Source: an uncultured Bacillota bacterium (GTDB lineage: Bacteria > Bacillota > DTU025 > MWDF01). Taken from it: DNA of 64,000 nt. Below the pieces are notes generated by a model. It saw only the letters and a list, made by a program, of their open reading frames with translations. It did not search any database and had not been told where the DNA came from. Within the stretch, counting starts at the first letter, position 1; each line of letters opens with the position of its first letter. The stretch lies in assembly GCA_963823655.1 (NCBI GenBank), contig CAWGMK010000006.1:256001-320000 (forward strand), read 5' to 3'. The translations under genes and the position numbers were made by a program. Shown one piece after another: positions 1 to 64,000 of this stretch.

Positions 1-2
1 CC

Positions 3-1757
3 GGCATAGTTGTCACCTCCAGGAAAGCAGGCATGATCGACAAAGTCGACGCTCAGCAGATAACTATGGCTTATGAGGATGGCGGCTACGAAACCTATCC
101 TCTCCTTAAGTTCAAGCGCTCGAACCAGGGCACTTGCATCAACCAGAAGCCCGTAGTCAACAAGGGCGACCTGGTGGCTGCAGGAGAAGTCCTCGCGGAC
201 GGGCCTGCGACCGACATGGGTGAGATGGCCCTTGGCAGAAACGTTCTAATCGCATTCCTGCCTTGGGAGGGCTATAACTACGAGGACGCCATACTCTTAA
301 GCGAGAAGCTCGTAAAAGACGACGTCTTCACATCCATACACATTGAGGAGTACGAGTGCGAAGCCAGGCAGACGAAGCTGGGCGACGAAGAGATAACCCG
401 CGACATACCCAACCAGGGCGAGGAAGCCCTAAAAGACCTCGACGACGAAGGCATCATCAGAGTAGGCGCCGAAGTCAGGGCGGGTGACATCCTCGTTGGT
501 AAGGTAACCCCTAAGGGCGAAACCGAGCTGACGCCGGAGGAGAAGCTGCTAAGAGCCATATTCGGCGAGAAGGCAAGAGAAGTCAGGGATACGTCCCTGA
601 AAGTGCCCCACGGCGAGTCCGGCAAAGTAGTCTCCGTAGACGTATTCACCAGGGAAAGAGGAGACGAACTGGGCCACGGCGTGATAAAGCTTGTCAGAGT
701 CTATGTGGCGCAGAAGAGGAAGATATCGGTGGGCGACAAAATGGCAGGTCGCCACGGCAACAAGGGCGTCATAGCAAGGATACTCCCCGAGGAGGATATG
801 CCCTTCCTGCCGGACGGCACGCCTATTGAAATCGTGCTCAACCCGCTGGGCGTACCTTCGCGCATGAACATCGGCCAGGTCCTTGAGACGCATCTGGGCA
901 GGGCTGTCATTCCAAATAAGCTGAAGTACCCCGAGCGCGAGAAGACGTATGTCGCAACGCCGGTATTTGACGGCGCACATGAAGATGAAATCATGCAGAT
1001 GCTGGAAGATGCCGGCTGGAACCGCAACGGCAAGACAGTCTTGTATGACGGAAGAACGGGAGATTCCTTCGCAAGCCCCGTTACCGTAGGATATGCATAC
1101 TTCCTGAAACTGCTCCATCTTGTAGATGACAAGATCCATGCAAGGGCTACGGGACCCTACTCCCTGGTCACCCAGCAGCCGCTGGGAGGCAAGGCTCAGT
1201 TCGGCGGCCAGAGATTCGGCGAGATGGAAGTTTGGGCACTGGAAGCGTACGGGGCGGCAAACACACTGCAGGAGCTGCTGACCGTCAAATCGGACGATAT
1301 AGTGGGCAGGGTTAACACATACGCTGCCATAGTCAAGGGGGAGAACGTTCCGGGACCGGGCATACCGGAAGCATTCAAGGTGCTAATCAAGGAACTTCAG
1401 TCGCTCAGCCTTGACGTCAGGATATTGACCAACGAGGACAGGGAAATCAGCATCAAGGACCTTGAAGAGGATGCAAGCGATTCGGCAAGGGACCTGGGCT
1501 TCGATCTGGGTGCAAGGCCCTATAGGATAGGCGGGGACCTGCATATCGAAGAGCGCAGGCCTGAGAGGGAACGCAGGCGTGAAGAGGATGATAAAGCAGA
1601 AGACCTTCTTCCGCTGGCAGACTTCAGGATAGGCAAGGAGGACGTAATCGCAATTGAAAGCGATTTGGAGTCCGAGGCGCCTGAAGGGGATCCAATGCCG
1701 AGCCTGGACGACCTCGACATCGTCGAAGAAAGCACAGATGTCAAAGAGGAAGAGTAG
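3..1757 (+). CDS. rpoB: RNA polymerase beta subunit, 5'-truncated by the window
   Basis: Motifs [19 protein letters not shown] and [18 protein letters not shown]; frame is open from the window start; acidic C-terminal tail. Confidence 0.99.
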
Positions 1758-1800
1758 GCTGTTCCTGTTGTCAGCATCCGAAAGATAGGGGGCGAAGCCG

Positions 1801-4800
1801 ATGTTGGACGTCAACGATTTCGATAAAATACAAATAGCCATGGCTTCTCCTGAGAAGATCAGAAGCTGGTCTTCCGGGGAAGTAAGGAAGCCTGAGACGA
1901 TAAACTACAGGACTTTGAAGCCGGAAAAGGACGGGCTCTTCTGCGAGAAGATCTTCGGGCCGACGAAGGACTGGGAATGCAACTGCGGCAAGTACAAGAA
2001 GGTACGCCACAAGGGCATCATATGCGACAAGTGCGGAGTCGAGGTCACGAAGGCCAAGGTCCGCCGCGAGAGGATGGGCCACATAGAGCTTGCGGCCCCG
2101 GTCTCTCATATATGGTACTTCAAGGGGATCTCCAGCCGCATGGGGCTGCTTCTGGACATGACGCCGAAGCACCTGGAGAAAGTCATATACTTCGCATCCT
2201 ACATAGTAGTCGACCCGGGAGACACGCCGCTTTCCAAGAAGCAGCTGCTCACCGAGTCGGAGTACCAGAACTATAACGATAAGTACCACAACCTGTTCAG
2301 GGCCGGCATGGGTGCCGAAGCCGTACAGGACCTTCTGAAGGAGATCGACATCCCCGCCCTGGGCGAAGAGCTCAGGGAGGAGATCAAGACATCGTCCGGG
2401 TCCAAGAGGGACAAGGCAAGAAGGCGCCTTGAGCTGGTAGAAGCGTTCAAGGAAGCCGGCAATAAGCCGGAGTGGATGATACTTGAGGTACTTCCGGTAA
2501 TACCGCCGGATCTAAGGCCTATGGTACAGCTTGATGGCGGCAGGTTCGCCACCAGCGACCTAAATGACCTGTACCGCAGGGTGATTAACCGCAACAACAG
2601 GCTGAAGAAACTGCTTGAACTGCAGGCTCCCGACATCATCGTAAGAAATGAGAAGAGGATGCTGCAGGAGGCGGTCGACGCCCTCATAGACAACGGCAGA
2701 CGCGGCAGGCCGGTAACCGGCCCCGGCAACAGGCCGTTGAAATCCCTGTCCGACCTTCTGAAGGGCAAGCAGGGACGCTTCCGTCAGAACCTTCTCGGCA
2801 AGCGCGTCGATTACTCGGGCAGGTCAGTCATCGTCGTAGGCCCCACCTTGAAGCTGCACCAGTGCGGCTTGCCCAAGGAGATGGCCCTTGAGCTTTTCAA
2901 GCCCTTCGTGATGAGAAGGCTCGTAGAGAAGAAATATACCGAGAATATGCGCAATGCCAATAAGATGGTACAGAGGCTGCGGCCTGAAGTATGGGACGTC
3001 CTTGAGGAAGTAATCCGCGAGCACCCTGTCCTTCTAAACCGCGCCCCGACCCTTCACAGGCTGGGCATACAGGCGTTCGAGCCAATTCTTGTGAACGGCA
3101 AGGCGATACAGATCCATCCTATGGTCTGCGCGGCCTACAACGCCGACTTCGACGGCGACCAGATGGCAGTCCACGTTCCGCTCTCACCTGAAGCCCAGGC
3201 GGAGGCCAGGCTTCTGATGCTCAGTGTGAACAATATTCTCTCGCCTGCTTCCGGCAACCCTATCACCGTCCCCAACCAGGACGTCGTAATAGGATGCTAC
3301 TACCTAACGGCTGAAAGGCCTGACTCCAAGGGCGAGGGCAGGCTGTTCAAGGATATCCCGGAGGCTTTGATGGCCTTCCAGTACAACGAGCTCTCCTTGC
3401 AAGCGAGGATATTCGTAAGGATGCCCGAGAACAAATGCATACTTGGAAGCGAGACGAAGTACGGCAGGCTGTTCATGAGCACCGTAGGAAAGCTGATATT
3501 CAACAGCATATTCCCGGATGAGTTCCCGTTCATAAACAGCTGCATCAGCACCTTTGACGACAGCCTTACGGGCGGCGGGCTCGTAACCCAGGAGGATCTA
3601 AGGGCAGTAGAGCGCCTCAACCTCGACGAGGCGGGCAAAACGCTTGTGGATATCGTGTCCAAAAGGGCAGTCAACGAGCGAAAGGCCGCAACCAAGGGCT
3701 TCCTTTCCAAGCTGGTCGCGAAGTACCGCAACACATACGGCAACACGATGACGGCCGAGATGCTCGACAACATCAAGGGCCTGGGCTATAAATACGCTAC
3801 CTACTCGGGAACGACGGTCGGAATCATGGACGCGGCCATCCCGCCTGAGAAGAAGCAGATACTAGAGAAGGCCGACCAGGAGATCGACAGGATAGAAAGG
3901 CAGTTCAAGAGAGGACTGCTGACCGAGATGGAAAAAGAGCAGAAGGAGCAGGACGTCTGGACCGACGCAAAGGAAAAAGTCCAGAAGGCCATGGAGGCGA
4001 ACCTCGACAGGTTCAATCCGATATACATGATGGCCACCTCCGGCGCCAGAGGCAACCTCGGGCAGCTGGGCCAGCTGGCCGGAATGAGAGGCCTCGTCGC
4101 TGACCCGTCAGGCCGTACCATCAACGTCCCGATCAGGTCAAACTTCAGGGAAGGCCTGAACGTGCTCGAATACTTCATCTCTACGCACGGCACAAGGAAA
4201 GGCCTTGCCGACACGGCTTTGAGAACGGCCAAGTCGGGCTATCTGACCAGAAGGCTCGTTGACGTTGCACAGGATGCAATAGTCCGTACCTTCGACTGCG
4301 GCGCCGACATGGGCATAGAAGTCACAGCGCTGTTCGACGGCGAGGGCAAGAATATCATCGAGCCCCTCAGGGACAGGATAATCGGACGCATGGGCTTCGA
4401 GAACGTCAGCTATTCCGACCCTGTGACGGGCGAAGAGAAGACAATAGAGATAAAGAACAGGGTTATCAATGAGGAGACGGCCCTTCTAATGGATGCCGTC
4501 GGCATCAAGAAGCTTAAGGTTCGCTCCGTGCTGCAGTGCAAGGCGAAGTACGGTGTGTGCGCATGCTGCTACGGCAGGAACCTCGCCCTCGGCAGGCCTG
4601 TTAGAAGGCCCGGGGACATCGAGGAGTTCAACTACACCCTGGACGGAGTGCCTGTACTGAAGGGCGAGATCGTGGACATCGGCGAGGCGGTAGGCATAAT
4701 CGCCGCCCAGTCGATCGGAGAGCCCGGCACCCAGCTTACGATGAGGACCTTCCATACCGGAGGCGTTGCCGGAGACGACATCACCTACGGCCTGCCTAGG

Positions 4801-5604
4801 GTCGAGCGCGACTTCGAGGCGAGGATCCCCAGCACCGATGCCCATAAGGCCGGCGTGGTAAGCATAAAGGACATCGGCGGCGTCACTAAGGTCATCATAA
4901 GGGCCACCAACGGCCAGGAGCACGACTACACAGTGCCTGCGGGCGCCAAGATGCTCGTAGTAGAAGGCCAGAAGATCGGAAAGAGCGACAGGCTGTACGA
5001 GCAGCCGCTGCACAGGAACGCGCAGGACGTGTTCCAGCAGGAGGGCATAGTCTCGGCTCTGCAGTTCATAGTCGGCGAAGTCCAGGAAGTGTACAGAAGG
5101 CAGGGCGTCGAGATCAACGACAAGCATATCGAGGTCATCGTCCGCCAGATGTCCAGGAAACTTAAGATCATGGACTCCGGCGATACCCACTTCAAGGAGA
5201 AGGCCGTCGTAGACCGCTTCGAGCTGGAGGCCATAAACAAGAAGCTGGTGGAAGAGGGCAAGAAGCCCGCACAGCCGTGGCTGCCCGGCATCAAGCTCGC
5301 CGCAGTCTCGATGGACAGCTTCCTTGCTGCAGCGTCATTCCAGGAGACGGCAACAGTGCTGACAGACGCCGCCATCAAGGGCAAGATAGACAGGCTCATA
5401 GGCCTGAAGGAGAACGTAATAATCGGAAAGCTGATACCGGCAGGGACCGGAATGAAAAAGTACAGGAACATAACGATGTACAATCCCGAAGATCTTATAG
5501 CCATGGTCGCGGCCCAAGCCGAAGCATCAGGGCTTACGGCAGAGGCGGACGGCGTTTTAGAGGCGCCTGTCGACGCGGCTTCTGCTACGGAAGGGTCGGT
5601 ATAA
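1801..5604 (+). CDS. rpoC: RNA polymerase beta' subunit
   Basis: Catalytic NADFDGD, N-terminal zinc finger, [13 protein letters not shown] trigger loop. Confidence 0.99.
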
Positions 5605-5634
5605 GAAAATTGTGCACTCGTAGCTCGAATCTTA

Positions 5635-5663
5635 TTGACAGTATGGGTGCGCAATGTTAACAT
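5635..5663 (+). promoter_or_regulatory. SigA promoter of the str operon
   Basis: TTGACA, 17-nt spacer, TAACAT with an extended -10 TG. Confidence 0.75.
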
Positions 5664-5715
5664 TTTTAGGTGCCTGCCCATGTAATTTATTTTACTAGAA
5701 AGGGCGCGGTGCTCG

Positions 5716-5970
5716 TTGAAAGAGGAGCTCTCGGACCCTAAAGTCAGGGTCGTAGGAAGAAAGCAAGTATTGCGGGCCTTGTCCAGGGGCGAGGCCGTCG
5801 AAGTATTCCTTGCGAAAGACGGCAATTCATCCATAGTCAGAGAGCTGCGGGAAGCCGCGGCCAAGGCCGGAGTTCCTGTAAGGGATGTCGAAAGCAAGTC
5901 AGCTTTGGGAAGAACATGCGGCATTGAGGTTGGCGCCTCGGTCGCCGCGGTACTGAAGATAGAAGCTTAA
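5716..5970 (+). CDS. L7Ae-family RNA-binding protein (YbxF/RplGB-like)
   Basis: VVGRKQVLRAL...LGRTCGIEVGAS; conserved position before rpsL. Confidence 0.9.
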   Translation: MKEELSDPKVRVVGRKQVLRALSRGEAVEVFLAKDGNSSIVRELREAAAKAGVPVRDVESKSALGRTCGIEVGASVAAVLKIEA

Positions 5971-5997
5971 GATCGTACTGGAAAGGAGGTGCAGCGA

Positions 5998-6411
5998 ATG
6001 CCGACAATCAGCCAGCTGGTCAAGAATGGCAGGGAGAAGGTCGAGTACAAATCATCATCACCCGCCCTTCGTTTCCAGTATAACTCGCTAGAGCGCAGGA
6101 CAAACTACGGAGAAGGATCGCCGCAGAGGCGCGGCGTTTGCACTGTAGTCAGGACAGCGACACCCAAGAAGCCGAATTCGGCTTTGAGGAAGATCGCAAG
6201 GGTGAGGCTTAGCAACGGAATTGAGGTAACAGCCTATATTCCCGGCGAGGGCCACAATCTCCAGGAGCACTCTGTAGTGCTAATAAGGGGAGGTCGCGTA
6301 AAGGACCTGCCAGGCGTAAGGTATCACATCATACGCGGTACATTAGACAGCGCCGGAGTATCCAACAGGCGCCAGGGAAGATCCAAGTACGGAGCCAAGA
6401 GGCCTAAGTAA
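5998..6411 (+). CDS. rpsL: 30S ribosomal protein S12
   Basis: [10 protein letters not shown] and GGRVKDLPG; GGAGGT SD. Confidence 0.99.
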
Positions 6412-6437
6412 CAGCTAGCCACGAGGGAGGTTTACCC

Positions 6438-6908
6438 ATGCCCAGGAAAGGCAATGTAACTAAGAGGGAGATCACTGCGGACCCGGTTTTCAACAGCGTC
6501 CTGGTCTCCGAGTTCATAAACAAGATCGTTATGAATGGCAAGAAGAGCATAGCCGAGGGAATATTCTACGGCGGCTGCGATATCATCAAGCAGAAGTCCG
6601 GAAGCGACCCGCTCGAAGTGCTCGACAAAGCCATGAAGAATGTCATGCCGCTTCTTGAGGTCAAACCCCGCAGAGTCGGCGGCGCGACCTATCAGGTCCC
6701 TATGGAAGTAAGGCCCGAGCGTCGCAAGGCATTGGCACTGAGATGGATCATAATCAATGCCAGAAAGCGCTCTGAGCGCACCATGGTTGAGCGTTTCGCA
6801 GGCGAGATCCTCGATGCGTCGAACAATGTGGGCGTTTCCATTAAGAAGCGCGAGGACATGCACAAGATGGCAGAGGCAAACAAAGCCTTCGCACATTACA
6901 GGTGGTAG
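6438..6908 (+). CDS. rpsG: 30S ribosomal protein S7
   Basis: [11 protein letters not shown] and [10 protein letters not shown]. Confidence 0.99.
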
Positions 6909-6952
6909 CATCGTTTGATTTATAGTAATTGTACAGGAAAGGAGTGGTGGTC

Positions 6953-9022
6953 ATGGCTGATTTAGGCAGGATACGCAACATAGGCATAATGGCACATATT
7001 GACGCAGGCAAGACCACTACTACCGAGCGTATTCTATTCTATACCGGCAGGCTTCACAGGATGGGCGAAGTCCACTCCGGCACGGCTACGATGGACTGGA
7101 TGATACAGGAGCAGGAGAGGGGAATAACCATCACCTCCGCTGCTACTACATGTATATGGAACGATCACCAGATTAACATCATAGACACGCCCGGGCATGT
7201 TGACTTCACCGTAGAGGTCGAAAGGTCTCTGAGGGTGCTGGATGGAGCAGTGGCAGTCTTCTGTGCGGTCGATGGGGTGCAGCCCCAGTCGGAAACGGTA
7301 TGGAGACAGGCAGACAGATACAACGTACCAAGGCTGGCCTTCGTGAATAAGATGGACCGCATGGGCGCAGATTTCAATGCGGCAGTCAAGAGCATGAAGG
7401 ACAAGCTCGGCGCAAACCCCGTCCCGGTGCAGATGCCAATAGGCTCCGAGGAGAATTTCAAGGGGATAATCGACCTTATACACATGAACGCCAGGCTGTA
7501 CAACGATGACCTTGGAGTAAGCGTGGAGGATGTCGAAATTCCCGAGGAGCTCAGGGCCGAAGCTGAAGTGCAAAGGGAGTACATGGTCGAGCAGATCTCC
7601 GGTTGCGACGACGAGCTCACAGAGTGCTACTTCGAAGGGCGCGAGATTACGCCCGAGATGCTTATCGCAGGAATAAGGCGCGCTACGCTTTCAGCGAAGC
7701 TTACGCCCGTCATCTGCGGCTCGGCTTTCAAGAACAAGGGCGTACAGCCACTTCTTGATGCAATAGTCGATTTCCTTCCCAGCCCGATAGACATGCCGCC
7801 AGTAGAGGGCATTGATCCCAGGGACGATGAGAAGGTCCAAAGGAAGGCCTCCGAGGACGAGGAATTCTGCGCATTGGTATTCAAAATCGCAACTGACCCC
7901 TTCGTCGGAAAGCTCACCTACATAAGGGTGTATTCCGGCAAGGCGGAAGCCGGCAAAGTATATTACAACGCCTCCAAGGGAAAGCGCGAGAGGATATCAA
8001 GGATCTTGCGCATGCATGCAAACCACAGGGAGGACCTCGACAGCATAAGCGCCGGCGAAATAGTCGGCATAGTAGGCCCCAAGGAAGTCACTACGGGGGA
8101 TACGCTTTGCGACGAGAGGCATGCCCTGATATTGGAGCGCATGGTGTTCCCGGAACCGGTAATATCCCTGACTGTGGAGCCCAAGACCAAGACCGATGAG
8201 GATAAGCTTACCATGGCCCTCATGAAGCTGGCCGAGGAAGATCCTACTTTCAGGATGAGCACCGACCAGGACACCGGCCAGACGATCATCGCAGGCATGG
8301 GGGAGCTCCATCTGGAGATCATCGTTGACAGGCTTCTCAGGGAGTTCAAAGTCGGCGCCAATATAGGCAAACCTCAGGTTGCCTACAGGGAGACGATATC
8401 CAAGTCCGTAGAGAACGAGACGCGCTTCATAAGGCAGACCGGCGGAAGAGGCCAGTACGGCCACGTGGTCTTCGAAGTGGAGTCCGCCCCCGCGGGATCG
8501 GGCATCATCTTCGAGAACGCGACTGTGGGCGGCTCAATCCCGAGAGAATACATACCGGCAATAGAAGCCGGCGCGAGGGAAGCTTCAGGCGCGGGTCCTG
8601 TGGCAGGGTATCCGGTAGTAGACGTGAAGGTGAAGCTGACGGACGGGTCCTATCACGTAGTGGACTCATCAGAGCTTGCCTTCAAAATCGCAGCCTCCAT
8701 ATGCTTCAAGGAAGCTGTTGCGAAGGCGGCACCGATACTGCTGGAGCCTATCATGAAGGTCGAGATCACGACCCCTACAATGTATGTGGGCGATGTGATG
8801 TCCGATATTAGCGCTAGGCGCGGCAAAGTCACCGGCATGGAAAACCATGCGGCTGCCGAGATTGTGAAAGCTCAGGTGCCGATGGGGGATATGTTCGGTT
8901 ACGCTACAACGGTCCGCTCCCTTACACAGGGAAGGGCGACCTACACGATGCAGTTCTTAAGATACGAGCAGGTCCCGAACTACGTCTCAGAGGAGATAAT
9001 CAAGAACTACAAGGGCATATAG
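6953..9022 (+). CDS. fusA: Elongation factor G
   Basis: [21 protein letters not shown]. Confidence 0.99.
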
Positions 9023-9066
9023 TCAGGACAAGAGCACTTTAAATATCCTTTAAGGAGGAAAGAGAA

Positions 9067-10269
9067 ATGGCAAAGCAGAAGTTCGAGCGCAACAAGCCGC
9101 ACGTAAACATCGGCACCATCGGTCATATCGACCATGGCAAGACCACACTTACAGCGGCAATTACCACAGTACTAGCCAAGTCAGGCCTTGCTACTGTCAA
9201 GAGGTTCGATGAGATCGACAACGCTCCCGAGGAAAAGGCCCGTGGAATCACCATCAACACCGCACACGTGGAGTATGCAACCGAGAAGAGGCATTACGCC
9301 CACGTCGACTGCCCCGGTCATGCCGACTATGTAAAGAACATGATCACCGGAGCCGCCCAGATGGACGGAGCCATCCTGGTAGTGTCGGCCGCAGACGGCC
9401 CGATGCCCCAGACCCGTGAGCACATCCTTCTCGCCCGCCAGGTCGGCGTGCCCAAGATAGTAGTAGCGCTCAACAAGTGCGACGCAGTTGACGATCCGGA
9501 GCTCCTCGAGCTGGTCGAGATGGAAGTAAGGGACCTCCTGAGCTTCTACGAGTTCCCCGGAGATGAGATCCCCGTAGTGCCCGTCAGCGCCCTTAAGGCC
9601 GGCGAGTGCGGTTGCGGCCAGCGCAGCTGCGAGTGGTGCGGCAAGGTATGGAACCTCATGGACGCAGTCGACACATACATCCCGACTCCTGATCGCGCAG
9701 TTGACAAGCCGTTCCTGATGCCTATCGAGGACGTCTTCACAATTACCGGGCGCGGCACGGTCGTTACCGGTCGTATCGAGCGCGGTAAGGTCAAGGTCGG
9801 CGAGGAAGTCGCAATAGTAGGGCTCATGCCCGAAATCAAGAAGAGCGTAGTAACCGGAGTCGAGATGTTCAGGAAATTGCTGGACGAAGGCTTCGCGGGC
9901 GATAACGTCGGTTGCCTGCTTCGCGGCATCGACAAGGACGAGGTCGAGCGCGGCCAGGTCCTCGCAAAGCCCGGCACGATCACTCCGCACACCAAGTTCC
10001 GCGGTCAGGTCTACGTCCTCACCCAGAACGAAGGCGGACGCCATACTCCGTTCTTTAACAACTACAGGCCTCAGTTCTTCATCAGGACAACCGACGTCAC
10101 CGGAAGCATTTCCCTTGATGCCGGCACCGAGATGGTAATGCCCGGCGACCACGCCAACCTGACAATTCAGCTTATCACCCCCATCGCAATCGAAGTGGGA
10201 ATGAGCTTCGCAATCCGTGAGGGCGGCCGTACGGTCGGAGCAGGGACTGTAACCTCGATAGAGCAGTAG
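9067..10269 (+). CDS. tuf: Elongation factor Tu
   Basis: [27 protein letters not shown]. Confidence 0.99.
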
Positions 10270-10280
10270 GCGGCTGTTTG

Positions 10281-10410
10281 CCTTGAGGGGCGCCGCAAAC
10301 GACGTCCCTCAAGGAATCAAGTAGGCGATGAAGCTGGATGTTGCCGGCGGGACCCGAACGACCGGGAGAACTCCAGCCGAGTAAGTCCGCGAAAGATCGG
10401 GCGATGGAGG
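10281..10410 (+). promoter_or_regulatory. Structured tuf-rpsJ intergenic leader (candidate S10 r-leader)
   Basis: GCAA-looped hairpin at 10281-10314 and a GCTGGA...TCCAGC stem upstream of the rpsJ SD. Confidence 0.45.
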
Positions 10411-10420
10411 GTAAAAACTA

Positions 10421-10729
10421 ATGTCGAAGAGCAAAGTAAGAATAAAGCTCAGAGCATTCGACCACAAGCTTCTGGACCAGTCGTCACAGAAGATAGTGGA
10501 GACGGCCAAGGCTATGGGCGCTCTGGTATCGGGGCCGATACCGCTTCCGACGGAGAAGAATATCTACACGGTGCTCCGCTCCGTATTCGTGGAGAAGGAC
10601 TGCCGCGAGCAGTTTGAAATGAGAACGCACAAGAGGCTTATCGATATAATCGAGCCTAACCAGAAGGTCATGGACGCTCTCATGAAACTGGATCTGCCCT
10701 CAGGGGTGGATATAGAGATAAAGCTCTAA
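10421..10729 (+). CDS. rpsJ: 30S ribosomal protein S10
   Basis: SGPIPLPT and [12 protein letters not shown]. Confidence 0.99.
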
Positions 10730-10785
10730 CGTGAGTCCAATGGCCATAAGCTAAGAAACACGTTTACGAGCAGGAGGTGTAATGG

Positions 10786-11421
10786 ATGGCTAGAGCCATT
10801 CTCGGAAAGAAGCTGGGCATGACCCAGATTTTCGCAGCAGACGGAAAAGTGACACCGGTCACTGTCATCGAAGCCGGTCCTTGCGTGGTCATACAGAGGA
10901 AGAGCACCCCGCATGACGGCTATGAGGCAATCCAGGTAGGTTTTGGACAGAAGCGCGAGAGGCTGTTCTCGAAGGCTGAGAAGGGCCACTTCGCAAAGGC
11001 CAACATCAAGCCGATGCGCTACTTGAGGGAGTTTCGTGTGGAATCCTCTGAGCAGTTCGCAATAGGGCAGGAGATCAAAGCCGACTTGTTCGCAGTGGGC
11101 GACAAGATCGATGTGACAGGCAAATCGCGCGGCAAGGGCTTCGCAGGCGTTATCAAGCGCCACGGTTTTGCAAGGGGCGGAATGAGCCACGGCTCTACCT
11201 ATAAGCGCAGAGTAGGTTCGTTGGGCGCCACCGACCCGGCCAGGGTCTTCAAGGGCAGGAAATTGCCCGGTAGGATGGGCGGGGACAAGATAACGATACA
11301 GGGCTTGACAGTAGCCGGCGTGGATCTGGACAGGAATTTGATCCTGATCCGCGGAGCAGTTCCCGGAACTCGTGGCGGCCTCGTGGTTGTCAGGGACTCT
11401 GTGAAGGCTTCCAAGAAGTAG
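10786..11421 (+). CDS. rplC: 50S ribosomal protein L3
   Basis: [10 protein letters not shown] and [13 protein letters not shown]. Confidence 0.99.
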
Positions 11422-11449
11422 CCACGAAGAGGGAAAGGAGGCAAAGTAA

Positions 11450-12070
11450 ATGCCAAAGGCACCTTTTTTCAATATGAAAGGCGAGAGCCTGGGCACTGTG
11501 GACCTACCCGAAGAGATCTTCGGTATAGAGCCCAATGCCGATGTTCTCCACGAAGCTGTCGTAATGCAGCTGGCGAGCAGAAGGCTGGGTACTGCGAAAG
11601 TGAAGACCCGCTCTGAGGTATCAGGCGGCGGCAGGAAGCCTTACCGTCAGAAGGGGACCGGCCGCGCAAGGCAGGGCTCCATCAGGTCAGCGCAATGGGC
11701 AGGAGGCGGCAAGATATTCGGCCCGATACCCAGAAGCTACAGCTATAGGATAAACAGGAAGGTAAGAAGGCTCGCTCTGCTGTCGGCCCTCTCATCAAGG
11801 GCGCTTGAAGCCACCCTCGTAGTGGTCGATGCCCTGACGATAGAGAAGCCGAGCACTAAGGCGATGATTTCGGTGCTGAGCAACCTCAAGCTGGGCAAGA
11901 CGCTTGTGGTAACCAGCGAGGCCGACAACAACGTGATGCTTTCCACCAGGAACATTCCGGATGCCATGTACCTAACGGTCGAGGGCCTGAACGTATATGA
12001 CATCCTCAACCACAACAACCTTCTGTTCACCGCCTCGGCGGTCGAGAAGGCCAAGGAGGTGCTTGCCTGA
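11450..12070 (+). CDS. rplD: 50S ribosomal protein L4
   Basis: [15 protein letters not shown]. Confidence 0.99.
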
Positions 12071-12360
12071 TGGAGCTCTTAGCACACGATATCCTAGTCA
12101 GGCCGATAATCACCGAGAAGACCACCCTTCTTGCTGAGCAGAACAAGTACGTCTTCGAAGTGGCGAAAGCCGCGACCAAGATAGACATTGCCAAGGCCGT
12201 CGCAGAAGTGTTCAAGGTGAAAGTAGTCGCCGTAAACACAGTATCGATGCCGGGCAAGCTCAAGAGAATGGGCAAAGGACAGGGTTACACATCAGACTGG
12301 AAGAAGGCTATAGTCACTTTGAAGGCTGGGGAGCGTATCCCGATCTTCGAGGGAGCATAA
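12070..12360 (+). CDS. rplW: 50S ribosomal protein L23
   Basis: PIITEKT and WKKAIVTL. Confidence 0.99.
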   Translation: MELLAHDILVRPIITEKTTLLAEQNKYVFEVAKAATKIDIAKAVAEVFKVKVVAVNTVSMPGKLKRMGKGQGYTSDWKKAIVTLKAGERIPIFEGA

Positions 12361-12387
12361 GCCGAGAGCGCAAGGAGGAAATAACCA

Positions 12388-13218
12388 ATGGGTATCAAGC
12401 AGTACAAGCCCACATCTCCTGGGCGTCGGCAGATGTCGGTCTCTACTTTCGAGGAGATAACCGCCTCGAAGCCGGAGAAGTCGCTTACCGTATCGCTCAG
12501 GAAGACAGGCGGCCGCAACAATAATGGCCGCATTACCTCCCGCTTCCGCGGAGGCGGAGCGAAGAGGAGCTACAGGATCATCGACTTCAAGCGCGACAAG
12601 TTCGGCGTACCCGGCAAAGTCGCAACAGTCGAGTACGATCCCAACAGGTCCTCAAGGATATGCCTTATCAATTACCTCGACGGCGAGAAAAGGTACATCC
12701 TTCAGCCTGTAGGCCTGAAAGTCGGCGACATGATAGTCGCAGGGCCCGAAGCAGACATCAAGCCAGGAAACGCGCTTCCTATGACGAACATCCCGGTCGG
12801 CACAATGGTGCACTGCGTTGAGATGGTGCCCGGCAAGGGAGCTCAGATGGTTCGCACAGCAGGAGCATCGGCGCAGCTGATGGCAAAAGAAGGCGCCATG
12901 GCGACGTTGAGGCTTCCCTCCGGCGAGATGAGAATGGTCAGGGTAGGCTGCATGGCGACAATAGGCCAGGTTGGCAACATCGACCATGAGAACATCAGCT
13001 TCGGCAAGGCCGGACGCAAGCGTTACCTGGGCCGCAGGCCGCATAACCGCGGCGTGGTCATGAACCCAGTAGACCATCCGCACGGCGGCGGCGAAGGCAA
13101 ATCGCCGATAGGACACCCGGGTCCGTTGACCCCTTGGGGCAAACCGACCCTCGGCTACAAGACCCGCAAGGCCAAGGCCTCTGACAAACTCATAGTCAGA
13201 AGGCGCAACGGCAAATAA
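12388..13218 (+). CDS. rplB: 50S ribosomal protein L2
   Basis: [13 protein letters not shown]. Confidence 0.99.
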
Positions 13219-13249
13219 CCTGATATGAGTTAAGAGAGGAGGCGGACAA

Positions 13250-13531
13250 ATGTCCCGGTCGCTCAAAAAGGGCCCGTATGTCTGCCCGAAGTTGATGAAA
13301 AAGGTAGACGCGATGAACTCCAAGGGAACCAAGGAGATAATCAAGACCTGGTCCAGGAGCTCCACTATCATGCCAGACATGCTAGGGCACACCATCGCGG
13401 TACATGACGGCAGAAAGCACGTGCCTGTATATATCATAGAGGACATGGTAGGGCACAAATTAGGCGAATTCGCGCCTACGAGGACCTATAGGGGTCACTC
13501 GAGAACTGATAAGGCAACAGAGCTTAAGTAG
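13250..13531 (+). CDS. rpsS: 30S ribosomal protein S19
   Basis: [11 protein letters not shown]. Confidence 0.99.
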
Positions 13532-13545
13532 GAGGGTCAGCAGCT

Positions 13546-13884
13546 ATGGAGGCAAAAGCAGTAGCAAAACATGTCAGGATCACGCCTCGCAAGGCCCGTG
13601 CCGTAGTTGACCTGATCCGCGGCAAGAGCGTCAATGAGGCGATGGCCATACTAAAGTTCTCACCTCGCGGGGCGAGTGAAGTGGTATACAAGGTGGTCAA
13701 GTCGGCGGCGGCTAACGCCGAGAACAACCTAAACCTCGACAAGGACTCCCTGTACGTTGCCAAAGCCTTTGTGGACGTGGGTCCCACCATGAAAAGGGTG
13801 TTGCCCAGGCTAAGAGGCATGGCTGACAGGCTTCTCAAGAGAAGCTGCCATGTGACAATTGTCGTTAAGGAAAGGGAGGGTTGA
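13546..13884 (+). CDS. rplV: 50S ribosomal protein L22
   Basis: SAAANAENN; operon order. Confidence 0.99.
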
Positions 13885-13886
13885 TC

Positions 13887-14603
13887 GTGGGTCAAAAGGT
13901 TAACCCGATAGGCTTCAGGGTCGGAGTCATCAAGGGCTGGGATTCTGCATGGTACGCGGATAAGTCGTATGCGGATCAGCTCCACGAGGACCTAAAGCTC
14001 AAGAAGTACATCAAGGGATATGATTTCAACAGGAAAGACGGTTCGCCCGTGTCCAAGGACCCCTCCAAGAGGGAGAACAACCCGGGAAGCATTTCCAGGG
14101 TTCAGATCGAGCGTAAGGCGAACAACGTCATTAAGTTCATCATCAACACCGGCAAGCCCGGCGTTATCATCGGAAGCGGCGGAAAGAAGTCCGAGGAGCT
14201 CAGGAAGGAACTTGTGGCCCTCACAGGCAAGCAGGTGCTTCTTAGCATCAACGAGGTCAGGAATCCCGACCTCGACGCACAGCTGGTGGCGGAGAACATA
14301 GCAGGCCAGCTTGAGAAGAGGATAGCTTTCAGGCGCGCGATGAAGCAGTCAATGGCAAGGGCAGAGAAGCTCGGATGCCTCGGAATAAAGATGAGATGCT
14401 CCGGCAGGCTCGGCGGCGCCGAAATCGCCAGGACAGAGAGCTATTCCAACGGCAGGCTACCGCTTCATACGCTCAGAGCAGACATTGACTACGGTTTTGC
14501 CGAGGCGGCAACGACCTACGGTAGAATCGGAATCAAGGTCTGGATCTACAAGGGCGAGGTCCTTCCCAAGAGGGCACCCGGCCAGAACCAGGGAGGACAC
14601 TAA
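13887..14603 (+). CDS. rpsC: 30S ribosomal protein S3
   Basis: [10 protein letters not shown] and [10 protein letters not shown]; GTG start. Confidence 0.99.
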
Positions 14604-14605
14604 CC

Positions 14606-15073
14606 ATGTTGATGCCAAAGAGGGTAAAGTTCAGAAAGGTACACCGCGGCCGCATGACAGGCAAGGCCACAAGGGGCAACTACATCGCTTTTGGCGAGTG
14701 GGGCCTCATGGCGACCGAGTGCGGATGGGTGACCGACAGGCAGATTGAAGCCGCGCGTATCGCAATGACTCGTTATACCAAGCGCGGAGGCAACGTCTGG
14801 ATCAGGATATTCCCTGACAAGCCGGTAACCCAGAAGCCTGCCGAAACCCGTATGGGATCAGGCAAGGGCTCGCCGGAGTACTGGGTAGCGGTAATCAAGC
14901 CGGGCCGCGTAATGTTCGAGATCGGCGGAGTTCCCGACACCGATGCCAAGGAAGCCATGCGTCTTGCGATGCATAAGCTGCCGGTATTGTCGAAGATCGT
15001 GAACAAGGGCGATTTCGACCACATAGAGAAGCATATAACTGCAAAGAAGGAGGGTGAGGCAGATGAAGCCTAA
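14606..15073 (+). CDS. rplP: 50S ribosomal protein L16
   Basis: [12 protein letters not shown]. Confidence 0.99.
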
Positions 15074-15266
15074 GGAAGTACGCGAACTTACGGCCGAGGA
15101 ATTGGCAAAGAAGCTCTCCACCCTCAAGGAGGAGCTGTTCAACCTGAGGTTCCAGCTCGCCACAAACCAGTTGGAGAACCCTAACAGGATAGGCGAAGTT
15201 AAGAAGAACTTAGCCCGTGTGAAGACCGTGATCCGCGAACGCGAGCTCAAGGCGGCGCGCGGATGA
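15063..15266 (+). CDS. rpmC: 50S ribosomal protein L29
   Basis: EELFNLRFQ; operon order. Confidence 0.98.
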
Positions 15267-15283
15267 TAGGGGAGGGAGCGAAT

Positions 15284-15544
15284 ATGGAGGATACCAGGAA
15301 CGAGCGCAAAGAGAGGACCGGCGTGGTCGCGAGCGACAAGATGGACAAGACCCGCGTAGTGGTCATCGAGCGCACCTTCAGCCACCCTCTATACGGGAAG
15401 ACCGTAAGAAGGTCGAGCAGGATAAAGGTGCACGATGAGAAGAACGAAAGCCACGTCGGCGACAAGGTCACAGTAATGGAGACCAGGCCGATTTCCAAAG
15501 AGAAGCGTTGGAGGCTCGTCGAGATAGTCGAGCGCGCGAAATAG
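15284..15544 (+). CDS. rpsQ: 30S ribosomal protein S17
   Basis: SDKMDKT and [11 protein letters not shown]. Confidence 0.98.
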
Positions 15545-15563
15545 CCGAGAGGAGGGGCAATAA

Positions 15564-15932
15564 ATGATACAGGCCCAAACGATACTTAATGTTGCCGACA
15601 ACTCCGGTGCGAAGAAGATCATGTGCTTCAGAGTGTCAGGCGGCTCCAGAAGAAGATACGCAAGCATAGGCGACATAATCGTCGCATCAGTTAAAGAAGC
15701 TACGCCCGGAGGCGTTGTGAAAAAGGGCGAGGTTGTCAAAGCCGTTGTGGTTCGTACTGCCAAGCAGATAAGGCGCCAGGATGGCTCCTACATCCGCTTC
15801 GACGAGAACGCCGCCGTCTTGATCAACGACCAGATGAACCCGAGGGGCACTCGCATCTTCGGGCCCGTTGCCAGGGAATTGAGGGATAAGAACTACATGA
15901 AGATCATCTCCCTCGCCCCTGAAGTCCTTTAG
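15564..15932 (+). CDS. rplN: 50S ribosomal protein L14
   Basis: VADNSGAK and SLAPEVL. Confidence 0.99.
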
Positions 15933-15947
15933 GACGGAGGAGCAGAT

Positions 15948-16262
15948 ATGAAGATAAAGAAGGGCGACAACGTCCAGATCATCTCCGGAAAGGACGCCGG
16001 CAGGAAGGGCAAGGTCCTCCATACGGTACCCTCGAACGAGAAGGTAGTAGTTGAGAACATGAACATGGCCAAGAAGCACACGAAGCCGTCGAAGACCGCT
16101 CCTCAAGGTGGCATCATCGATACCCCGATGGCGATGCCGGCCTCCAAGGTGATGGTAGTCTGCTCAAAGTGCAACAAGGCGACCCGGGTCAGAATGAAGG
16201 CTGACGGAGAAGGCAAGTTCTCACGCACATGCGCAAAGTGCGGGACCAGCCTCGACAAGTAA
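15948..16262 (+). CDS. rplX: 50S ribosomal protein L24
   Basis: KOW motif IKKGDNVQIISGKD. Confidence 0.99.
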   Translation: MKIKKGDNVQIISGKDAGRKGKVLHTVPSNEKVVVENMNMAKKHTKPSKTAPQGGIIDTPMAMPASKVMVVCSKCNKATRVRMKADGEGKFSRTCAKCGTSLDK

Positions 16263-16284
16263 GACCGAGGAGGAGGATTTCTAA

Positions 16285-16827
16285 ATGCCGCGTTTACAGG
16301 ACAGATATAGAAACGACGTTATGCCGGCCCTCACCAAGAGGTTCGGGTACAAGAACGTCAACCAGCTGCCTAAGCTGGTCAAAGTTGTAGTCAACATGGG
16401 CGTCAGCGAGGCCACAGCGGATCCGAAGGCACTAGATGCCGCAGCCGCCGACCTTGCTACGATCACAGGCCAGAAGGCACTGATTACAAAGGCCAAGAGG
16501 TCGATAGCCAATTTCAAGCTCAGGGCAGGAGTGCCGATAGGCGCCAAGGTCACCCTTCGCGGGGAGAGGATGTTCTACTTCCTCGATAAGCTCTTCAACG
16601 TGAGCCTTCCGCGCATCAGGGACTTCAGGGGCATATCAACAAGCGGCTTTGACGGCCGCGGCAACTACACCCTGGGGCTGAAGGAACAGCTCATATTCCC
16701 CGAGATAGTCTACGACAAGGTGGACAAGGTCAGAGGGATGGACATAACAATAGTCACTTCGGCTAGGACGGACGAAGAGGGACTAGAGCTGCTCCGCGCA
16801 TTGGGCATGCCGTTCAAGGCCCAGTAA
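16285..16827 (+). CDS. rplE: 50S ribosomal protein L5
   Basis: LPRIRDFRG and FDGRGNY. Confidence 0.99.
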
Positions 16828-16839
16828 GGAGGAAGCAAG

Positions 16840-17025
16840 ATGGCACGTAAAGGATTGGTCGAATCTTGGAAGCGCGAACCCAAGTTCGGAGTAAGGGCAT
16901 ATAACCGTTGCCAGATCTGCGGCAGACCCCGCGGATACATGAGGAAGTTCAAGATGTGCAGGATCTGCTTCCGTAGCCTTGCCTCCCGCGGAGAGATTCC
17001 GGGAGTCACCAAGGCAAGCTGGTAA
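16840..17025 (+). CDS. rpsZ: 30S ribosomal protein S14, zinc-binding type Z
   Basis: 61 aa; CQICGRP...CRIC. Confidence 0.98.
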
Positions 17026-17056
17026 GGCGGACATGCCGTGAGAGGAGGTACAGCAG

Positions 17057-17458
17057 ATGCCGGTTTCTGATCCCATAGCGGATATGTTGACAAGAATCCG
17101 CAACGCAAACATGGTTTACCATGACACGGTAGTGATGCCGTCTTCCAAGATGAAGGTGGAGATGGCCCTCATTCTGAAACAGGAGGGCTATATCAGGGAC
17201 TTCGAGCAGGTAACTGACGAGAAGGGTTTCAAGAATTTGAAGCTTTTCATGAAGTACATGCCGGACAGGAAGAAGGTCATCAGCGGGCTAAGGCGCATTT
17301 CTAAGCCCGGGCTGAAGGTCTATACGACTAAAGACGAGCTTCCCAGGGTCCTCAATGGACTGGGGATAGCAATAATTTCGACATCTAGCGGACTAATGAC
17401 AGACCGTAAGGCTCGTGAGACGGGCCTCGGCGGCGAAGTCGTCTGCTATGTCTGGTAG
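17057..17458 (+). CDS. rpsH: 30S ribosomal protein S8
   Basis: [13 protein letters not shown]. Confidence 0.99.
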
Positions 17459-17469
17459 GGGGTGCTGAA

Positions 17470-18015
17470 ATGTCAAGAATAGGTAGGAAGCCGATCAGCA
17501 TACCCGCAGACGTAAAAGTAGAGCTGGAAGGCCACAGCATGAAGGTCACCGGCCCTAAAGGCAGTCTCGCTCGCGAGCTGCACAAGGATATGCAGATCAG
17601 CATAGAAGCAAATGTAATCAGCGTAGCCAGGCCTACAGAGAGCAAGACCCACAAGTCGCTCCATGGCCTTACCCGCACGCTCATAGACAATATGATCGTC
17701 GGCGTGACCAAGGGCTTCCAGACGGACCTTGAGATCGTAGGAACAGGTTACAAGGCCTCGGTACAGGGCAAGAAGCTTGTCCTTAACGTCGGCCATTCAC
17801 ATCCCGTGGAAATTGAACCTCCGGCGGGCATCAGCTTTGAAACAGCCACACCGATCAAAATAGCGGTCAAGGGCAGCAGCAAAGAGGATGTGGGCCAGAT
17901 GGCAGCGGACATCCGCGCCAAGAGGCCGCCTGAGATCTACCACGGCACGGGCATTAGATACGCCGGAGAGGTGGTCCACCTCAAGGCCGGCAAGACCGGC
18001 AAGGTCGGCAAGTAA
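17470..18015 (+). CDS. rplF: 50S ribosomal protein L6
   Basis: MSRIGRKPI; operon order. Confidence 0.99.
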   Translation: MSRIGRKPISIPADVKVELEGHSMKVTGPKGSLARELHKDMQISIEANVISVARPTESKTHKSLHGLTRTLIDNMIVGVTKGFQTDLEIVGTGYKASVQGKKLVLNVGHSHPVEIEPPAGISFETATPIKIAVKGSSKEDVGQMAADIRAKRPPEIYHGTGIRYAGEVVHLKAGKTGKVGK

Positions 18016-18047
18016 CGCTGCGGCGAGAAGGAAAGGGGAAATGAGCT

Positions 18048-18410
18048 TTGTTTAACAGGAAAGACAGGAAAGAGGCCCTTACCCGCCGCCATAGCCGTGT
18101 GCGCGAGCACATCAACGGCACGACCGAAAGGCCGAGGCTTGCGGTTCACAGGAGCCTAGCGAACATCTACGCACAACTGATCGACGATACCACGGGCACA
18201 ACGCTGGTATTCGCGTCCTCCACCGAGAAGGGGCTCGGCCTCGAATACGGCGGAAACGTTGAAGCCGCGAAGGTCCTTGGCAAGACGGTCGCCGAGCGCG
18301 CCCTGGCAAAGGGCATAAAAGCCGTGGTTTTCGACCGCGGTGGCCACATCTACCACGGCAGGGTGTCAGCCTTCGCCGAGGCTGCCCGCAATGCCGGGCT
18401 AGAGTTCTAG
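18048..18410 (+). CDS. rplR: 50S ribosomal protein L18
   Basis: [13 protein letters not shown]. Confidence 0.99.
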
Positions 18411-18429
18411 GGAAGGGGGCACGCATGGA

Positions 18430-18924
18430 ATGAAGAGGTTCGTTCAGGAAGTAAGCGAGCTTTCCGAGAAAGTGGTCAGCATCAACCCCGTCGCTAAGAC
18501 GACCAAGGGCGGAAGGACCAGGAGCTTCAGGGCACTCGTCGTCGTAGGCGATGCCAAAGGCAAAGTCGGCATCGGAATAGGCAAGGCCTACGAAGTCGCC
18601 GAAGCCATTAAGAAGGGCTCCTCTGCCGCCAAGAAGAGCATGGTGGCGATCCCGATGGTAGGGACGACAATACCGCACGAAGTCACATCGGATTACGGCG
18701 CGGGCAAAGTAGTCCTGAAGCCAGCAGCTCCCGGTACCGGCGTCATAGCAGGCGGTCCGGTTCGTGCCGTCCTCGAAGCGGCAGGCATCAAGGACATCCT
18801 CACGAAGTCGCTCGGCTCAAACAACCCGATAAACATGGTCAACGCTACCATGAAGGGCCTTTTGAGCATGAGGACGGCCGAGGAAGTCTCCAGGACGCGC
18901 GGCTTGGACGCCGAGGCGAAATAG
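18430..18924 (+). CDS. rpsE: 30S ribosomal protein S5
   Basis: [16 protein letters not shown]. Confidence 0.99.
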
Positions 18925-18937
18925 GGGGGAAATTCGA

Positions 18938-19129
18938 ATGGCCAAGTTCTTGAAGATAACTTATAAGAAGAGCTTCATAGGCGAGCCGGACAGGGTCAGG
19001 GCGACCGTAAGATCGCTCGGATTCCACAAGCTCGGTGAGGCAATAGTAAGACCTGACACACCCCAATTGAGGGCGATGTGCCAGAGCATCGACCACCTTT
19101 TGCAGGTAGTCGAGGTCGACGCAGAATAG
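18938..19129 (+). CDS. rpmD: 50S ribosomal protein L30
   Basis: Size, position, LKITYKKS..G motif. Confidence 0.93.
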   Translation: MAKFLKITYKKSFIGEPDRVRATVRSLGFHKLGEAIVRPDTPQLRAMCQSIDHLLQVVEVDAE

Positions 19130-19168
19130 TAGGAGTCGCTTCGGCTCCACAAGCGGAGGTGCATACAT

Positions 19169-19612
19169 ATGAAATTGCATGAACTACGCCCTCCAGAGGG
19201 TTCAAAGAAGGAACGCCACCGCGTAGGACGCGGCCACGGCTCGGGTTGGGAGAGGTCGGCCGGCAAAGGCCAGAAGGGCCAGAAGTCCCGTTCGGGCGGA
19301 GTCAAGGGTCCTGCTTTCGAGGGCGGCCAGACTCCTTTGGCAAGGCGCATACCCAAGAGAGGGTTCAACAACAAGTTCCGCATAGAGTATGCGGTAGTCA
19401 ATATCTCTCAGCTCGAGGACAGGTTCGAGGCCGGCGCATCGGTCGGTCTTGAGGAATTCTACACTTCGGGCCTGGTAAAGGGCAAGTTCAATCTCGTGAA
19501 GGTCCTCGGCGACGGCGAGATCTCCAAGGCTCTTACCGTCCAGGCGCACAAGTTCAGCGAAACAGCTGCCGAGAAGATAAAAGCGGCAGGTGGGAGCGTG
19601 GAGGTTATCTAG
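19169..19612 (+). CDS. rplO: 50S ribosomal protein L15
   Basis: FEGGQTPL.RRIPKRGF. Confidence 0.99.
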   Translation: MKLHELRPPEGSKKERHRVGRGHGSGWERSAGKGQKGQKSRSGGVKGPAFEGGQTPLARRIPKRGFNNKFRIEYAVVNISQLEDRFEAGASVGLEEFYTSGLVKGKFNLVKVLGDGEISKALTVQAHKFSETAAEKIKAAGGSVEVI

Positions 19613-20875
19613 ATGATAGCTGCGATCATTAATGCCTTCAGGGTCCCGGAGATAAGGAAGAAGATAACGTTCACGGCGCTTATGCTGCTCGTGTACAGGC
19701 TCGGTTCCTTCATCCCGGTCCCGGGCGTGGACGCTACCAAGGTATTCGCGGAGTTCCAGAGCGCGGCGGGTTCCGGCGGGACCGGCATCCTGTCGCTTCT
19801 GGATATGTTCGCCGGCGGTTCTCTTTCGAGGATGACGCTATTTGCCCTCAACGTGGGCCCTTACATCACGGCGTCTATCGTCATGGAGCTGCTGAAAGTA
19901 GTAATACCTAAGTTCGAACAGCTGGCCAAGGAGGGCGACGAGGGCAGGAAGAAGCTTCAGGCCTATTCACGTTACCTTAGCTTGGGCCTTGCGGTCCTTC
20001 AGTCCATAAGCTACATGCTTCTTCTGAAGGGCGCGATGATGAGCGGCATATGGAACAACCTGCTCGTTATAGTAAGCATGACGGCCGGTGCTATGTTCAC
20101 TGTGTGGCTCGGCGAGAAGATCTCCGAGAAGGGCATAGGCAACGGCATATCGCTAATCATATTCACAGGAATAGTATCGAGGCTTCCTATGGTCGCAAAG
20201 CAGCTGTTCACCCTCGTCCAAACGGGCGGGCTGAATGTACTGCTCCTTCTCATCTTCCTTGTTTCGCTGCTCGCAGTCGTAGTAGGCGTCGTGGCGATAG
20301 AGGAAGCCAACAGGAAGATACCCGTGCAGTACCCCAAAAGGGTTGTAGGCCGCAGGGTCTACGGAGGACAGAGCACGCATCTTCCCATCAAAGTGAACCA
20401 GGCGGGCGTAATACCCGTAATCTTCGCCTCTTCGCTGCTGGCCTTCCCCGCAACGCTGGGAAGCTTCTGGCCCGCGTTCGGCGAGCTGATGAACAAGTTC
20501 ACTGCGAACGCATGGGCTTATAACTCGGTGCAGGTAGTGCTCATCATAGCGTTCACATATTTCTATACGGGCATCACATTCAACCCGATAGACATATCGA
20601 ACAACATGAAGCAGTACGGCGGGTTCATCCCAGGCTATCGCCCGGGCAGATCCACAGCCGAGTACATCGACAGGGTAGTCACGAGAATCGCCCTGCCGGG
20701 CGCCATATTCCTCGGCGCTATGGCGGTGTTGCCCAGCGTAATGACGGCGATACTGGGGGTCAACATAGGCTTCGGAGGCACGAGCATAATCATCGCGGTA
20801 GGCGTTGCGCTCGACACGATGAAGCAGATAGAATCCCAGCTCATAATGAGGCAATACGAAGGCTTCATGCAGTAA
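19613..20875 (+). CDS. secY: Preprotein translocase SecY
   Basis: Multi-pass membrane protein; GIGNGISLIIF and FIPGYRPG. Confidence 0.99.
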   Translation: MIAAIINAFRVPEIRKKITFTALMLLVYRLGSFIPVPGVDATKVFAEFQSAAGSGGTGILSLLDMFAGGSLSRMTLFALNVGPYITASIVMELLKVVIPKFEQLAKEGDEGRKKLQAYSRYLSLGLAVLQSISYMLLLKGAMMSGIWNNLLVIVSMTAGAMFTVWLGEKISEKGIGNGISLIIFTGIVSRLPMVAKQLFTLVQTGGLNVLLLLIFLVSLLAVVVGVVAIEEANRKIPVQYPKRVVGRRVYGGQSTHLPIKVNQAGVIPVIFASSLLAFPATLGSFWPAFGELMNKFTANAWAYNSVQVVLIIAFTYFYTGITFNPIDISNNMKQYGGFIPGYRPGRSTAEYIDRVVTRIALPGAIFLGAMAVLPSVMTAILGVNIGFGGTSIIIAVGVALDTMKQIESQLIMRQYEGFMQ

Positions 20876-20888
20876 AGGGGATAAGGGA

Positions 20889-21545
20889 ATGAACTTGGTC
20901 ATAATGGGGCCTCCCGGTGCGGGAAAAGGTACCGCCGCCGAGAGCATAAGGACGAGATACGGGCTTGCGCACATCTCCACCGGGGATCTTCTGCGCGCCG
21001 CCGTCAAGGCGGGCACCGACCTTGGGCTCAAGGCAGCTGGATATATGAACGCAGGAAAGCTGGTCCCTGATGACGTAGTTATAGGGCTTGTCGAGCGAAG
21101 GCTAGGCGAGCCCGATACCCTAAAAGGCTTTATGCTTGACGGCTTCCCCAGGACAATCCCCCAGGCAGAAGCGCTCGCTATCATGCTCGATGGCATAGGC
21201 AGGCATTTGGACCTGGTGCTGTCCATAGAAGTAGAGGACGAGGAGATAATCAAGCGCATAGCAGGCCGGCTCATTTGCCCGTCCTGCGGCGCAATATACA
21301 ATGAGGATACCAACCCTCCGGAAAAAGGCGTCTGCAAGTGCGGCGGATCACCAGCTCGCCGCAAGGATGACGAGCCGGAGGCGGTGAAAACGAGGCTCAT
21401 TGCCTACAAGGCTCAGACCGAACCTCTTATCCGCTGGTACACCGATAGGGGGCTGCTTAAGGGCGTTGACGGCCACGGCCTGCCGGCGGTGGTTTTCGGA
21501 AGGATTACCGGAATACTGTCCGGATACGAGGGCAGCTTAAGATGA
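20889..21545 (+). CDS. adk: Adenylate kinase with a Cys-containing lid
   Basis: GPPGAGKGT, LDGFPRT, CPSC..CKC lid. Confidence 0.98.
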   Translation: MNLVIMGPPGAGKGTAAESIRTRYGLAHISTGDLLRAAVKAGTDLGLKAAGYMNAGKLVPDDVVIGLVERRLGEPDTLKGFMLDGFPRTIPQAEALAIMLDGIGRHLDLVLSIEVEDEEIIKRIAGRLICPSCGAIYNEDTNPPEKGVCKCGGSPARRKDDEPEAVKTRLIAYKAQTEPLIRWYTDRGLLKGVDGHGLPAVVFGRITGILSGYEGSLR

Positions 21546-22289
21546 TAGTCCTCAAAACACCGCAGGATCTGCTCAAGATGAGAAAGTCCGGGCAGATAAC
21601 GGCGGCGGTCCTGGCGATGATGAGTGTTCTTGCCAGACCCGGGGTTAAGACAGCAGAGCTGGACAGGAAGGCAGAAGATCTGATAGTCAGGATGGGCGGG
21701 AAACCGGCTTTCAAGGGATACATGGACTATCCGGCCACCCTCTGCACATCAGTCAACGACGAAGTCATCCACGGGATTCCCGGCGACAGGGTTCTTCGGG
21801 ATGGGGACATCCTGAGCATAGATACCGGCGCATTCCTGGAAGGTTACTGTTCTGACTCGGCAATATACGCTGCCCATCGGGGATGTATCGGATGAAGCCG
21901 CAAGGCTGATCAGAGAGACCCGAAAAGCACTGGAAGCCGGCATAGCGATGGCGCAAAATGGCGGCAGGCTGGGCGACATAGGGCATGCTGTACAGACGTC
22001 GGCCGAGAAGGCAGGGTTTTCTGTGGTAAGGGAGTATGTAGGGCACGGGATAGGCAGAAAGATGCACGAAGCCCCCAATGTGCCCAACTACGGGGCGAAG
22101 GGGACCGGGGTCGGCCTTTCATCCGGTATGACGATAGCGATCGAGCCGATGATAAATCAGTTCGCCCGCGAAGTCAAAGTGGATGGGGACGGCTGGACGG
22201 TCAGGACGAAGGATGGCGGGCTTTCCGCTCACTTCGAACATACAATCGCCATAACCGATGAGGGACCTATAGTGCTTACCATGCTATAA
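21542..22289 (+). CDS. map: Methionine aminopeptidase type I, split by a 1-nt frameshift near 21865 (likely sequencing error)
   Basis: HGIP and DSA in one frame; GHGIG..HE, EPM and SAHFEHT in the next. Confidence 0.93.
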
Positions 22290-22303
22290 TAATAGATTGG
22301 AAG

Positions 22304-22612
22304 GTGCCAAGGCATTTGTCAGAATGCGGCGAAATCAGGCTGGGGCAGCTTGTGATATCCAAGATGGGAAGGGACAAGGGTCGTCTCTGCGTAGTGGTAA
22401 GGCGGCTGGACGATTGCGCAGTGCTCATCGCGGATGGTCAGATGCATAAGTTCTCTAGGCCCAAGAGAAAGAACATAAGGCATCTGATAAAGCTGAACAA
22501 CATAGACGCCGTCCTGGAAGGTAAACTGGGGAAGGGAACCGAGATCACCGACCGGGAACTGGCAGAGGCGCTTGATGGCTATAGGGCCAGAGGTACTGAA
22601 AGGGGGCATTGA
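22304..22612 (+). CDS. KOW-domain RNA-binding protein (L14e-like)
   Basis: [13 protein letters not shown]...PKRKNIRHL; conserved map-infA position. Confidence 0.85.
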
Positions 22613-22619
22613 CCCGATC

Positions 22620-22838
22620 ATGAGCAAGGATGATTACATCGAGGCCGAAGGTACGGTAATGGAACCGCTGCCTAACGCCATGTTTAGGGTACAGCTGAGC
22701 AATGGGCATATGGTCCTTGCGCACGTATCCGGCAAGATGCGAATGAGGTTCATAAAGATCCTCGCCGGGGACAAGGTTAAGCTGGAATTATCGCAGTATG
22801 ACCTTGAAAGAGGCAGGATCGTGTGGAGATACAAGTAG
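22620..22838 (+). CDS. infA: Translation initiation factor IF-1
   Basis: LPNAMFRV and HVSGKMR. Confidence 0.99.
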
Positions 22839-22875
22839 GCCCAGGCAAGGGCCAAGTCTGACAGGAGGGCTAGTT

Positions 22876-22989
22876 ATGAAAGTTAAGCCTTCGGTGAAAA
22901 AGATCTGCGACAAGTGCAAGATCATCCGCAGGGACGGGGTCGTCCATGTAATATGCGAGAACCCCAAGCACAAGCAGAGACAGGGTTAG
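22876..22989 (+). CDS. rpmJ: 50S ribosomal protein L36
   Basis: [14 protein letters not shown]...HKQRQG. Confidence 0.98.
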
Positions 22990-23034
22990 TCTTAAAGATT
23001 ATTATGCTAAAATGCAACGGAGGTGTTCCGGAGA

Positions 23035-23409
23035 ATGGCGCGTATCGCGGGCGTTGACCTCCCCAGGGACAAAAGAGTTGAAGTAGCCCTTTGCTATTTG
23101 TATGGCATCGGCCTCAGCACTTCCCAGGAGATATTGGCCAAAGTTGGCGTAAGTCCTGACACAAGGGTCAAGGATTTGACAGAGGACGAAGTAACCAAGC
23201 TTCGTGAGACAATAGACAAGGGCTATCCCGTAGAGGGCGACCTCAGGAGGGAAGAGGCCCAGAATATCAAGAGGCTGATCGAAATAGGCAGCTATCGCGG
23301 GCTCAGGCACCGCAGGGGCCTGCCCACAAGAGGTCAGCGCACTAAGACTAATGCACGCACCCGCAAAGGTCCCAAGAAGACCGTCGGCGGACGCGGCAAG
23401 AAGGCCTAA
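23035..23409 (+). CDS. rpsM: 30S ribosomal protein S13
   Basis: [10 protein letters not shown] and [14 protein letters not shown]. Confidence 0.99.
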
Positions 23410-23422
23410 GGAGGGTTAAGGG

Positions 23423-23815
23423 ATGGCAGCCAAGAAGCAGGCAAGAACTAGGAAACACGAGCGTAAAAACGTCGAAGCGGGCGTCGCTCATATTAAGTCG
23501 ACGTTCAACAACACGCTCGTAACCATCACCGACCCGGTAGGAAACCTGATCTCATGGTCCTCATCGGGAGCCCAGGGATTCAGAGGCTCCAGGAAGGGCA
23601 CTCCGTACGCGGCTCAGCAGGCTGCAGAGGTTGCGGCCAAGGCGGCAATGGAGCATGGAATGAAGAGCGTCGAGGTCCTGGTCAAGGGCCCCGGAGGCGG
23701 CAGGGAAGCGGCAGTCAGGTCGCTTCAGTCCACCGGACTCGAAGTGAGCATGATCAAAGACGTAACGCCCATACCGCACAACGGGTGCAGGCCGCCCAAG
23801 CGCAGACGCGTTTAA
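23423..23815 (+). CDS. rpsK: 30S ribosomal protein S11
   Basis: [18 protein letters not shown]. Confidence 0.99.
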
Positions 23816-23837
23816 AAGGTAAGATGGAGGTGCCGAA

Positions 23838-24467
23838 ATGGCAAGGATGACCGATTCAGTATGCAGTCAGTGCCGCCGCGAGAGGGTAAAGCTCTACCTC
23901 AAGGGCGACCGCTGCTATTCATCTAAGTGCGCCCTCACAAGAAGGAGCAAGAGATATGCTCCCGGCGTGCACGGCGACAGGCAGAAGAAACTCTCCGAAT
24001 ATGGCGTACAGCTTCGTGAGAAGCAGAAGCTGCGCAGGATCTACGGAGTCTTGGAGACGCAGTTCTCCAATACGTTCGTCAAAGCAGAGCGCGCAAAGGG
24101 CATCACAGGCGAGAATCTGTTGGCCCTCATGGAGCGCAGGCTTGACAATGTCGTGTACAGGTTGGGCTTCGCAAAGTCCAGGCCGCAGGCAAGGCAGATA
24201 GTGGCCCATGGCCATATCACCGTCAACGGCGGCAAGGTGGACATCCCATCCTATACCGTAAGCGTTAACGACATTGTATCAGTGAAGCCCAATTCCAAGG
24301 ACGCCAAGTTCTTCAAGGAAGGTCTGGGCCTATCCAGCAAGGCTATGCCTCAGTGGCTTACAGTCGATCTGGACAACCTGACCGGATCCGTGATCGCTTT
24401 GCCGACGAGGGAAATGATAGACACCGACGTGAAAGAGCACCTAATCGTCGAGTTCTACTCCAGATAA
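23838..24467 (+). CDS. rpsD: 30S ribosomal protein S4
   Basis: [12 protein letters not shown] and LIVEFYSR. Confidence 0.99.
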
Positions 24468-24534
24468 TGGCGAAAGACGCGATGCTTCGCTCACAAATCG
24501 CCGCTAAGCTGTACGAATGGAGGGTGCTTGTCTG

Positions 24535-25503
24535 ATGTTGGATACGATTAAGCCCAAAATCGAATGGGTGGAAGAGAAAGAGGAATATGGCAAGCTGGTG
24601 GCCGAGCCGCTTGAACGCGGCTATGGCGTAACTCTTGGCAATTCCCTGAGAAGGATACTCCTGTCCTCGCTGCCTGGTGCCGCGATAACCTCAGTAAGGA
24701 TAGAAGGGGTGCTTCATGAGTTCTCGACCATGCCTTATGTCAGGGAGGATGTCACCGACATCGTCCTGAACCTTAAGGACCTTTTAATAAGGATGAATGT
24801 CGAAGGGCCCAAGACGCTTAGGCTCATCGTCGAGAACAGGGGCGATTCGGAAATCGAAGTAACGGCTGGCCATATAGAGGGCACCGTTGACGTCGACATT
24901 CTGAACCCCGAACTGAAGATATGCACCCTTGAGCCCGCCAAGGACGGCAATATCCCCAGCATAGTCGCCGAGATAACGGTCGACGAAGGCAGGGGATACA
25001 TCCAGGCGGACAAGAATAAGAAGGCTGACCATTCCATAGGAGTGATACCGGTGGACTCCATCTTCACCCCTGTTCAGAAGGTCAACTATGCAGTGGAGAA
25101 CTCCCGCGTAGGGGATATTACGGACTACGATAAGCTCATACTTGAGATCTGGACTCACGGCAAGGCGTCGCCCAAAGAAGCTTTGAACCTTGCCGCAGCC
25201 ATATTAAGAGAGCAGCTCAAGCTCTTCATCGCCAAAGAGGGCGAAGTGGAGGACCCGGCCAGCACATTAGACGGCAAGGACGAGGAGCATCTTAAGGTGC
25301 TCGAGACCCCCATCGATGAGCTGGAGCTTTCCGTCAGGGCATATAACTGCCTCAAGAGGGCCAATATCTCCAGCCTCGGCGAGCTGACGCGCAAGTCCGA
25401 GGAAGACCTCATGAAGGTTAGGAACTGCGGAAGGAAGACCCTGGACGAACTCAAGAAGAAGCTTGATGAGAAGGGTCTTCAGCTGAAGCTGCAAGCAGAG
25501 TAA
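24535..25503 (+). CDS. rpoA: RNA polymerase alpha subunit
   Basis: EPLERGYGVTLGNSLRR and LSVRAYNCLKRA. Confidence 0.99.
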   Translation: MLDTIKPKIEWVEEKEEYGKLVAEPLERGYGVTLGNSLRRILLSSLPGAAITSVRIEGVLHEFSTMPYVREDVTDIVLNLKDLLIRMNVEGPKTLRLIVENRGDSEIEVTAGHIEGTVDVDILNPELKICTLEPAKDGNIPSIVAEITVDEGRGYIQADKNKKADHSIGVIPVDSIFTPVQKVNYAVENSRVGDITDYDKLILEIWTHGKASPKEALNLAAAILREQLKLFIAKEGEVEDPASTLDGKDEEHLKVLETPIDELELSVRAYNCLKRANISSLGELTRKSEEDLMKVRNCGRKTLDELKKKLDEKGLQLKLQAE

Positions 25504-25520
25504 GTAAGGAGGAGACTTAA

Positions 25521-26057
25521 TTGAGGCAAGGCAAACTTGGGCGCGACGTAGGCGCGCGCCGCGCTCTGTTAAGGAGCCTGGTAACGAACCTTTTCCTATA
25601 TAACCGCATAGAGACAACCGAAGCGAAGGCGAAGGCCATGAGGCCGGTTGCAGAGAGGCTCATCACTAAGGCGAAGAAGGGCGATCTGCACAACACGAGA
25701 CTGGCCGCAGCTTATCTGACCAGCCCCGAGGCAGTCAAGAAGCTGTTCGGCGAGATCGGGCCGAAGTTCGCTGAGAGGCACGGCGGATATACAAGGATAA
25801 TGAAGACCGATGTGCGCAGAGGAGACGCCGCCCAGATGGCCATAATCGAGATGCTGGGCTTTGAGCCTCTTGCTGCAGTCAAGGATGAGAAGAAGGCCAA
25901 GAAGGCTGAGGCCCCAAAGAAGGCCGAAGCGAAGAAGACAGCAGTAAAAAGGCAGCCCGCGGCTATGAAGCCCGAAGCGCCGAAGAAGACGGCCATCAAG
26001 AAAGCCGGCACGAAAGTGCCAGCAGCCAAGAAGGCCCCTGTCTCCGGAGAGAAATAG
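25521..26057 (+). CDS. rplQ: 50S ribosomal protein L17 with a Lys/Ala-rich C-terminal tail
   Basis: [21 protein letters not shown]. Confidence 0.98.
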
Positions 26058-26149
26058 GCCTTTGCCGGGATCATGGTCCTTGGCAGCACGGGGGTAAATA
26101 TGAAAGAGGTGGAAGTGCGCTTGGATTCGTTTAAGCGCACTTTTTACAC

Positions 26150-27010
26150 ATGGAGAGCGATTTTGTGGAACCAGTAATTCGTATTGAGGATCTGAAGTTC
26201 ACATATGATGAGGGGAGCCCCGACGAAGTCGAGGCCCTTTCAGGCGTGGACATGGACATATATCCCGGCCAGTTCGTCGCGGTGATAGGCCGCAACGGTT
26301 CGGGCAAATCCACCCTTGCCAAGGCCATGAACGCCGTTATCATCCCCGATGAGGGAAAGGTGACGGTACATGGCATGGACACAAAGGATGAGGCAAAGCT
26401 CTGGGAGATAAGGCGCCTTGTCGGAATGGTCTTCCAGAACCCTGATAACCAGCTTGTGGCGACTACCGTTGAGGAGGATGTTGCTTTCGGCCCTGAGAAC
26501 CTCGGGGTGCCGAGCAATGAGATCATGTCCAGGGTAGATGGGGCCCTCCGCCTTACGGGAATGGAAGGCTACCGCGAATTTCCGCCTCATATGCTCTCCG
26601 GAGGACAGAAGCAGAGAGTGGCCATCGCCGGCGTAATCGCGATGCGCCCCAAGTGCATAGTCCTTGACGAGTCCACAGCGATGCTTGACCCCGTTGGGCG
26701 CAAAGAGGTCCTCGAGGCCGCAGAACGGCTGGCAAAGGAGGGCATAGCAATTGTCCTCATCACACACTTCATGGATGAGGCAATGCTTGCCGACGCCGTC
26801 TATATTATGGACAAGGGCAGGATAGTCGCAAAAGGCACTGCCGCCGAAATCTTCTACGGGGACGCGGACTTGAAGGGATACGGGCTGGATATGCCGCAGG
26901 TAGTTGAGCTTGCGAAAATGCTCAAGGAAGGCGGCCTGGATACCGGAGAACAGGTTGTGGAGCTGGATGAGATGGCGGACAGCATTGCAGGCCTTCTGAA
27001 GGCATCGTAG
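26150..27010 (+). CDS. ecfA1: ECF transporter ATPase A1
   Basis: GRNGSGKST, VFQNPDNQ, LSGGQKQR. Confidence 0.95.
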   Translation: MESDFVEPVIRIEDLKFTYDEGSPDEVEALSGVDMDIYPGQFVAVIGRNGSGKSTLAKAMNAVIIPDEGKVTVHGMDTKDEAKLWEIRRLVGMVFQNPDNQLVATTVEEDVAFGPENLGVPSNEIMSRVDGALRLTGMEGYREFPPHMLSGGQKQRVAIAGVIAMRPKCIVLDESTAMLDPVGRKEVLEAAERLAKEGIAIVLITHFMDEAMLADAVYIMDKGRIVAKGTAAEIFYGDADLKGYGLDMPQVVELAKMLKEGGLDTGEQVVELDEMADSIAGLLKAS

Positions 27011-27034
27011 GGCGATTAAGGCGGTGGCCCCGGT

Positions 27035-27919
27035 ATGATAATCGAAATCAGGGACATCAGCTTTACATACAACGCCGGAAGCCCGCTGGCCCGCAAGGTA
27101 TTGGACGGGGCCTCACTTGCCATAAACAAGGGCGAATTCGTGGGGATAATCGGAAGGACAGGATCCGGGAAATCCACTCTTGTGCAGCACCTGAACGGAC
27201 TTTTGAAACCCGACTCGGGTACTGTAATCGTTGACGGCCAGGATATTTGGGCGAAAGGCACCAAGATAACCGAAGTCAGGAAGAAGGTAGGCCTGGTATT
27301 CCAATACCCGGAGCATCAGCTATTCGATGAGACCGTCATAGGGGATATCTCATTTGGCCCCAGGAACATGGGCTTCTCCGAGGAAGAGGTTCTGCTTAGG
27401 GTCAAAGAGGCGATGGACATCGTCGATCTTGACTTTGAGCTGTACAAGGACCGGTCACCGTTCGAGCTGTCGGGCGGCCAGAAGAGGCGCGCCGCGATTG
27501 CAGGCGTGCTCGCCATGCGGCCTGAGGCGATAATCCTTGACGAACCTGCGGCCGGCATGGACCCGGCGGGCAGGGATGAGATTTTGGGCGAGATCGACAA
27601 GATGCATCAAAGGGGAGGCTTCACCGTCATTCTTGTTTCGCATAGCATGGAGGATGTCGCAAAGCACGCCGACCGGCTCATTGTTATGGATAGGGGCAGG
27701 GTCGTGCTTTCGGGGGATCCAAGGCAGGTGTTCTCTGAGGAAGAGAGCCTGCTGGCAATGGGACTTGGAGTGCCGCAGACGGTGCGCCTGTACAATATGC
27801 TGGCGAAAAGGGGCATAGTTCTGCCCAGTAAATTGCCGCTTACGGTAGAGGAGCTTTCAAGGATGCTGCTCGAATACGGCGAGGGGAAGGTTAGTTCCGG
27901 GGAGGAGGTACGGCCGTGA
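27035..27919 (+). CDS. ecfA2: ECF transporter ATPase A2
   Basis: GRTGSGKST, FQYPEHQLF, SPFELSGGQ. Confidence 0.95.
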   Translation: MIIEIRDISFTYNAGSPLARKVLDGASLAINKGEFVGIIGRTGSGKSTLVQHLNGLLKPDSGTVIVDGQDIWAKGTKITEVRKKVGLVFQYPEHQLFDETVIGDISFGPRNMGFSEEEVLLRVKEAMDIVDLDFELYKDRSPFELSGGQKRRAAIAGVLAMRPEAIILDEPAAGMDPAGRDEILGEIDKMHQRGGFTVILVSHSMEDVAKHADRLIVMDRGRVVLSGDPRQVFSEEESLLAMGLGVPQTVRLYNMLAKRGIVLPSKLPLTVEELSRMLLEYGEGKVSSGEEVRP

Positions 27920-28707
27920 AGATTGCAAGCCTTGCTATAGGCCAGTACATACCCGGCAGATCCCTTCTGCACAGGATGGATCCCAGGAGCAAGATCATCA
28001 TGATGACCGTGATGGTAGCATGCCTGTTCATGATCAAGTCAGCATGGGGCTACGCTGCTATCGCAATGATCCTGATGGCGGGCATCATCAGCTCAAAAGT
28101 AGGGCTAAGGTTCATAATGCGGTCCATGCGCTCGCTGTTGGTAATAATGATATTCACATTCATCCTCCATGTTTTCATGACTGACGGAACGAGCATATTC
28201 AAGCTCGGCCCGCTCAATGCGACTTACGAAGGCGCAAGCCAAGGCGCGTTGATGGTTTCAAGGCTCATCCTTCTCGTAGTTGCGACATCCCTGGTGACTT
28301 TGACCACATCCCCGCTGACTTTAACAGACGGCCTTGAAAAGCTCATGAAGCCGCTGTCCGTTGTGGGTTTTCCGGCTCATGAGCTGGCAATGATGATGAC
28401 AATAGCATTGAGGTTTATTCCGACACTTGTAGAAGAGACCGAGAAGATAATGAAAGCGCAGATGGCAAGGGGTGCTGATTTCAACAGCGGCAACCTCGTG
28501 AAGCGGGCGAAAGCCATGCTTCCTGTGCTTATTCCGCTTTTCGTATCGGCGTTTCGGAGGGCAGATGACCTGGCCCTGGCCATGGAGGCAAGATGCTACA
28601 GAGGCGGCCGCGGCAGGACGAGGCTGAGAAGCCTTGCGTTTAGCGCTTACGACCTGATTACTTTCCCGATCATCACTGCATCAGCGCTTCTGGCTGCATT
28701 CCTATGA
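27916..28707 (+). CDS. ecfT: ECF transporter transmembrane T component
   Basis: ALRFIPTL, AQMARG, AMEARCY. Confidence 0.95.
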   Translation: MKIASLAIGQYIPGRSLLHRMDPRSKIIMMTVMVACLFMIKSAWGYAAIAMILMAGIISSKVGLRFIMRSMRSLLVIMIFTFILHVFMTDGTSIFKLGPLNATYEGASQGALMVSRLILLVVATSLVTLTTSPLTLTDGLEKLMKPLSVVGFPAHELAMMMTIALRFIPTLVEETEKIMKAQMARGADFNSGNLVKRAKAMLPVLIPLFVSAFRRADDLALAMEARCYRGGRGRTRLRSLAFSAYDLITFPIITASALLAAFL

Positions 28708-29479
28708 TGACCTTTGCCGTTAAAGTTCAATATGACGGATCCCGCTACTCCGGCTTTCAACGCCAGATCAAGGGCGCTACCATCCAGGGGGAGCTTGAGA
28801 GGGCGATATCCGAGCTGACAGGCGTTCATTCGGCAGTGACCGGCTCAGGAAGGACAGATGCCGGAGTACATGCGATAGGGCAGGTCATAAGCTTCAAATC
28901 CGAATCGAGCATCCCCGCCGACAGGTGGGCGCTTGCTATGAATACAAAGCTGCCGCAGGACATAAAAGCGATATCGTCATGCCTTGTAGACGACAATTTC
29001 AATGCGAGATTCGACGCGACATCCAAGACATATAGATACCTTATACTGCCATCAAGCTCAAGCAATCCCCTTATGGGGAAATACGCTTGGGTAATCGGAG
29101 GATAACCCTGACATAGAGGCGATGAGGGAAGCTGCCAAGGAACTAGCCGGTGAACATGACTTCAGCGCTTTTAGATCCGCCGGTTCGGTGAGACAGTGAC
29201 CCGGTAAGGAACATTTCGGGGTTTTCTATAGAGGAAGGCTTCATCGAGCATCTGGGGGAACGGTCGATAATCGCTACGGTAAGCGCCAACGGGTTTCTGT
29301 ACAAGATGGTAAGGAATATGGTAGGCGCGCTAATGGAGATAGGATTGGGGAGGGCCCCTCTGCAAGGTTACATGAAACCTTCAGGGGAAAGGACAGGACA
29401 GCTTGCCCCGCCTCCGGCGCCGGGTTCCGGCCTGTATCTCATGAAAGTGGAGTACGCCTGCAAGCTGTTTGAGCAATAA
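28704..29479 (+). CDS. truA: tRNA pseudouridine 38-40 synthase, with frameshifts near 29100 and 29195 (likely errors)
   Basis: GRTDAGVHA; downstream frames give HDFSAF, ANGFLYKMVRNMVG and PGSGLYL. Confidence 0.92.
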
Positions 29480-29540
29480 TCGCTAAAAGCCGGCAAGACA
29501 TGCTCTTGGATATCAGACTTATGGTGCGCAACATAAAAGG

Positions 29541-29576
29541 AAATGGCCCGGTTTTCGATGAACCGGGCCATTTCTC
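29541..29576. terminator. Bidirectional hairpin between truA and the peptidase array
   Basis: AAATGGCCCGGTT...AACCGGGCCATTT inverted repeat. Confidence 0.75.
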
Positions 29577-29587
29577 ATTGGTTCGCC

Positions 29588-31286
29588 TTACTTCGTCGGG
29601 GCTACATACTGGCTCCAGCCGCGGATGTCGCTCGTCCCGAAGTTATACTTGAATAACTTGTCGATCCATTCCGCAGGATAGCCCTTGCCGTTGACCTTTC
29701 CGTTCTCGGTAACGAAGCCCATATCATACTTCCATACTAGGTAGTCGAGCAGTCTGCCAGACTGCGTCGCGGAAAGTATCCACGGTGTCGCTGCAGAATT
29801 CGGTCAGAATAGCTACGGCAGCTGCCTTATCCTTGTTGTAAAGCTCGACTACTGCCTTCTCGAAGGCCGCCTGGTTCCTTACCAGTTCGCCTTCGTACTT
29901 GTCGCGGATCTTGCTGACGTCGGCATACATATAGGACCACTTGAGGTTCATATATGTGGAGAGTGAACCGACTGCCCAGCTGTAGGAATCCCTGGTGAAG
30001 TCGAAACGGTCGCCGCACTTCTCTATTGTATATCGAGGGGTTAAGCTCCGTTACGCCTACATACAGAGGCAGGAACCAGCCTGCATCTGCGCTGAGGGGA
30101 GTCATCCAGACGACGCCGCCGATCTCATTGGGAAGGTTGGCCCTTGTCTGCACTATGGTTACATACTCAGCACGATGTACGTTGATCGTTCTCTGCGGGG
30201 TGTACGTAATTCCATCGGCCTTGAATGTCCCCCAGAAGCGGCGGGGGTTGTTCCAGGGTCCGGCACCCAGCCCCTGGGTCATATCGAATTCCGTGCCTTC
30301 ATAATGGTCGCGCTGGATTTCCATGACCTTGGCCAACGTGACCTTCTCCTTAACCGGCGCCTGGAAGGGCAGGTTGGTGGGATCCAGCGTTGCCACCAGG
30401 TCAGGGTTGAGCAGCGTCATTATGCGCCATATGCGGCGGGCTGAGTAGTCGACCCTGAAGTTGTTCATGAAGTGCTTTCTCCAGCTGAAGGGCTCTCCGC
30501 TGTCGGCCTTGTACCAGCCCTGGAGGACTGCGTAATCCTTGATGCCGGGGGCGAACATGAACTCGTCAGCAGTTATTGAAATCTACTACGTCTGATTACC
30601 GGAGTGGTTGGTTGAGGCAGCCACATAGCCGTCTTTTACCCTCTGGGCGATCCAGAAGGCTCCGGGCTCGGCGTCTCCTACCTGCCAGAGAGGGCCTGGG
30701 CCGATTATCTCGAATACCCAGGCTTCCTTGCCGTCAACTACCGAAAGCTCCTCGCCGCCGTCGCTGTAGCCGTACTTCTCCGCCATTGAGCCCATGACCT
30801 TGATGGCCTCGCGGGCGGTTTTGCCGCGCTCCATAGCGAACATGGACAGGTTGGTGATGTCAAAATAGCCGTTCTGGTTGGCAAGCTCGCGGCGGCCGCC
30901 GATAGTGGTCTCTCCGATGCCGACCTGCCACTCATTGAGGTAGCCGAAGATCGCCGTCTTGATATAGGAATATGTCTGCTCGGCCTGGGGTATCAAGTTG
31001 CCGGTAGGCTTCAATGCGACTTCATGCGACTGGTGTCCGTTAGTGCCCTGCGGAATATAAAGCACGTCCATCATGGTACCGGGGGCGTATTTCGCAGCCG
31101 GGACCTTGTAGAACTCCCACGGGAGAAGCGCCCGAGTCGGCAGTGTGGGTAGCAATCGCAGAACCATCCGCGGTCGAACCCGGGGGCAGGGCTATTGAAG
31201 TGCATGCCATAGCACCGACGGCCGTCATAGTCATTACGAATACGACGGTTAGCGCTACAAGCATCGCTCTTGTATCTACTATTCAT
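29588..31286 (-). pseudogene. Secreted C69/secernin-like Ntn dipeptidase, copy B2; several frameshifts (real or assembly errors)
   Basis: ORF fragments 31040-31264, 30586-31167, 29827-30558 and 29724-29951 are collinear with the intact paralog 33274-34965 and share its YVAPTK end. Confidence 0.8.
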
Positions 31287-31332
31287 TGCAAATGCCTCCT
31301 TGTGCTTACTTTTGAGCTTAAACCGTCGTCTA

Positions 31333-33000
31333 TCAATAGAACTCGCCGGGGCTGCCGGGCTTGTCCGCGGGTCCGACTATGCGCACATACGCCTCGGGCA
31401 TCGCGGGCCTTACCCTCTTCATGGTGTCGGCTTCATATATCTGCATCATGTCGTATTTCCTGAGAAGCTCGTCGAAGAGGGCCCACCAGGCGTCACGCGC
31501 TTCTACTACGTTATCGCTGCAGTACTCGGTGAGGAATGCCCTTGCGGCTTTGGGATCCTTCTTGAAGAGCTCTACTGCCATTGCGTCTATTGCGCTCTGT
31601 TCGGCCATCCACTTGCCGGTAGTCTTGGCAATCTGCTTCTTCACGTCTACTGAAATATAGGACCACCAGTAGTCCGCGAAGGTGCTGACTGCGGATACCG
31701 CCCAGCGGAATGACTCGCGCGTGAATACCTGATGCGAACCCGCCTGTTCATAAAGCAGGGGAGAAGCCGTATCTACGCCCGCATATAGCGGTACATAGCA
31801 GGTAAGGTCGGGGTTTGTAGGTCCGTACCATACGACTCCGCCGACTTCGTCAGGAAGCCATCTGCGGCTTTGGGTTATGGTTACGTATTCGCACTGGACC
31901 TGCGAGATGCCGCGCTGCCAGCCGTAGCTCTTGTCGAGGTACTTGAATCCGTTGGGGCGATAGCGCCTGGGGTCGCTCCAAGGCCCTGCGGTCAGGCCCT
32001 TGGTGGTGTCGAACTCTGTGCCCTCATAGTGGTCTGCCTTTATGTTCATGATGTCCTGGAGGGTCAGCTTGTTCTTTACCGGTACGCTGAAAGGAAGGTC
32101 CGCCTCGTTGATCTTGCCGACGAGATCGGGGTTGCACAGCGTCATTACGCGCCATATCCTGCGCTCGCAGGTCTCGACGGACGCGGTGGCGGTGAAGTGC
32201 TTCTTCCAGCTGAAAGGCACCTTAGGATCCTCTACGTACCAGCCCTTTTCGATTGCGTACTCCTTGATGCCGGGTGCGAAGAGGAAGTTCTCGGGATCGT
32301 TGAAATTGATTACGCCGATTACGGGGATGTTCGCCGATGCGGCGACATGTCCGTCCGGCACTCTCTGGGCTACCCAGAATGCGCCCGGCGCGTCGTCACC
32401 GACCTGCCACAGTGGGCCGGGGCCGATGATTTCGAATATCCAGGCTTCGTAGGGGTCGGAAACGGAAAGCTCTTCGCCGCCGTCGCTGTAGCCGTACTTC
32501 TCAGCCATCTCTCCCATGACCAGTATGGCTTCGCGCGCAGTTGCGCCGCGCTCCATCGCCAGCTTGGACAGATTGGTAATATCGAAGTAGCCATTGCTGT
32601 TGGCAAGCTCGCGGCGGCCGCCTATAGTGGTCTCGCCCATGCCGACCTGCTTCTCGTTCATGTAGCCGAAGATCGAAGAAGTAAGATAGCCGAAGGTGTG
32701 CGGAACCTGCGGTATCTTGTTGCCGGTGGGTTTGCCTGCCACTACATTGAGCTGGTTGCCCGAAGTTGTCTGGGGGATGTAAAGTACATCTACCATAGAA
32801 CCCTGAGGCCAGTTCTTTGCGGGCACTTTGAAGAACTCATAGGGTGAGCTTCCGGAGTCGGCAGTGTGCGTTACTGAAGAGAAACCTTCCACTGTCGAGC
32901 CCGGAGGAAGTACTACCGATGTGCATGCCAGGGTAGCCGCTGAGAACAGCGACACCATAGCTACCAGCACGAAGGCAGCGATTGTCAACCTCTTTGCCAT
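31333..33000 (-). CDS. Secreted C69/secernin-like Ntn dipeptidase, copy A2
   Basis: Signal peptide then CTS; MNEKQVGMGETT, AMERGATAREAI, WVAQRVPDGHV. Confidence 0.88.
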   Translation of the reverse strand: MAKRLTIAAFVLVAMVSLFSAATLACTSVVLPPGSTVEGFSSVTHTADSGSSPYEFFKVPAKNWPQGSMVDVLYIPQTTSGNQLNVVAGKPTGNKIPQVPHTFGYLTSSIFGYMNEKQVGMGETTIGGRRELANSNGYFDITNLSKLAMERGATAREAILVMGEMAEKYGYSDGGEELSVSDPYEAWIFEIIGPGPLWQVGDDAPGAFWVAQRVPDGHVAASANIPVIGVINFNDPENFLFAPGIKEYAIEKGWYVEDPKVPFSWKKHFTATASVETCERRIWRVMTLCNPDLVGKINEADLPFSVPVKNKLTLQDIMNIKADHYEGTEFDTTKGLTAGPWSDPRRYRPNGFKYLDKSYGWQRGISQVQCEYVTITQSRRWLPDEVGGVVWYGPTNPDLTCYVPLYAGVDTASPLLYEQAGSHQVFTRESFRWAVSAVSTFADYWWSYISVDVKKQIAKTTGKWMAEQSAIDAMAVELFKKDPKAARAFLTEYCSDNVVEARDAWWALFDELLRKYDMMQIYEADTMKRVRPAMPEAYVRIVGPADKPGSPGEFY

Positions 33001-33209
33001 GTTTCTACCTCCCAAGTTAGTGATTTCGAGAATACTTCAATACTTTTAGCTTCTACTTCGCTCAGAAACCGTATAAATGCATCGCATATGCATAACAGCC
33101 AAATAATGTAATGCAGTAAAGTGCAACAATGAGCCTAAGCGAATGCTATTTGAATAATTATAGCCGTACTGCTGCATACTATCAATGGTAATTATCAAAT
33201 TATCGGAGA

Positions 33210-33250
33210 AAAACAAAAAGACCCGGCCCTCAACTAAGAGGGCCGGGCTT
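33210..33250 (-). terminator. Intrinsic terminator after peptidase B1
   Basis: CCCGGCCCTC/GAGGGCCGGG stem with a U-tract on the minus strand. Confidence 0.8.
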
Positions 33251-33273
33251 GACCATCACGCTATAGGGAAAGT

Positions 33274-34965
33274 CTACTTGGTCGGGGCCACATACTGGCT
33301 CCAGCCGCGGATGTCGCTCGTACCGAAGTTATACTTGAATAACTTGTCGATCCATTCCGCAGGATAACCCTTGCCGTTAACCTTGCCGTTTTCCGTAACG
33401 AAGCCCATGTCATACTTCCACACGAGGTAGTCGAGCGTCTGCCAGACGGCATCGCGGAAAGTGTCGATGGTGTCGCTGCAGTACTCCGTCAGGTACTTTA
33501 CGGCTGCTGCCTTGTCCTTGTTGTAGAGCTCAAGCACTGACTTCTCGAAGGCAGCCTGATTCCTGATCAGTTCGCCTTCGTACTTGTCGCGGATCTTGCT
33601 TACGTCTGCATACATGTAGGACCACTTGAGGTTCATGTATGTGGACAATGACGAGATCGCCCAACGGTAGGAGTCCTTCCTGAACTCGAAGCGGTCGCCG
33701 CACTTCTCAATCGTTATCGACGGATTGAGCTCAGTGATGCCGCTGTATAGAGGAACGAACCAGCCTGCGTCTCCGCAGACGGGGGTCATCCATACCACGC
33801 CGCCAATTTCGTTGGGAAGGCTTGCTCTTGTCTGGACTATGGTCACATATTCGGCCCTCTGTACGTTGATCGTCCTCTGGGCTGTATATGTGATTCCATC
33901 GGCCTTATAGGCACCAAGGAACCTGCGGGGGTTGTTCCACGGGCCGGCGCCCAGTCCCTGGCTCAGGTCGAACTCTGTGCCTTCGTAATGATCGCCCTGA
34001 AGCTCCCTAACCTTTTGTAGTGTCACCTTATCCTTAACCGGCGCCTGGAAGGGCAGGTTAGCGGGATCAAGGGTGGCTAGCAGGTCGGGATTCAGCACTG
34101 TCATCACGCGCCATATGCGGCGTGCGGAGTAGTCGACCCTGGGGTTGTTCATGAAGTGCTTCCTCCAGCTGAAAGGCTCGCCGCTTTCAGGCTTATACCA
34201 GCCCTGAGCGATTGCGTATTCTTTTATGCCGGGGGCGAACATGAACTGGTCAGGGTTGTTGAAGTCTACTACGTCGATTACAGGATGGTTTGTCGAAATC
34301 GCTACGTTGCCGTCCAGTACCCTCTGGGCTACCCAGAAGGCGCCGGGCTCCTTGTCGCCGACCTGCCATAGTGGGCCAGGACCGATTATTTCGAAGATCC
34401 AGGCTTCCTTGGTGTCGATGACGCCGAATTCCTCACCGCCGTCGCTGTAGCCGTACTTCTGTGCCATAGCGCCCATGACCTGGATGGCCTCGCGAGCGGT
34501 CTTGCCGCGCTCCATTGCCAGCATGGAAAGGTGAGTCATGTCAAAATAGCCGTTCTGGTTGGCGAGTTCGCGGCGGCCTCCGATAGTGGTCTCTCCGATA
34601 CCGACCTGCCACTCGTTGAGGTAGCCGAAAATCGCTGACTTGATATAGGAATAGGTGTGCTCTACCTGCGGTATCAGGTTGCCTGTAGGCTTCAGAGCCA
34701 CCTCATGAAGCTGATAGCCGCTTGAATACTGGGGAAGGGTTATTACATCTACCATAGTGCCCTTGGCATAATTAGCCTCGGGTACTTTCTCGAATTCCCA
34801 CGGGGATGAGCCGGAGTCGCACGTGTGCGTGGTCATCGCAGAACCGTCAGCCGTCGACCCCGGAGGTAGGGCTATGGAAGTGCACGCCAGGGCTCCTATT
34901 GCCGAGACGGCGAGCATCAGTGCAACGATTAACGTTACAAACATTGCTCTGAGGTTCTTCTGCAT
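33274..34965 (-). CDS. Secreted C69/secernin-like Ntn dipeptidase, copy B1
   Basis: GGAGG SD; signal peptide ALA|CTS; LNEWQVGIGETT and TAREAI motifs. Confidence 0.88.
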   Translation of the reverse strand: MQKNLRAMFVTLIVALMLAVSAIGALACTSIALPPGSTADGSAMTTHTCDSGSSPWEFEKVPEANYAKGTMVDVITLPQYSSGYQLHEVALKPTGNLIPQVEHTYSYIKSAIFGYLNEWQVGIGETTIGGRRELANQNGYFDMTHLSMLAMERGKTAREAIQVMGAMAQKYGYSDGGEEFGVIDTKEAWIFEIIGPGPLWQVGDKEPGAFWVAQRVLDGNVAISTNHPVIDVVDFNNPDQFMFAPGIKEYAIAQGWYKPESGEPFSWRKHFMNNPRVDYSARRIWRVMTVLNPDLLATLDPANLPFQAPVKDKVTLQKVRELQGDHYEGTEFDLSQGLGAGPWNNPRRFLGAYKADGITYTAQRTINVQRAEYVTIVQTRASLPNEIGGVVWMTPVCGDAGWFVPLYSGITELNPSITIEKCGDRFEFRKDSYRWAISSLSTYMNLKWSYMYADVSKIRDKYEGELIRNQAAFEKSVLELYNKDKAAAVKYLTEYCSDTIDTFRDAVWQTLDYLVWKYDMGFVTENGKVNGKGYPAEWIDKLFKYNFGTSDIRGWSQYVAPTK

Positions 34966-35018
34966 CAATTCATACCTCCTTGTACTGGTTGAGCAAGCAA
35001 AATGGCTTGTCCCTACCA

Positions 35019-36683
35019 TCAATAGAACTCGCCGGGGCTGCCGGGCTTGTCCGCGGGTCCGACTATGCGCACATACGCCTCGGGCATCGCGGGCCTTACC
35101 CTCTTCATGGTGTCGGCTTCGTAGATCTGCATCATGTCATATTTCCTGAGAAGCTCGTCGAAGAGGGCCCACCAAGCGTCGCGGGCGGAAACTACGTTAT
35201 CGTTGCAGTAATCTGTAAGGAATGCCCTTGCGGCTTTGGGATCCTTCTTGAAGAGTTCAACCGCCATGGCATCTACGGCGCTCTGTTCGGCCATCCACTT
35301 GCCGGTAGTCTTGGCAATCTGCTTCTTCACGTCTACCGAAATATAGGACCACCAGTAGTCAGCGAAGGTGCTTACTGCCGATACCGCCCAGCGGAATGAC
35401 TCGCGCGTGAATACCTGATGCGAACCCGCATCCGTATTCATCGTGGGATCTACGCTGTCAACTCCTGCGTAGAAGGGGACGTAGCATGTAAGGTCGGGGT
35501 TTGTGGGTCCGTACCATACGACTCCGCCGACTTCGTCAGGAAGCCATCTGCGGCTTTGGGTAATCGTTACGTATTCGCACTGGACCTGCGCGATGCCGCG
35601 CTGCCAGCCGTAGCTCTTGTCGAGATACTTGAATCCGTTGGGGCGATAGCGCCTGGGATCGCTCCAAGGCCCTGCGGTCAGGCCCTTGGTGGTGTCGAAC
35701 TCTGTGCCCTCATAGTGGTCTGCCTTGATGTTCATGATGTCCTGGAGGGTCAGCTTGTTCTTTACCGGTACGCTGAAAGGAAGGTCCGCCTCGTTGATCT
35801 TGCCAACGAGATCGGGGTTGCACAGCGTCATTACGCGCCATATCCTGCGCTCGCAGGTCTCAACGGACGCGGTGGCGGTGAAGTGCTTCTTCCAGCTGAA
35901 AGGCACCTTAGGATCCTCTACGTACCAGCCCTTTTCGATTGCGTACTCTTTGATGCCGGGCGCGAAGAGGAAGTTCTCGGGGTCGTTGAAATTGATTACG
36001 CCGATTACAGGGATGTTCGCCGATGCGGCGACATGTCCATCCGGTACTCTCTGGGCTACCCAGAATGCGCCCGGGGCGTCGTCACCGACCTGCCACAGTG
36101 GGCCGGGGCCGATGATTTCGAATATCCAGGCTTCGTAGGGGTCAGCAACGGAAAGCTCTTCGCCGCCGTCGCTGTAGCCGTACTTCTCAGCAAGCTCTCC
36201 CATGACGAGAATGGCTTCGCGCGCAGTTGCGCCGCGCTCCATTGCCAGCATGGAGAGGTTTGTGATATCGAAGTAGCCGTTTGTGTTTGCAAGCTCGCGG
36301 CGGCCGCCTATAGTGGTCTCGCCGATGCCGACCTGCTTGTCATTCATGTAACCGAAGATCGAAGAAGTAAGATAACCGAAGGTGTGCGGCACCTGAGGTA
36401 TCTTGTTGCCGGTGGGTTTACCGGCCACTACTGTAAGCTGGTTGCCTGAAGTCATCTGAGGGATGTTGAGAACATCTACCATTGACCCCTGAGGCCAGTT
36501 CTTTGCGGGCACCTTGTAGAATTCATAGGGTGAGCTGCCGGAATCGCACGTGTGGGTAACCGATGAGAAGCCCTCCACAGTCGAGCCCGGAGGCAGGACC
36601 ACAGAAGTGCAGGCCAAAGCCCCCGTCGAGAACAGTGCGATCACTAACGCCAGCGCGGCTGCAGCAATCGTGAATCTCTTCAT
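35019..36683 (-). CDS. Secreted C69/secernin-like Ntn dipeptidase, copy A1
   Basis: ALA|CTS; near-identical to 31333-33000. Confidence 0.88.
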   Translation of the reverse strand: MKRFTIAAAALALVIALFSTGALACTSVVLPPGSTVEGFSSVTHTCDSGSSPYEFYKVPAKNWPQGSMVDVLNIPQMTSGNQLTVVAGKPTGNKIPQVPHTFGYLTSSIFGYMNDKQVGIGETTIGGRRELANTNGYFDITNLSMLAMERGATAREAILVMGELAEKYGYSDGGEELSVADPYEAWIFEIIGPGPLWQVGDDAPGAFWVAQRVPDGHVAASANIPVIGVINFNDPENFLFAPGIKEYAIEKGWYVEDPKVPFSWKKHFTATASVETCERRIWRVMTLCNPDLVGKINEADLPFSVPVKNKLTLQDIMNIKADHYEGTEFDTTKGLTAGPWSDPRRYRPNGFKYLDKSYGWQRGIAQVQCEYVTITQSRRWLPDEVGGVVWYGPTNPDLTCYVPFYAGVDSVDPTMNTDAGSHQVFTRESFRWAVSAVSTFADYWWSYISVDVKKQIAKTTGKWMAEQSAVDAMAVELFKKDPKAARAFLTDYCNDNVVSARDAWWALFDELLRKYDMMQIYEADTMKRVRPAMPEAYVRIVGPADKPGSPGEFY

Positions 36684-36837
36684 CGAGTCATTACCTCCTA
36701 CTTAACAAGATAGGAATTGATTGCTCTAAGACTTTTCCCTCCCTCTTCAATTCTTGGCATGATGGTCAGGTATATATATACCCGAAATCATTATACAGCA
36801 AAGTTTGCCATAATGTCTTTTAGCAGTATGAATTAAG

Positions 36838-36874
36838 ACAAAAAAATATGGGGCCCGTTTTTCAGGCCCCATAG
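36838..36874 (-). terminator. Intrinsic terminator after peptidase C
   Basis: TATGGGGCC/GGCCCCATA stem with a U-tract on the minus strand. Confidence 0.75.
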
Positions 36875-36909
36875 AAGGATATATATGCGTTTGTGCGATA
36901 AGTATTAAG

Positions 36910-38584
36910 CTATTGGAGCGGATAGATGACGGCAGGATCCTTGCTTTCGACTACTTTGCGCAGCCATGCCTCAGGGTAGCTTGCGCTGGTTTTCTTACCG
37001 GTCTGCTCGTTGAACACGAAGCCTGCGTCATATTTGAACATCAGCTTGTCCAATAACTGCCACCAGGCTGCCGTTACAGCCTCTACATTGGCATTTGCGT
37101 AATCCGTAAGCATCTTTATCCCGGCGGCCTTATCCTTTGCCATGGCGTCCAGGATCGTTTTCTCTATGGCGGGTTGCAGCAACAGGGCATTGCCCTCGTA
37201 CTTGTCGATTACAGCCATTACGTCCTTGCTCATCAGGGACCACTTCAAGTCGCAATATGTGCTGACTGAAGAGATCGCCCATCTGAAGGATGTACGGGTG
37301 AAGTTCGAGTGCGCGCCTGCAGTCGGCCCGCTAACCGTCGGTGAAAGGACTGTCATTGCGGGATAGAGGGGGACGTGGCAGGTAAGGTCGGGGTTTGAAG
37401 GGCCAAACCAAATGCAGCCGAGCTCATCCGGTACGGACGCGCGGCTCTGCGTGACGAGCGAGTATTCGGTCTGGACCTGGGAGATGCCCCTCTGCCAGGA
37501 GTATGATTTGCCATCGACTTTGAAGGATGCGCCGCGGTACCTTCTGGGATCGCTCCAAGGGCCTGCGCTCAATCCCACCGTCATATCGAATGCGGTGCCT
37601 TCGTAGTGGTCCCTGTGAAGGTCCATAACGTCGCGGACTTCAAGTTTCGCTGGCGACAGGTACCGAGAAGGGCAGGTTTTTCTCGTCAAGGGTCTTGCCC
37701 AGCTCGGGGTTCACCAGACTGAATATGCGCCAGATCCTGCGGCCCGAGTATTCGGCCCTCTGGGAGTTGGTGAAATGGACCCTCCAGCTGAAGGGAAGCC
37801 CTGCTTTGGGATCATACCAGCCATTCAGGACTGCGAAGTCCACGATGCCGGGGGAGCACATGAAACCTGGCTGATTGTCCAGCTCAAGAGCGTCGATAGT
37901 TGACGCATTGCAAGTGGCTGAGATATGTCCGTCGGGCACTCTCTTGGCCACCCAATAGGCGCCGGGCTCTGCGCTTCCCTGCTGCCATAGCGGGCCGGCT
38001 CCTACGATTTCGAATGTCCAGGCTTCAGTCTCGTCGCCTACTGCGAGCATCTCGCCGCCTTCGTTGTAGCCGTACTTCACCGCAAGGCTGCCCATCACCT
38101 GTATGGCCTCCCTTGCCGTTGAAGCGCGTTGCATCGCCAGGATGGAGAGGTTCTGTATGTTGAGCCAGCCGTTGGGGCTTCTAAGCTGGGATCTGCCGCC
38201 GAATGTGGATTCGCCGATTCCAACCTGCTTGTCGTTCATAAGCCCGAAGCTGCCGCTCATGATGTAGGCATTGGTCTTTTCAACCTGGGGGATTATGTGC
38301 CCCGAGCCCTGGCCCTGGTTGCTCTTGGGGTCGCTGAACTGCACGTTGGACAGCATTTGCAGCATTACGGGAATTTCGTAATTGCTGCCTGCTGCGTATG
38401 TCTTTGCATCTACCTTGTATAGTTCCCAGGGCGCGCCGCCCGCATCGCATGTGTGCGTGACGGAAGTGCTTGCCGACGCTGAGCTCGATGCCGGCAGCAA
38501 GATCGAGGTGCATGCCAGGGAAATGGATGCGGAGGCCAACACTATTAACAGAGCTACTGCAAGGATCGCTGATCTTCTTTTCAT
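36910..38584 (-). CDS. Secreted C69-like dipeptidase, divergent copy C; one frameshift near 37660
   Basis: ORFs 37640-38584 and 36910-37689 join at LPFSVP; SLA|CTS, MNDKQVGIGEST, DHYEGT. Confidence 0.85.
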
Positions 38585-38619
38585 TTCTCTTCCTCCTTTG
38601 TAATTGTGATTCTGCTTGA

Positions 38620-38651
38620 ATAAAAAATAAGCCCGGCCTCACGCCGGGTTC
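38620..38651 (-). terminator. Terminator/attenuator hairpin directly upstream of peptidase C
   Basis: Minus strand reads ACCCGGC-GTGAG-GCCGGGC-TTATTTTTT. Confidence 0.8.
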
Positions 38652-38683
38652 CCACCTATATCGGGCCACTACAGGGGGGTTAT

Positions 38684-38851
38684 TCAACTGTAAGGTGCAT
38701 AGGCGTAAAAGTAGGCAAAGCCGCTAAAGATGAAGGCGAATACATAATGGAAGAAGAGGCCATGATTGCTCATGGCCCCTTCAAGGAAACTGTGCTTCTG
38801 AACGGGTGCGGCCGCAATAACGTTATTAATGCCTATTGTCAACGTCATCAT
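38684..38851 (-). CDS. 55-aa Phe/Tyr-rich small ORF, candidate attenuator leader peptide
   Basis: AAGGAGGT SD; ends FFHYVFAFIFSGFAYFYAYAPYS; followed by a terminator. Confidence 0.6.
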   Translation of the reverse strand: MMTLTIGINNVIAAAPVQKHSFLEGAMSNHGLFFHYVFAFIFSGFAYFYAYAPYS

Positions 38852-38915
38852 AGCTGCACCTCCTTCATTGCTTGAATATAGATTACATACTCTGTGGCAG
38901 TTGGTCAATAATTAT

Positions 38916-40091
38916 TTACATTTCCTCGATTACTGCACCTTCTGCCTCGGGATCCATAAAGTATTCTTTCAGGCCATTCGCCATGATTTCCTCATAGGTA
39001 GGAGCAGTAAAGCTTATCGCCTTGTCCTCATAAGAATACGACCACTCCTCCAGAACTAGCATGGCGGTGGTGAAATGGCGGCCGACCCTCTGATCCATGG
39101 TCTTTCCTTCTTCGGGATCGTAGGGGCAGAACAGAAGTCCAAGGTCGCCGAGCTTGCCCAGGAACTCATCCTTGCCGTCGAGCAGCAGCTTCTCGGTCTT
39201 GGGGCCGGTGGGCTGGTCTAGGAACGGCTCCGGCGCTTCGAAGAGGAAGGGGTATACATTCTCTAAGCCCGTTTCGGAGTCACCGACTTCCCTGTGCGAG
39301 AAGCCCCTTGCAAGCTGCGGAGAGCGGAAGGTAATGATCTCGAACGGGGCTGATAACAGCGCGAACGATGCTATGTTCATGCTCTTGTCCGGGGCAACTA
39401 TGCAGTTGGTGACCGGGTAGAAGAGCTCAGCTTCGTGCATGTCGATAACAATATCCAGCCCTTCCTGCTCGACCAGCTGCATAACAGCGTATGCCGCCTG
39501 CTCCGTCAGGTTGCCGTTGGGGTTTCCGGGGAAGCAGCGGTTGATATTCCTGGCCTCAACATAGGACTGCGACTGGCCGGTAGGGTAGTGGAACTGGATT
39601 TCCGGATCCGGCCACTGGTCCACGGCCGAAGTGTTCCTGTCGCCCATGCGGAACTTCCTGGGGCCGAAGTTGGTCTCGATGTTGAAATAGAGGGGGAAGC
39701 CTCCTGAAGCCTGGGTCGTAGTAGACCCGCTGCGGTTGACGTGCGGGATGATGATGACCTTCCCCTTGGTGACTTGCATGCTTTCAATTGCCACAACCGA
39801 CGCTACGACGCCGGAAGGTTCACAGGCGTGCGCTCCGCCGAACATCAGGACTCCGCCTCCGGGCTCGCTGCCCTCAAGCACGAAGACCTTGGTGTCCATG
39901 GCGGTACCTTTAATCTTATCGAAGTAATCGGAAAGCATCTTGACTTCCGTTACTCCGGGACCTCTTACGACTACTTCCTTGTAATGCCTCTGGGCGTACA
40001 AACTGCCACCGCCAAATGCGATGACTATGATGGCCGCAAGGGCGAGTATCACTTTTACTGTACTGAACTTACGCATTTCAAAGCCCTCCAT
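38916..40091 (-). CDS. Exported succinylglutamate desuccinylase/aspartoacylase-family (M14-like) deacylase
   Basis: GGAHACEPSG, NINRCFPG and DMHE zinc/substrate motifs; N-terminal hydrophobic segment. Confidence 0.82.
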   Translation of the reverse strand: MEGFEMRKFSTVKVILALAAIIVIAFGGGSLYAQRHYKEVVVRGPGVTEVKMLSDYFDKIKGTAMDTKVFVLEGSEPGGGVLMFGGAHACEPSGVVASVVAIESMQVTKGKVIIIPHVNRSGSTTTQASGGFPLYFNIETNFGPRKFRMGDRNTSAVDQWPDPEIQFHYPTGQSQSYVEARNINRCFPGNPNGNLTEQAAYAVMQLVEQEGLDIVIDMHEAELFYPVTNCIVAPDKSMNIASFALLSAPFEIITFRSPQLARGFSHREVGDSETGLENVYPFLFEAPEPFLDQPTGPKTEKLLLDGKDEFLGKLGDLGLLFCPYDPEEGKTMDQRVGRHFTTAMLVLEEWSYSYEDKAISFTAPTYEEIMANGLKEYFMDPEAEGAVIEEM

Positions 40092-40097
40092 TTCGGC

Positions 40098-40253
40098 CTA
40101 TTTGAACCTCAATAACCTTAGTAAAAGGGGAACGAGAATTACCATATACATGGCCGAATCCTGCAGTTTCTTGGATTTCAGGAAGTTGTTTATTATCAGT
40201 GCCACCAGGACTGCGGCCATAAGGTAGTAGATCGAGTTGATTATCATGTTCAT
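40098..40253 (-). CDS. 51-aa two-helix small membrane protein
   Basis: AGGAGG SD; MNMIINSIYYLMAAVLVALIINNFLKSKKLQDSAMYMVILVPLLLRLLRFK fills the operon gap. Confidence 0.7.
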   Translation of the reverse strand: MNMIINSIYYLMAAVLVALIINNFLKSKKLQDSAMYMVILVPLLLRLLRFK

Positions 40254-40274
40254 GTCTGAAGACCTCCTAGCTTT

Positions 40275-41601
40275 CTAGCCCCAAATCGGCCAGTTCACTA
40301 TTTCGCCGCCGAAATAGATGAGAACGAAAGCGACTGCCGTAACGAAAATCCACGGGACAATCGACCTCTTCAGGAACTGCCCGTAGGAACCCTGGTAGTT
40401 CACCGTCTGTTTCGTCATGCGGAAGATTATCGCCGTCGGAGGCAGCGCGTCGCCTAATGCCCACAGAAGGGACAGGCCCGCTATGACAAGCGGCAGTGCC
40501 TGATTGTAGCCGCGCGAGGAAAGCGTCCATACAAGCGGTATGCCAATTACGGCAGCGCCGCCGAAGCCAAGGATGCCCTCTGTTAGCGGGTTAACGACTA
40601 TCAGGCTTATTAGCATGTATTCTATCGGCAATGCGATGATCGCGAATGACACAAGGCCTCTGACGCCCGTGACGGAAAGTATCTGGATGAAGATGCCCAC
40701 GACTATCATTGTCGTCATAAGAGGCAACAGCTGTGATAGAGTGCTTTCTGCCAGCTTGAGGATATTGATCTTCGCGCTCTTAGGCGCGCAGAGCAGTGCA
40801 ACGACGTGCGCTGATAAGGAACACCAGAGGCAGCCCCAGCGTGGGTATTACGAATTTCACCAGCCTGGGTGCCATGAACAATACTACTAGCACTGCAAAA
40901 GGTATGGCCAGCCTTAAAGCATTCATGCCGTGAGGTACTTTGGGCAGCTCTTCTGCGTCGCTTTGCTCGGCCGTTTTTCTAAGCCCAAGCCATAGGGACA
41001 CGAAAAGGCCGCATGCAAGTACCGGCCATAGAAGCGGTAGCTCGAAGCCGACGTAAGGTACGCCGGTGCCGCCGCAAATCAGCATCGCCCAGATCGATAC
41101 GGGCGGGCAAACGGCCGCAAGGCCGGCCAGGAAGAATATCATGGCTGCTATCCTGTCCTTGGATACGCCGATTTTAGACAGGACGAGAGCTGCCGTGGAG
41201 CCTGCCACGAGCACTGAAACGCTGCCGGCGCCCGTTATCGCGCCCGGTATGAGCATCAATACCATGATGAGCAGCAATGCCAACGGCCTGAATTTCGAAA
41301 CGCTCAAAATCCCCTTTGCCATCAGCGTGAGTCCGCCCGACTCTTTAATGATGTTCATGAAGAATGTCGCGAAGAAGAAGATCAGAATCAGGTCTATGTA
41401 GGTAGCTGATCCTTCCGCTATATGCCTTAATGGCAACAGCAGCTCCAAGCGGTTAACATCCGGCAGGATTATCCCCCCCAGGATGGATGCCGCAATGGCG
41501 GCCACGAACATGCTCAGCTCAACGCTCAGCTTGAACTTCATGTTCGCAAGCACGTAGACTGCCACTAAGACCGCAAGGATTATCAAAGTCAAAGTGAACA
41601 T
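40275..41601 (-). CDS. DctM-like/IT-superfamily transporter permease; frameshift near 40810
   Basis: Two consecutive hydrophobic ORFs with AVCPP and GDALPPTA helical-hairpin-type motifs. Confidence 0.75.
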
Positions 41602-41636
41602 GCAAAATACCCCTTTCGCGGTCGGCATTGAGTTAG

Positions 41637-41684
41637 GAAAATGGCCCGGAGATACTTAATTGCGGGGAATCTCCGGGCCACCTA
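41637..41684 (-). terminator. Intra-operon hairpin between DUF6305 and the permease
   Basis: TGGCCCGGAGAT/ATCTCCGGGCCA stem with a short U-tract. Confidence 0.6.
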
Positions 41685-41696
41685 TTTATTAGTCTC

Positions 41697-42374
41697 TTAC
41701 TTTACGCCGAATACTTCTTTGAGGATGTTGATTTTGTCATTGGTCGCCTTCGGCAATACTATTAGAGGGATGTTGCCCTTCTTGGCGATTTCTGTGAACC
41801 TGCCGTCCAGGTTTGACTGTTCCTCTACGATGAGGCCGTTCATTTTGGGCGCTACTGCGTCGATGATCTGCTCGAATTCGGAGCCCGGTTTGCCCCTCAT
41901 GGGCTGGCCTTCAATGTGCATGCCGATCATCTTGACCTTGTTTTTGACGCAGAAATCGATAAGGCCGTTTATCCTCTTCAGCTCATCTGACAGAGTCAAG
42001 CCGGATGCGCCCATCCCCTTGAGGCTATATCCGATTACGAATACCAGGGACTTGTAGGGAGTGCCCTTGGGGGCGGTGGAGTTGAGCCTTACGTAAGCGT
42101 CTCCGTCTCCGCCGTCTTCCTTGCTCTTCATTGTTGATAGCCCGACTCCTGAAGCCATATCCTTTGCATCAGGGATATCCGACCAGTCAAACGGTATCTT
42201 TCCCCTCTGCATAAGGGCCTCAACGGTGAAGATTCCTCCGCTCTGGCCGGCGGTATGCATCAGGACAGGCAGTTCCGCCGTGAACGGGACTGCTGCGTAT
42301 GCTGCTGGTACGTACATTGCGAAAGCCAATGCTACGACTGCGAGCACAACTAGTACGCGGTTCATTCTCGACAT
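41697..42374 (-). CDS. DUF6305-like secreted protein
   Basis: Signal peptide AYA; TAGQS, GYSLKGMGASG, MHIEG..RG and N.DG.FT motifs. Confidence 0.7.
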   Translation of the reverse strand: MSRMNRVLVVLAVVALAFAMYVPAAYAAVPFTAELPVLMHTAGQSGGIFTVEALMQRGKIPFDWSDIPDAKDMASGVGLSTMKSKEDGGDGDAYVRLNSTAPKGTPYKSLVFVIGYSLKGMGASGLTLSDELKRINGLIDFCVKNKVKMIGMHIEGQPMRGKPGSEFEQIIDAVAPKMNGLIVEEQSNLDGRFTEIAKKGNIPLIVLPKATNDKINILKEVFGVK

Positions 42375-42579
42375 TTTTCTTCCTCCTTATATTAAAGTAG
42401 ATACACAACAGAACTAAGGATTTTAACTGTTCAATTCGTTTTTATACCCTAATTCGAAAGTAGTCAATGAAAATTCGCATATACATACATCAATATCCAG
42501 ACAGTATACGAATATTCATCGCTCTATACATGTAAGACGCACTATACGAGCCCATTGTTCGAACCAATTGTTCTAATTC

Positions 42580-43657
42580 TTACTTGGTTACCAGGCTGTC
42601 AGGCATCATGATGGCGCGGATTAGCTTATCCAGCTGGTCAGACTCTGCTTCCATGCCCAGTTGCAGCGTGAGCTCCTCCAGCCTTTCCAGAAGGGAAAGG
42701 TTGGTAACGTCAGCGACTTCGACCGCTTTCCTGACCTCTTCGCTTGCGGCATCGGTATCTTCCAGTTCTATAAGCAGCTTTGCCTTTGCCATATATACGA
42801 AAGTATTCTTGGCATCTTTCTTAATGGCGCTTTCGAAGTACTTCTCCATATTCTTCGTGTCGCCCAGCTTTGCGTACACCTTGGCAATGCTAACGTCGAT
42901 ATATGGGTCGTTTGGCTCCGATTTTATTGCCTTCTTATAGAAATTGATGGCGTCCTCATACTTCTCCTCGGCGAAAGCTTTCCTGCCAAGCACCCTCTTG
43001 TCGAATATTTTTATATCTGAGGCTGCCTTAAGGCCTTCGAACCAGGCCTTGGAGACATTTATCTCGTTGTCGATCTCAAGAGTGGTCCTAATAAAGTCCT
43101 TTGCCTCTTCGTATACCAGGCTGGGAGAAGTCTTCAACCCTCTCGTTGTATTCGGCAAGGACCTGATCTTCCGTGACCTCGGGGATAACCCATTGTGTCA
43201 GCGGATAGTTGTCGACAGTGTAAATATCTTCCATATATTTTCTGAAGGATTCTTCCGTAAAACCCCAAGAAGATAGGAATGCTTCCCAGACAGCCTGAGA
43301 ACCGGCTTGCTCGATTTGAGCCTTCAAGGATGCATCGATCTCAGCCGGGTCTGCCTTATAGCCCTTCTTGGCCGCATCGTTGAGCACTATCTTCTGCTCT
43401 ACGAGGACGTCCATAACCGATACCCTGAGATCATCAAGGTTATCGTCCGTTATCTGCTGAGTCCCGCCAATCTGCTCATAGTAGTTCTTGATTTCCCTCT
43501 CAAGCTCAAAAAGATAGATCTGACTGCCGTCGATATCGGCAACTACCGTCATACCGGGATCCTTCTGGCTGTCCAGAATGATGAAAGCCAGGATGCCGGC
43601 CACAATTACAAATAGCGCTATCCAGCGGAAGTACCGGAATTTCGAAGTTTTGGCCAC
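42580..43657 (-). CDS. Membrane-anchored SurA N-terminal-like domain plus TPR repeats; frameshift near 43110
   Basis: TM segment, VADIDGSQI and LVEQKIVLNDA (SurA_N-like), then TPR helices YEDAINFYKKAIKSEPND. Confidence 0.65.
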
Positions 43658-43939
43658 TGTCTTACCTCCATGATGTGTGTTTTCGCCCATTACATGCCAT
43701 AACTCAACTTGCCCGCGTAAACAGGCAGATGACAACCTCATGAGCGTTAGTAGTATAATAATACCATCGTTAAAGGGTACCTGTTGAATTATGTTAAGGA
43801 CAAGAGCAAAATATCTGCACGTGAATCGGCGGCGAGAATTTCGGAAAACTCAGGCTCATATCTATCGAGAAGATACTTTGCAGGAACCCAACCTGACCTG
43901 TTTGACGTTTAAAGACCAAATGAACGATTCGGAGGCAAA

Positions 43940-45024
43940 ATGGCAAAAAGGTTTCTATTATTAGTATTTCTTACTGCTTGCGATGTCTTTGCCTTTCAGC
44001 TCAACCGCATCCGCACGGGAGGGCTGGACGATTGGTTTCGAAGCGCTAGTTGATCACAGCTTGCTTCCGGGAGGAGGCATTGCCATAGCGACTGGCAACA
44101 AGGTCGTGTCTTTGGACAAGAATGGCAACAAGCAATGGGAATGGCAGGCGGCAGGGCCGATCAGGCAAATAACATCGGATGATACAGGCAATGTGTTCGC
44201 AGCGTTCGGGACTGCAGCTAGTTAAGCTGGACGGCAATGGCAGAATAGTGTGGTCTGCGGATACAATGCATGCGGTATATTCGTTAGAGTATGCTTCCGG
44301 AGGGATAGTCGCTGCAGGATATGAGTATGGTGTGCTGGCCTTCGATGAAAGCGGCGAAAATATCTGGGAGCATTACGCAAACGAGGAGTGCGACACCTGA
44401 CAACCCAAGATACCGGGGCCGGTCAGGCTCCTTCATTACTTGGGTACATACAGGCTGTCTGATATTGGGCGAGGTTTTTGAGGTCGGAAGCGCTGACAGG
44501 ACAGACGGAATTGACTATATAAATATTGTAGACATCAGGGATGGATGGACGGACCAGCAGTTCGAAGCCGTAAAGCCCTTCGAGATAAGGGCGGTTGAGG
44601 TGCTTGGCCCTGAGAGCATACTGGCGGCCGTCGACTATTCGGGGCTAGTCAGATGGAATACACAGGATATGTACGGAACCGACTGGGCATATAAGATGGC
44701 GCCGCCGAAATACATAAGCAGCGGCCCGACTGACAGGGCGCTGACTGTGGATTTCAATGGTTCGTTCAATTGTGCTGATGGATACTAAAAACGGTCTGCC
44801 GGTGATATCCGGCAAGCTGGCGTGAGCCTGCGATAGGAAAGCCCGTATGGAATGACGGATACTATTACATACCGATAGAAGGGGCCGTTATCGGTCTGGA
44901 CCTGAAATTGTCGAAATCATTCAGGATGGATGCAAAGGGTATCGAGGTAGCCGCCGAGATTGCGTTTGGCGAGGATGGCCTTTATGTAATGGACACGGAC
45001 ACACTGATTAAGATATCTCTATAA
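43940..45024 (+). CDS. Secreted PQQ-like beta-propeller protein with an in-frame CDT-UGA (possible Sec); several frameshifts
   Basis: GGAGG SD; repeats LDKNGNKQWEW, LDGNGRIVWS, FDESGENIWEH; fragments continue to ...LIKISL stop. Confidence 0.55.
44398..44446 (+). promoter_or_regulatory. Candidate bacterial SECIS element after the UGA
   Basis: Outer ACCCAAG/CTTGGGT stem, inner GGGGCC/GGCTCC stem, GGTCA loop starting 21 nt after the TGA. Confidence 0.5.
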
Positions 45025-45043
45025 AAGAACACGGGGGAAAAAC

Positions 45044-46102
45044 ATGAACTGCATCTTAGGAAAAAGGCGTTCTTTATTGATTTTGGCGGCGGTCATTGCA
45101 TTAGCTTTGGGCAGTGCTTCTGCCTTCGCGTCCGAACCTGTGAACCTTAGTACCAAGGACCGCTGACCAGATACCTGTGATAAGCGGGGCCTATGAGGAT
45201 GAAGCCGAGGCTAAGAAACTGCTGGCTTCCTATATGCCCGAACACAATGTCATAGGGAAACTGAGAAACAAGACCATCAAGGTACTTATTCGTGGATATG
45301 GTAGTTGACGACGTTACCAGGTGGTATGAGAAGGCGCTAGGGTATCCTTCCGTTACTTTGGAGGAGCTTAGCGTAGGGGAAGGCATTGGCCTGGGGGGGA
45401 AAGCCCCATGTACTACTGGTACGAATACTACATGTTCCCTGATACGAATGCATATGATGAGCAAGGCAAACTAATATGGCCGGGAGAGTTCATTACCAAG
45501 TCACTGGCCGAGAGCCGCCGCACATGGATGAGGGGCGCAATACTCCAGACAGCCAATTACGGCTGGTTCTTCAAGGACATGGAGAACTCAGTGACCGACT
45601 GCATGCTGGTATTACGGATGCGGGATTCGACTTCCAGAATATGACATATTCGAAGAAGACGGCAATAATTCTATCCTGGGAGACATATGAGCCTTTCAAG
45701 GAAGAGGATTACGTCGAGCCGGATGAAGACCCGGAAATGGCTGCATACATGAAGGACGTGGAGGAATTCGCGCAGATGCTTCTGGATGATCCTCCTACTC
45801 CCAAAATGCTTGATCTGCCGATAAATGATGCTATGCTTTTCGACCCCTTCACAACTGCAATGTATATGATGGAGGGCGATCCGATGTTTGCCTTCTTCTG
45901 GGATATCGAGCCGGAAGAAGCGGTAAAACTCTACTCGGCGGAGCTTATGCTTAAACCTGAAGAATATGAAGGCGGGTGGGTCTTCGTATTCTCCGGAAGG
46001 CTTCCGTATCCGATGCACGCCTTATATATCTACCCTAACGATATTCCCGGAGTGCCTTTCAAGACCTTGATTTTCATACGCAAAGAAGCAGTGACCAGAT
46101 AA
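45044..46102 (+). pseudogene. Secreted acidic hypothetical protein, fragmented by multiple frameshifts
   Basis: Signal peptide ending AFA|SE; successive overlapping ORF fragments to 46102. Confidence 0.5.
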
Positions 46103-47519
46103 CAGACGAAAAGACTATACCTGCCATGGGAGGTTCACCTTCCCATGGCAGGTTTTTTTTATTCGGCAAAGGCAGGTCCTTTAGGGATTCGGCGACCTGC
46201 TCTTCTGAGTATTCCAGGTCGGGAAGCTGGCCTTTTATATATTTCTCATATGCTGTCAGGTCGAAATGCCCGTGGCCGGATAGGCAGAACACTATGGTCT
46301 TGCTGATTCCTTCCTTCTTGCAGATTTCGGCCTGCCGTATGGCCTCCGCTATGGCGTGCGAGGATTCTGGCGCAGGCACTATGCATTCGGTCCTGGAGAA
46401 AAGCTCAGCCGCCTTGAACGTCTCGCTCTGAGGGATATTAGTGGCCTCGATGAGCCCGTCGTGGTAAAGCTTCGCGATTATCGGAGATGTCCCATGGAAG
46501 CGCAGGCCTCCTGCGTGGATTGAAGATGGCACGAAATTGTGCCCCAGCGTATACATCTTCACAACGGGTGCCATTCCGGCCGTATCGCCGTAATCGTACG
46601 CGTACTTGCCTTTGCACAAGCTAGGGCAAGCGGCGGGTTCGACGGCTATAAGCCTAAGCTTTCCCGAGGATGCCATGCTGTCTTTCAAGAAGGGGAGCGC
46701 AATGCCGCCGAAATTGCTCCCGCCTCCGCAGCAGCCGATAATGATGTCCGGCGTGTCTCCCGCGATTTCTAGCTGCCTTCTCGTCTCAAGGCCTATTACG
46801 CTCTGGTGGAGCAGAACATGGTTTAGTACGCTTCCTAGTGCATAGTTTGCGTCCGGCATTCCAAGGGCCGCCTCAACCGCCTCGCTGATTGCCATGCCCA
46901 AGCTGCCAGGAGAATCAGGGAACTTCTTGAGAATCGCCCTTCCTGCCTCGGTTGTGTCGGACGGGCTGGGCGTAACTTCCGCGCCCCACAGGTTCATCAA
47001 TATCCTTCGATAGGGCTTCTGCTCATAGCTTGTCCTGACCATGTACACTTTGCACCCGAGGCCCATCATATTGCACGCAAGAGCCAGCGAACAGCCCCAT
47101 TGGCCGGCGCCTGTCTCAGTTGTCAGGGTCTTAATGCCGGCGAGCTTGTTGTAATATGCCTGAGGAATGGCTGTATTGGGCTTGTGGCTTCCCGTCGGGC
47201 TTACGCTCTCGTTTTTGAAGTAGATCTTGGCCGGCGTATCAAGGGCTTTTTCGAGCCTTCTGGCCCTGACGAGCGGGGTGGGCCTCCATATGGACAGAGC
47301 CTCTCTCACCTCTTCGGGAATCTCGATCCAGCGCTCAAGGCTAGCCTCCTGCCTGATTAGCTCCATGGGGAAAATCGAAAGAAGGTCCTCAGGCACAAGC
47401 GGTTTCAGGGTTCGCGGGTTCAGGGGAGGATCCAAGGGTTGTGGCATGTCTGCCTGTACGTTATACCAAGCTTTGGGTATGTCCTCTTTGTTAAGCAGTA
47501 TCCTGTCGTCTTTTTGCAT
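46074..47519 (-). CDS. trpB2: Tryptophan synthase beta, type 2 (TrpB2); true 3' end probably near 46160
   Basis: PTGSHKPNTA, TETGAGQWG, YALGSVLNHV, PAPESSHA; no trpA nearby. Confidence 0.93.
   Translation of the reverse strand: MQKDDRILLNKEDIPKAWYNVQADMPQPLDPPLNPRTLKPLVPEDLLSIFPMELIRQEASLERWIEIPEEVREALSIWRPTPLVRARRLEKALDTPAKIYFKNESVSPTGSHKPNTAIPQAYYNKLAGIKTLTTETGAGQWGCSLALACNMMGLGCKVYMVRTSYEQKPYRRILMNLWGAEVTPSPSDTTEAGRAILKKFPDSPGSLGMAISEAVEAALGMPDANYALGSVLNHVLLHQSVIGLETRRQLEIAGDTPDIIIGCCGGGSNFGGIALPFLKDSMASSGKLRLIAVEPAACPSLCKGKYAYDYGDTAGMAPVVKMYTLGHNFVPSSIHAGGLRFHGTSPIIAKLYHDGLIEATNIPQSETFKAAELFSRTECIVPAPESSHAIAEAIRQAEICKKEGISKTIVFCLSGHGHFDLTAYEKYIKGQLPDLEYSEEQVAESLKDLPLPNKKNLPWEGEPPMAGIVFSSVIWSLLLCV
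46119..46160. terminator. Intrinsic terminator between convergent genes
   Basis: ACCTGCCATGGGA/TCCCATGGCAGGT stem followed by a T-tract. Confidence 0.85.
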
Positions 47520-47542
47520 TCCATTCACCCCTTATCATTTCT

Positions 47543-48793
47543 TTAGTTGCTGTAACTGCTGATCAAAAGCCCTTCTATGGGTTTTGGATGGAAACACGTC
47601 GTTTTTTCAGGCATTAGCCTTCCGGACAAGGCCGCCTCGAACACCTGTCGCGCCGTCGGAGGCACAGTAAAGAATGCAATCTGGCTATAGCCGCTTTCAA
47701 CAGCCCTGATGCAAGCTTCCATGGAAGGTGTGAAGTTGACCCTTGCCCTGACTATGTTGCCTTGGCCTTCGTCTTTCAGGAAGGGAAGGCGCCCGAACTC
47801 AAGGTGCCTTGCGAGCAAGTCCTCATGCAGGACCTCAGAGGAACACTTTCCACGAGGCAGCCTGAAAACCAGGCTGATAAAGCCCGTTTCCGAGGAATAG
47901 GCCCCAAATACTGCGCTGCCGGGAGAAGCACTCTTCAGGCAGGCTCTGAGGGATTCTGCATTGCTGTGCCGCTTAATAATGAAATCCTCTTGGATCAGCC
48001 CCGGAAGTTTAAGCAACAAGGAAGGGGGGATGCCCTTCAAATGCCTGTGGAACGGCCTTACCTGAATCCCCACGGAATCCATAGGGAAAAGGCAGGAGAG
48101 AACCCCGGTGCCTGCTCTTTGCCCATTCTGGACGGCCTCTTTTGCAGCTTCAAACCTGTGGTGGCCGTCAGCTATCACGACTGTCTTCTCGGCCATGATG
48201 GTTTTCAGTTGCGCTATTGCGCCATCTTCTATCCTGCATAGCGAATGAGTATTTCCATCAGGATCAGAAAACTCGATCACAATTCTGCAGGACGAACAGG
48301 ATAGTAAACTGAGTACTTTCGAATCCCTGTCCTCGAAAAGGCCGAAGACGGCACTCAAGTCAGAGTTGGTGCTTGCTGAAAGGTTGGCCCACTGACGCAC
48401 GGCATCGGGGAAGGTCCGCTCGTGCGGCAGCACTTTTCCCTCCCCATAGGCCGAGGCTTCGACTAGGCAGTAGAAACCGATCCTGCTGCGCATCTGCCCT
48501 TCTTCATCTGCATACGAGAGCGTATATCGATACATTGCCCGAGCTTTATCCGGCTTCAGAATGCCATCCTTGAGCATTTCATCCAGCAGCCTTCGAGAGG
48601 ACAGGAAATCCGGCTTGCCTTCCTTGTCCTTCATCGGCCTTAAAACCCTAACGATGTTATTGCGCGAACCGGCCGCAAGTTTGGCACGCATTTCGCTGTT
48701 AACTTCGCTAAGGCAAGGGGATACAAGCTTGCTTATGTCTCCGGCCCTTTTGGCGTCGTAGAATATGCCGTTGAACATCGATATGTTGGCCAA
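47543..48793 (-). CDS. DUF1015-family protein (ParB/Srx-like core)
   Basis: VLPHERT, IADGHHR, MPEKTTCFHPKPIEGL; AGGAGG SD with TTG start. Confidence 0.85.
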   Translation of the reverse strand: MANISMFNGIFYDAKRAGDISKLVSPCLSEVNSEMRAKLAAGSRNNIVRVLRPMKDKEGKPDFLSSRRLLDEMLKDGILKPDKARAMYRYTLSYADEEGQMRSRIGFYCLVEASAYGEGKVLPHERTFPDAVRQWANLSASTNSDLSAVFGLFEDRDSKVLSLLSCSSCRIVIEFSDPDGNTHSLCRIEDGAIAQLKTIMAEKTVVIADGHHRFEAAKEAVQNGQRAGTGVLSCLFPMDSVGIQVRPFHRHLKGIPPSLLLKLPGLIQEDFIIKRHSNAESLRACLKSASPGSAVFGAYSSETGFISLVFRLPRGKCSSEVLHEDLLARHLEFGRLPFLKDEGQGNIVRARVNFTPSMEACIRAVESGYSQIAFFTVPPTARQVFEAALSGRLMPEKTTCFHPKPIEGLLISSYSN

Positions 48794-48812
48794 GAGGGTG
48801 CCTCCTTATATG

Positions 48813-48851
48813 CAAAATAAAAGAAGCCCGGAGTACAAGACCCGGGCTTCC
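48813..48851 (-). terminator. Attenuator terminator upstream of DUF1015-trpB2
   Basis: Minus strand reads GAAGCCCGG-GTCTTGTACT-CCGGGCTTC-TTTTATTTT. Confidence 0.8.
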
Positions 48852-48884
48852 TGATTTTCCGAGCGTTCTACGTCCTGTTCGTGC

Positions 48885-48995
48885 TTATTCGCCTTTAAAG
48901 CTGCGCCAGCCCCAAGCGAAAGCCGAATGGACACGACCTGCGTTTCCAGTAAAAGCCGATGAGTATGAAGTTGGCTTCAAAATGCAGGTCATCAT
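48885..48995 (-). CDS. 36-aa Trp leader peptide (TrpL-like)
   Basis: AAGGA SD; MMTCILKPTSYSSAFTGNAGRVHSAFAWGWRSFKGE, with the stop about 35 nt before the terminator. Confidence 0.65.
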   Translation of the reverse strand: MMTCILKPTSYSSAFTGNAGRVHSAFAWGWRSFKGE

Positions 48996-49109
48996 TTTCA
49001 TCCTTAATGCAGAATAAACTAATAATCATACGAGAGGTTTGCTTTGTCAAGCGGAATCAGGCAAAATGTATATATCAGAGCAGGTGATATTCAGCCTCAA
49101 TACTGCTTA

Positions 49110-49138
49110 TTGACACGGCAACCCCAAACATCTAAAAT
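49110..49138 (+). promoter_or_regulatory. SigA promoter of rplM-rpsI
   Basis: TTGACA, 17-nt spacer, TAAAAT. Confidence 0.8.
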
Positions 49139-49245
49139 CTTAATGTGAGTCACTTAGCCGGCTCGAGTATTTTTATGGTCGAAGCGCGGAGTTTTCCCGG
49201 ACACCTCGCTTGGACCCTGTAGGCAAAACTACTGGGAGGGACAAG

Positions 49246-49683
49246 ATGTACCGCTCTTACATGGCAAAGCCTGAAGAAATGGAGCGCAAGTGGTTTGTTG
49301 TAGACGCCGAAGGCAAGACCTTGGGTCGTCTGGCAAGCCAGGTTGCCTCGATACTTAGGGGTAAGCACAAGCCGATTTTCACACCGCACGTAGACTGCGG
49401 GGACCACGTAATAGTAATCAATGCCGAGAAGGTCGTCCTTACGGGCAACAAGCTAAAGGACAAGATCTATTACAGGCATACGATGTATCCCGGAGGCCTC
49501 AGGGCGATCCCGTACGGGAAGCTGCTGGAGACACAGCCTGAAAGGGCAGTCGAAAGGGCAATCAAGGGAATGATTCCTCACACAAGGCTCGGACACAGGA
49601 TCGGCATGAAGCTCAAGGTTTACAAAGGTCCTGAGCATCCGCATGCAGCCCAGAAGCCCGAACCGCTCGATATTAAGGCTTAG
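49246..49683 (+). CDS. rplM: 50S ribosomal protein L13
   Basis: LGRLASQVA and [14 protein letters not shown]. Confidence 0.99.
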
Positions 49684-49709
49684 GCCAGGCAAGGAAGGAG
49701 ATCGAACCT

Positions 49710-50102
49710 ATGGCATTGGAACAGTACAGGGGAACAGGCAGAAGGAAATGCTCTGTGGCCAGGGTCAGACTCGTGCCTGGCTCGGGCAAGGTAACCATCA
49801 ACGGCAGGGAGATGGCGGAATATCTTGGCCGTCAGGTACTCGAACTGGTCGTTATGGCACCGCTCAAGCTCACAAGCAGCGATGGCAAGTATGATGTCCT
49901 CGTCAACGTCCACGGAGGCGGCACAACCGGCCAGGCCGGCGCCGTTCGCCACGGAATAGCAAGGGCTCTTCTGCAGGTTGATGGCGAGCTCAGGCCCGCA
50001 CTCAAGAAGGCAGGGTTCCTGACAAGAGACGACAGGATGAAGGAGCGCAGGAAGTACGGCCTCAAGAAGGCAAGAAAGGCGCCCCAGTTCTCCAAGAGGT
50101 AA
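49710..50102 (+). CDS. rpsI: 30S ribosomal protein S9
   Basis: GTGRRK and [10 protein letters not shown]. Confidence 0.99.
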
Positions 50103-50120
50103 TCTTACCTCGCTTGTTAG

Positions 50121-50168
50121 AAAACAAAAAACGACCCCGGGCTGTTTTGCCCGGGGTCTTCTAATTTT
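50121..50168. terminator. Bidirectional terminator
   Basis: GACCCCGGGC/GCCCGGGGTC stem flanked by A- and T-rich runs. Confidence 0.8.
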
Positions 50169-50210
50169 CGGCCAATTGGCCGTTTGAGCAAGGCAAACCT
50201 TAAGGTACGG

Positions 50211-50942
50211 CTAGTCTTTCAGGCCTAGCGCCTTGGCTATGAGGCTGTTTGATGAGGCCCTTCCCTCGACACCTGGCAATAGCTTCAAGACGACATGCGC
50301 AGGCCTTGCCGAAAGCACATATACTACATCGGAAAGGTAGGACGCCTCGTCGATGTCGTGAGTTGTCATCAGCATAGTAAGGCCCAGTTCGGCCTTCACT
50401 TCCAGCAGCCATTGCTGCATCGATTTCCTCGTTAGCGCATCCAGCGCGCCGAAGGGCTCGTCTAAAAGCAGGAAGCGCCTCTTCTGCATAACGGTTCTAA
50501 GCAGTGCGACTCTCTGCTTCATGCCCCCGGAAAGATCACTGGGGTAGTAGTTCTCGAATCCCTGAAGGCCGAAGATAGGCATGAGGCGCAGCGCCTCCTC
50601 CTTTGCAGCATCCAGATCCCCTCCTGAAAGCTCAGCTGCCAGCACTGCATTGCCAAGCGCAGTCCGCCAGGGGAGAAGCAAGTCCTTCTGCGGCATGTAA
50701 GAGGGAGGCGAGGACAGCTCGAACCGGCCGGATCTCGGCTTGAGCCTTCCGGTAAATATTGAAAAGAGGGTGCTCTTCCCGCAGCCGGAGGGGCCCAGAA
50801 TGCTTACGAAGCTTCCTTCCGGGACCTCAAGGCTTATTGCGTCAAGTACCGGGACATGGCCCTGTTTTCGGCTCTTATAGGCGAAGCTGAGCGCGTCCGC
50901 TTTCAGCATTGGAGTAGATCCGGTACTTTCGGTCATTGTCAT
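50211..50942 (-). CDS. ABC transporter ATPase (ThiZ-like)
   Basis: GPSGCGKST, YMPQKDLLLPW, LLDEPFGALD. Confidence 0.9.
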   Translation of the reverse strand: MTMTESTGSTPMLKADALSFAYKSRKQGHVPVLDAISLEVPEGSFVSILGPSGCGKSTLFSIFTGRLKPRSGRFELSSPPSYMPQKDLLLPWRTALGNAVLAAELSGGDLDAAKEEALRLMPIFGLQGFENYYPSDLSGGMKQRVALLRTVMQKRRFLLLDEPFGALDALTRKSMQQWLLEVKAELGLTMLMTTHDIDEASYLSDVVYVLSARPAHVVLKLLPGVEGRASSNSLIAKALGLKD

Positions 50943-50951
50943 GGCAGCAGC

Positions 50952-51905
50952 TCATTGGTAGAAGAACTTGGAGCTGTCCTGCCCGGCTTTTACTAGGCCA
51001 TGCGATCCCATCCACTCGTAGAGCCCCTTCCAGACAGAGGCCTTCTGTAGGCCCCAGGATGAGGCATCCTCAATGTATCTTGGCGAAAGCCATTCCTGGC
51101 TCTTCGTGGCAAGCTCTTTGTCTATCTCGGGGGAGCGCTTTATGAGAATCCTGGCGGCCTCCGCGGGGTTGTTTGCAGCATATGTATAACCTTTGGATGT
51201 CGCTGCCATGAAGGCCTTTGCCAACCCGGATTCCTTTTCTATAAACCTGGCCGATGAGATTATTATCGGTGCGTAGTAATCAGGTATTGCCGGCACGTCC
51301 CTCAGCATGATTGCGGAGATGTCCATGCCCCTCAGCTTAGCCTCGATGCCCTGCCAGCCCATATATATCCAGACGATGTCGACATCCCTGCCCAGTATCG
51401 CAAGCAGGTCCGCAGTTCCGATCACTAGCTCCTTGAGCCTGCTCGGGTCTCCGCCGTCCGACTTGACTACATCACCTATCATTGCCTGCTCAAGAGGCAG
51501 CCCCCAGCTGGCGTAGGTCTTGCCCTGGAAATCCCGCGGCCTTGTTATGTTCGACTTCTTCAAACTGGCGTAAGCAGTCGTATTATGCTGAATGACAGCG
51601 GCTACGGAAACAATAGGGAGCCCTTCGGCCATTGCGGCCGTGGCCCATTCCTGTGAGCTTATGCCGAAATCAACCTTGCCTGCGGCAACAAGCTGCTCTA
51701 GGGCAAGCCCCTGGCTCTGCTCCATAATTTCGACTTCGATGCCGGCCTCCTTGTAGAAGCCCTTCTCCAGGGCCACGAACAATCCGGTGTGATTGGTGTT
51801 CGGGACCCAGTCGAGCAAAATGCTTACTTTAGGCGCCGCTACGGCCTGCGCCGTGATAAGCGCGAAAACCGCCAGCAGGGCTGCCGACAATATTGCCCTT
51901 TTCAT
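50952..51905 (-). CDS. NMT1/THI5-like substrate-binding protein (ThiY-like); last codons possibly frameshifted
   Basis: LDWVPNTNHTG; signal peptide; alternate frame gives a TNELLP end. Confidence 0.88.
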   Translation of the reverse strand: MKRAILSAALLAVFALITAQAVAAPKVSILLDWVPNTNHTGLFVALEKGFYKEAGIEVEIMEQSQGLALEQLVAAGKVDFGISSQEWATAAMAEGLPIVSVAAVIQHNTTAYASLKKSNITRPRDFQGKTYASWGLPLEQAMIGDVVKSDGGDPSRLKELVIGTADLLAILGRDVDIVWIYMGWQGIEAKLRGMDISAIMLRDVPAIPDYYAPIIISSARFIEKESGLAKAFMAATSKGYTYAANNPAEAARILIKRSPEIDKELATKSQEWLSPRYIEDASSWGLQKASVWKGLYEWMGSHGLVKAGQDSSKFFYQ

Positions 51906-52681
51906 TTCTCTACCTCCCAGATATCGCTTTCATGCTGGTAGTACCAAGGCGAAAGCCTTCTTGATACGTAATTGACAAGGCTGAACAGGCCCATGCTGAG
52001 GATCGTTATTATCACAAGCACAGCGAATACCCTGTCGGTCCTGAAGGAGTGGGATGATCTCGTAAGATATACTCCAAGGCCCTTTTGCGATCCCATCCAT
52101 TCGGAAACCACTGTGGCGATGATTGCATATGTGGCCGACACCCGAATGCCGGTGAAGATATGCGGCAGCGCCGCAGGCCAGCGGAGCTTCCAGAACAGCT
52201 TTGAAGGCTTCGCATCCATGCCTTTTGCCATTTCCACAAGCTCGGAATCCACTGAGGAAAGGCCGTCGACCACACCAACGCTGATGGGGAAGAAGCATGC
52301 CAGCACCACCAGGAGCACTTTGGGAAGGGTGCCGAAACCGAACCAAAGTATCAGAAGGGGCGCCACGACAATCGTCGGCAGGCTCTGGGATGCAACGAGC
52401 GCAGGATATAGCGTGCTTCTAAGAAAACCGGAGGAGAAGACCATATAGCCCAAAGCAAGGCCTGCTACAAGAGAGGCCGCCATGCCAAGTGCCGCCGCTC
52501 CCAGCGTTGCCAGAGTATGCTGCATAAGAAGCGGGGCCGTTTCGTAGAGCGCCGCGAAGACGGCCGATGGTGCGGGGAAAATCCACGGCTCTATCGCGAA
52601 GGCCCTCACAACAGCCTCGACTGCCAGTATTAAGAGCAAGGCCGCCAACATCGGCCTTACCTTAGAGCGAAGCTTATCCAC
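51902..52681 (-). CDS. ABC permease (ThiX-like)
   Basis: APLLILWFGFG, EW.GS.KGLG; GTG start overlapping the upstream stop. Confidence 0.88.
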   Translation of the reverse strand: MDKLRSKVRPMLAALLLILAVEAVVRAFAIEPWIFPAPSAVFAALYETAPLLMQHTLATLGAAALGMAASLVAGLALGYMVFSSGFLRSTLYPALVASQSLPTIVVAPLLILWFGFGTLPKVLLVVLACFFPISVGVVDGLSSVDSELVEMAKGMDAKPSKLFWKLRWPAALPHIFTGIRVSATYAIIATVVSEWMGSQKGLGVYLTRSSHSFRTDRVFAVLVIITILSMGLFSLVNYVSRRLSPWYYQHESDIWEVEK

Positions 52682-52970
52682 GGTGCTTGGACACCTTCTC
52701 ATCCATCGTGGAGGGTATGTCGGACTCAGCCAACTTGATATAGGTAATGACAGACCCTATGCCTGCATCCTTGACGGCCCTGTGGGCCTTGTAGGCCGTT
52801 GCCCAAAGGAGATCAAGTTCCCCCTCCATTGTCGTTTCGAAAGGCCCGACTTCATACTTCACGCCGGAGCTTTTTATCACTTCTATTGCCTTGTCTACTG
52901 CTTTGTAAACATCCTCTTTCGCCCCTGCGTTAAGGGGCAGGACTTGTATAGCCAGGCTACCATTACGCAT
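52674..52970 (-). CDS. Thiamine-binding protein (YkoF/MTH1187 family)
   Basis: SGVKYEVGPFETTMEG. Confidence 0.85.
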   Translation of the reverse strand: MRNGSLAIQVLPLNAGAKEDVYKAVDKAIEVIKSSGVKYEVGPFETTMEGELDLLWATAYKAHRAVKDAGIGSVITYIKLAESDIPSTMDEKVSKHRG

Positions 52971-52982
52971 ACAGACACCTCC

Positions 52983-53012
52983 AAAAAAACGCAGGCCCGG
53001 AGGCCTGCGCAA
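52983..53012 (-). terminator. Expression-platform terminator of the TPP riboswitch
   Basis: CGCAGGCC-TCCG-GGCCTGCG followed by T7 on the minus strand. Confidence 0.85.
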
Positions 53013-53024
53013 ATAACCATCTCT

Positions 53025-53110
53025 GCACTACCTACGCCGGGATTATCCGGATCAGGTCAAATCGGGTCGGCAGGTCATCCTGCCCTCTCAGCTGTCGCTC
53101 CCCGGGCCTA
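53025..53110 (-). ncRNA. TPP riboswitch aptamer
   Basis: Minus strand reads GGGGAGC..CTGAGAG..GACCCG..ACCTGATCCGGATAATCCCGGCGTAGG, upstream of thiamine-precursor transport genes. Confidence 0.95.
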
Positions 53111-53160
53111 TATTCGACTTCCTTAATTATAGCCCCTCATTGCCAGGTTTTCAATATTCG

Positions 53161-55816
53161 CTAGGGCATTGCCATGTAAAGCACACCGTGGTCAACGGCT
53201 GCAAGCCTCTCCTCCGAGCCAAGCTCGATTACTATCACATCCGAATAGCCCATGAAAAGGGCCCTTGCCGCTGATGCCTTCACTAGCCCCTTTTCGTTCT
53301 CGTCCCTCATATCCTGCAAGGGGGGGGACCCTGCCTTTGACCTCTGTTTCAGACCGTCGACTTCGATGATCAAAATGCCGGATTTGCCCGGTATGGTGCA
53401 GGCTTCAAACAGCTTCTGCCATTGGCCTATGCCGTTTGCATATGCGCTGCCGCCTGTTGCGTCCAGGCGGAGCACTGATGCCTTGCCGGGCACGGCAGCA
53501 GGGCCGTAATCGGCAACAATTCCTGCTTCCATGCTCATATCTACTTCGTCAGCGGGGGAGTAGGCGATATGCTGTGGAAGTGAGGCCTCCTTTAAAAAAG
53601 GCAACTTAGAAATTCGCCCTTCAGCCGGTATGGCTGCCAGGTCGTCAAGGTAGACAGTGCCTTCGCTTGCCATGTCGTCTTTGAATTCCACGAGGTATAT
53701 CTGCTCGATTGTAAAGGGCCCGCCTTCTGCGGGAAGCGATGCCTTGTATTCGTTCCATCCTGTGCCGGCAAGCCTTCCGAAATCGAGGAAATGCCTAGTG
53801 TCGGCCGCGTCACGGACATTCGCCCTCAGCCAATGGCCGGATGCAAAGTCGGCGTTCGCCATTATGCCAAGCGCCGTTGCCGTTGCCGGTATGAGTATCC
53901 TTGCCGACGGTTTCGCGTATGCGGCCCTGACGCCCGTGCCGGCGAAGTCGTAGGCAAGCCCCATGGCGCTTCTGCCGTCCGCATTTGCAAAAGACATACC
54001 CTTCAAACTTGTTTCGGGAGAGCCGTACGAAGTCCACAGCGAAGGGTCATCCATGGCATCCAAAATCAGGGCTTCGTCGAGGCTGTCGAAGAGCGTATCG
54101 GGCAGAAAGCTTCCAAGCAGAGCGTCCTCGAAGTATATCTCTATTGACTCGATGTTGCCGGAGAGATTCTATTACCGCCTGCGGAAGAAGGGGGGCGGGC
54201 AGCTCAAAAGGGCCGCTCTCGGTGATTACTCGCATGCGAAGCCCGGCGGAAGGCAGGGGTATTTCCCTTCCCTTGTGGTCGAATGCTTGGATGCCGAGGC
54301 TTAAGCCGATGTCCGATTTGAGCGCCGAAGCCAGGGTGACTCTAACAGGCTTTCCGGTTGCCAACAGCCTGTATGTTGTCTCAATGCCGTTAAATTCCGA
54401 CTTCAGCTCGATATATCCTTCGGAGACGACAGTGAGGCCCGGGGTTTCGGGAAGCTGTACAAGGTTGCCATGTGCTACCGGCAAGTCCGAAAACGCATCG
54501 GCTTCCGTCGCGAAATATAAATGCGTGCCGACTGTTACAATGGGCAGCTCTCCGATCAACCCCTCATATGCAGCACCGGGTTCTCCAAGCTGTCCCGCTG
54601 CCGGTACATCGAAAGCAGGCCCAAAAGCGGGAGCGGCGGTCAAAACCGGGAATGTCGTGGCCTGCCTGCCGTCAATCGCCTTAATACCCACCGAATAGCT
54701 GACCTTCCTGTCGGCACCGCCTGTTCCTAGCAGCTTGTATGCAGATTGGCCGTCAGATGCGGCGGCTTGGGTGGACCCGCCACCGTCCAGGTTCAGGGCG
54801 TCCCTGCAACCGAGGTCCATCATGAGCTGCGCGGCCTCATCCAGCGTAACGCCTCTCGAATCAAGGCTTCTCCCCTCGACGGCAACGAGCAGCAGCCTGC
54901 CGTCCCAGGTGATGCCAGCCATTGTCCGGGGTGCCCTGAGCGCGCCCGATATGCTGGTGAAACTCGAAAGGTTCTTCTGCTTCAAGCCATCCTTTACGAG
55001 TACCGGCTTTCCGGAGAAGGCAGATTCCATAGGAAACGGGGGGAAGAGGTTGAACTCCAGCCGGATGGAGTCCCCCAAGGCTAAATCCAATAGCCCGTTC
55101 ACCATGGAACCGGTCGTAATCAGCTCATAGTCGAAAGGCAGCGACAGTGCGCTCTTGTCATCGGGTATGCCTGTTAGGCCGGTCTTGAACAACGCGATGA
55201 TTGTGTTGCCTTTGATGAGCGCTACAACCGCCTTGGCCGGATATTTCCTTTCCGATCTCAGAGCGTTGAATAGGACCGCATCGGAGCTACCGACTGAAAG
55301 CTCGTTATATGAGGAGATATCTATGTTCCCCCCATCCGGGCGCACCAAACGGGCAGACCAGCTGAATTTCTCAATGTACGCCGAACCTGCTCCCGGTATG
55401 CAAAGCGTCGCGAAGTCCGCGTCCTTCCTGGGGGATCTAATGAGTGAGCCGTCGGAGACAACCATGGAAAGGGGCATTCCGGAGGCGGTATCGAAGAAAT
55501 CGCCGTTGACGGCGGCAAGCAGCCCTTTTGACCTTAGTGTGTCTATTACGCTGGAAGGCTCATCCATAAAAGCGCCGGCATTGAACGGGCCGACGTAGAA
55601 ATCCCCGGTCGTTGTATCAACTGAGATTACGCAGTATCTGAGCCATCCGGATTTTGAAAGCTCGGTCACAGAGGCAATATCAAGCCCCGGCAGCTGCCTG
55701 TATGATGATTCAAAGGCCAGTATGCCCGGCCTTTGTGCGAAGGCTGTGCCTGATAGCGCAAAGACGAGGGATAATATCAGCGCCAAGCCGAAGCCTCTAA
55801 TTGTGGAATACTTCAT
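53161..55816 (-). CDS. Secreted phosphodiester glycosidase (NAGPA-like) family protein; frameshift near 54100
   Basis: AAVNGDFF, PRTMAG and ALNLDGGGST; C-terminal part lies in ORF 53161-54063. Confidence 0.8.
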
Positions 55817-55878
55817 GGAACACGCCCCTATACTAGATGTAAGATAATTGTAGTTAATCCGAAGCCGGAGGTGTACCC

Positions 55879-57450
55879 ATGGCAAGGCTTTTTTTAAGAA
55901 ACGGCAGAATATTCCTCGGAAGGCCGGGAGCGGGATTCGCTGAGGCCGCCGCAATCGCGGGGCGCAGGGTCCTTGCAGTCGGCAAGGAAGAAGATGTGGC
56001 GGGCATTGCCTCGGGCTTTGAGGAAGTGGACCTTGCCGGAGGCGTTGCTGTACCTGCCTTCTGCGACTCGCACATCCATCTGTTGATGTATGCATTAAGC
56101 TTAGCCACTGTTCAACTTTCGGGCTCAAATAGCCAGGAGGAGGCGGCGGGGCGCGTAGCGGCCAGGGCGCAAATCGCGCGGCCCGGTTCCTGGATTACCG
56201 GTATAGGCTGGTCAAAAGAGGAGTTCAAAAACAGGCAGTTCCCGACCAAGGCCCCACTTGACCTGGTGTCTCCTCAAAACCCGGTTGCGCTATATAGCAG
56301 GGATTATCATTCGCTTTGGCTGAACAGCGTGGCTCTTTCCCAGCTTGGCATAGATAAAAATACAGCTGATGTCCAAGGGGGTTCCATCCTAAGAGGTGAC
56401 GACGGCGAGCCTAGCGGGGTCCTGCTTGAGTACGCCGCGAAGATGGCATATGATCTTATACCCAAGCAATCGGCTTCCAGCTGCTTAGGCGCCCTTGATG
56501 CCGCTTTCGGCAAGCTTTACTCGCTTGGAATACTTACAGTACACAATATGGACTCGGATGGGGATATGTCCCTGCTCTCCGATTTAAAGGCGCAAGGAAG
56601 GCTCGGGGTAAGAGCCGTAGGCTATATCGGCAGGGAGGCTCTCGAGGGGGCGATCTCCGCCGGGCTGCATTCTGGAGCCGGGGACTCGCGCCTTAAATTC
56701 GGCGGCTTGAAGCTTATCAAGGATGGCACGCTAGGCTCTCAGACAGCGATGATGCTCGAGCCATTCGAGGGCGGATTTAACAGGGGAATCGAATTGCTGC
56801 CCGACGATGAGTTGAACTCCCTTATATCCAGGGCCAACAATTCAGGCATAGGAGCCGCCGTGCATGCGATAGGCGATGGTGCGAACCGCAGCGTCCTGGA
56901 CGCATTCTCCAGATCCGGCAAACAGGACAGGGCCCTGGCCAACAGGATCGAGCATGTCCAGCTTCTAAGCGAGGAGGACATGCCAAGGCCGGCAGCGCTA
57001 GGACTGGCTTGCTCGATGCAGCCGGTTCACATGGACGGGGACATCGCCCCGGCGTCTCTTCTATGGGCCGACAGGTGCAAATACGCATTTGCCATGAGAA
57101 GCCTTGCAAGAAGCGGCTCACCCTTGCTTTTGGGCTCGGACGCTCCCGTAGCCGACCCTGACCCGTTGAAGGGCATCTGCTCGGCAGTAACTAGGAAAGG
57201 CCCTGATGGAAAGCCGGAGCGGGGATGGTATCCGGATGAGAGGATCAGTGTAGAGGAGGCTGTCAGGTCCTATACATGGAACCCTGCCGCGCTTTTCGGA
57301 GATGAAAAGAACCTTGGAAGCATAGAAGCCGGCAAGATCGCAGACATCGCAATTCTTTCGGAGGATATTTTCTCGATCCCTAAGGAGAGAATTAGAAAGG
57401 CCAGGGTGGCAGGGACGATAATGGAAGGGGAATTCGTTTACCGGGTTTAA
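55879..57450 (+). CDS. Amidohydrolase-3 family protein (YtcJ-like)
   Basis: DSHIH, HAIGD, RIEHVQ, GSDAPV, GSIEAGKIAD. Confidence 0.92.
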   Translation: MARLFLRNGRIFLGRPGAGFAEAAAIAGRRVLAVGKEEDVAGIASGFEEVDLAGGVAVPAFCDSHIHLLMYALSLATVQLSGSNSQEEAAGRVAARAQIARPGSWITGIGWSKEEFKNRQFPTKAPLDLVSPQNPVALYSRDYHSLWLNSVALSQLGIDKNTADVQGGSILRGDDGEPSGVLLEYAAKMAYDLIPKQSASSCLGALDAAFGKLYSLGILTVHNMDSDGDMSLLSDLKAQGRLGVRAVGYIGREALEGAISAGLHSGAGDSRLKFGGLKLIKDGTLGSQTAMMLEPFEGGFNRGIELLPDDELNSLISRANNSGIGAAVHAIGDGANRSVLDAFSRSGKQDRALANRIEHVQLLSEEDMPRPAALGLACSMQPVHMDGDIAPASLLWADRCKYAFAMRSLARSGSPLLLGSDAPVADPDPLKGICSAVTRKGPDGKPERGWYPDERISVEEAVRSYTWNPAALFGDEKNLGSIEAGKIADIAILSEDIFSIPKERIRKARVAGTIMEGEFVYRV

Positions 57451-57511
57451 TGGAAGCATGGCTGGCTTGTGGCTTTATGGAGAATGCTATAAATTCGATA
57501 AACGAGCACAC

Positions 57512-57635
57512 AAGGAGGACCAGGGAAGGAAATGCGCAGGTAACAACCCCAGCTGATGGACGAAATGACCCGTACGAGTTACGGGCGTAAATCCATGGGC
57601 GGGGGCTTTTTTATGCCCCGCCCGCTTCGGAGGTG
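57512..57635 (+). promoter_or_regulatory. Attenuator-like leader with an MRR uORF (57532-57543)
   Basis: ATG CGC AGG TAA, then a long hairpin with T6 and an alternative GGGCGGGG/CCCCGCCC pairing. Confidence 0.55.
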
Positions 57636-57640
57636 TTATC

Positions 57641-59213
57641 TTGCTGGCATTGAAGCTTACTGACATCGACTTCTCATACGGATCCAGAAAGATCATAAAG
57701 CTCGGCTCGCTGTCGATTTACGATGGAGAGAGAATCGGCCTGATAGGGCCCAACGGATGCGGAAAAAGCACACTGCTGGACATTATCGCAGGCAGAGTTG
57801 ACGTTTCGCCGGGCAGCGCCCAGCGCTTCTTGGATATTTCCTACTGCGACCAGGCGGGAAGCCCAAAGCTTCGCCCTTCCGCCAGATTGCTTTCCATTTT
57901 CAAAGCCCAAGAAGGCCTGATAAACCCGAGCGGAGGGGAGCGGATGCGCTATAAGCTCGCGTCTGCGTTCACGCCCGGCAAAGGGATACTGATCCTCGAT
58001 GAACCTACCACAAACCTGGACCTGGATGGCATCCTCCAGCTCAGAGACGAAATCTTTGAATGGGATGGGCCCGTTCTGCTTGTGACCCACGACGCAGCAC
58101 TTCTTTCCGAGACTTGCGAAAGGACGCTGTCCATAAGGGATCGCAGGCTGGAAGATTTCCCTGGAGGATACGATGAGTGGGTCTTGGACAGGCGCCTTCG
58201 TGAGAAAAGCCGGATAAATGAGTATGATGAGTATCTAAGGCAGAAAAGGCACCTGCTTGGGGCATTCAGGCAGGCCCAGTCCTCTTCGAAACAGGTGAAA
58301 ACAACGCCATCCAGGATGGGCAACTCGGAGGCGAGGCTGCATAAAGCTGAGGCAAGGGAGAGCTCCGAGAAACTGGCAAAGAAGGCCGCAGCCATATTGT
58401 CGCGGCTTGCAAGGCTGAAGGCCGTAAGCAGGCCAAAGCCGGACAGAGAGCTTACCATGGCTTTTGCGAAACCCTCAGACAGCCTGCCCAGATTTGCGGC
58501 CATAGCGAAGGAAATCGGGCTGAACGCCGGTAAGAGAAGCCTTCTTGATGCGGCCTCCTTCGACCTGCCTACCGGCTCTAAGACATGCCTGTTGGGGCCG
58601 AACGGGTGCGGCAAGACAAGCCTGTTGAATAAAATCGCGGAGTTGTCCGAGGGGATCGTGTCCAAAGGTGTTAAATGCTCATTGATGCGTCAGGACCTTT
58701 CGAACCTTTCTGAAGCCCATTCTGCTCTTGAGAATGTAATGATGACTTCGAAAAGAACAGAGCCATTCATAAGGACCGTGCTGGCAGGCCTTCGAATAAC
58801 GGGCGATATGGTGCACACGCCAGTAGGCAGCCATGTCCGGGGGAGAGAGGATGAAAGTTGAGCTTGCCAGGTTGATGATGTCAGAAGCCGACATGCTGCT
58901 ACTCGACGAGCCTTCCAATCACATGGACATAGAATCATGCGGAGCACTGGGTGAAGTGTTGCGCGCCTGGCCCGGCACACTGCTGATGGCGACACATGAC
59001 AGGGCGCTGATAGATGCCGTTTCCGATAGGATTATTATCTGGCAGGGAACGAAGCTTCTTACTTATGAGGGAAACTACTCCGATTACATGTCATCCACAA
59101 ACGATAAGCTTGATATAGTGGCCCTGGCGGAGGGGATGAAACGCGCTGACGATGCTTCTAAACGCAACGGGCCGATATTGGATACAGCCGGTTGCAGGAG
59201 TTTTGATGAATGA
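57641..59213 (+). CDS. ABC-F ATPase, ARE-type (Vga/Msr/CplR-like) ribosomal protection candidate; frameshift near 58833
   Basis: Two ABC domains, no TM segments, long linker with RMGNSEARLHK. Confidence 0.8.
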
Positions 59214-59220
59214 AATGTTA

Positions 59221-59250
59221 CAGGATCCCGGCGAGCCGGGATCCTGCTTT
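59221..59250. terminator. Hairpin between the convergent ABC-F and AlaX-like genes
   Basis: CAGGATCCCGG-CGAG-CCGGGATCCTG perfect inverted repeat. Confidence 0.75.
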
Positions 59251-59259
59251 ATCCAATCC

Positions 59260-60481
59260 TTAAGATAGCTGGGAGACTATGTGATCATGCGCGGTTTTCA
59301 GCGCTTCATCCAGCGAAGGCACCTTCGACCCGCCGCCCTGGGCCATGCCCTGGTTTCCTCCGCCTTTGCCTTCTAGCAGAACTATCGCCGATTTGAAAGC
59401 TGCGGCGGCATCAAGGGAGGTATCCTGGGAGCGCGCTACAACAAGATAGGCGTTATCCTGGTTGAATGAGCCGACCACCGCGGCGGTTAAGGGATTTCCC
59501 ACCAGCTTAAGGGCGAATAGCTTTGGCGGTGTCCATATTGCCCTGCCCGGCGTTGTGCACAATCACTTTGACTCCTGAATAGGCCTCTGCCTGATCCCAA
59601 ATCCTTACCGCATCATATTCCATGAGCCTCTGGCTTGCGTCCTGCAGCGACTTCCTGGCGTCCTTGAGCTGGCCGAGCATTCGCTCTATCTGTTGTTCCA
59701 GCTCCATAGGATGTACTGAAAGAGATGATGCCGCCTTGGCCAGCTGCCTGTTCTTGTTCCTGTAATCCACTAGTGCCCTCATGCCGCACAGCAGCTCAAG
59801 GCGCACCTTGCCCTTGGCGCGGTCTATCCTTGTAATCTTGATTAGGCCGATTTCGCCTGTGTGGGCCACGTGTGTGCCGCCGCAGGGGCAATTGTCGAAG
59901 CCCTGGACGGACACTATCCTGATGTCGGAGACGACCTTCGGCGCTTTACGAAGGTTCATAGCCTTGAGCCTGTCGGCATCCACGAATTCGGCAACCACGG
60001 GGACATCCTTGGTTACTATGTCATTCGAGACATCCTCCGCCTTATCGGCCTGCCATTCCTCCAGCTTGTCGGTGTCCAGATCCACGGTGCAATACTCCTC
60101 GCCGAGATGGAAGCCCACGGTCTCGAAACCGAAAAGCCTTTCGAAGGCGGCTGAGAGTATATGCTGGCCGGTATGCTGCTGCATAAGATCGAACCTGCGA
60201 TGCCCGTCAATTGAGCATCTTACCCTGCCTGAGACCGGACCGCTTGTTAAGACGATAACCCGGCCCTCGGAATCTTCTGTTACGTCGATGACATCAGCTC
60301 CGGCAACCTTGCCCCTGTCGGATGGCTGCCCGCCGGATTCAGGATAGAATGCGTTGGGCGACAGCTGGACCTGCCAGCTCTCAGCCGAATTCGCGCAAGC
60401 GCATGGCCCCTCGCAGCTTATTACGTCCGCGTCGAACTCAAGCAGTTTCGGGTCATAGTAATAAAGCCTGTCTTTTGCCAA
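59260..60481 (-). CDS. Alanyl-tRNA editing protein (AlaX-L type) with a DHHA1 domain; frameshift near 59510
   Basis: FYPESGGQPSD, QQHTGQH, CGGTH, GKGGGN..AQGGG. Confidence 0.88.
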
Positions 60482-60548
60482 TTCGAGCTCCCCCTATGCC
60501 TGTTAAAGTATAATGAAATTATTATACCGCTATGGCCTTGAGGTGGAT

Positions 60549-61190
60549 ATGCCTGAAAGAGAATACGTCACGCTAATAGGCGAAGGCTTGTCATCGGTAG
60601 AAGACAGGAAGAGCCGGTTCATAGGCAGGGCCAGGCACGTTGAACGCGAGGCTGAGGCCTATGAGTTCGTCGATGCGGTAAAAAGGCTGGAAAAAGGGGC
60701 CAGGCATAATGTGTATGCTTTTTCCCTGGGTCTGTCTTCGGAGATCGTGCGCTCCAGCGATGACGGCGAGCCCTCCGCAACTGCGGGAAGGCCCTGCTTG
60801 GAAGCTATTAAGCTGAAGGGGCTTACGGACTGCATTGTAGTGGTCACAAGGTATTTCGGCGGCACGCTCCTTGGCACTGGGGGCCTTGTAAGGGCATACG
60901 GACTTGCCGCAAGGGATGCCATAGGCGCTGCCGGCATCGGCGTCAGGGTTAGTTATAGGCAATTGGAGATGTCGATAGAATACTCGGAATGGGGAAGGCT
61001 GTCGGATTTTCTTGCGAGAAGGTCAGTTCTCGATTTGAAGGCCGAGTTCATGGAAAAAGTGAAGGCTACTTTCCTGGTTAAGGATAAAGAAAAGGACTTT
61101 TTCATAGGAGAGCTCACCGACTTGCTATCAGGAAAGGCGCAAATAAAGGAAGTAGCACAAAAGCATATGCTGGAGAGAGCTATAAAAAAG
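60549..61190 (+). CDS. yigZ: YigZ/IMPACT family protein; 3' end uncertain (ORF as sequenced runs to 61697)
   Basis: KSRFIG, DDGEPSATAG, VTRYFGGTLLGTGGLVRAY. Confidence 0.88.
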
Positions 61191-61210
61191 GGACGGTTTG
61201 AACCGTCCCC
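61183..61210 (-). terminator. Terminator of the lemA-TPM operon
   Basis: Minus strand reads GGGACGGTT-C-AAACCGTCCC-TTTTTT. Confidence 0.75.
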
Positions 61211-61217
61211 TGATGAA

Positions 61218-62009
61218 TTACCAGCCTCTTCCGGCCCCGCCTCCACCGGATCGGCCTCCGCCGAAACCGCCGAAGCCTCCGCCGGACTTGCCGCCGCCTC
61301 CTCCGAAGCCACCAAAACCGCCGAAGTTCTTGGGCCCGCTGCTCCAAGGTCCGCCGAAGCCGGAGAAAGGCGGCTTAGTGCCGGTTCCGCCCGTCGGCAT
61401 GTTCTTGGATATGAATTTCAGGAAACCGATTACCAGGATGATTATTATCACGGCTATTACCAGGAGTATGACCTGGGCTGTAGTCGACAGCACCTCTTCG
61501 GCGAGGGGGACGCCGGTTATCTCGGCTCGAAGCGCCGCAATGGTGTCCTCTATAGCTTTCTCGGTGTTGCCGCTTTGCATAGCCGGCACGAAATAGTCAT
61601 CCAGTATCCTGCCCGCCTTGAAATCGTTAATTTCGCCTTCCAGCCCATAGCCGACTTCGATGCGCACATCGCGCTCCTCTTCGGCAATCAGCAATAGAAG
61701 CCCGTCGTCCTCGCCCTGCCTGCCAATGCCCCAGCTTTCGAACAGCTCTACAGCGAAATGTTCGATATAGTCGCCGTCCATGTCATCCACAGTAACGACG
61801 GCTATCTGGGCGCTGGTTTCCTTCTCGGCCATAAGCAGCTGCGCCTCGATGCGCTCAGCCGCCGCGGCATCTAGCATTCCGGCGAAATCGTTAAAGAGCC
61901 TGGGCGGAACCGGGGATGCCGGTATCGCAGCGTACGCAGGGAAGAATGCGGCGATCGCAAGGACCGCCGCCATTGCTATTAGAGTGATCCTGCCCGCCCT
62001 AGGCGCCAT
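61218..62009 (-). CDS. TPM domain protein (YgcG-like) with a Gly-rich tail
   Basis: WGIGRQGEDDGLLLLIA, IEVGYGLEG, GGGRSGGGGAGRGW. Confidence 0.92.
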   Translation of the reverse strand: MAPRAGRITLIAMAAVLAIAAFFPAYAAIPASPVPPRLFNDFAGMLDAAAAERIEAQLLMAEKETSAQIAVVTVDDMDGDYIEHFAVELFESWGIGRQGEDDGLLLLIAEEERDVRIEVGYGLEGEINDFKAGRILDDYFVPAMQSGNTEKAIEDTIAALRAEITGVPLAEEVLSTTAQVILLVIAVIIIILVIGFLKFISKNMPTGGTGTKPPFSGFGGPWSSGPKNFGGFGGFGGGGGKSGGGFGGFGGGRSGGGGAGRGW

Positions 62010-62573
62010 CTAGAACTCCACCTTCGGTGCCGTGTCAGAACCTTCTACAGATTCGAACAGCTTCTTGGCCGTGAAACCGCGCATCCCGGCTATGATGCTT
62101 GTCGGGAATGTCCTTATCTTCGTATTCCAGTTGCGCACTTCGTCATTGTATCTGCCGCGGGCGACCGATATGCGGTTCTCTGTGCCGGCAAGCTCGTCCA
62201 TCAGGGCAGAGAACTGCGCGTTCGATTTCAGCTCAGGATAGTTCTCGATTACTACCAGCAACCTGGAAAGGGCGCCTTCAAGCCCGTTTGCGGCATCTAT
62301 CTTATCGTCGATGGTGCTTGCGCCGCCGAGCTTTGCCCTGGCCTCGGTTACGGAATCGATTACTGCCTGCTCCTGTGCCGCGAAGCCCTTGACGGTGGCG
62401 ACCAGGTTAGGAATGAGGTCATACCTTCTCTGGAACTGGTTTTCAACCTCGGCCCAGGCTGCGTTTACTTTCTCATCCATGCCAACTAGCTGGTTACCGA
62501 TGCTTATGTAAGCCAGCACGGCAACTATGACGAGGCCCAACAGGATCCAAAGGATATTGAACTTGCCCTTCAT
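62010..62573 (-). CDS. lemA: LemA family protein
   Basis: QRRYDLIPNLV, ENYPELKS, GTENRI. Confidence 0.95.
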   Translation of the reverse strand: MKGKFNILWILLGLVIVAVLAYISIGNQLVGMDEKVNAAWAEVENQFQRRYDLIPNLVATVKGFAAQEQAVIDSVTEARAKLGGASTIDDKIDAANGLEGALSRLLVVIENYPELKSNAQFSALMDELAGTENRISVARGRYNDEVRNWNTKIRTFPTSIIAGMRGFTAKKLFESVEGSDTAPKVEF

Positions 62574-62788
62574 TCGAATTCCTCCCACTGCAAATTGGTA
62601 TCGCAAATGTAGCTACCGCAAATCAATATACAACTATTGCGGCAAAAGTAAATAAAAACCGCGAAAATTTCCGCCGCCGGCTTTACCCGCTAAAAGCCGC
62701 TGCTGGCAATATTATATCAGAAGCGGCAGCAGCCTTCGCTTGAACATGGGCGGGCATTCTGATGTAATAGCTTTAGGCATCGGGGGAA

Positions 62789-63448
62789 ATGATGGCTTCA
62801 GTGATGAAAGCAGCCCTTCTCGCGGGGGCCGGGGCAGCCGTATGGGCGTTCCGGAGAGATCCTGGGCGGCGTGGGTAAACTGGATATGAATCTCTGTGGG
62901 TTAAGCTTGTGCCAGAGAGCCATGTCGGGCCTGGCGGCAGCTTTTCCGATCCATTCGTTGTAGCAGGCGCTGGATTTGTGCCGGCAAGCCTGTCGGGCGA
63001 AAGGGTGGTCCATGACTATCCTATCGGAACAGGGCCCGCAGCAGGCATTGCGGCGGCTTTGCAGCTAGCTGATGATTGGTGCTTCATTGCGGCGGCAGAT
63101 ATGCCGTTTCTGGACCCGGAGCTGATTTCAACGTTAAGGCAGGAAGTAGAGGCGCTGCCGGATGGCGCGCTTTGCGCAATACCACACTGGAAGAAGGGGA
63201 GGGAGCCGCTTCACGCTTTCTACAGGAAAGGCGCTCTCGGCACGGTAACCGGCTTCCTTGAAACTGGACGCAGGAGCCTTAATGAGCTCACCGATTCGCT
63301 GGATGCCAGGCTTCTGGATGCCGAAAAGGCGGCGCTGGCATGCGGGTCTGATTTGAGCCTTGCTTTTTTCAATGTCAACACTTTAAAGGATTTGGAGGAT
63401 GCGCGCAAAATTATACTTAAGTTGGGCATCCAAGACAAAGCCTATTGA
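62789..63448 (+). CDS. mobA: Molybdenum cofactor guanylyltransferase-like NTP transferase; 5' frameshifts
   Basis: LLAGG..SRMG (frameshifted), GPAAGI, AADMPF, EPLHAFY, FFNVNT. Confidence 0.8.
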
Positions 63449-63459
63449 GGAGGCCGTCG

Positions 63460-64000
63460 GTGAAGGACGTACAAAACCAGAAGGACACAAGAGGCATAGG
63501 CATCCAGAACGTCGGAGTGAAAGATGTGCACTTGCCGCTTCTAATAAGGACCAGGGAGGGCGGATTCCAGAGCGTATTGGCCAATGTACAGCTGTCTGTG
63601 GGCCTTCCGATGCATTTCAAGGGCACTCATATGAGCCGTTTCGTGGAGGCGCTGCTGCCCTGGGGAAGCAAGCCGATTTCCAATACCGAACTGCGCCAGC
63701 TTCTAGTAGACACATGCGCAAGGCTTGAAGCGGACGAGGCGGAAGTGAAGATCGGCTTCAAATACTTCGTAGAGAAGAAGGCTCCCGTTTCCGGCAAAGC
63801 GTCGCTTATGGACTACGACTGCACTTTCATAGCCAGGCGGGAGGGCGACAAACACACATTCATACTCGGCCTGGAAGTGCCCGTGACGTCATGCTGCCCT
63901 TGCAGCAAGGAGATTTCGGACTACGGAGCGCACAACCAGCGGACCCTCATAAAAGCACAGGTCAGGTTCCACGGAGGGTTCCTCTGGATTGAGGACCTTG
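63460..64000 (+). CDS. folE2: GTP cyclohydrolase FolE2/MptA, 3'-truncated by the window
   Basis: MKDVQN..D.R.I.IQNVGV, KGTHMSRF, CPCSKEISDYGAHNQR. Confidence 0.93.
   Translation, partial: MKDVQNQKDTRGIGIQNVGVKDVHLPLLIRTREGGFQSVLANVQLSVGLPMHFKGTHMSRFVEALLPWGSKPISNTELRQLLVDTCARLEADEAEVKIGFKYFVEKKAPVSGKASLMDYDCTFIARREGDKHTFILGLEVPVTSCCPCSKEISDYGAHNQRTLIKAQVRFHGGFLWIEDL

Follow-up and report, generated by a model that had tools for sequence, protein, structure and literature searches.

In the SECIS element of E. coli fdhF, as in the bacterial consensus described by the bSECISearch model, a stem-loop lies inside the coding sequence just past the UGA codon, and the loop of the fdhF element contains GGUC. 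According to the accessible text of one recent paper (PMC13188914), a bacterial SECIS has a loop of 3–9 nt with a G in the first two loop positions and a stem of 4–16 bp, stands 16–37 nt from the UGA and has a minimum free energy (MFE) of at most −7.5 kcal/mol. The closest described proteins, as far as the same text goes, are predicted extracytoplasmic families with a CxxU or UxxC motif, namely a TonB-dependent receptor with an FCYXU motif (NF049945) and DsbA-like, DsbG-like and BtuF proteins; they are exported, carry one Sec with a Cys at the xx spacing, were predicted from an in-frame TGA together with a bSECIS, and have Cys homologues. According to the deep-Sep paper (PMC12013277), almost all selenoproteins have homologues with Cys in place of Sec. 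Haft and co-workers (10.1101/2022.07.06.499078) spotted selenoprotein families from truncated database entries whose C-terminus was regained by reading through a TGA; the proteins were cut at a Cys-proximal site, and, according to a review, a family was accepted once homologues that are not selenoproteins showed a Cys aligned with its UGA. As for the fold, the nearest system is BamB and the wider PQQ_2 group, which are eight-bladed propellers that have an export signal and a length of about 340 residues.

The gene considered here occupies positions 43940..45024 on the forward strand of the window, by which we mean the whole 64 kb stretch of DNA analysed, and encodes a beta-propeller protein. 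Like the extracytoplasmic families above, as they are described in the accessible source, it is predicted to be exported and to carry one Sec with a Cys at the xx spacing, on the basis of an in-frame TGA followed by a bSECIS-like hairpin; it differs from them in fold and family, and also in that no Cys homologue was found. We consider it probable that the locus represents an undescribed family of exported CxxU selenoproteins. The residues ...WEHYANEECDT precede a TGA at 44398-44400 in the propeller frame, and past it the same frame stays open for 26 codons (QPKIPGPVRLLHYLGTYRLSDIGRGF) until the next stop, so that the six-frame reading bears out the in-frame TGA first reported in the earlier note. 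The candidate Sec codon closes the motif TGC GAC ACC TGA (44389..44400, forward strand), in which the Cys three residues before the TGA gives the classic CxxU spacing. An unbroken orthologue is present on contig JAKQNF010000004.1 of an independent Bacillota MAG (L001), where a single frame of 360 codons contains one TGA, at the same codon and in the context ...EECDT-TGA-...PGPVR..., and the 12 nt of the CxxU motif are identical in the two DNAs. An ungapped tblastn match with 52% identity over 88 residues spans the TGA and aligns window positions 44215-44478 with residues 93-180 of L001. The earlier note had proposed that homologues be aligned across this codon for either a Cys or a conserved TGA: similarity on both sides and a TGA conserved in an unbroken orthologue were found, while a Cys at the codon was not.

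The 45 nt around the TGA are the best-conserved stretch of the gene, with 38 of 45 nt identical between the window and L001 compared with 54% overall. At positions 156-163, a range picked after inspection of the data, all seven conserved residues use identical codons, against 32 of 83 elsewhere (Fisher p = 0.002). TGA terminates nine of the 25 confident genes of the window and is thus an ordinary stop, which indicates that the genome is not recoded. A frame shift ahead of the TGA, suggested by a frame 0 stretch resembling blade 1, was rejected because homologues keep the frame-1 reading past the codon. Taken as a whole, the selenoprotein reading put forward in the earlier note is supported.

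Downstream of the codon, the window folds into an extended two-part hairpin (44403..44445, forward strand), with a lower stem pairing 44403-44409 with 44439-44445 and an upper stem-loop (44415..44431) in which 44415-44420 pair with 44426-44431 over 6 bp around the loop GGUCA (44421-44425). The fold agrees with the hairpin previously described by eye, whose loop begins 21 nt after the A of the TGA, leaving a spacing of 20 nt. With its 5-nt loop, 6-bp stem, GG opening the loop and 20-nt spacing, the hairpin falls within the bSECIS rules as given in the accessible text of PMC13188914, and it shares with the consensus the small apical loop opening with G and then G or U at 16–37 nt from the UGA. 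The upper stem and the GGUCA loop are kept in both sequences, with energies of −10.2 (window) and −10.5 kcal/mol (L001) for the upper stem-loop, and MFEs of −20.7 and −18.1 kcal/mol, respectively, for the hairpin fold; the check on the hairpin suggested at the outset therefore returned a conserved upper stem-loop that fits the bacterial consensus. The lower stem departs from that consensus in not being conserved between the two sequences: it was recovered neither in the MFE fold of L001 nor in the consensus fold, so that the upper stem-loop alone counts as conserved. The stability of the window fold depends on the length taken, with z = −3.46 for 53 nt (0 of 200 shuffles as stable) and z = −1.12 for 73 nt (26 of 200), and the L001 fold has z = −1.05 (35 of 200 shuffles as good). 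By chance, 29 of the 1964 TGA triplets of the window (1.5%) precede a simple hairpin of the same geometry and at least the same stability. Two of the six pairs of the upper stem change on one side between window and L001 (GC/GU) and stay paired, and compensatory changes were seen in none of the six pairs across these two DNA sequences. P0007, a full-length relative discussed below, also keeps the residues PGPVR that the hairpin encodes, and the nucleotide conservation therefore partly reflects the protein. Searches against Rfam gave no family at the gathering threshold over the whole window and, around the TGA, either nothing or chance-level matches to non-SECIS families, none at the E-value threshold. 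When the 48 TGAs of the window with open frames on both sides were scanned, the only other strong hairpin was at 59211; it was rejected as a SECIS, being terminator-like and located past the genuine stop codon of an ABC-F gene.

The read-through protein of L001 matches the Pfam family PQQ_2 (PF13360) with 41.7 bits and P0007 does so with 29.8 bits, both above the cut-off of 27.6, while the pieces of the window itself reach 18.8 bits at most. Its AlphaFold2 model (pLDDT 88.8, pTM 0.86) contains 32 strands that form a single eight-bladed propeller; residues 1-24 are modelled with a pLDDT below 50. The top PDB matches of the model are eight-bladed designed propellers and BamB, with BamB chains as the best natural structural matches (TM 0.66-0.72 over the full length). 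The candidate thus resembles BamB and the PQQ_2 proteins in blade number, in length and in having an export signal; it differs from BamB in sequence (13-17% identity to BamB structures) and in its host, a Bacillota MAG. With the BamB equivalog model TIGR03300, whose cut-off is 285.2, the protein scored 14.8 bits, which indicates that it is not BamB proper, and no selenoprotein model of NCBIfam was matched. The assignment as a PQQ-dependent dehydrogenase was also rejected, PQQ_2 being the sole Pfam match, and the protein is presumably too short for a quinoprotein dehydrogenase. The region with the start codon and the signal peptide spans 43940..44018 on the forward strand; by eye, the N-terminus of the window protein is hydrophobic and followed by ...STASA, and those of L001 and of the N-terminal fragment P0023 are comparable, from which we infer an N-terminal signal peptide. 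Inspection of L001 and P0023 by eye revealed no lipobox.

In the mechanism we propose, the UGA at 44398-44400 would be decoded as selenocysteine during translation, for which SelB, loaded with Sec-tRNA, would bind the GGUCA loop and its 6-bp stem within the coding sequence, 20 nt past the codon. The product would be a protein of about 360 residues, exported by means of its signal peptide and predicted to fold into one eight-bladed BamB/PQQ_2-like beta-propeller. The C-x-x-U motif would then lie in the loop joining two strands of the fourth blade, where it could form a selenenylsulfide redox centre or a metal-binding centre outside the cytoplasm. Likely partners would be the co-oriented secreted protein encoded 19 nt downstream and the divergently encoded SurA-like/TPR protein.

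The window copy itself is broken, consisting of six frame pieces separated by five single-base frame changes according to the six-frame reading and tblastn. The first (frame 2 to frame 0, about 43965-43985) falls within the signal-peptide region, and the second (frame 0 to frame 1) lies at 44207..44215, where one tblastn piece ends at 44207 and the next begins at 44215. The third (frame 1 to frame 2, 44452..44459) was delimited by tblastn pieces and by a gap at about 44457 in the DNA alignment, the window having one base more than L001. The earlier note had joined the propeller pieces here by removing one base; the single extra base and the change from frame 1 to frame 2 stand, and the alignment with L001 moves the site to about 44457 in GGCTGTCTG and away from the GGG run at 44467-44469. 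The fourth (frame 2 to frame 0, 44761..44766) and fifth (frame 0 to frame 1, 44822..44824) were placed by tblastn with P0001, which is 94% identical over the 101 residues immediately before the fourth. Overall, with P0001 and the L001 protein as queries, tblastn gave the frame order 3>1>2>3>1, and the start lies in frame 2. The five changes are most likely insertion-type consensus errors of the assembly.

A different view of these changes, which we regard as possible but unlikely, is that the family is indeed a selenoprotein family and that the window copy and the gene downstream of it are decaying pseudogenes with real frame changes. The changes do cluster, with five in the propeller gene and four in the next one over a total of 2.15 kb, whereas elsewhere in the block shared with L001 two genes have one each and eight have none; rpoB, rpoC, fusA and tuf are intact in the window, and the GC content drops to 0.47-0.51 at the propeller locus. 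Against decay, all disruptions are frame changes, with no substitution to a stop besides the conserved TGA, and where the alignments resolve them (partly by eye) they look like single extra bases. Compared with its three paralogues, a C69 peptidase paralogue elsewhere in the window has three single-base insertions over a distance of about 35 nt, which is a pattern of consensus error and not of decay, and the housekeeping-type genes truA and ABC-F look split as well. P0001, a relative with 92-94% identity, is intact across two of the frame-change sites, and the window copy keeps the TGA, the CxxU motif and the hairpin intact.

Family members were sought in a set of 1.84 billion representatives, using HMMER with the C-terminal half and word-index searches, which yielded 18 family proteins; a 19th match, P0017 (2137 aa), was left out as unrelated. 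Seventeen of the 18 are C-terminal pieces of 170-210 aa that begin 1 to 37 residues past the U position (six of them within five residues, and P0003 and P0024 at the codon right after the TGA), and none of the 17 extends upstream of the TGA position. Both N-terminal halves that were found, P0022 and P0023, end at ...EECDT. The family thus resembles those of Haft and co-workers in its proteins being cut at a Cys-proximal site, and differs in that the step by which those were accepted, as the review describes it, so far fails here, with no Cys aligned to the Sec codon in any of the 18 proteins. No longer relatives of the C-terminal half came from a word-index search, and a profile word-index search with the 18 sequences gave four matches, all C-terminal halves, and no full-length form. 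A search for related loci with a three-sequence alignment returned one locus, tblastn of P0003 against plasmids gave no match, and in a protein atlas P0007 led to generic PQQ_2/BamB-like clusters only.

This split in the databases is what would be expected if the TGA were a true stop and the family consisted of two genes, one for an N-terminal piece (about 153 residues) that is exported and one for a C-terminal piece (about 200 residues) with its own initiation, the two perhaps assembling, an arrangement that the lack of a Cys homologue among the 18 proteins would also suit. In L001, a GTG immediately follows the TGA and an AGGAGG stands 15 nt upstream of it, so that a restart is possible there. 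We nevertheless find two genes improbable. The called starts of the C-terminal halves scatter over the range of residues given above instead of marking one site, and in the window the first in-frame start codon past the TGA is a TTG 14 codons on, preceded by a pyrimidine-rich stretch without a ribosome-binding site; the stretch that lacks a start is conserved as protein, 12 of 18 residues matching L001. Both DNAs have TGA as the stop, with the same hairpin behind it, and modelling of the two halves gives a single eight-bladed propeller that the TGA position would cut inside blade 4. By eye, the signal peptide is on the N-terminal half only and the C-terminal half has none of its own, so that a separately made C-terminal half would presumably not be exported.

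As to Sec machinery, selA, selB, selC and selD were not seen in the window (64 kb) or in the L001 contig stretch (12.6 kb), and neither were tRNA genes; among the 42 window ORFs scanned, no sel gene scored above the cut-off (EF-Tu matches the selB model below it), and the 64 kb window holds no further signs of Sec use by the organism. These absences, together with that of a Cys homologue (0 of 18), would also fit a TGA read through without Sec, by near-cognate insertion of Trp or Cys or by a local suppressor, with the hairpin merely stimulating the event. P0007, the sole full-length relative among the 18, points the same way in having a Trp and a two-residue gap aligned at the U position, but this Trp may come from a gene call made under a code in which TGA stands for Trp. 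The Cys at the CxxU spacing, a loop opening with GG at SECIS distance and the use of TGA as a normal stop in the 9 of 25 genes mentioned above all argue against such read-through, which we judge very improbable. That the TGA is a sequencing artefact, a caveat raised in the earlier note on account of the indels and one that the five frame changes in the same gene might suggest, can be dismissed almost entirely because the unbroken gene of L001 also has this TGA, the 12-nt context being identical, and database fragments of other origin are cut at this very residue.

Returning to the selenoprotein family, we lean on balance towards a broader picture, in which exported eight-bladed propeller selenoproteins are widespread and have been overlooked, nearly always carry Sec and are represented in the databases only by half-proteins, and in which the protein, then the first beta-propeller selenoprotein, would provide an extracytoplasmic selenium redox or metal site working with a SurA-like chaperone and a secreted partner. 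The combination of propeller and Sec, noted beforehand as unfamiliar, is also absent from the accessible part of a 2026 review cataloguing 119 selenoprotein families and subfamilies, which contains no propeller or PQQ/BamB selenoprotein; the supplements of BSepDB and deep-Sep may list more. If the assignment is true, the BamB/PQQ_2-like beta-propeller would be a scaffold for Sec that is new with respect to that part of the review, and the family would be among the few that seemingly have almost no Cys form. About 17 of its 18 database representatives would then be mis-annotated half-proteins, and it would offer an entry to extracytoplasmic selenium chemistry in Bacillota. The recoding site would also have been located by database truncation patterns, without the Cys/Sec pair that most pipelines use as a filter.

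The two neighbours of the propeller gene are found in both genomes. The downstream gene (45044..46102, forward strand) begins 19 nt past the propeller gene, and its product, of unknown family, has a hydrophobic N-terminus; four frame changes (2>3>1>3>2) break the gene in the window, while the L001 orthologue is intact (353 codons) and likewise lies 19 nt past the propeller gene, with which the downstream gene is probably co-transcribed. No Pfam or NCBIfam family was matched by this protein, a sequence search against the PDB returned NosL alone (E = 0.21), and a single-sequence model was uninformative (pLDDT 33.6). The divergent neighbour (42580..43741, reverse strand) encodes a SurA-like N-terminal domain and TPR repeats and is interrupted around 43133 by a single frame change; its orthologue in L001 is intact (359 aa) and matches the Pfam families SurA_N_3 and TPR_19. 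Between L001 and the window, the genes around the propeller gene are 63-92% identical, compared with 43% over 260 aligned codons for the propeller.

A six-frame reading places a repeat protein on the + strand at 43940-45024, spread over more than one frame. One frame of this propeller gene holds its start codon and a hydrophobic N-terminus, the rest is in five further pieces, and a tblastn comparison with an intact relative has the pieces running through frames 3, 1, 2, 3 and 1. The five frame breaks (+ strand) are at ~43965-43985 (reading and tblastn), 44207-44215 (tblastn), ~44457 (alignment to the orthologue at the related locus L001), 44761-44766 and 44822-44824 (both tblastn). As the earlier note had described, the frame-1 piece reads ...WEHYANEECDT up to a TGA at 44398-44400 and stays open for 26 further codons. 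The extra base that it assumed before the next piece does exist, but the alignment to the orthologue puts it at ~44457, outside the GGG run (44467-44469). Since frame 0 across the TGA resembles the first blade, we considered that the frame might change immediately ahead of the TGA and so leave the TGA out of frame; this was excluded because the homologues conserve the frame-1 reading past it (...PGPVR..YLG...). Nor is TGA a general sense codon in this organism: it terminates 9 of the 25 confidently identified genes of the window, and rpoC and other long genes are open under the standard code.

The part of the protein following the TGA (C-half, window 44420-44785) was used as query for a full HMMER search of 1.84 billion representatives, which matched 19 proteins. 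One of them (P0017, 2137 aa, six short matches) was judged to be an unrelated repeat protein and left out. Among the remaining 18, the sole full-length protein is P0007 (342 aa), while the other 17 have 170-210 residues and cover the C-half only. Mapped on the orthologue, the first residues of these short proteins fall 1 to 37 residues past the TGA position (at most 5 residues after it in 6 of the 17), and none of the 17 extends upstream of it. A scan of genome contigs gave one related locus, L001 (JAKQNF010000004.1, from an independent MAG of a Bacillota bacterium), in which the orthologue is unbroken: a single 360-codon frame with one in-frame TGA, reading ...WEHYAQEECDT-TGA-VPKAPGPVR.... 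The window and L001 share the 12 nt TGC GAC ACC TGA without a difference. A word-index search with the N-half of L001 gave two proteins, one 99% and the other 65% identical, that end in ...EECDT, and two C-half proteins, P0003 (99% identical to L001) and P0024 (69%), both begin at the codon following the TGA. In L001 this codon is GTG, which explains why the gene caller began the C-half right there. P0001, which is 92-94% identical to the window, begins 14 codons past the TGA, where the window has its first in-frame start codon. We conclude that the stop is inherited within the family, with at least three lineages showing it to the exact residue, and is no artefact of the window. Similarity on both sides of the codon, as envisaged in the earlier note, is found, with the TGA itself conserved in L001 and some database halves cut exactly there.

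The SECIS-like hairpin with a GGUCA loop proposed in that note is present, and its upper stem is conserved. Both DNAs can form a 6-bp stem capped by GGUCA, with the loop starting 20 nt after the TGA; two pairs switch between G-C and G-U, with pairing kept in both, and no compensatory double changes occur between these two sequences, which are too few to be informative. The hairpin agrees with the bacterial SECIS consensus in each of the four constraints given by a 2026 review of prokaryotic selenoproteins (section 5 and legend of Fig. 2; PMC13188914). The fold statistics are mixed. Over 53 nt, the window sequence folds better than 200 of 200 shuffles (z = -3.46), while the L001 fold is unremarkable (z = -1.05, with 35 of 200 shuffles equally good), as is the 73-nt window fold, which does not stand out from its shuffles; the lower stem of the window hairpin is not recovered in L001. 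Since 29 of the 1964 TGA triplets in the window (1.5%) precede an uninterrupted hairpin that shares this geometry and is no less stable, the hairpin by itself is weak evidence. Nucleotide-level conservation around the TGA adds support: the best-conserved 45-nt stretch of the gene surrounds it (38 of 45 nt identical between window and L001, against 54% across 260 codons), and the codon is identical at 7 of 7 conserved residues within 156-163, a range picked after the data were seen, compared to 32 of 83 elsewhere. Rfam has no match to the element.

When its TGA is translated as a residue, the L001 protein scores above cut-off for Pfam PQQ_2, and its model (pLDDT 88.8, pTM 0.86) contains 32 strands forming one eight-bladed propeller. 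Residues 1-24, disordered in this model, look by eye like a signal peptide. The top matches among solved structures are designed eight-bladed propellers and BamB (TM ~0.66-0.72, identity 13-17%), and the L001 protein scores far below the BamB equivalog model (14.8 bits, against a cut-off of 285). The C-x-x-U motif (L001 residues 151-154) is located in the loop that joins strands 141-146 and 157-169; confidence of the model drops there to ~70-82. Were the TGA a true stop separating two natural genes, one for each half, the chain end at residue 154 would split the predicted fourth blade and the C-terminal 200 residues would have no export signal, which is the main argument against separate genes and makes them the disfavoured reading.

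A homologue with Cys at this codon, which the earlier note had also envisaged, was not found among the 18 family proteins (0/18). The full-length P0007 keeps the upstream Cys, but opposite the x-x-TGA of the others it shows a Trp and a gap of two residues; the codon behind this Trp could be TGG, making P0007 a true Trp form, or TGA in a gene call with a code reading TGA as Trp, making it a C-U form. Since Cys/Sec pairs usually decide the acceptance of selenoproteins, according to passages including one from deep-Sep (PMC12013277), the missing Cys homologue is the main weakness of the selenoprotein reading. Neither tRNA genes nor sel genes above cut-off were found in the window or the L001 stretch, which are 64 kb and 12.6 kb and not whole genomes. 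Three ABC transporter genes at 50211-52702 (-) match the models SaoA, SaoX and SaoP, which describe a selenoprotein-associated transporter, but weakly and below cut-off; we regard them as generic relatives of sulfonate/taurine type that do not point to Sec use.

Table 1 of the 2026 review (PMC13188914) lists 119 families and subfamilies of prokaryotic selenoproteins and their domain identifiers. The words propeller and PQQ are absent from the main text of this review and of the BSepDB, deep-Sep and SelCysML papers. A literature search for selenoproteins or selenocysteine together with propeller, BamB or PQQ gave nothing relevant, and no NCBIfam selenoprotein model matches the propeller protein. 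Selenoproteins that are exported, CxxU motifs and SECIS hairpins within coding regions are already known; what is new here is the beta-propeller scaffold, along with Cys forms being apparently almost absent. The observation of the earlier note holds, its suggestion that an exported propeller carries Sec is supported, and we consider a new exported beta-propeller selenoprotein family probable. Such a family would be an addition to a recoding system that is already well understood and would not amount to a new mechanism.

The gene order common to L001 and the window comprises a divergent gene with a SurA-like N-terminal domain and TPR repeats (42580-43741, -), the propeller gene, a secreted-type gene, rplM and rpsI. 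The secreted-type gene (45044-46102, +) starts 19 nt after the propeller gene and encodes ~353 residues with a hydrophobic N-terminus in five frame pieces (2>3>1>3>2); its L001 orthologue is intact (353 codons) and has no Pfam, NCBIfam or PDB relative. The window has two additional genes ahead of rplM (46074-48793, -), one for a TrpB-like PLP enzyme and the other a 416-codon ORF that belongs to no family, which are not at the corresponding place in L001.

Compared to L001, there are five frame changes in the propeller gene, four in the next gene downstream, one each in the SurA-like/TPR gene and in the window homologue (40281-41142, -) of an L001 gene for 287 aa, and none in eight further shared genes. 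This clustering could reflect real changes in decaying genes. Every disruption is however a frame change, with no substitutions to stop, several housekeeping-type genes of the window also appear split, and one C69 dipeptidase paralogue (29827-31167, -) bears insertions resembling consensus errors; for these reasons insertion-type consensus errors are favoured by the sequence comparison. In either case the window copy retains TGA, Cys and hairpin intact; it is probably unbroken in nature and poorly assembled.

The C69 paralogue belongs to five in tandem at 29.8-38.6 kb (-). A DNA alignment with its three tandem paralogues reveals three single-base insertions within ~35 nt, which yield tandem in-frame TAG TAG at 30583-30588 and look like a local consensus error. 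Further apparent signs of indels are truA (28704-29105), where the profile matched over the first half only, and a C69 peptidase (36913-38584) and an ABC-F ATPase (57641-59213), each split into two overlapping ORFs. Two ORFs on opposite strands, 54047-56128 (-, without family) and 55879-57450 (+, weak amidohydrolase-type matches only), overlap by ~250 nt, and one of them may be spurious or frame-shifted. The TGA ending the ABC-F gene (59211, +) is followed 18 nt on by an 11-bp GC-rich hairpin (-21.2 kcal/mol), probably a terminator.

Follow-up and report, generated by a model that had tools for sequence, protein, structure and literature searches.

A DUF1015/SerBK-family gene and a stand-alone TrpB2 gene behind a tryptophan-codon leader: a possible indole-salvage operon in an uncultured Bacillota bacterium

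In the window, i.e., the whole stretch of 64,000 nucleotides analysed here from an uncultured Bacillota bacterium, a gene of the DUF1015 family precedes a gene for a stand-alone tryptophan synthase β-like enzyme (TrpB2), which raises the question of what a DUF1015 protein might contribute to the formation of tryptophan. A preliminary description of the locus proposed that DUF1015 feeds O-phospho-L-serine (OPS) to TrpB2 and that this would give an uncharacterised family a function. The second part is not borne out, as the family has already been put forward, with genetic tests, under the name SerBK as probably a serine kinase that is able to replace SerB (Price et al., PLoS Genet 2026, PMC13759103). 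The first part, though partly already known, is the best reading: with slightly better than even confidence, we regard the two genes as a tryptophan-responsive indole-salvage operon in which DUF1015 makes OPS and TrpB2 uses OPS and indole. In favor of this idea are the conservation of the pair as one unit, the Trp-codon leader, the SerK/SbnI-like fold and motifs of DUF1015, and the lack of a native TrpA, whereas its novelty is partial and the adjacency of both genes is not general.

The elements of the operon follow each other on the minus strand in the order promoter-like site, 38-codon leader ORF, intrinsic terminator, DUF1015 gene, and TrpB2 gene, and the features of the locus are the following:

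49022..49050, minus strand: sigma-70-like candidate promoter, TTGACA, 17 nt, GATTAT (10 of 12 matches)
48885..49001, minus strand: leader ORF of 38 codons plus stop, with two Trp codons, recurring in relatives
48883..48923, minus strand: conserved leader hairpin '1:2', formed by the Trp-codon block and the final codons of the leader, stop codon included
48812..48852, minus strand: intrinsic terminator, a 12-bp hairpin (7 G-C pairs) with T-run, directly before the ribosome-binding site of the DUF1015 gene
47543..48793, minus strand: DUF1015/SerBK-family gene, 416 amino acids, TTG start, assigned by Pfam match, conserved residues, and predicted fold
46074..47519, minus strand: TrpB2 gene, encoding a stand-alone tryptophan synthase β-like PLP enzyme, assigned by NF009057, TIGR01415, and alignments to solved chains
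46119..46153, no strand assigned (listed on the plus strand): terminator-like hairpin of 15 bp flanked by A- and T-runs, between convergent genes

Both hexamer regions of the putative promoter are conserved in G125, a genome of the same genus, and an AAGGAGG sequence (48807-48801) lies 3' of the terminator and ahead of the DUF1015 start. In the program-made list the TrpB2 ORF extends from 47528 to 46074, and the start common to the relatives is the ATG at 47519. Counted to this ATG, 23 nt separate the two genes; the close spacing described earlier is confirmed, and its figure of about 25 nt is slightly corrected. With one promoter, a Trp-codon leader, and an intrinsic terminator ahead of them, both genes would be transcribed together.

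Protein family models support the initial view of a DUF1015 gene with an IADGHHR motif directly upstream of a stand-alone trpB2. The TrpB2 ORF scores 723.6 bits with NF009057 (cut-off 366) and 650.9 with TIGR01415 (cut-off 518.85), and only 165 with the classical trpB model TIGR00263 (cut-off 392.45). It aligns over the full length to the solved TrpB2 chains 6hul_B, 4qys_B, and 6hte_B with E-values of 4e-134 to 2.5e-120 (4e-134 for 6hul_B and 1e-120 for 4qys_B), and its H-K PLP motif falls in invariant columns. TrpB2 enzymes depend on or prefer OPS, as do those of Saccharolobus solfataricus and Thermotoga maritima (Busch et al., 2014, as cited in PMC11917138), and for the window protein, which passes both TrpB2 cut-offs, the same preference may be assumed by analogy. 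Five of 80 TrpB2 loci sampled are situated in trpD-trpC-TrpB2-trpF clusters, whereas the window gene lies outside any trp operon.

The DUF1015 ORF, the sole copy of its family in the genome (48793-47543), matches Pfam PF06245 with an E-value of 7.9e-48 and 163.5 bits (cut-off 25.8); it matches none of the NCBIfam models. The residues that are invariant in the family are retained, i.e., H-E-x-T, I-A-D-G-H-H-R (residues 207-213), R250, and P-x-K-x-T-x-F-x-P-K, and the protein has all 19 invariant columns of an alignment of 22 sequences that includes serA-linked copies (A4) and all 20 of another (A1). The predicted structure (pLDDT 91.8) was compared with SbnI and SerK, as had been suggested, and both match (Z 11.6-15.2). 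The predicted fold is of the two-domain ParB/Srx type, and its only clear matches are these two free serine kinases. In a Foldseek search against the PDB the best nine matches are all SerK or SbnI (E-values 7.6e-8 to 1.1e-4, top probability 1.00), and VIA-align gives Z-scores of 13.5-15.2 for SerK, the alignments spanning 224-233 of some 240 residues, and of 11.6-13.2 for SbnI, the next match being sulfiredoxin with 5.6; the coverage of SerK and SbnI amounts to 203-233 residues of chains of 232-254 residues. A profile search ranks SerK-family chains first (E-values 0.002-0.04), and two motifs, DGHHR and, at the C-terminus, P-K-[ST]-T, are colinear between the DUF1015 profile and 1vk1 and 5x0b. 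Judged from the aligned ranges only (16..240 of the chain with 106..416 of the model), Glu30 of SerK would fall near the invariant H124-E125 of the model. By its modelled structure and by analogy, the window DUF1015 is likely to be an ATP- or ADP-dependent L-serine kinase.

SerK of Thermococcus kodakarensis (PMC5120207) and SbnI, which is involved in staphyloferrin B formation in Staphylococcus (Verstraete, 2018), are free serine kinases. Unlike them, DUF1015 is about 175 residues longer, and the sequence identity is 9-16%. SbnA uses O-phosphoserine, and the arrangement proposed here resembles SbnI-SbnA and SerK in that a free serine kinase of ParB/Srx fold would make OPS for a consuming enzyme. 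The consumer would be TrpB2 and the product tryptophan, whereas the SbnI and SerK systems lead to a siderophore precursor or to cysteine. In the proposed route, DUF1015 would phosphorylate L-serine with a nucleotide to give OPS, and TrpB2 would condense OPS with indole to L-tryptophan and phosphate; the kinase step would be thermodynamically favourable and would be pulled further by the irreversible TrpB2 step. The analysis establishes the identities of the genes, the anatomy of the operon, the conservation of the unit and of its leader, the likeness of fold, purifying selection, and the lack of a native TrpA, whereas we infer the kinase activity and the substrate of DUF1015, the use of OPS by this TrpB2, and the direction of regulation.

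Such a route would operate in a genome that possesses no native TrpA, TrpB1, or IGPS. The absence of trpA noted in the preliminary description holds for native genes, but frameshifted trpA matches do exist: all matches to trpA, trpB1, and IGPS (trpC) in the assembly lie in G000:C6:1-7000 (G000 being the window genome), are broken over several frames, and sit at the end of a contig, in a block of 11 kb whose GC content is 71-79%, whole contigs having 45-58%. This block is probably foreign DNA that stems from a chimeric join or contamination. At E<=1e-30, trpA was not found in G125 and G162, two relatives with the same operon.

The anatomy of the Trp-type attenuator proposed for the locus is present, with a leader ORF containing Trp codons, a hairpin, and a terminator. 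Both Trp codons (48914-48912 and 48908-48906) belong to an A-W-G-W-R-S block (48920-48903), and the leader ORFs of G000, G125, and G162 contain two, two, and five Trp codons, respectively, at the same position. Between G000 and G125 this block is identical in 18 of 18 nt, with the remaining leader ORF varying and synonymous sites elsewhere being saturated. RNAalifold with these two sequences predicts hairpin '1:2' with 14 pairs, 2 of them changed on both sides, a thin covariation given two sequences, and the MFE structure of the single sequence contains the hairpin as well (z = -4.35). The terminator stem is conserved in G125, and a different GC hairpin with T-run is located in the same place in G162. 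A leader ORF with GC hairpin and T-run ahead of DUF1015 is therefore not due to chance, as it is encountered in all three readable leaders (G000, G125, and G162), those of G311 and G312 being unreadable because the contig ends 58 nt before the DUF1015 gene.

The window leader resembles trpL-type attenuators in its short ORF with Trp codons near the end, the hairpin over them, and the intrinsic terminator before the first gene. In contrast to trpL-type attenuators, it has neither a match to the Rfam model Trp_leader nor a clear 2:3 antiterminator, and the direction of regulation is not settled by its anatomy. A scan of 45000-50500 with Rfam at E<=1 detected no T-box and no Trp_leader, models that describe other lineages, and leader folding revealed no convincing classical 2:3 antiterminator; the terminator persists in every masked MFE, and the other pairings considered either are weak or lack conservation. 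In Clostridia-class bacteria, tryptophan genes are usually controlled by T-box or TRAP. As transcription would pass through the Trp-codon leader and the terminator, its output would depend on the supply of charged tRNA-Trp, and scarcity of tryptophan is most probably what turns the operon on.

The leader might instead turn the operon on when tryptophan is plentiful, either in a tnaC-like manner or with the Trp block as antiterminator, and the pair would then serve to recover indole, or to render it harmless, while tryptophan is being degraded. The terminator 5' arm pairs best with the Trp-codon block (-11.9 kcal/mol), which, read literally, would mean termination on ribosome stalling, and the strict conservation of the block amid saturated synonymous sites, the lack of a classical 2:3 antiterminator, and two tryptophanase-family genes in the genome point in the same direction. 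However, chance pairing is to be expected between G-rich Trp codons and C-rich terminator arms, attenuators that sense starvation are typified by several Trp codons with an intrinsic terminator behind them, and the conserved hairpin joins the Trp block to the end of the leader ORF in the same way as region 1:2 of trpL. Also, tnaC-type control works via Rho and not via an intrinsic terminator. Activation at plentiful tryptophan seems unlikely to us.

Another possibility is that the window protein acts in the net direction described for SerBK, converting OPS to serine and supplying L-serine to a serine-using TrpB2. Published members of SerBK are CDIF630erm_01132 of C. difficile, CBO1128 of C. 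botulinum, and BT1151 of B. thetaiotaomicron; CBO1128 complements a serB mutant of E. coli, and serA and serC are the neighbours of many DUF1015 genes (PMC13759103). The published phenotype, i.e., replacing the phosphatase SerB, has a net direction opposite to that of a kinase and counts against the kinase reading. According to the same report, genetics and docking point to a kinase and the top Foldseek match is SbnI, the reverse kinase reaction is thermodynamically unfavourable, and the authors could not explain a kinase acting as phosphatase substitute. Neither TrpB nor tryptophan synthase is mentioned in the main text of PMC13759103, though neighbouring genes may be given in its supplementary tables, and in our literature search no paper was found that links TrpB2 to a serine kinase. 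The window DUF1015 resembles SerBK in its Pfam family, its SerK/SbnI-like predicted fold, and its invariant residues. It differs by its low Pfam score (164 bits versus 300-400 in typical members of the phylum), the lack of P-P-Y-D, and its association with TrpB2 and a Trp leader, whereas SerBK occurs with serA/serC and substitutes for SerB when serine is made or used.

A supply of serine would agree with the rescue by CBO1128, with the serA/serC-type arrangement at 3 of the 19 sampled DUF1015 loci of the phylum (G162, G202, and G001), and with the single DUF1015 of the window genome. However, neither serA nor serC adjoins the window DUF1015, and none of the seven 2-hydroxyacid dehydrogenase paralogues in the genome scores over the PGDH cut-off. 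With these paralogues and one class-V aminotransferase that is 33% identical to the operonic SerC of G162, the genome may still make OPS by other means, which counts against the salvage route proposed above. G162 possesses a second DUF1015 in a serC-serA-DUF1015 operon and nevertheless keeps its TrpB2-linked copy, which suggests that the latter is extra and dedicated; this separate operon fits a dedicated role of the TrpB2-linked copy. In addition, a Trp-codon leader would be odd for a serine-making housekeeping gene, and both the unfavourable reverse reaction and the OPS preference of characterised TrpB2 enzymes argue against serine supply, which we judge clearly unlikely.

In the genus of the window, DUF1015 might have changed its job, acting on another substrate or assisting TrpB2 without catalysis of its own or as a regulator, much as TrpA activates TrpB1. 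The DUF1015 clade of the genus has a very long stem branch (1.72, SH-aLRT 100), and the nearly invariant N-terminal P-P-Y-D of the family is replaced by P-C-[LI]-S, so that the substrate could have changed. Within the genus, DUF1015 proteins are 49-51% identical versus 85-86% for TrpB2, and the dN/dS of DUF1015 (0.14-0.16 for same-genus copies) is about five times that of TrpB2. In contrast, this dN/dS shows that the gene is under purifying selection, no family-invariant residue is missing, those of DGHHR, H-E-x-T, and P-x-K-x-T included, and the TrpB2-linked copies of G162 and of the metagenomic contig L140 retain the P-Y-D motif, which means that the pairing is independent of its loss. A changed function is decidedly improbable.

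DUF1015 is encoded in 5 of 21 genomes of the order, and in all five a copy immediately precedes TrpB2 in the same orientation, separated from it by 21-27 nt. The pair is kept in two families whose DUF1015 proteins are 29-36% identical, and G040, a 98% complete genome of the same genus, is devoid of both DUF1015 and TrpB2; the pair is a conserved unit in the order, with joint loss in G040. The survey recommended earlier shows that the adjacency is not unique to the window genome but is rare elsewhere. Three of the 100 genomes of the phylum sample that encode both genes show it, a count that leaves aside second copies of G123 and G149. Among 79 TrpB2 loci outside the genus, one has a DUF1015 gene nearby, at a distance of 3 kb and on the other strand, and among 80 DUF1015 loci from metagenomes, one adjoins TrpB2. 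The latter, on the AT-rich contig L140, has the reverse gene order, TrpB2 then DUF1015, and is an independent case. No DUF1015-TrpB2 fusion was found, which is weak evidence. A chance neighbourhood without functional link, as might be suspected from most TrpB2 and most DUF1015 genes being located elsewhere, is highly improbable in view of the common strand, the short gaps, the single leader and terminator ahead of both genes, the persistence across two families, the joint loss, and the independent case of L140.

By raw counts in which shared ancestry is ignored, DUF1015 occurs in 100 of 117 genomes with TrpB2 versus 54 of 184 without it in a phylum sample of 301 genomes. Counted in the same way, it occurs in 77 of 87 versus 33 of 89 among genomes with trpA, and in 23 of 30 versus 21 of 95 among those without trpA. 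Among 14 control genomes, three have DUF1015 matches, all of them belonging to the four with a TrpB2 match. TrpB2 is widespread (117 of the 301 genomes). It is possible, if doubtful, that across bacteria and archaea TrpB2 generally obtains its OPS in vivo from DUF1015/SerBK kinases, allowing a widespread, ATP-driven, high-affinity scavenging of indole without TrpA. If true, this would explain both the preference of TrpB2 for phosphoserine and the kinase fold of the 'phosphatase substitute' SerBK, and nature would show the SerBK-TrpB2 link most plainly in the Trp-attenuated operon of the window. In a bolder version, DUF1015 and TrpB2 might form a complex that hands over phosphoserine, by analogy with TrpA handing indole to TrpB1. 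The gain is moderate, since the component functions are already published and the adjacency is confined to few lineages. However, with a SerBK-type gene and TrpB2 behind the same tryptophan-sensing leader, a kinase working in the forward direction becomes meaningful for both proteins, and the pairing suggests how an uncultured anaerobe could convert indole back to tryptophan. If this is true, tryptophan auxotrophy and indole cross-feeding in anaerobic communities might be better predicted.

The window TrpB2 carries a 3' extension of about 29 codons that is absent from the relatives and distinguishes it from the TrpB2 proteins of S. solfataricus and T. maritima; the extension may be an assembly artefact. 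The hairpin at 46119..46153 falls within this extension and, placed relative to the stop codon of the relatives, would act as terminator of the operon.

The minus strand of the window carries, between positions 49050 and 46074, a single compact unit in which a promoter, a leader and a terminator precede the genes for DUF1015 and TrpB2:

49050-49022, minus strand, sigma-70-like promoter
49001-48885, minus strand, leader ORF of 38 codons with two Trp codons within an A-W-G-W-R-S block
48852-48812, minus strand, GC-rich hairpin of 12 bp with a T-run
48793-47543, minus strand, DUF1015 gene, 416 aa (PF06245, E 7.9e-48)
47519-46074, minus strand, TrpB2 gene (NF009057, 723.6 bits; TIGR01415, 650.9 bits; both above the cut-offs)

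A strong ribosome-binding site lies between the terminator hairpin and the DUF1015 gene, the gap from DUF1015 to TrpB2 is 23 nt, and the score of TrpB2 on the classical trpB model is far below that model's cut-off. Upstream, rplM and rpsI are divergent from the operon, and downstream a gene without known family converges with it. The pairing of DUF1015 and TrpB2 behind a Trp-codon leader, reported in the preliminary description, is confirmed by the ORFs, the Pfam and NCBIfam scores, the leader anatomy and the conservation in relatives.

Within the order, DUF1015 is encoded in 5 of 21 genomes, that is, in four of one genus (the window's own genome G000, G125, G311, and G312) and in G162 from another family, and each of the five has a DUF1015 copy immediately ahead of a codirectional TrpB2. 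Both genes are missing from G040, a further genome of the window's genus (98% complete). Compared with its congeners, G000 has 85-86% identity in TrpB2 but just 49-51% in DUF1015, and identity to the DUF1015 of G162 is 29-36%. The dN/dS ratios among the three closer copies (0.14-0.16 for DUF1015 and 0.03 for TrpB2) point to purifying selection on both genes, with DUF1015 being less tightly constrained. G162 possesses two paralogues, one in a serine operon and the other with TrpB2 behind a Trp leader, and no other single observation argues as strongly as these separate contexts that the copy beside TrpB2 may have a tryptophan-related job of its own.

The near relatives of the window DUF1015 comprise eight clusters that group in a tight clade with at least 49% identity, after which identity drops to 32%, and in a quick tree of 73 DUF1015 proteins, in which P0002-P0008 are labelled TrpB2-linked by similarity alone, the stem of this clade measures 1.72 changes per site. 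The TrpB2-linked copies of G162 and of L140, an AT-rich metagenome contig, join the clade on long branches with weak support (70). Every invariant column of two alignments is kept in the window protein, namely Y88, H124-E125-x-T127, I-A-D-G-H-H-R (207-213), R250, and P395-x-K-x-T-x-F-x-P-K. The N-terminal P-P-Y-D motif, near-universal in DUF1015, is replaced by P-C-[LI]-S in the window genus (48703-48732, residues 22-31) and kept in the DUF1015 copies that G162 and L140 pair with TrpB2.

An AlphaFold model of the window DUF1015 (pLDDT 91.8, pTM 0.90) bears out the expected likeness to the ParB/Srx-fold serine kinases. In Foldseek, the top nine PDB matches all belong to SerK, SbnI, or the Pyrococcus homologue of SerK (E 7.6e-8 to 1.1e-4), and VIA-align places SerK, over nearly its full length, first (Z 13.5-15.2), followed by SbnI (Z 11.6-13.2) and then sulfiredoxin as the next match (Z 5.6). 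A family profile search also ranks SerK-family chains first, by way of the colinear DGHHR and C-terminal P-K-[ST]-T motifs; a PDB sequence search with the single protein returned only spurious low-complexity matches to designer PPR proteins. Judging from the aligned ranges, the catalytic Glu30 of SerK should fall near the invariant H124-E125.

The preliminary description regarded DUF1015 as an uncharacterised family, a view superseded by its publication under the name SerBK (Price et al., bioRxiv 2024.10.14.618325, later PLoS Genet 2026, PMC13759103). In that paper, an E. coli serB mutant is complemented by CBO1128, BT1151 is required when L-serine serves as the nitrogen source for growth, SbnI is the top structural match, ATP docks confidently, and SerBK is proposed as a serine kinase, a kinase running backwards being called thermodynamically hard to explain. 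SerK is a free serine kinase which feeds cysteine synthesis (PMC5120207), and the phosphoserine dependence of TrpB2 enzymes is attributed to Busch et al. 2014 (as cited in PMC11917138). Neither TrpB nor tryptophan synthase occurs in the available text of either version of the SerBK paper, supplements aside; in the literature searched, no paper links TrpB2 to a serine kinase, and among the papers found, those on DUF1015 do not overlap with those on TrpB2 and phosphoserine. The kinase-like nature of the family is already published, and the proposal for the window is partly new.

Usual neighbourhoods of DUF1015 were studied in 20 regions of the phylum sample, with Pfam applied to 74 of 77 neighbour ORFs, the three omitted ones coming from L140 and from the TrpB2 locus L109, outside those regions. 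In G202, G001, and for the second copy of G162, DUF1015 follows genes for a class-V aminotransferase and a long PGDH (serC-serA), the same linkage as in the published context of SerBK. Also, a PHP-domain gene divergently adjoins standard DUF1015 in five sampled loci (L193, L198, L206, L207, and L211, from the phylum genomes G279, G191, G223, G036, and G180, respectively), a recurrent neighbour of which we met no mention in the available portions of PMC13759103.

In a broader context, adjacency of the two is the exception for both genes. The phylum sample of 301 genomes contains DUF1015 in 154, TrpB2 (E<=1e-100) in 117, and both in 100, and among the listed matches, G000, G125, and G162 are the only genomes where the two adjoin (a further ten weak DUF1015 matches lay outside the list, with G125, G263, and G021 recovered and second copies in G123 and G149 left out). 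For the best 80 TrpB2 loci of all GTDB species, drawn from many phyla, the DUF1015 profile matches the flanks of only two, L032, the top-ranking TrpB2 locus of that scan, which is G312's own contig and thus from the window's genus, and L109, where DUF1015 is located 3 kb from TrpB2 on the opposite strand. One of the best 80 DUF1015 loci on metagenome contigs, L140, carries the adjacent pair in the order TrpB2-DUF1015, on one strand and 21 nt apart. The genome survey called for in the preliminary description hence finds that the adjacency is not unique to G000 (G125, G311, G312, G162, L140); it may have arisen more than once, the tree being compatible with one origin or several. Other TrpB2 neighbourhoods are heterogeneous, trpD-trpC-TrpB2-trpF clusters being present in five loci (three confirmed by Pfam, two by BLAST clustering alone). 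A common neighbour of TrpB2, such as a small ParB-like kinase, was sought by clustering the 274 neighbour ORFs of the 80 loci with BLAST, which gave no dominant family; Pfam covered the first 150 of these ORFs (loci L032-L076), and small or divergent partners could escape. A profile search for longer proteins revealed no DUF1015-TrpB2 fusion, a weak negative, the one 799-aa protein matching PF06245 only.

Co-occurrence of the two genes is much stronger than their adjacency. Within the phylum sample, DUF1015 is found in 100 of 117 genomes with TrpB2 versus 54 of 184 without, and the association is present in both trpA strata (77/87 versus 33/89 with trpA; 23/30 versus 21/95 without). Among 14 control genomes, DUF1015 is encoded in B. 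thetaiotaomicron, T. maritima, and M. acetivorans, and TrpB2 in the same three and in S. acidocaldarius. Because related genomes are no independent observations, the counts suggest an association but do not test it.

The claim that trpA is absent has to be modified, since matches do exist in the G000 assembly (13 contigs, 2.3 Mb, 97% complete, 3.8% contamination). However, all matches to trpA, trpB1, and IGPS are situated within positions 1-7000 of contig C6, split across several frames, inside an 11-kb contig-end block (G000:C6:1-11000, outside the window) of 71-79% GC, whereas the contigs as wholes have 45-58%. The broken trp operon in this block comprises trpE/G-like, trpD/C, trpB, and trpA sequences. 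The block is probably a chimeric join or a contaminant, a reading which agrees with the lack of trpA at E<=1e-30 in G125 and G040 of the same genus and in G162, and its presence would distort any automated prediction of the tryptophan pathway in G000. With the trp matches confined to a foreign-looking block and relatives lacking trpA, TrpB2 is most probably the sole native tryptophan-forming enzyme. G000 also encodes two members of the tryptophanase/tyrosine phenol-lyase family (NF009709; G000:C6:84275-85654 and G000:C10:356781-358124, with 670 and 519 bits), so the organism may both release and recapture indole. As candidates for phosphoserine formation by the SerA-SerC route, seven 2-hydroxyacid dehydrogenase paralogues are found, none above the PGDH cut-off, and one class-V aminotransferase, 33% identical to the operonic SerC of G162.

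The most economical reading is a two-step route in which DUF1015, as a putative kinase, would convert serine and NTP to phosphoserine and TrpB2 would then condense phosphoserine with indole to tryptophan and phosphate, both genes being expressed via a leader that would sense the supply of Trp-tRNA. The route would spend one ATP per tryptophan and gain an improved leaving group, with which it could drive the capture of indole. As the forward kinase direction would be useful here, the thermodynamic puzzle of SerBK would be removed. This interpretation, essentially that of the preliminary description, is in our judgement the best available, with a probability modestly above even. The window adds a clean two-gene version under Trp-leader control in a genome without TrpA, accompanied by a relative with specialised paralogues (G162) and by strong co-occurrence across the phylum.

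The weak point of the indole-salvage mechanism is the logic of the leader. No Rfam family matches it, and 45000-50500 gave merely two weak irrelevant matches near 50113-50185. Leaders are readable in G000, G125, and G162, the contigs of G311 and G312 ending 58 nt before the gene, and all three consist of a short ORF with Trp codons near its end (2, 2, and 5, respectively), a GC hairpin with T-run, and the DUF1015 ribosome-binding site. Between G000 and G125 the promoter hexamers, the end of the leader ORF, and the terminator are kept, and the 18-nt block coding for A-W-G-W-R-S is identical at 18 of 18 positions, the remaining leader being variable. Since synonymous sites of the adjacent gene are saturated (pS 0.74), this block appears to be constrained at the RNA level. 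No regulated antiterminator emerged from ribosome-masked folding; every masked fold retains the terminator, and the best alternative partner of the terminator's 5' arm is the Trp block itself. For these two reasons, induction of the operon at high Trp is kept as a competing view of the direction of control. In contrast, the Trp block pairs with the end of the leader ORF in a conserved hairpin, where 2 of the 14 pairs differ in both bases between the two sequences compared; this hairpin resembles region 1:2 of trpL and speaks against high-Trp induction.

Several features surround the operon. At 46074-46160 the TrpB2 ORF is about 29 codons longer than the stop point common to four relatives, and this extension, due either to loss of the stop codon or to misassembly, spans a 15-bp hairpin (46119-46153) and reaches into the end of the convergent ORF 45476-46102. 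The convergent gene (45150-46102, plus strand) matches, in two frames switching near 45611, a single 394-aa ORF of G312 without Pfam family, and its sequence indicates a frameshift or pseudogene. Another frameshifted gene may lie at 43983-44788 (plus strand), where three ORFs (80, 73, and 155 aa) overlap in different frames without any Pfam match and G312 has, at the equivalent place, coding sequence for a PQQ_2 beta-propeller fragment. On the other side, 50211-53012 (minus strand) encodes an ABC ATPase, an NMT1/THI5-like binding protein, a permease, and a Thiamine_BP (YkoF-like) protein, likely for thiamine-precursor uptake; NMT1, permease, and Thiamine_BP genes also adjoin TrpB2 in two Syntrophomonadaceae loci, L035 and L048.
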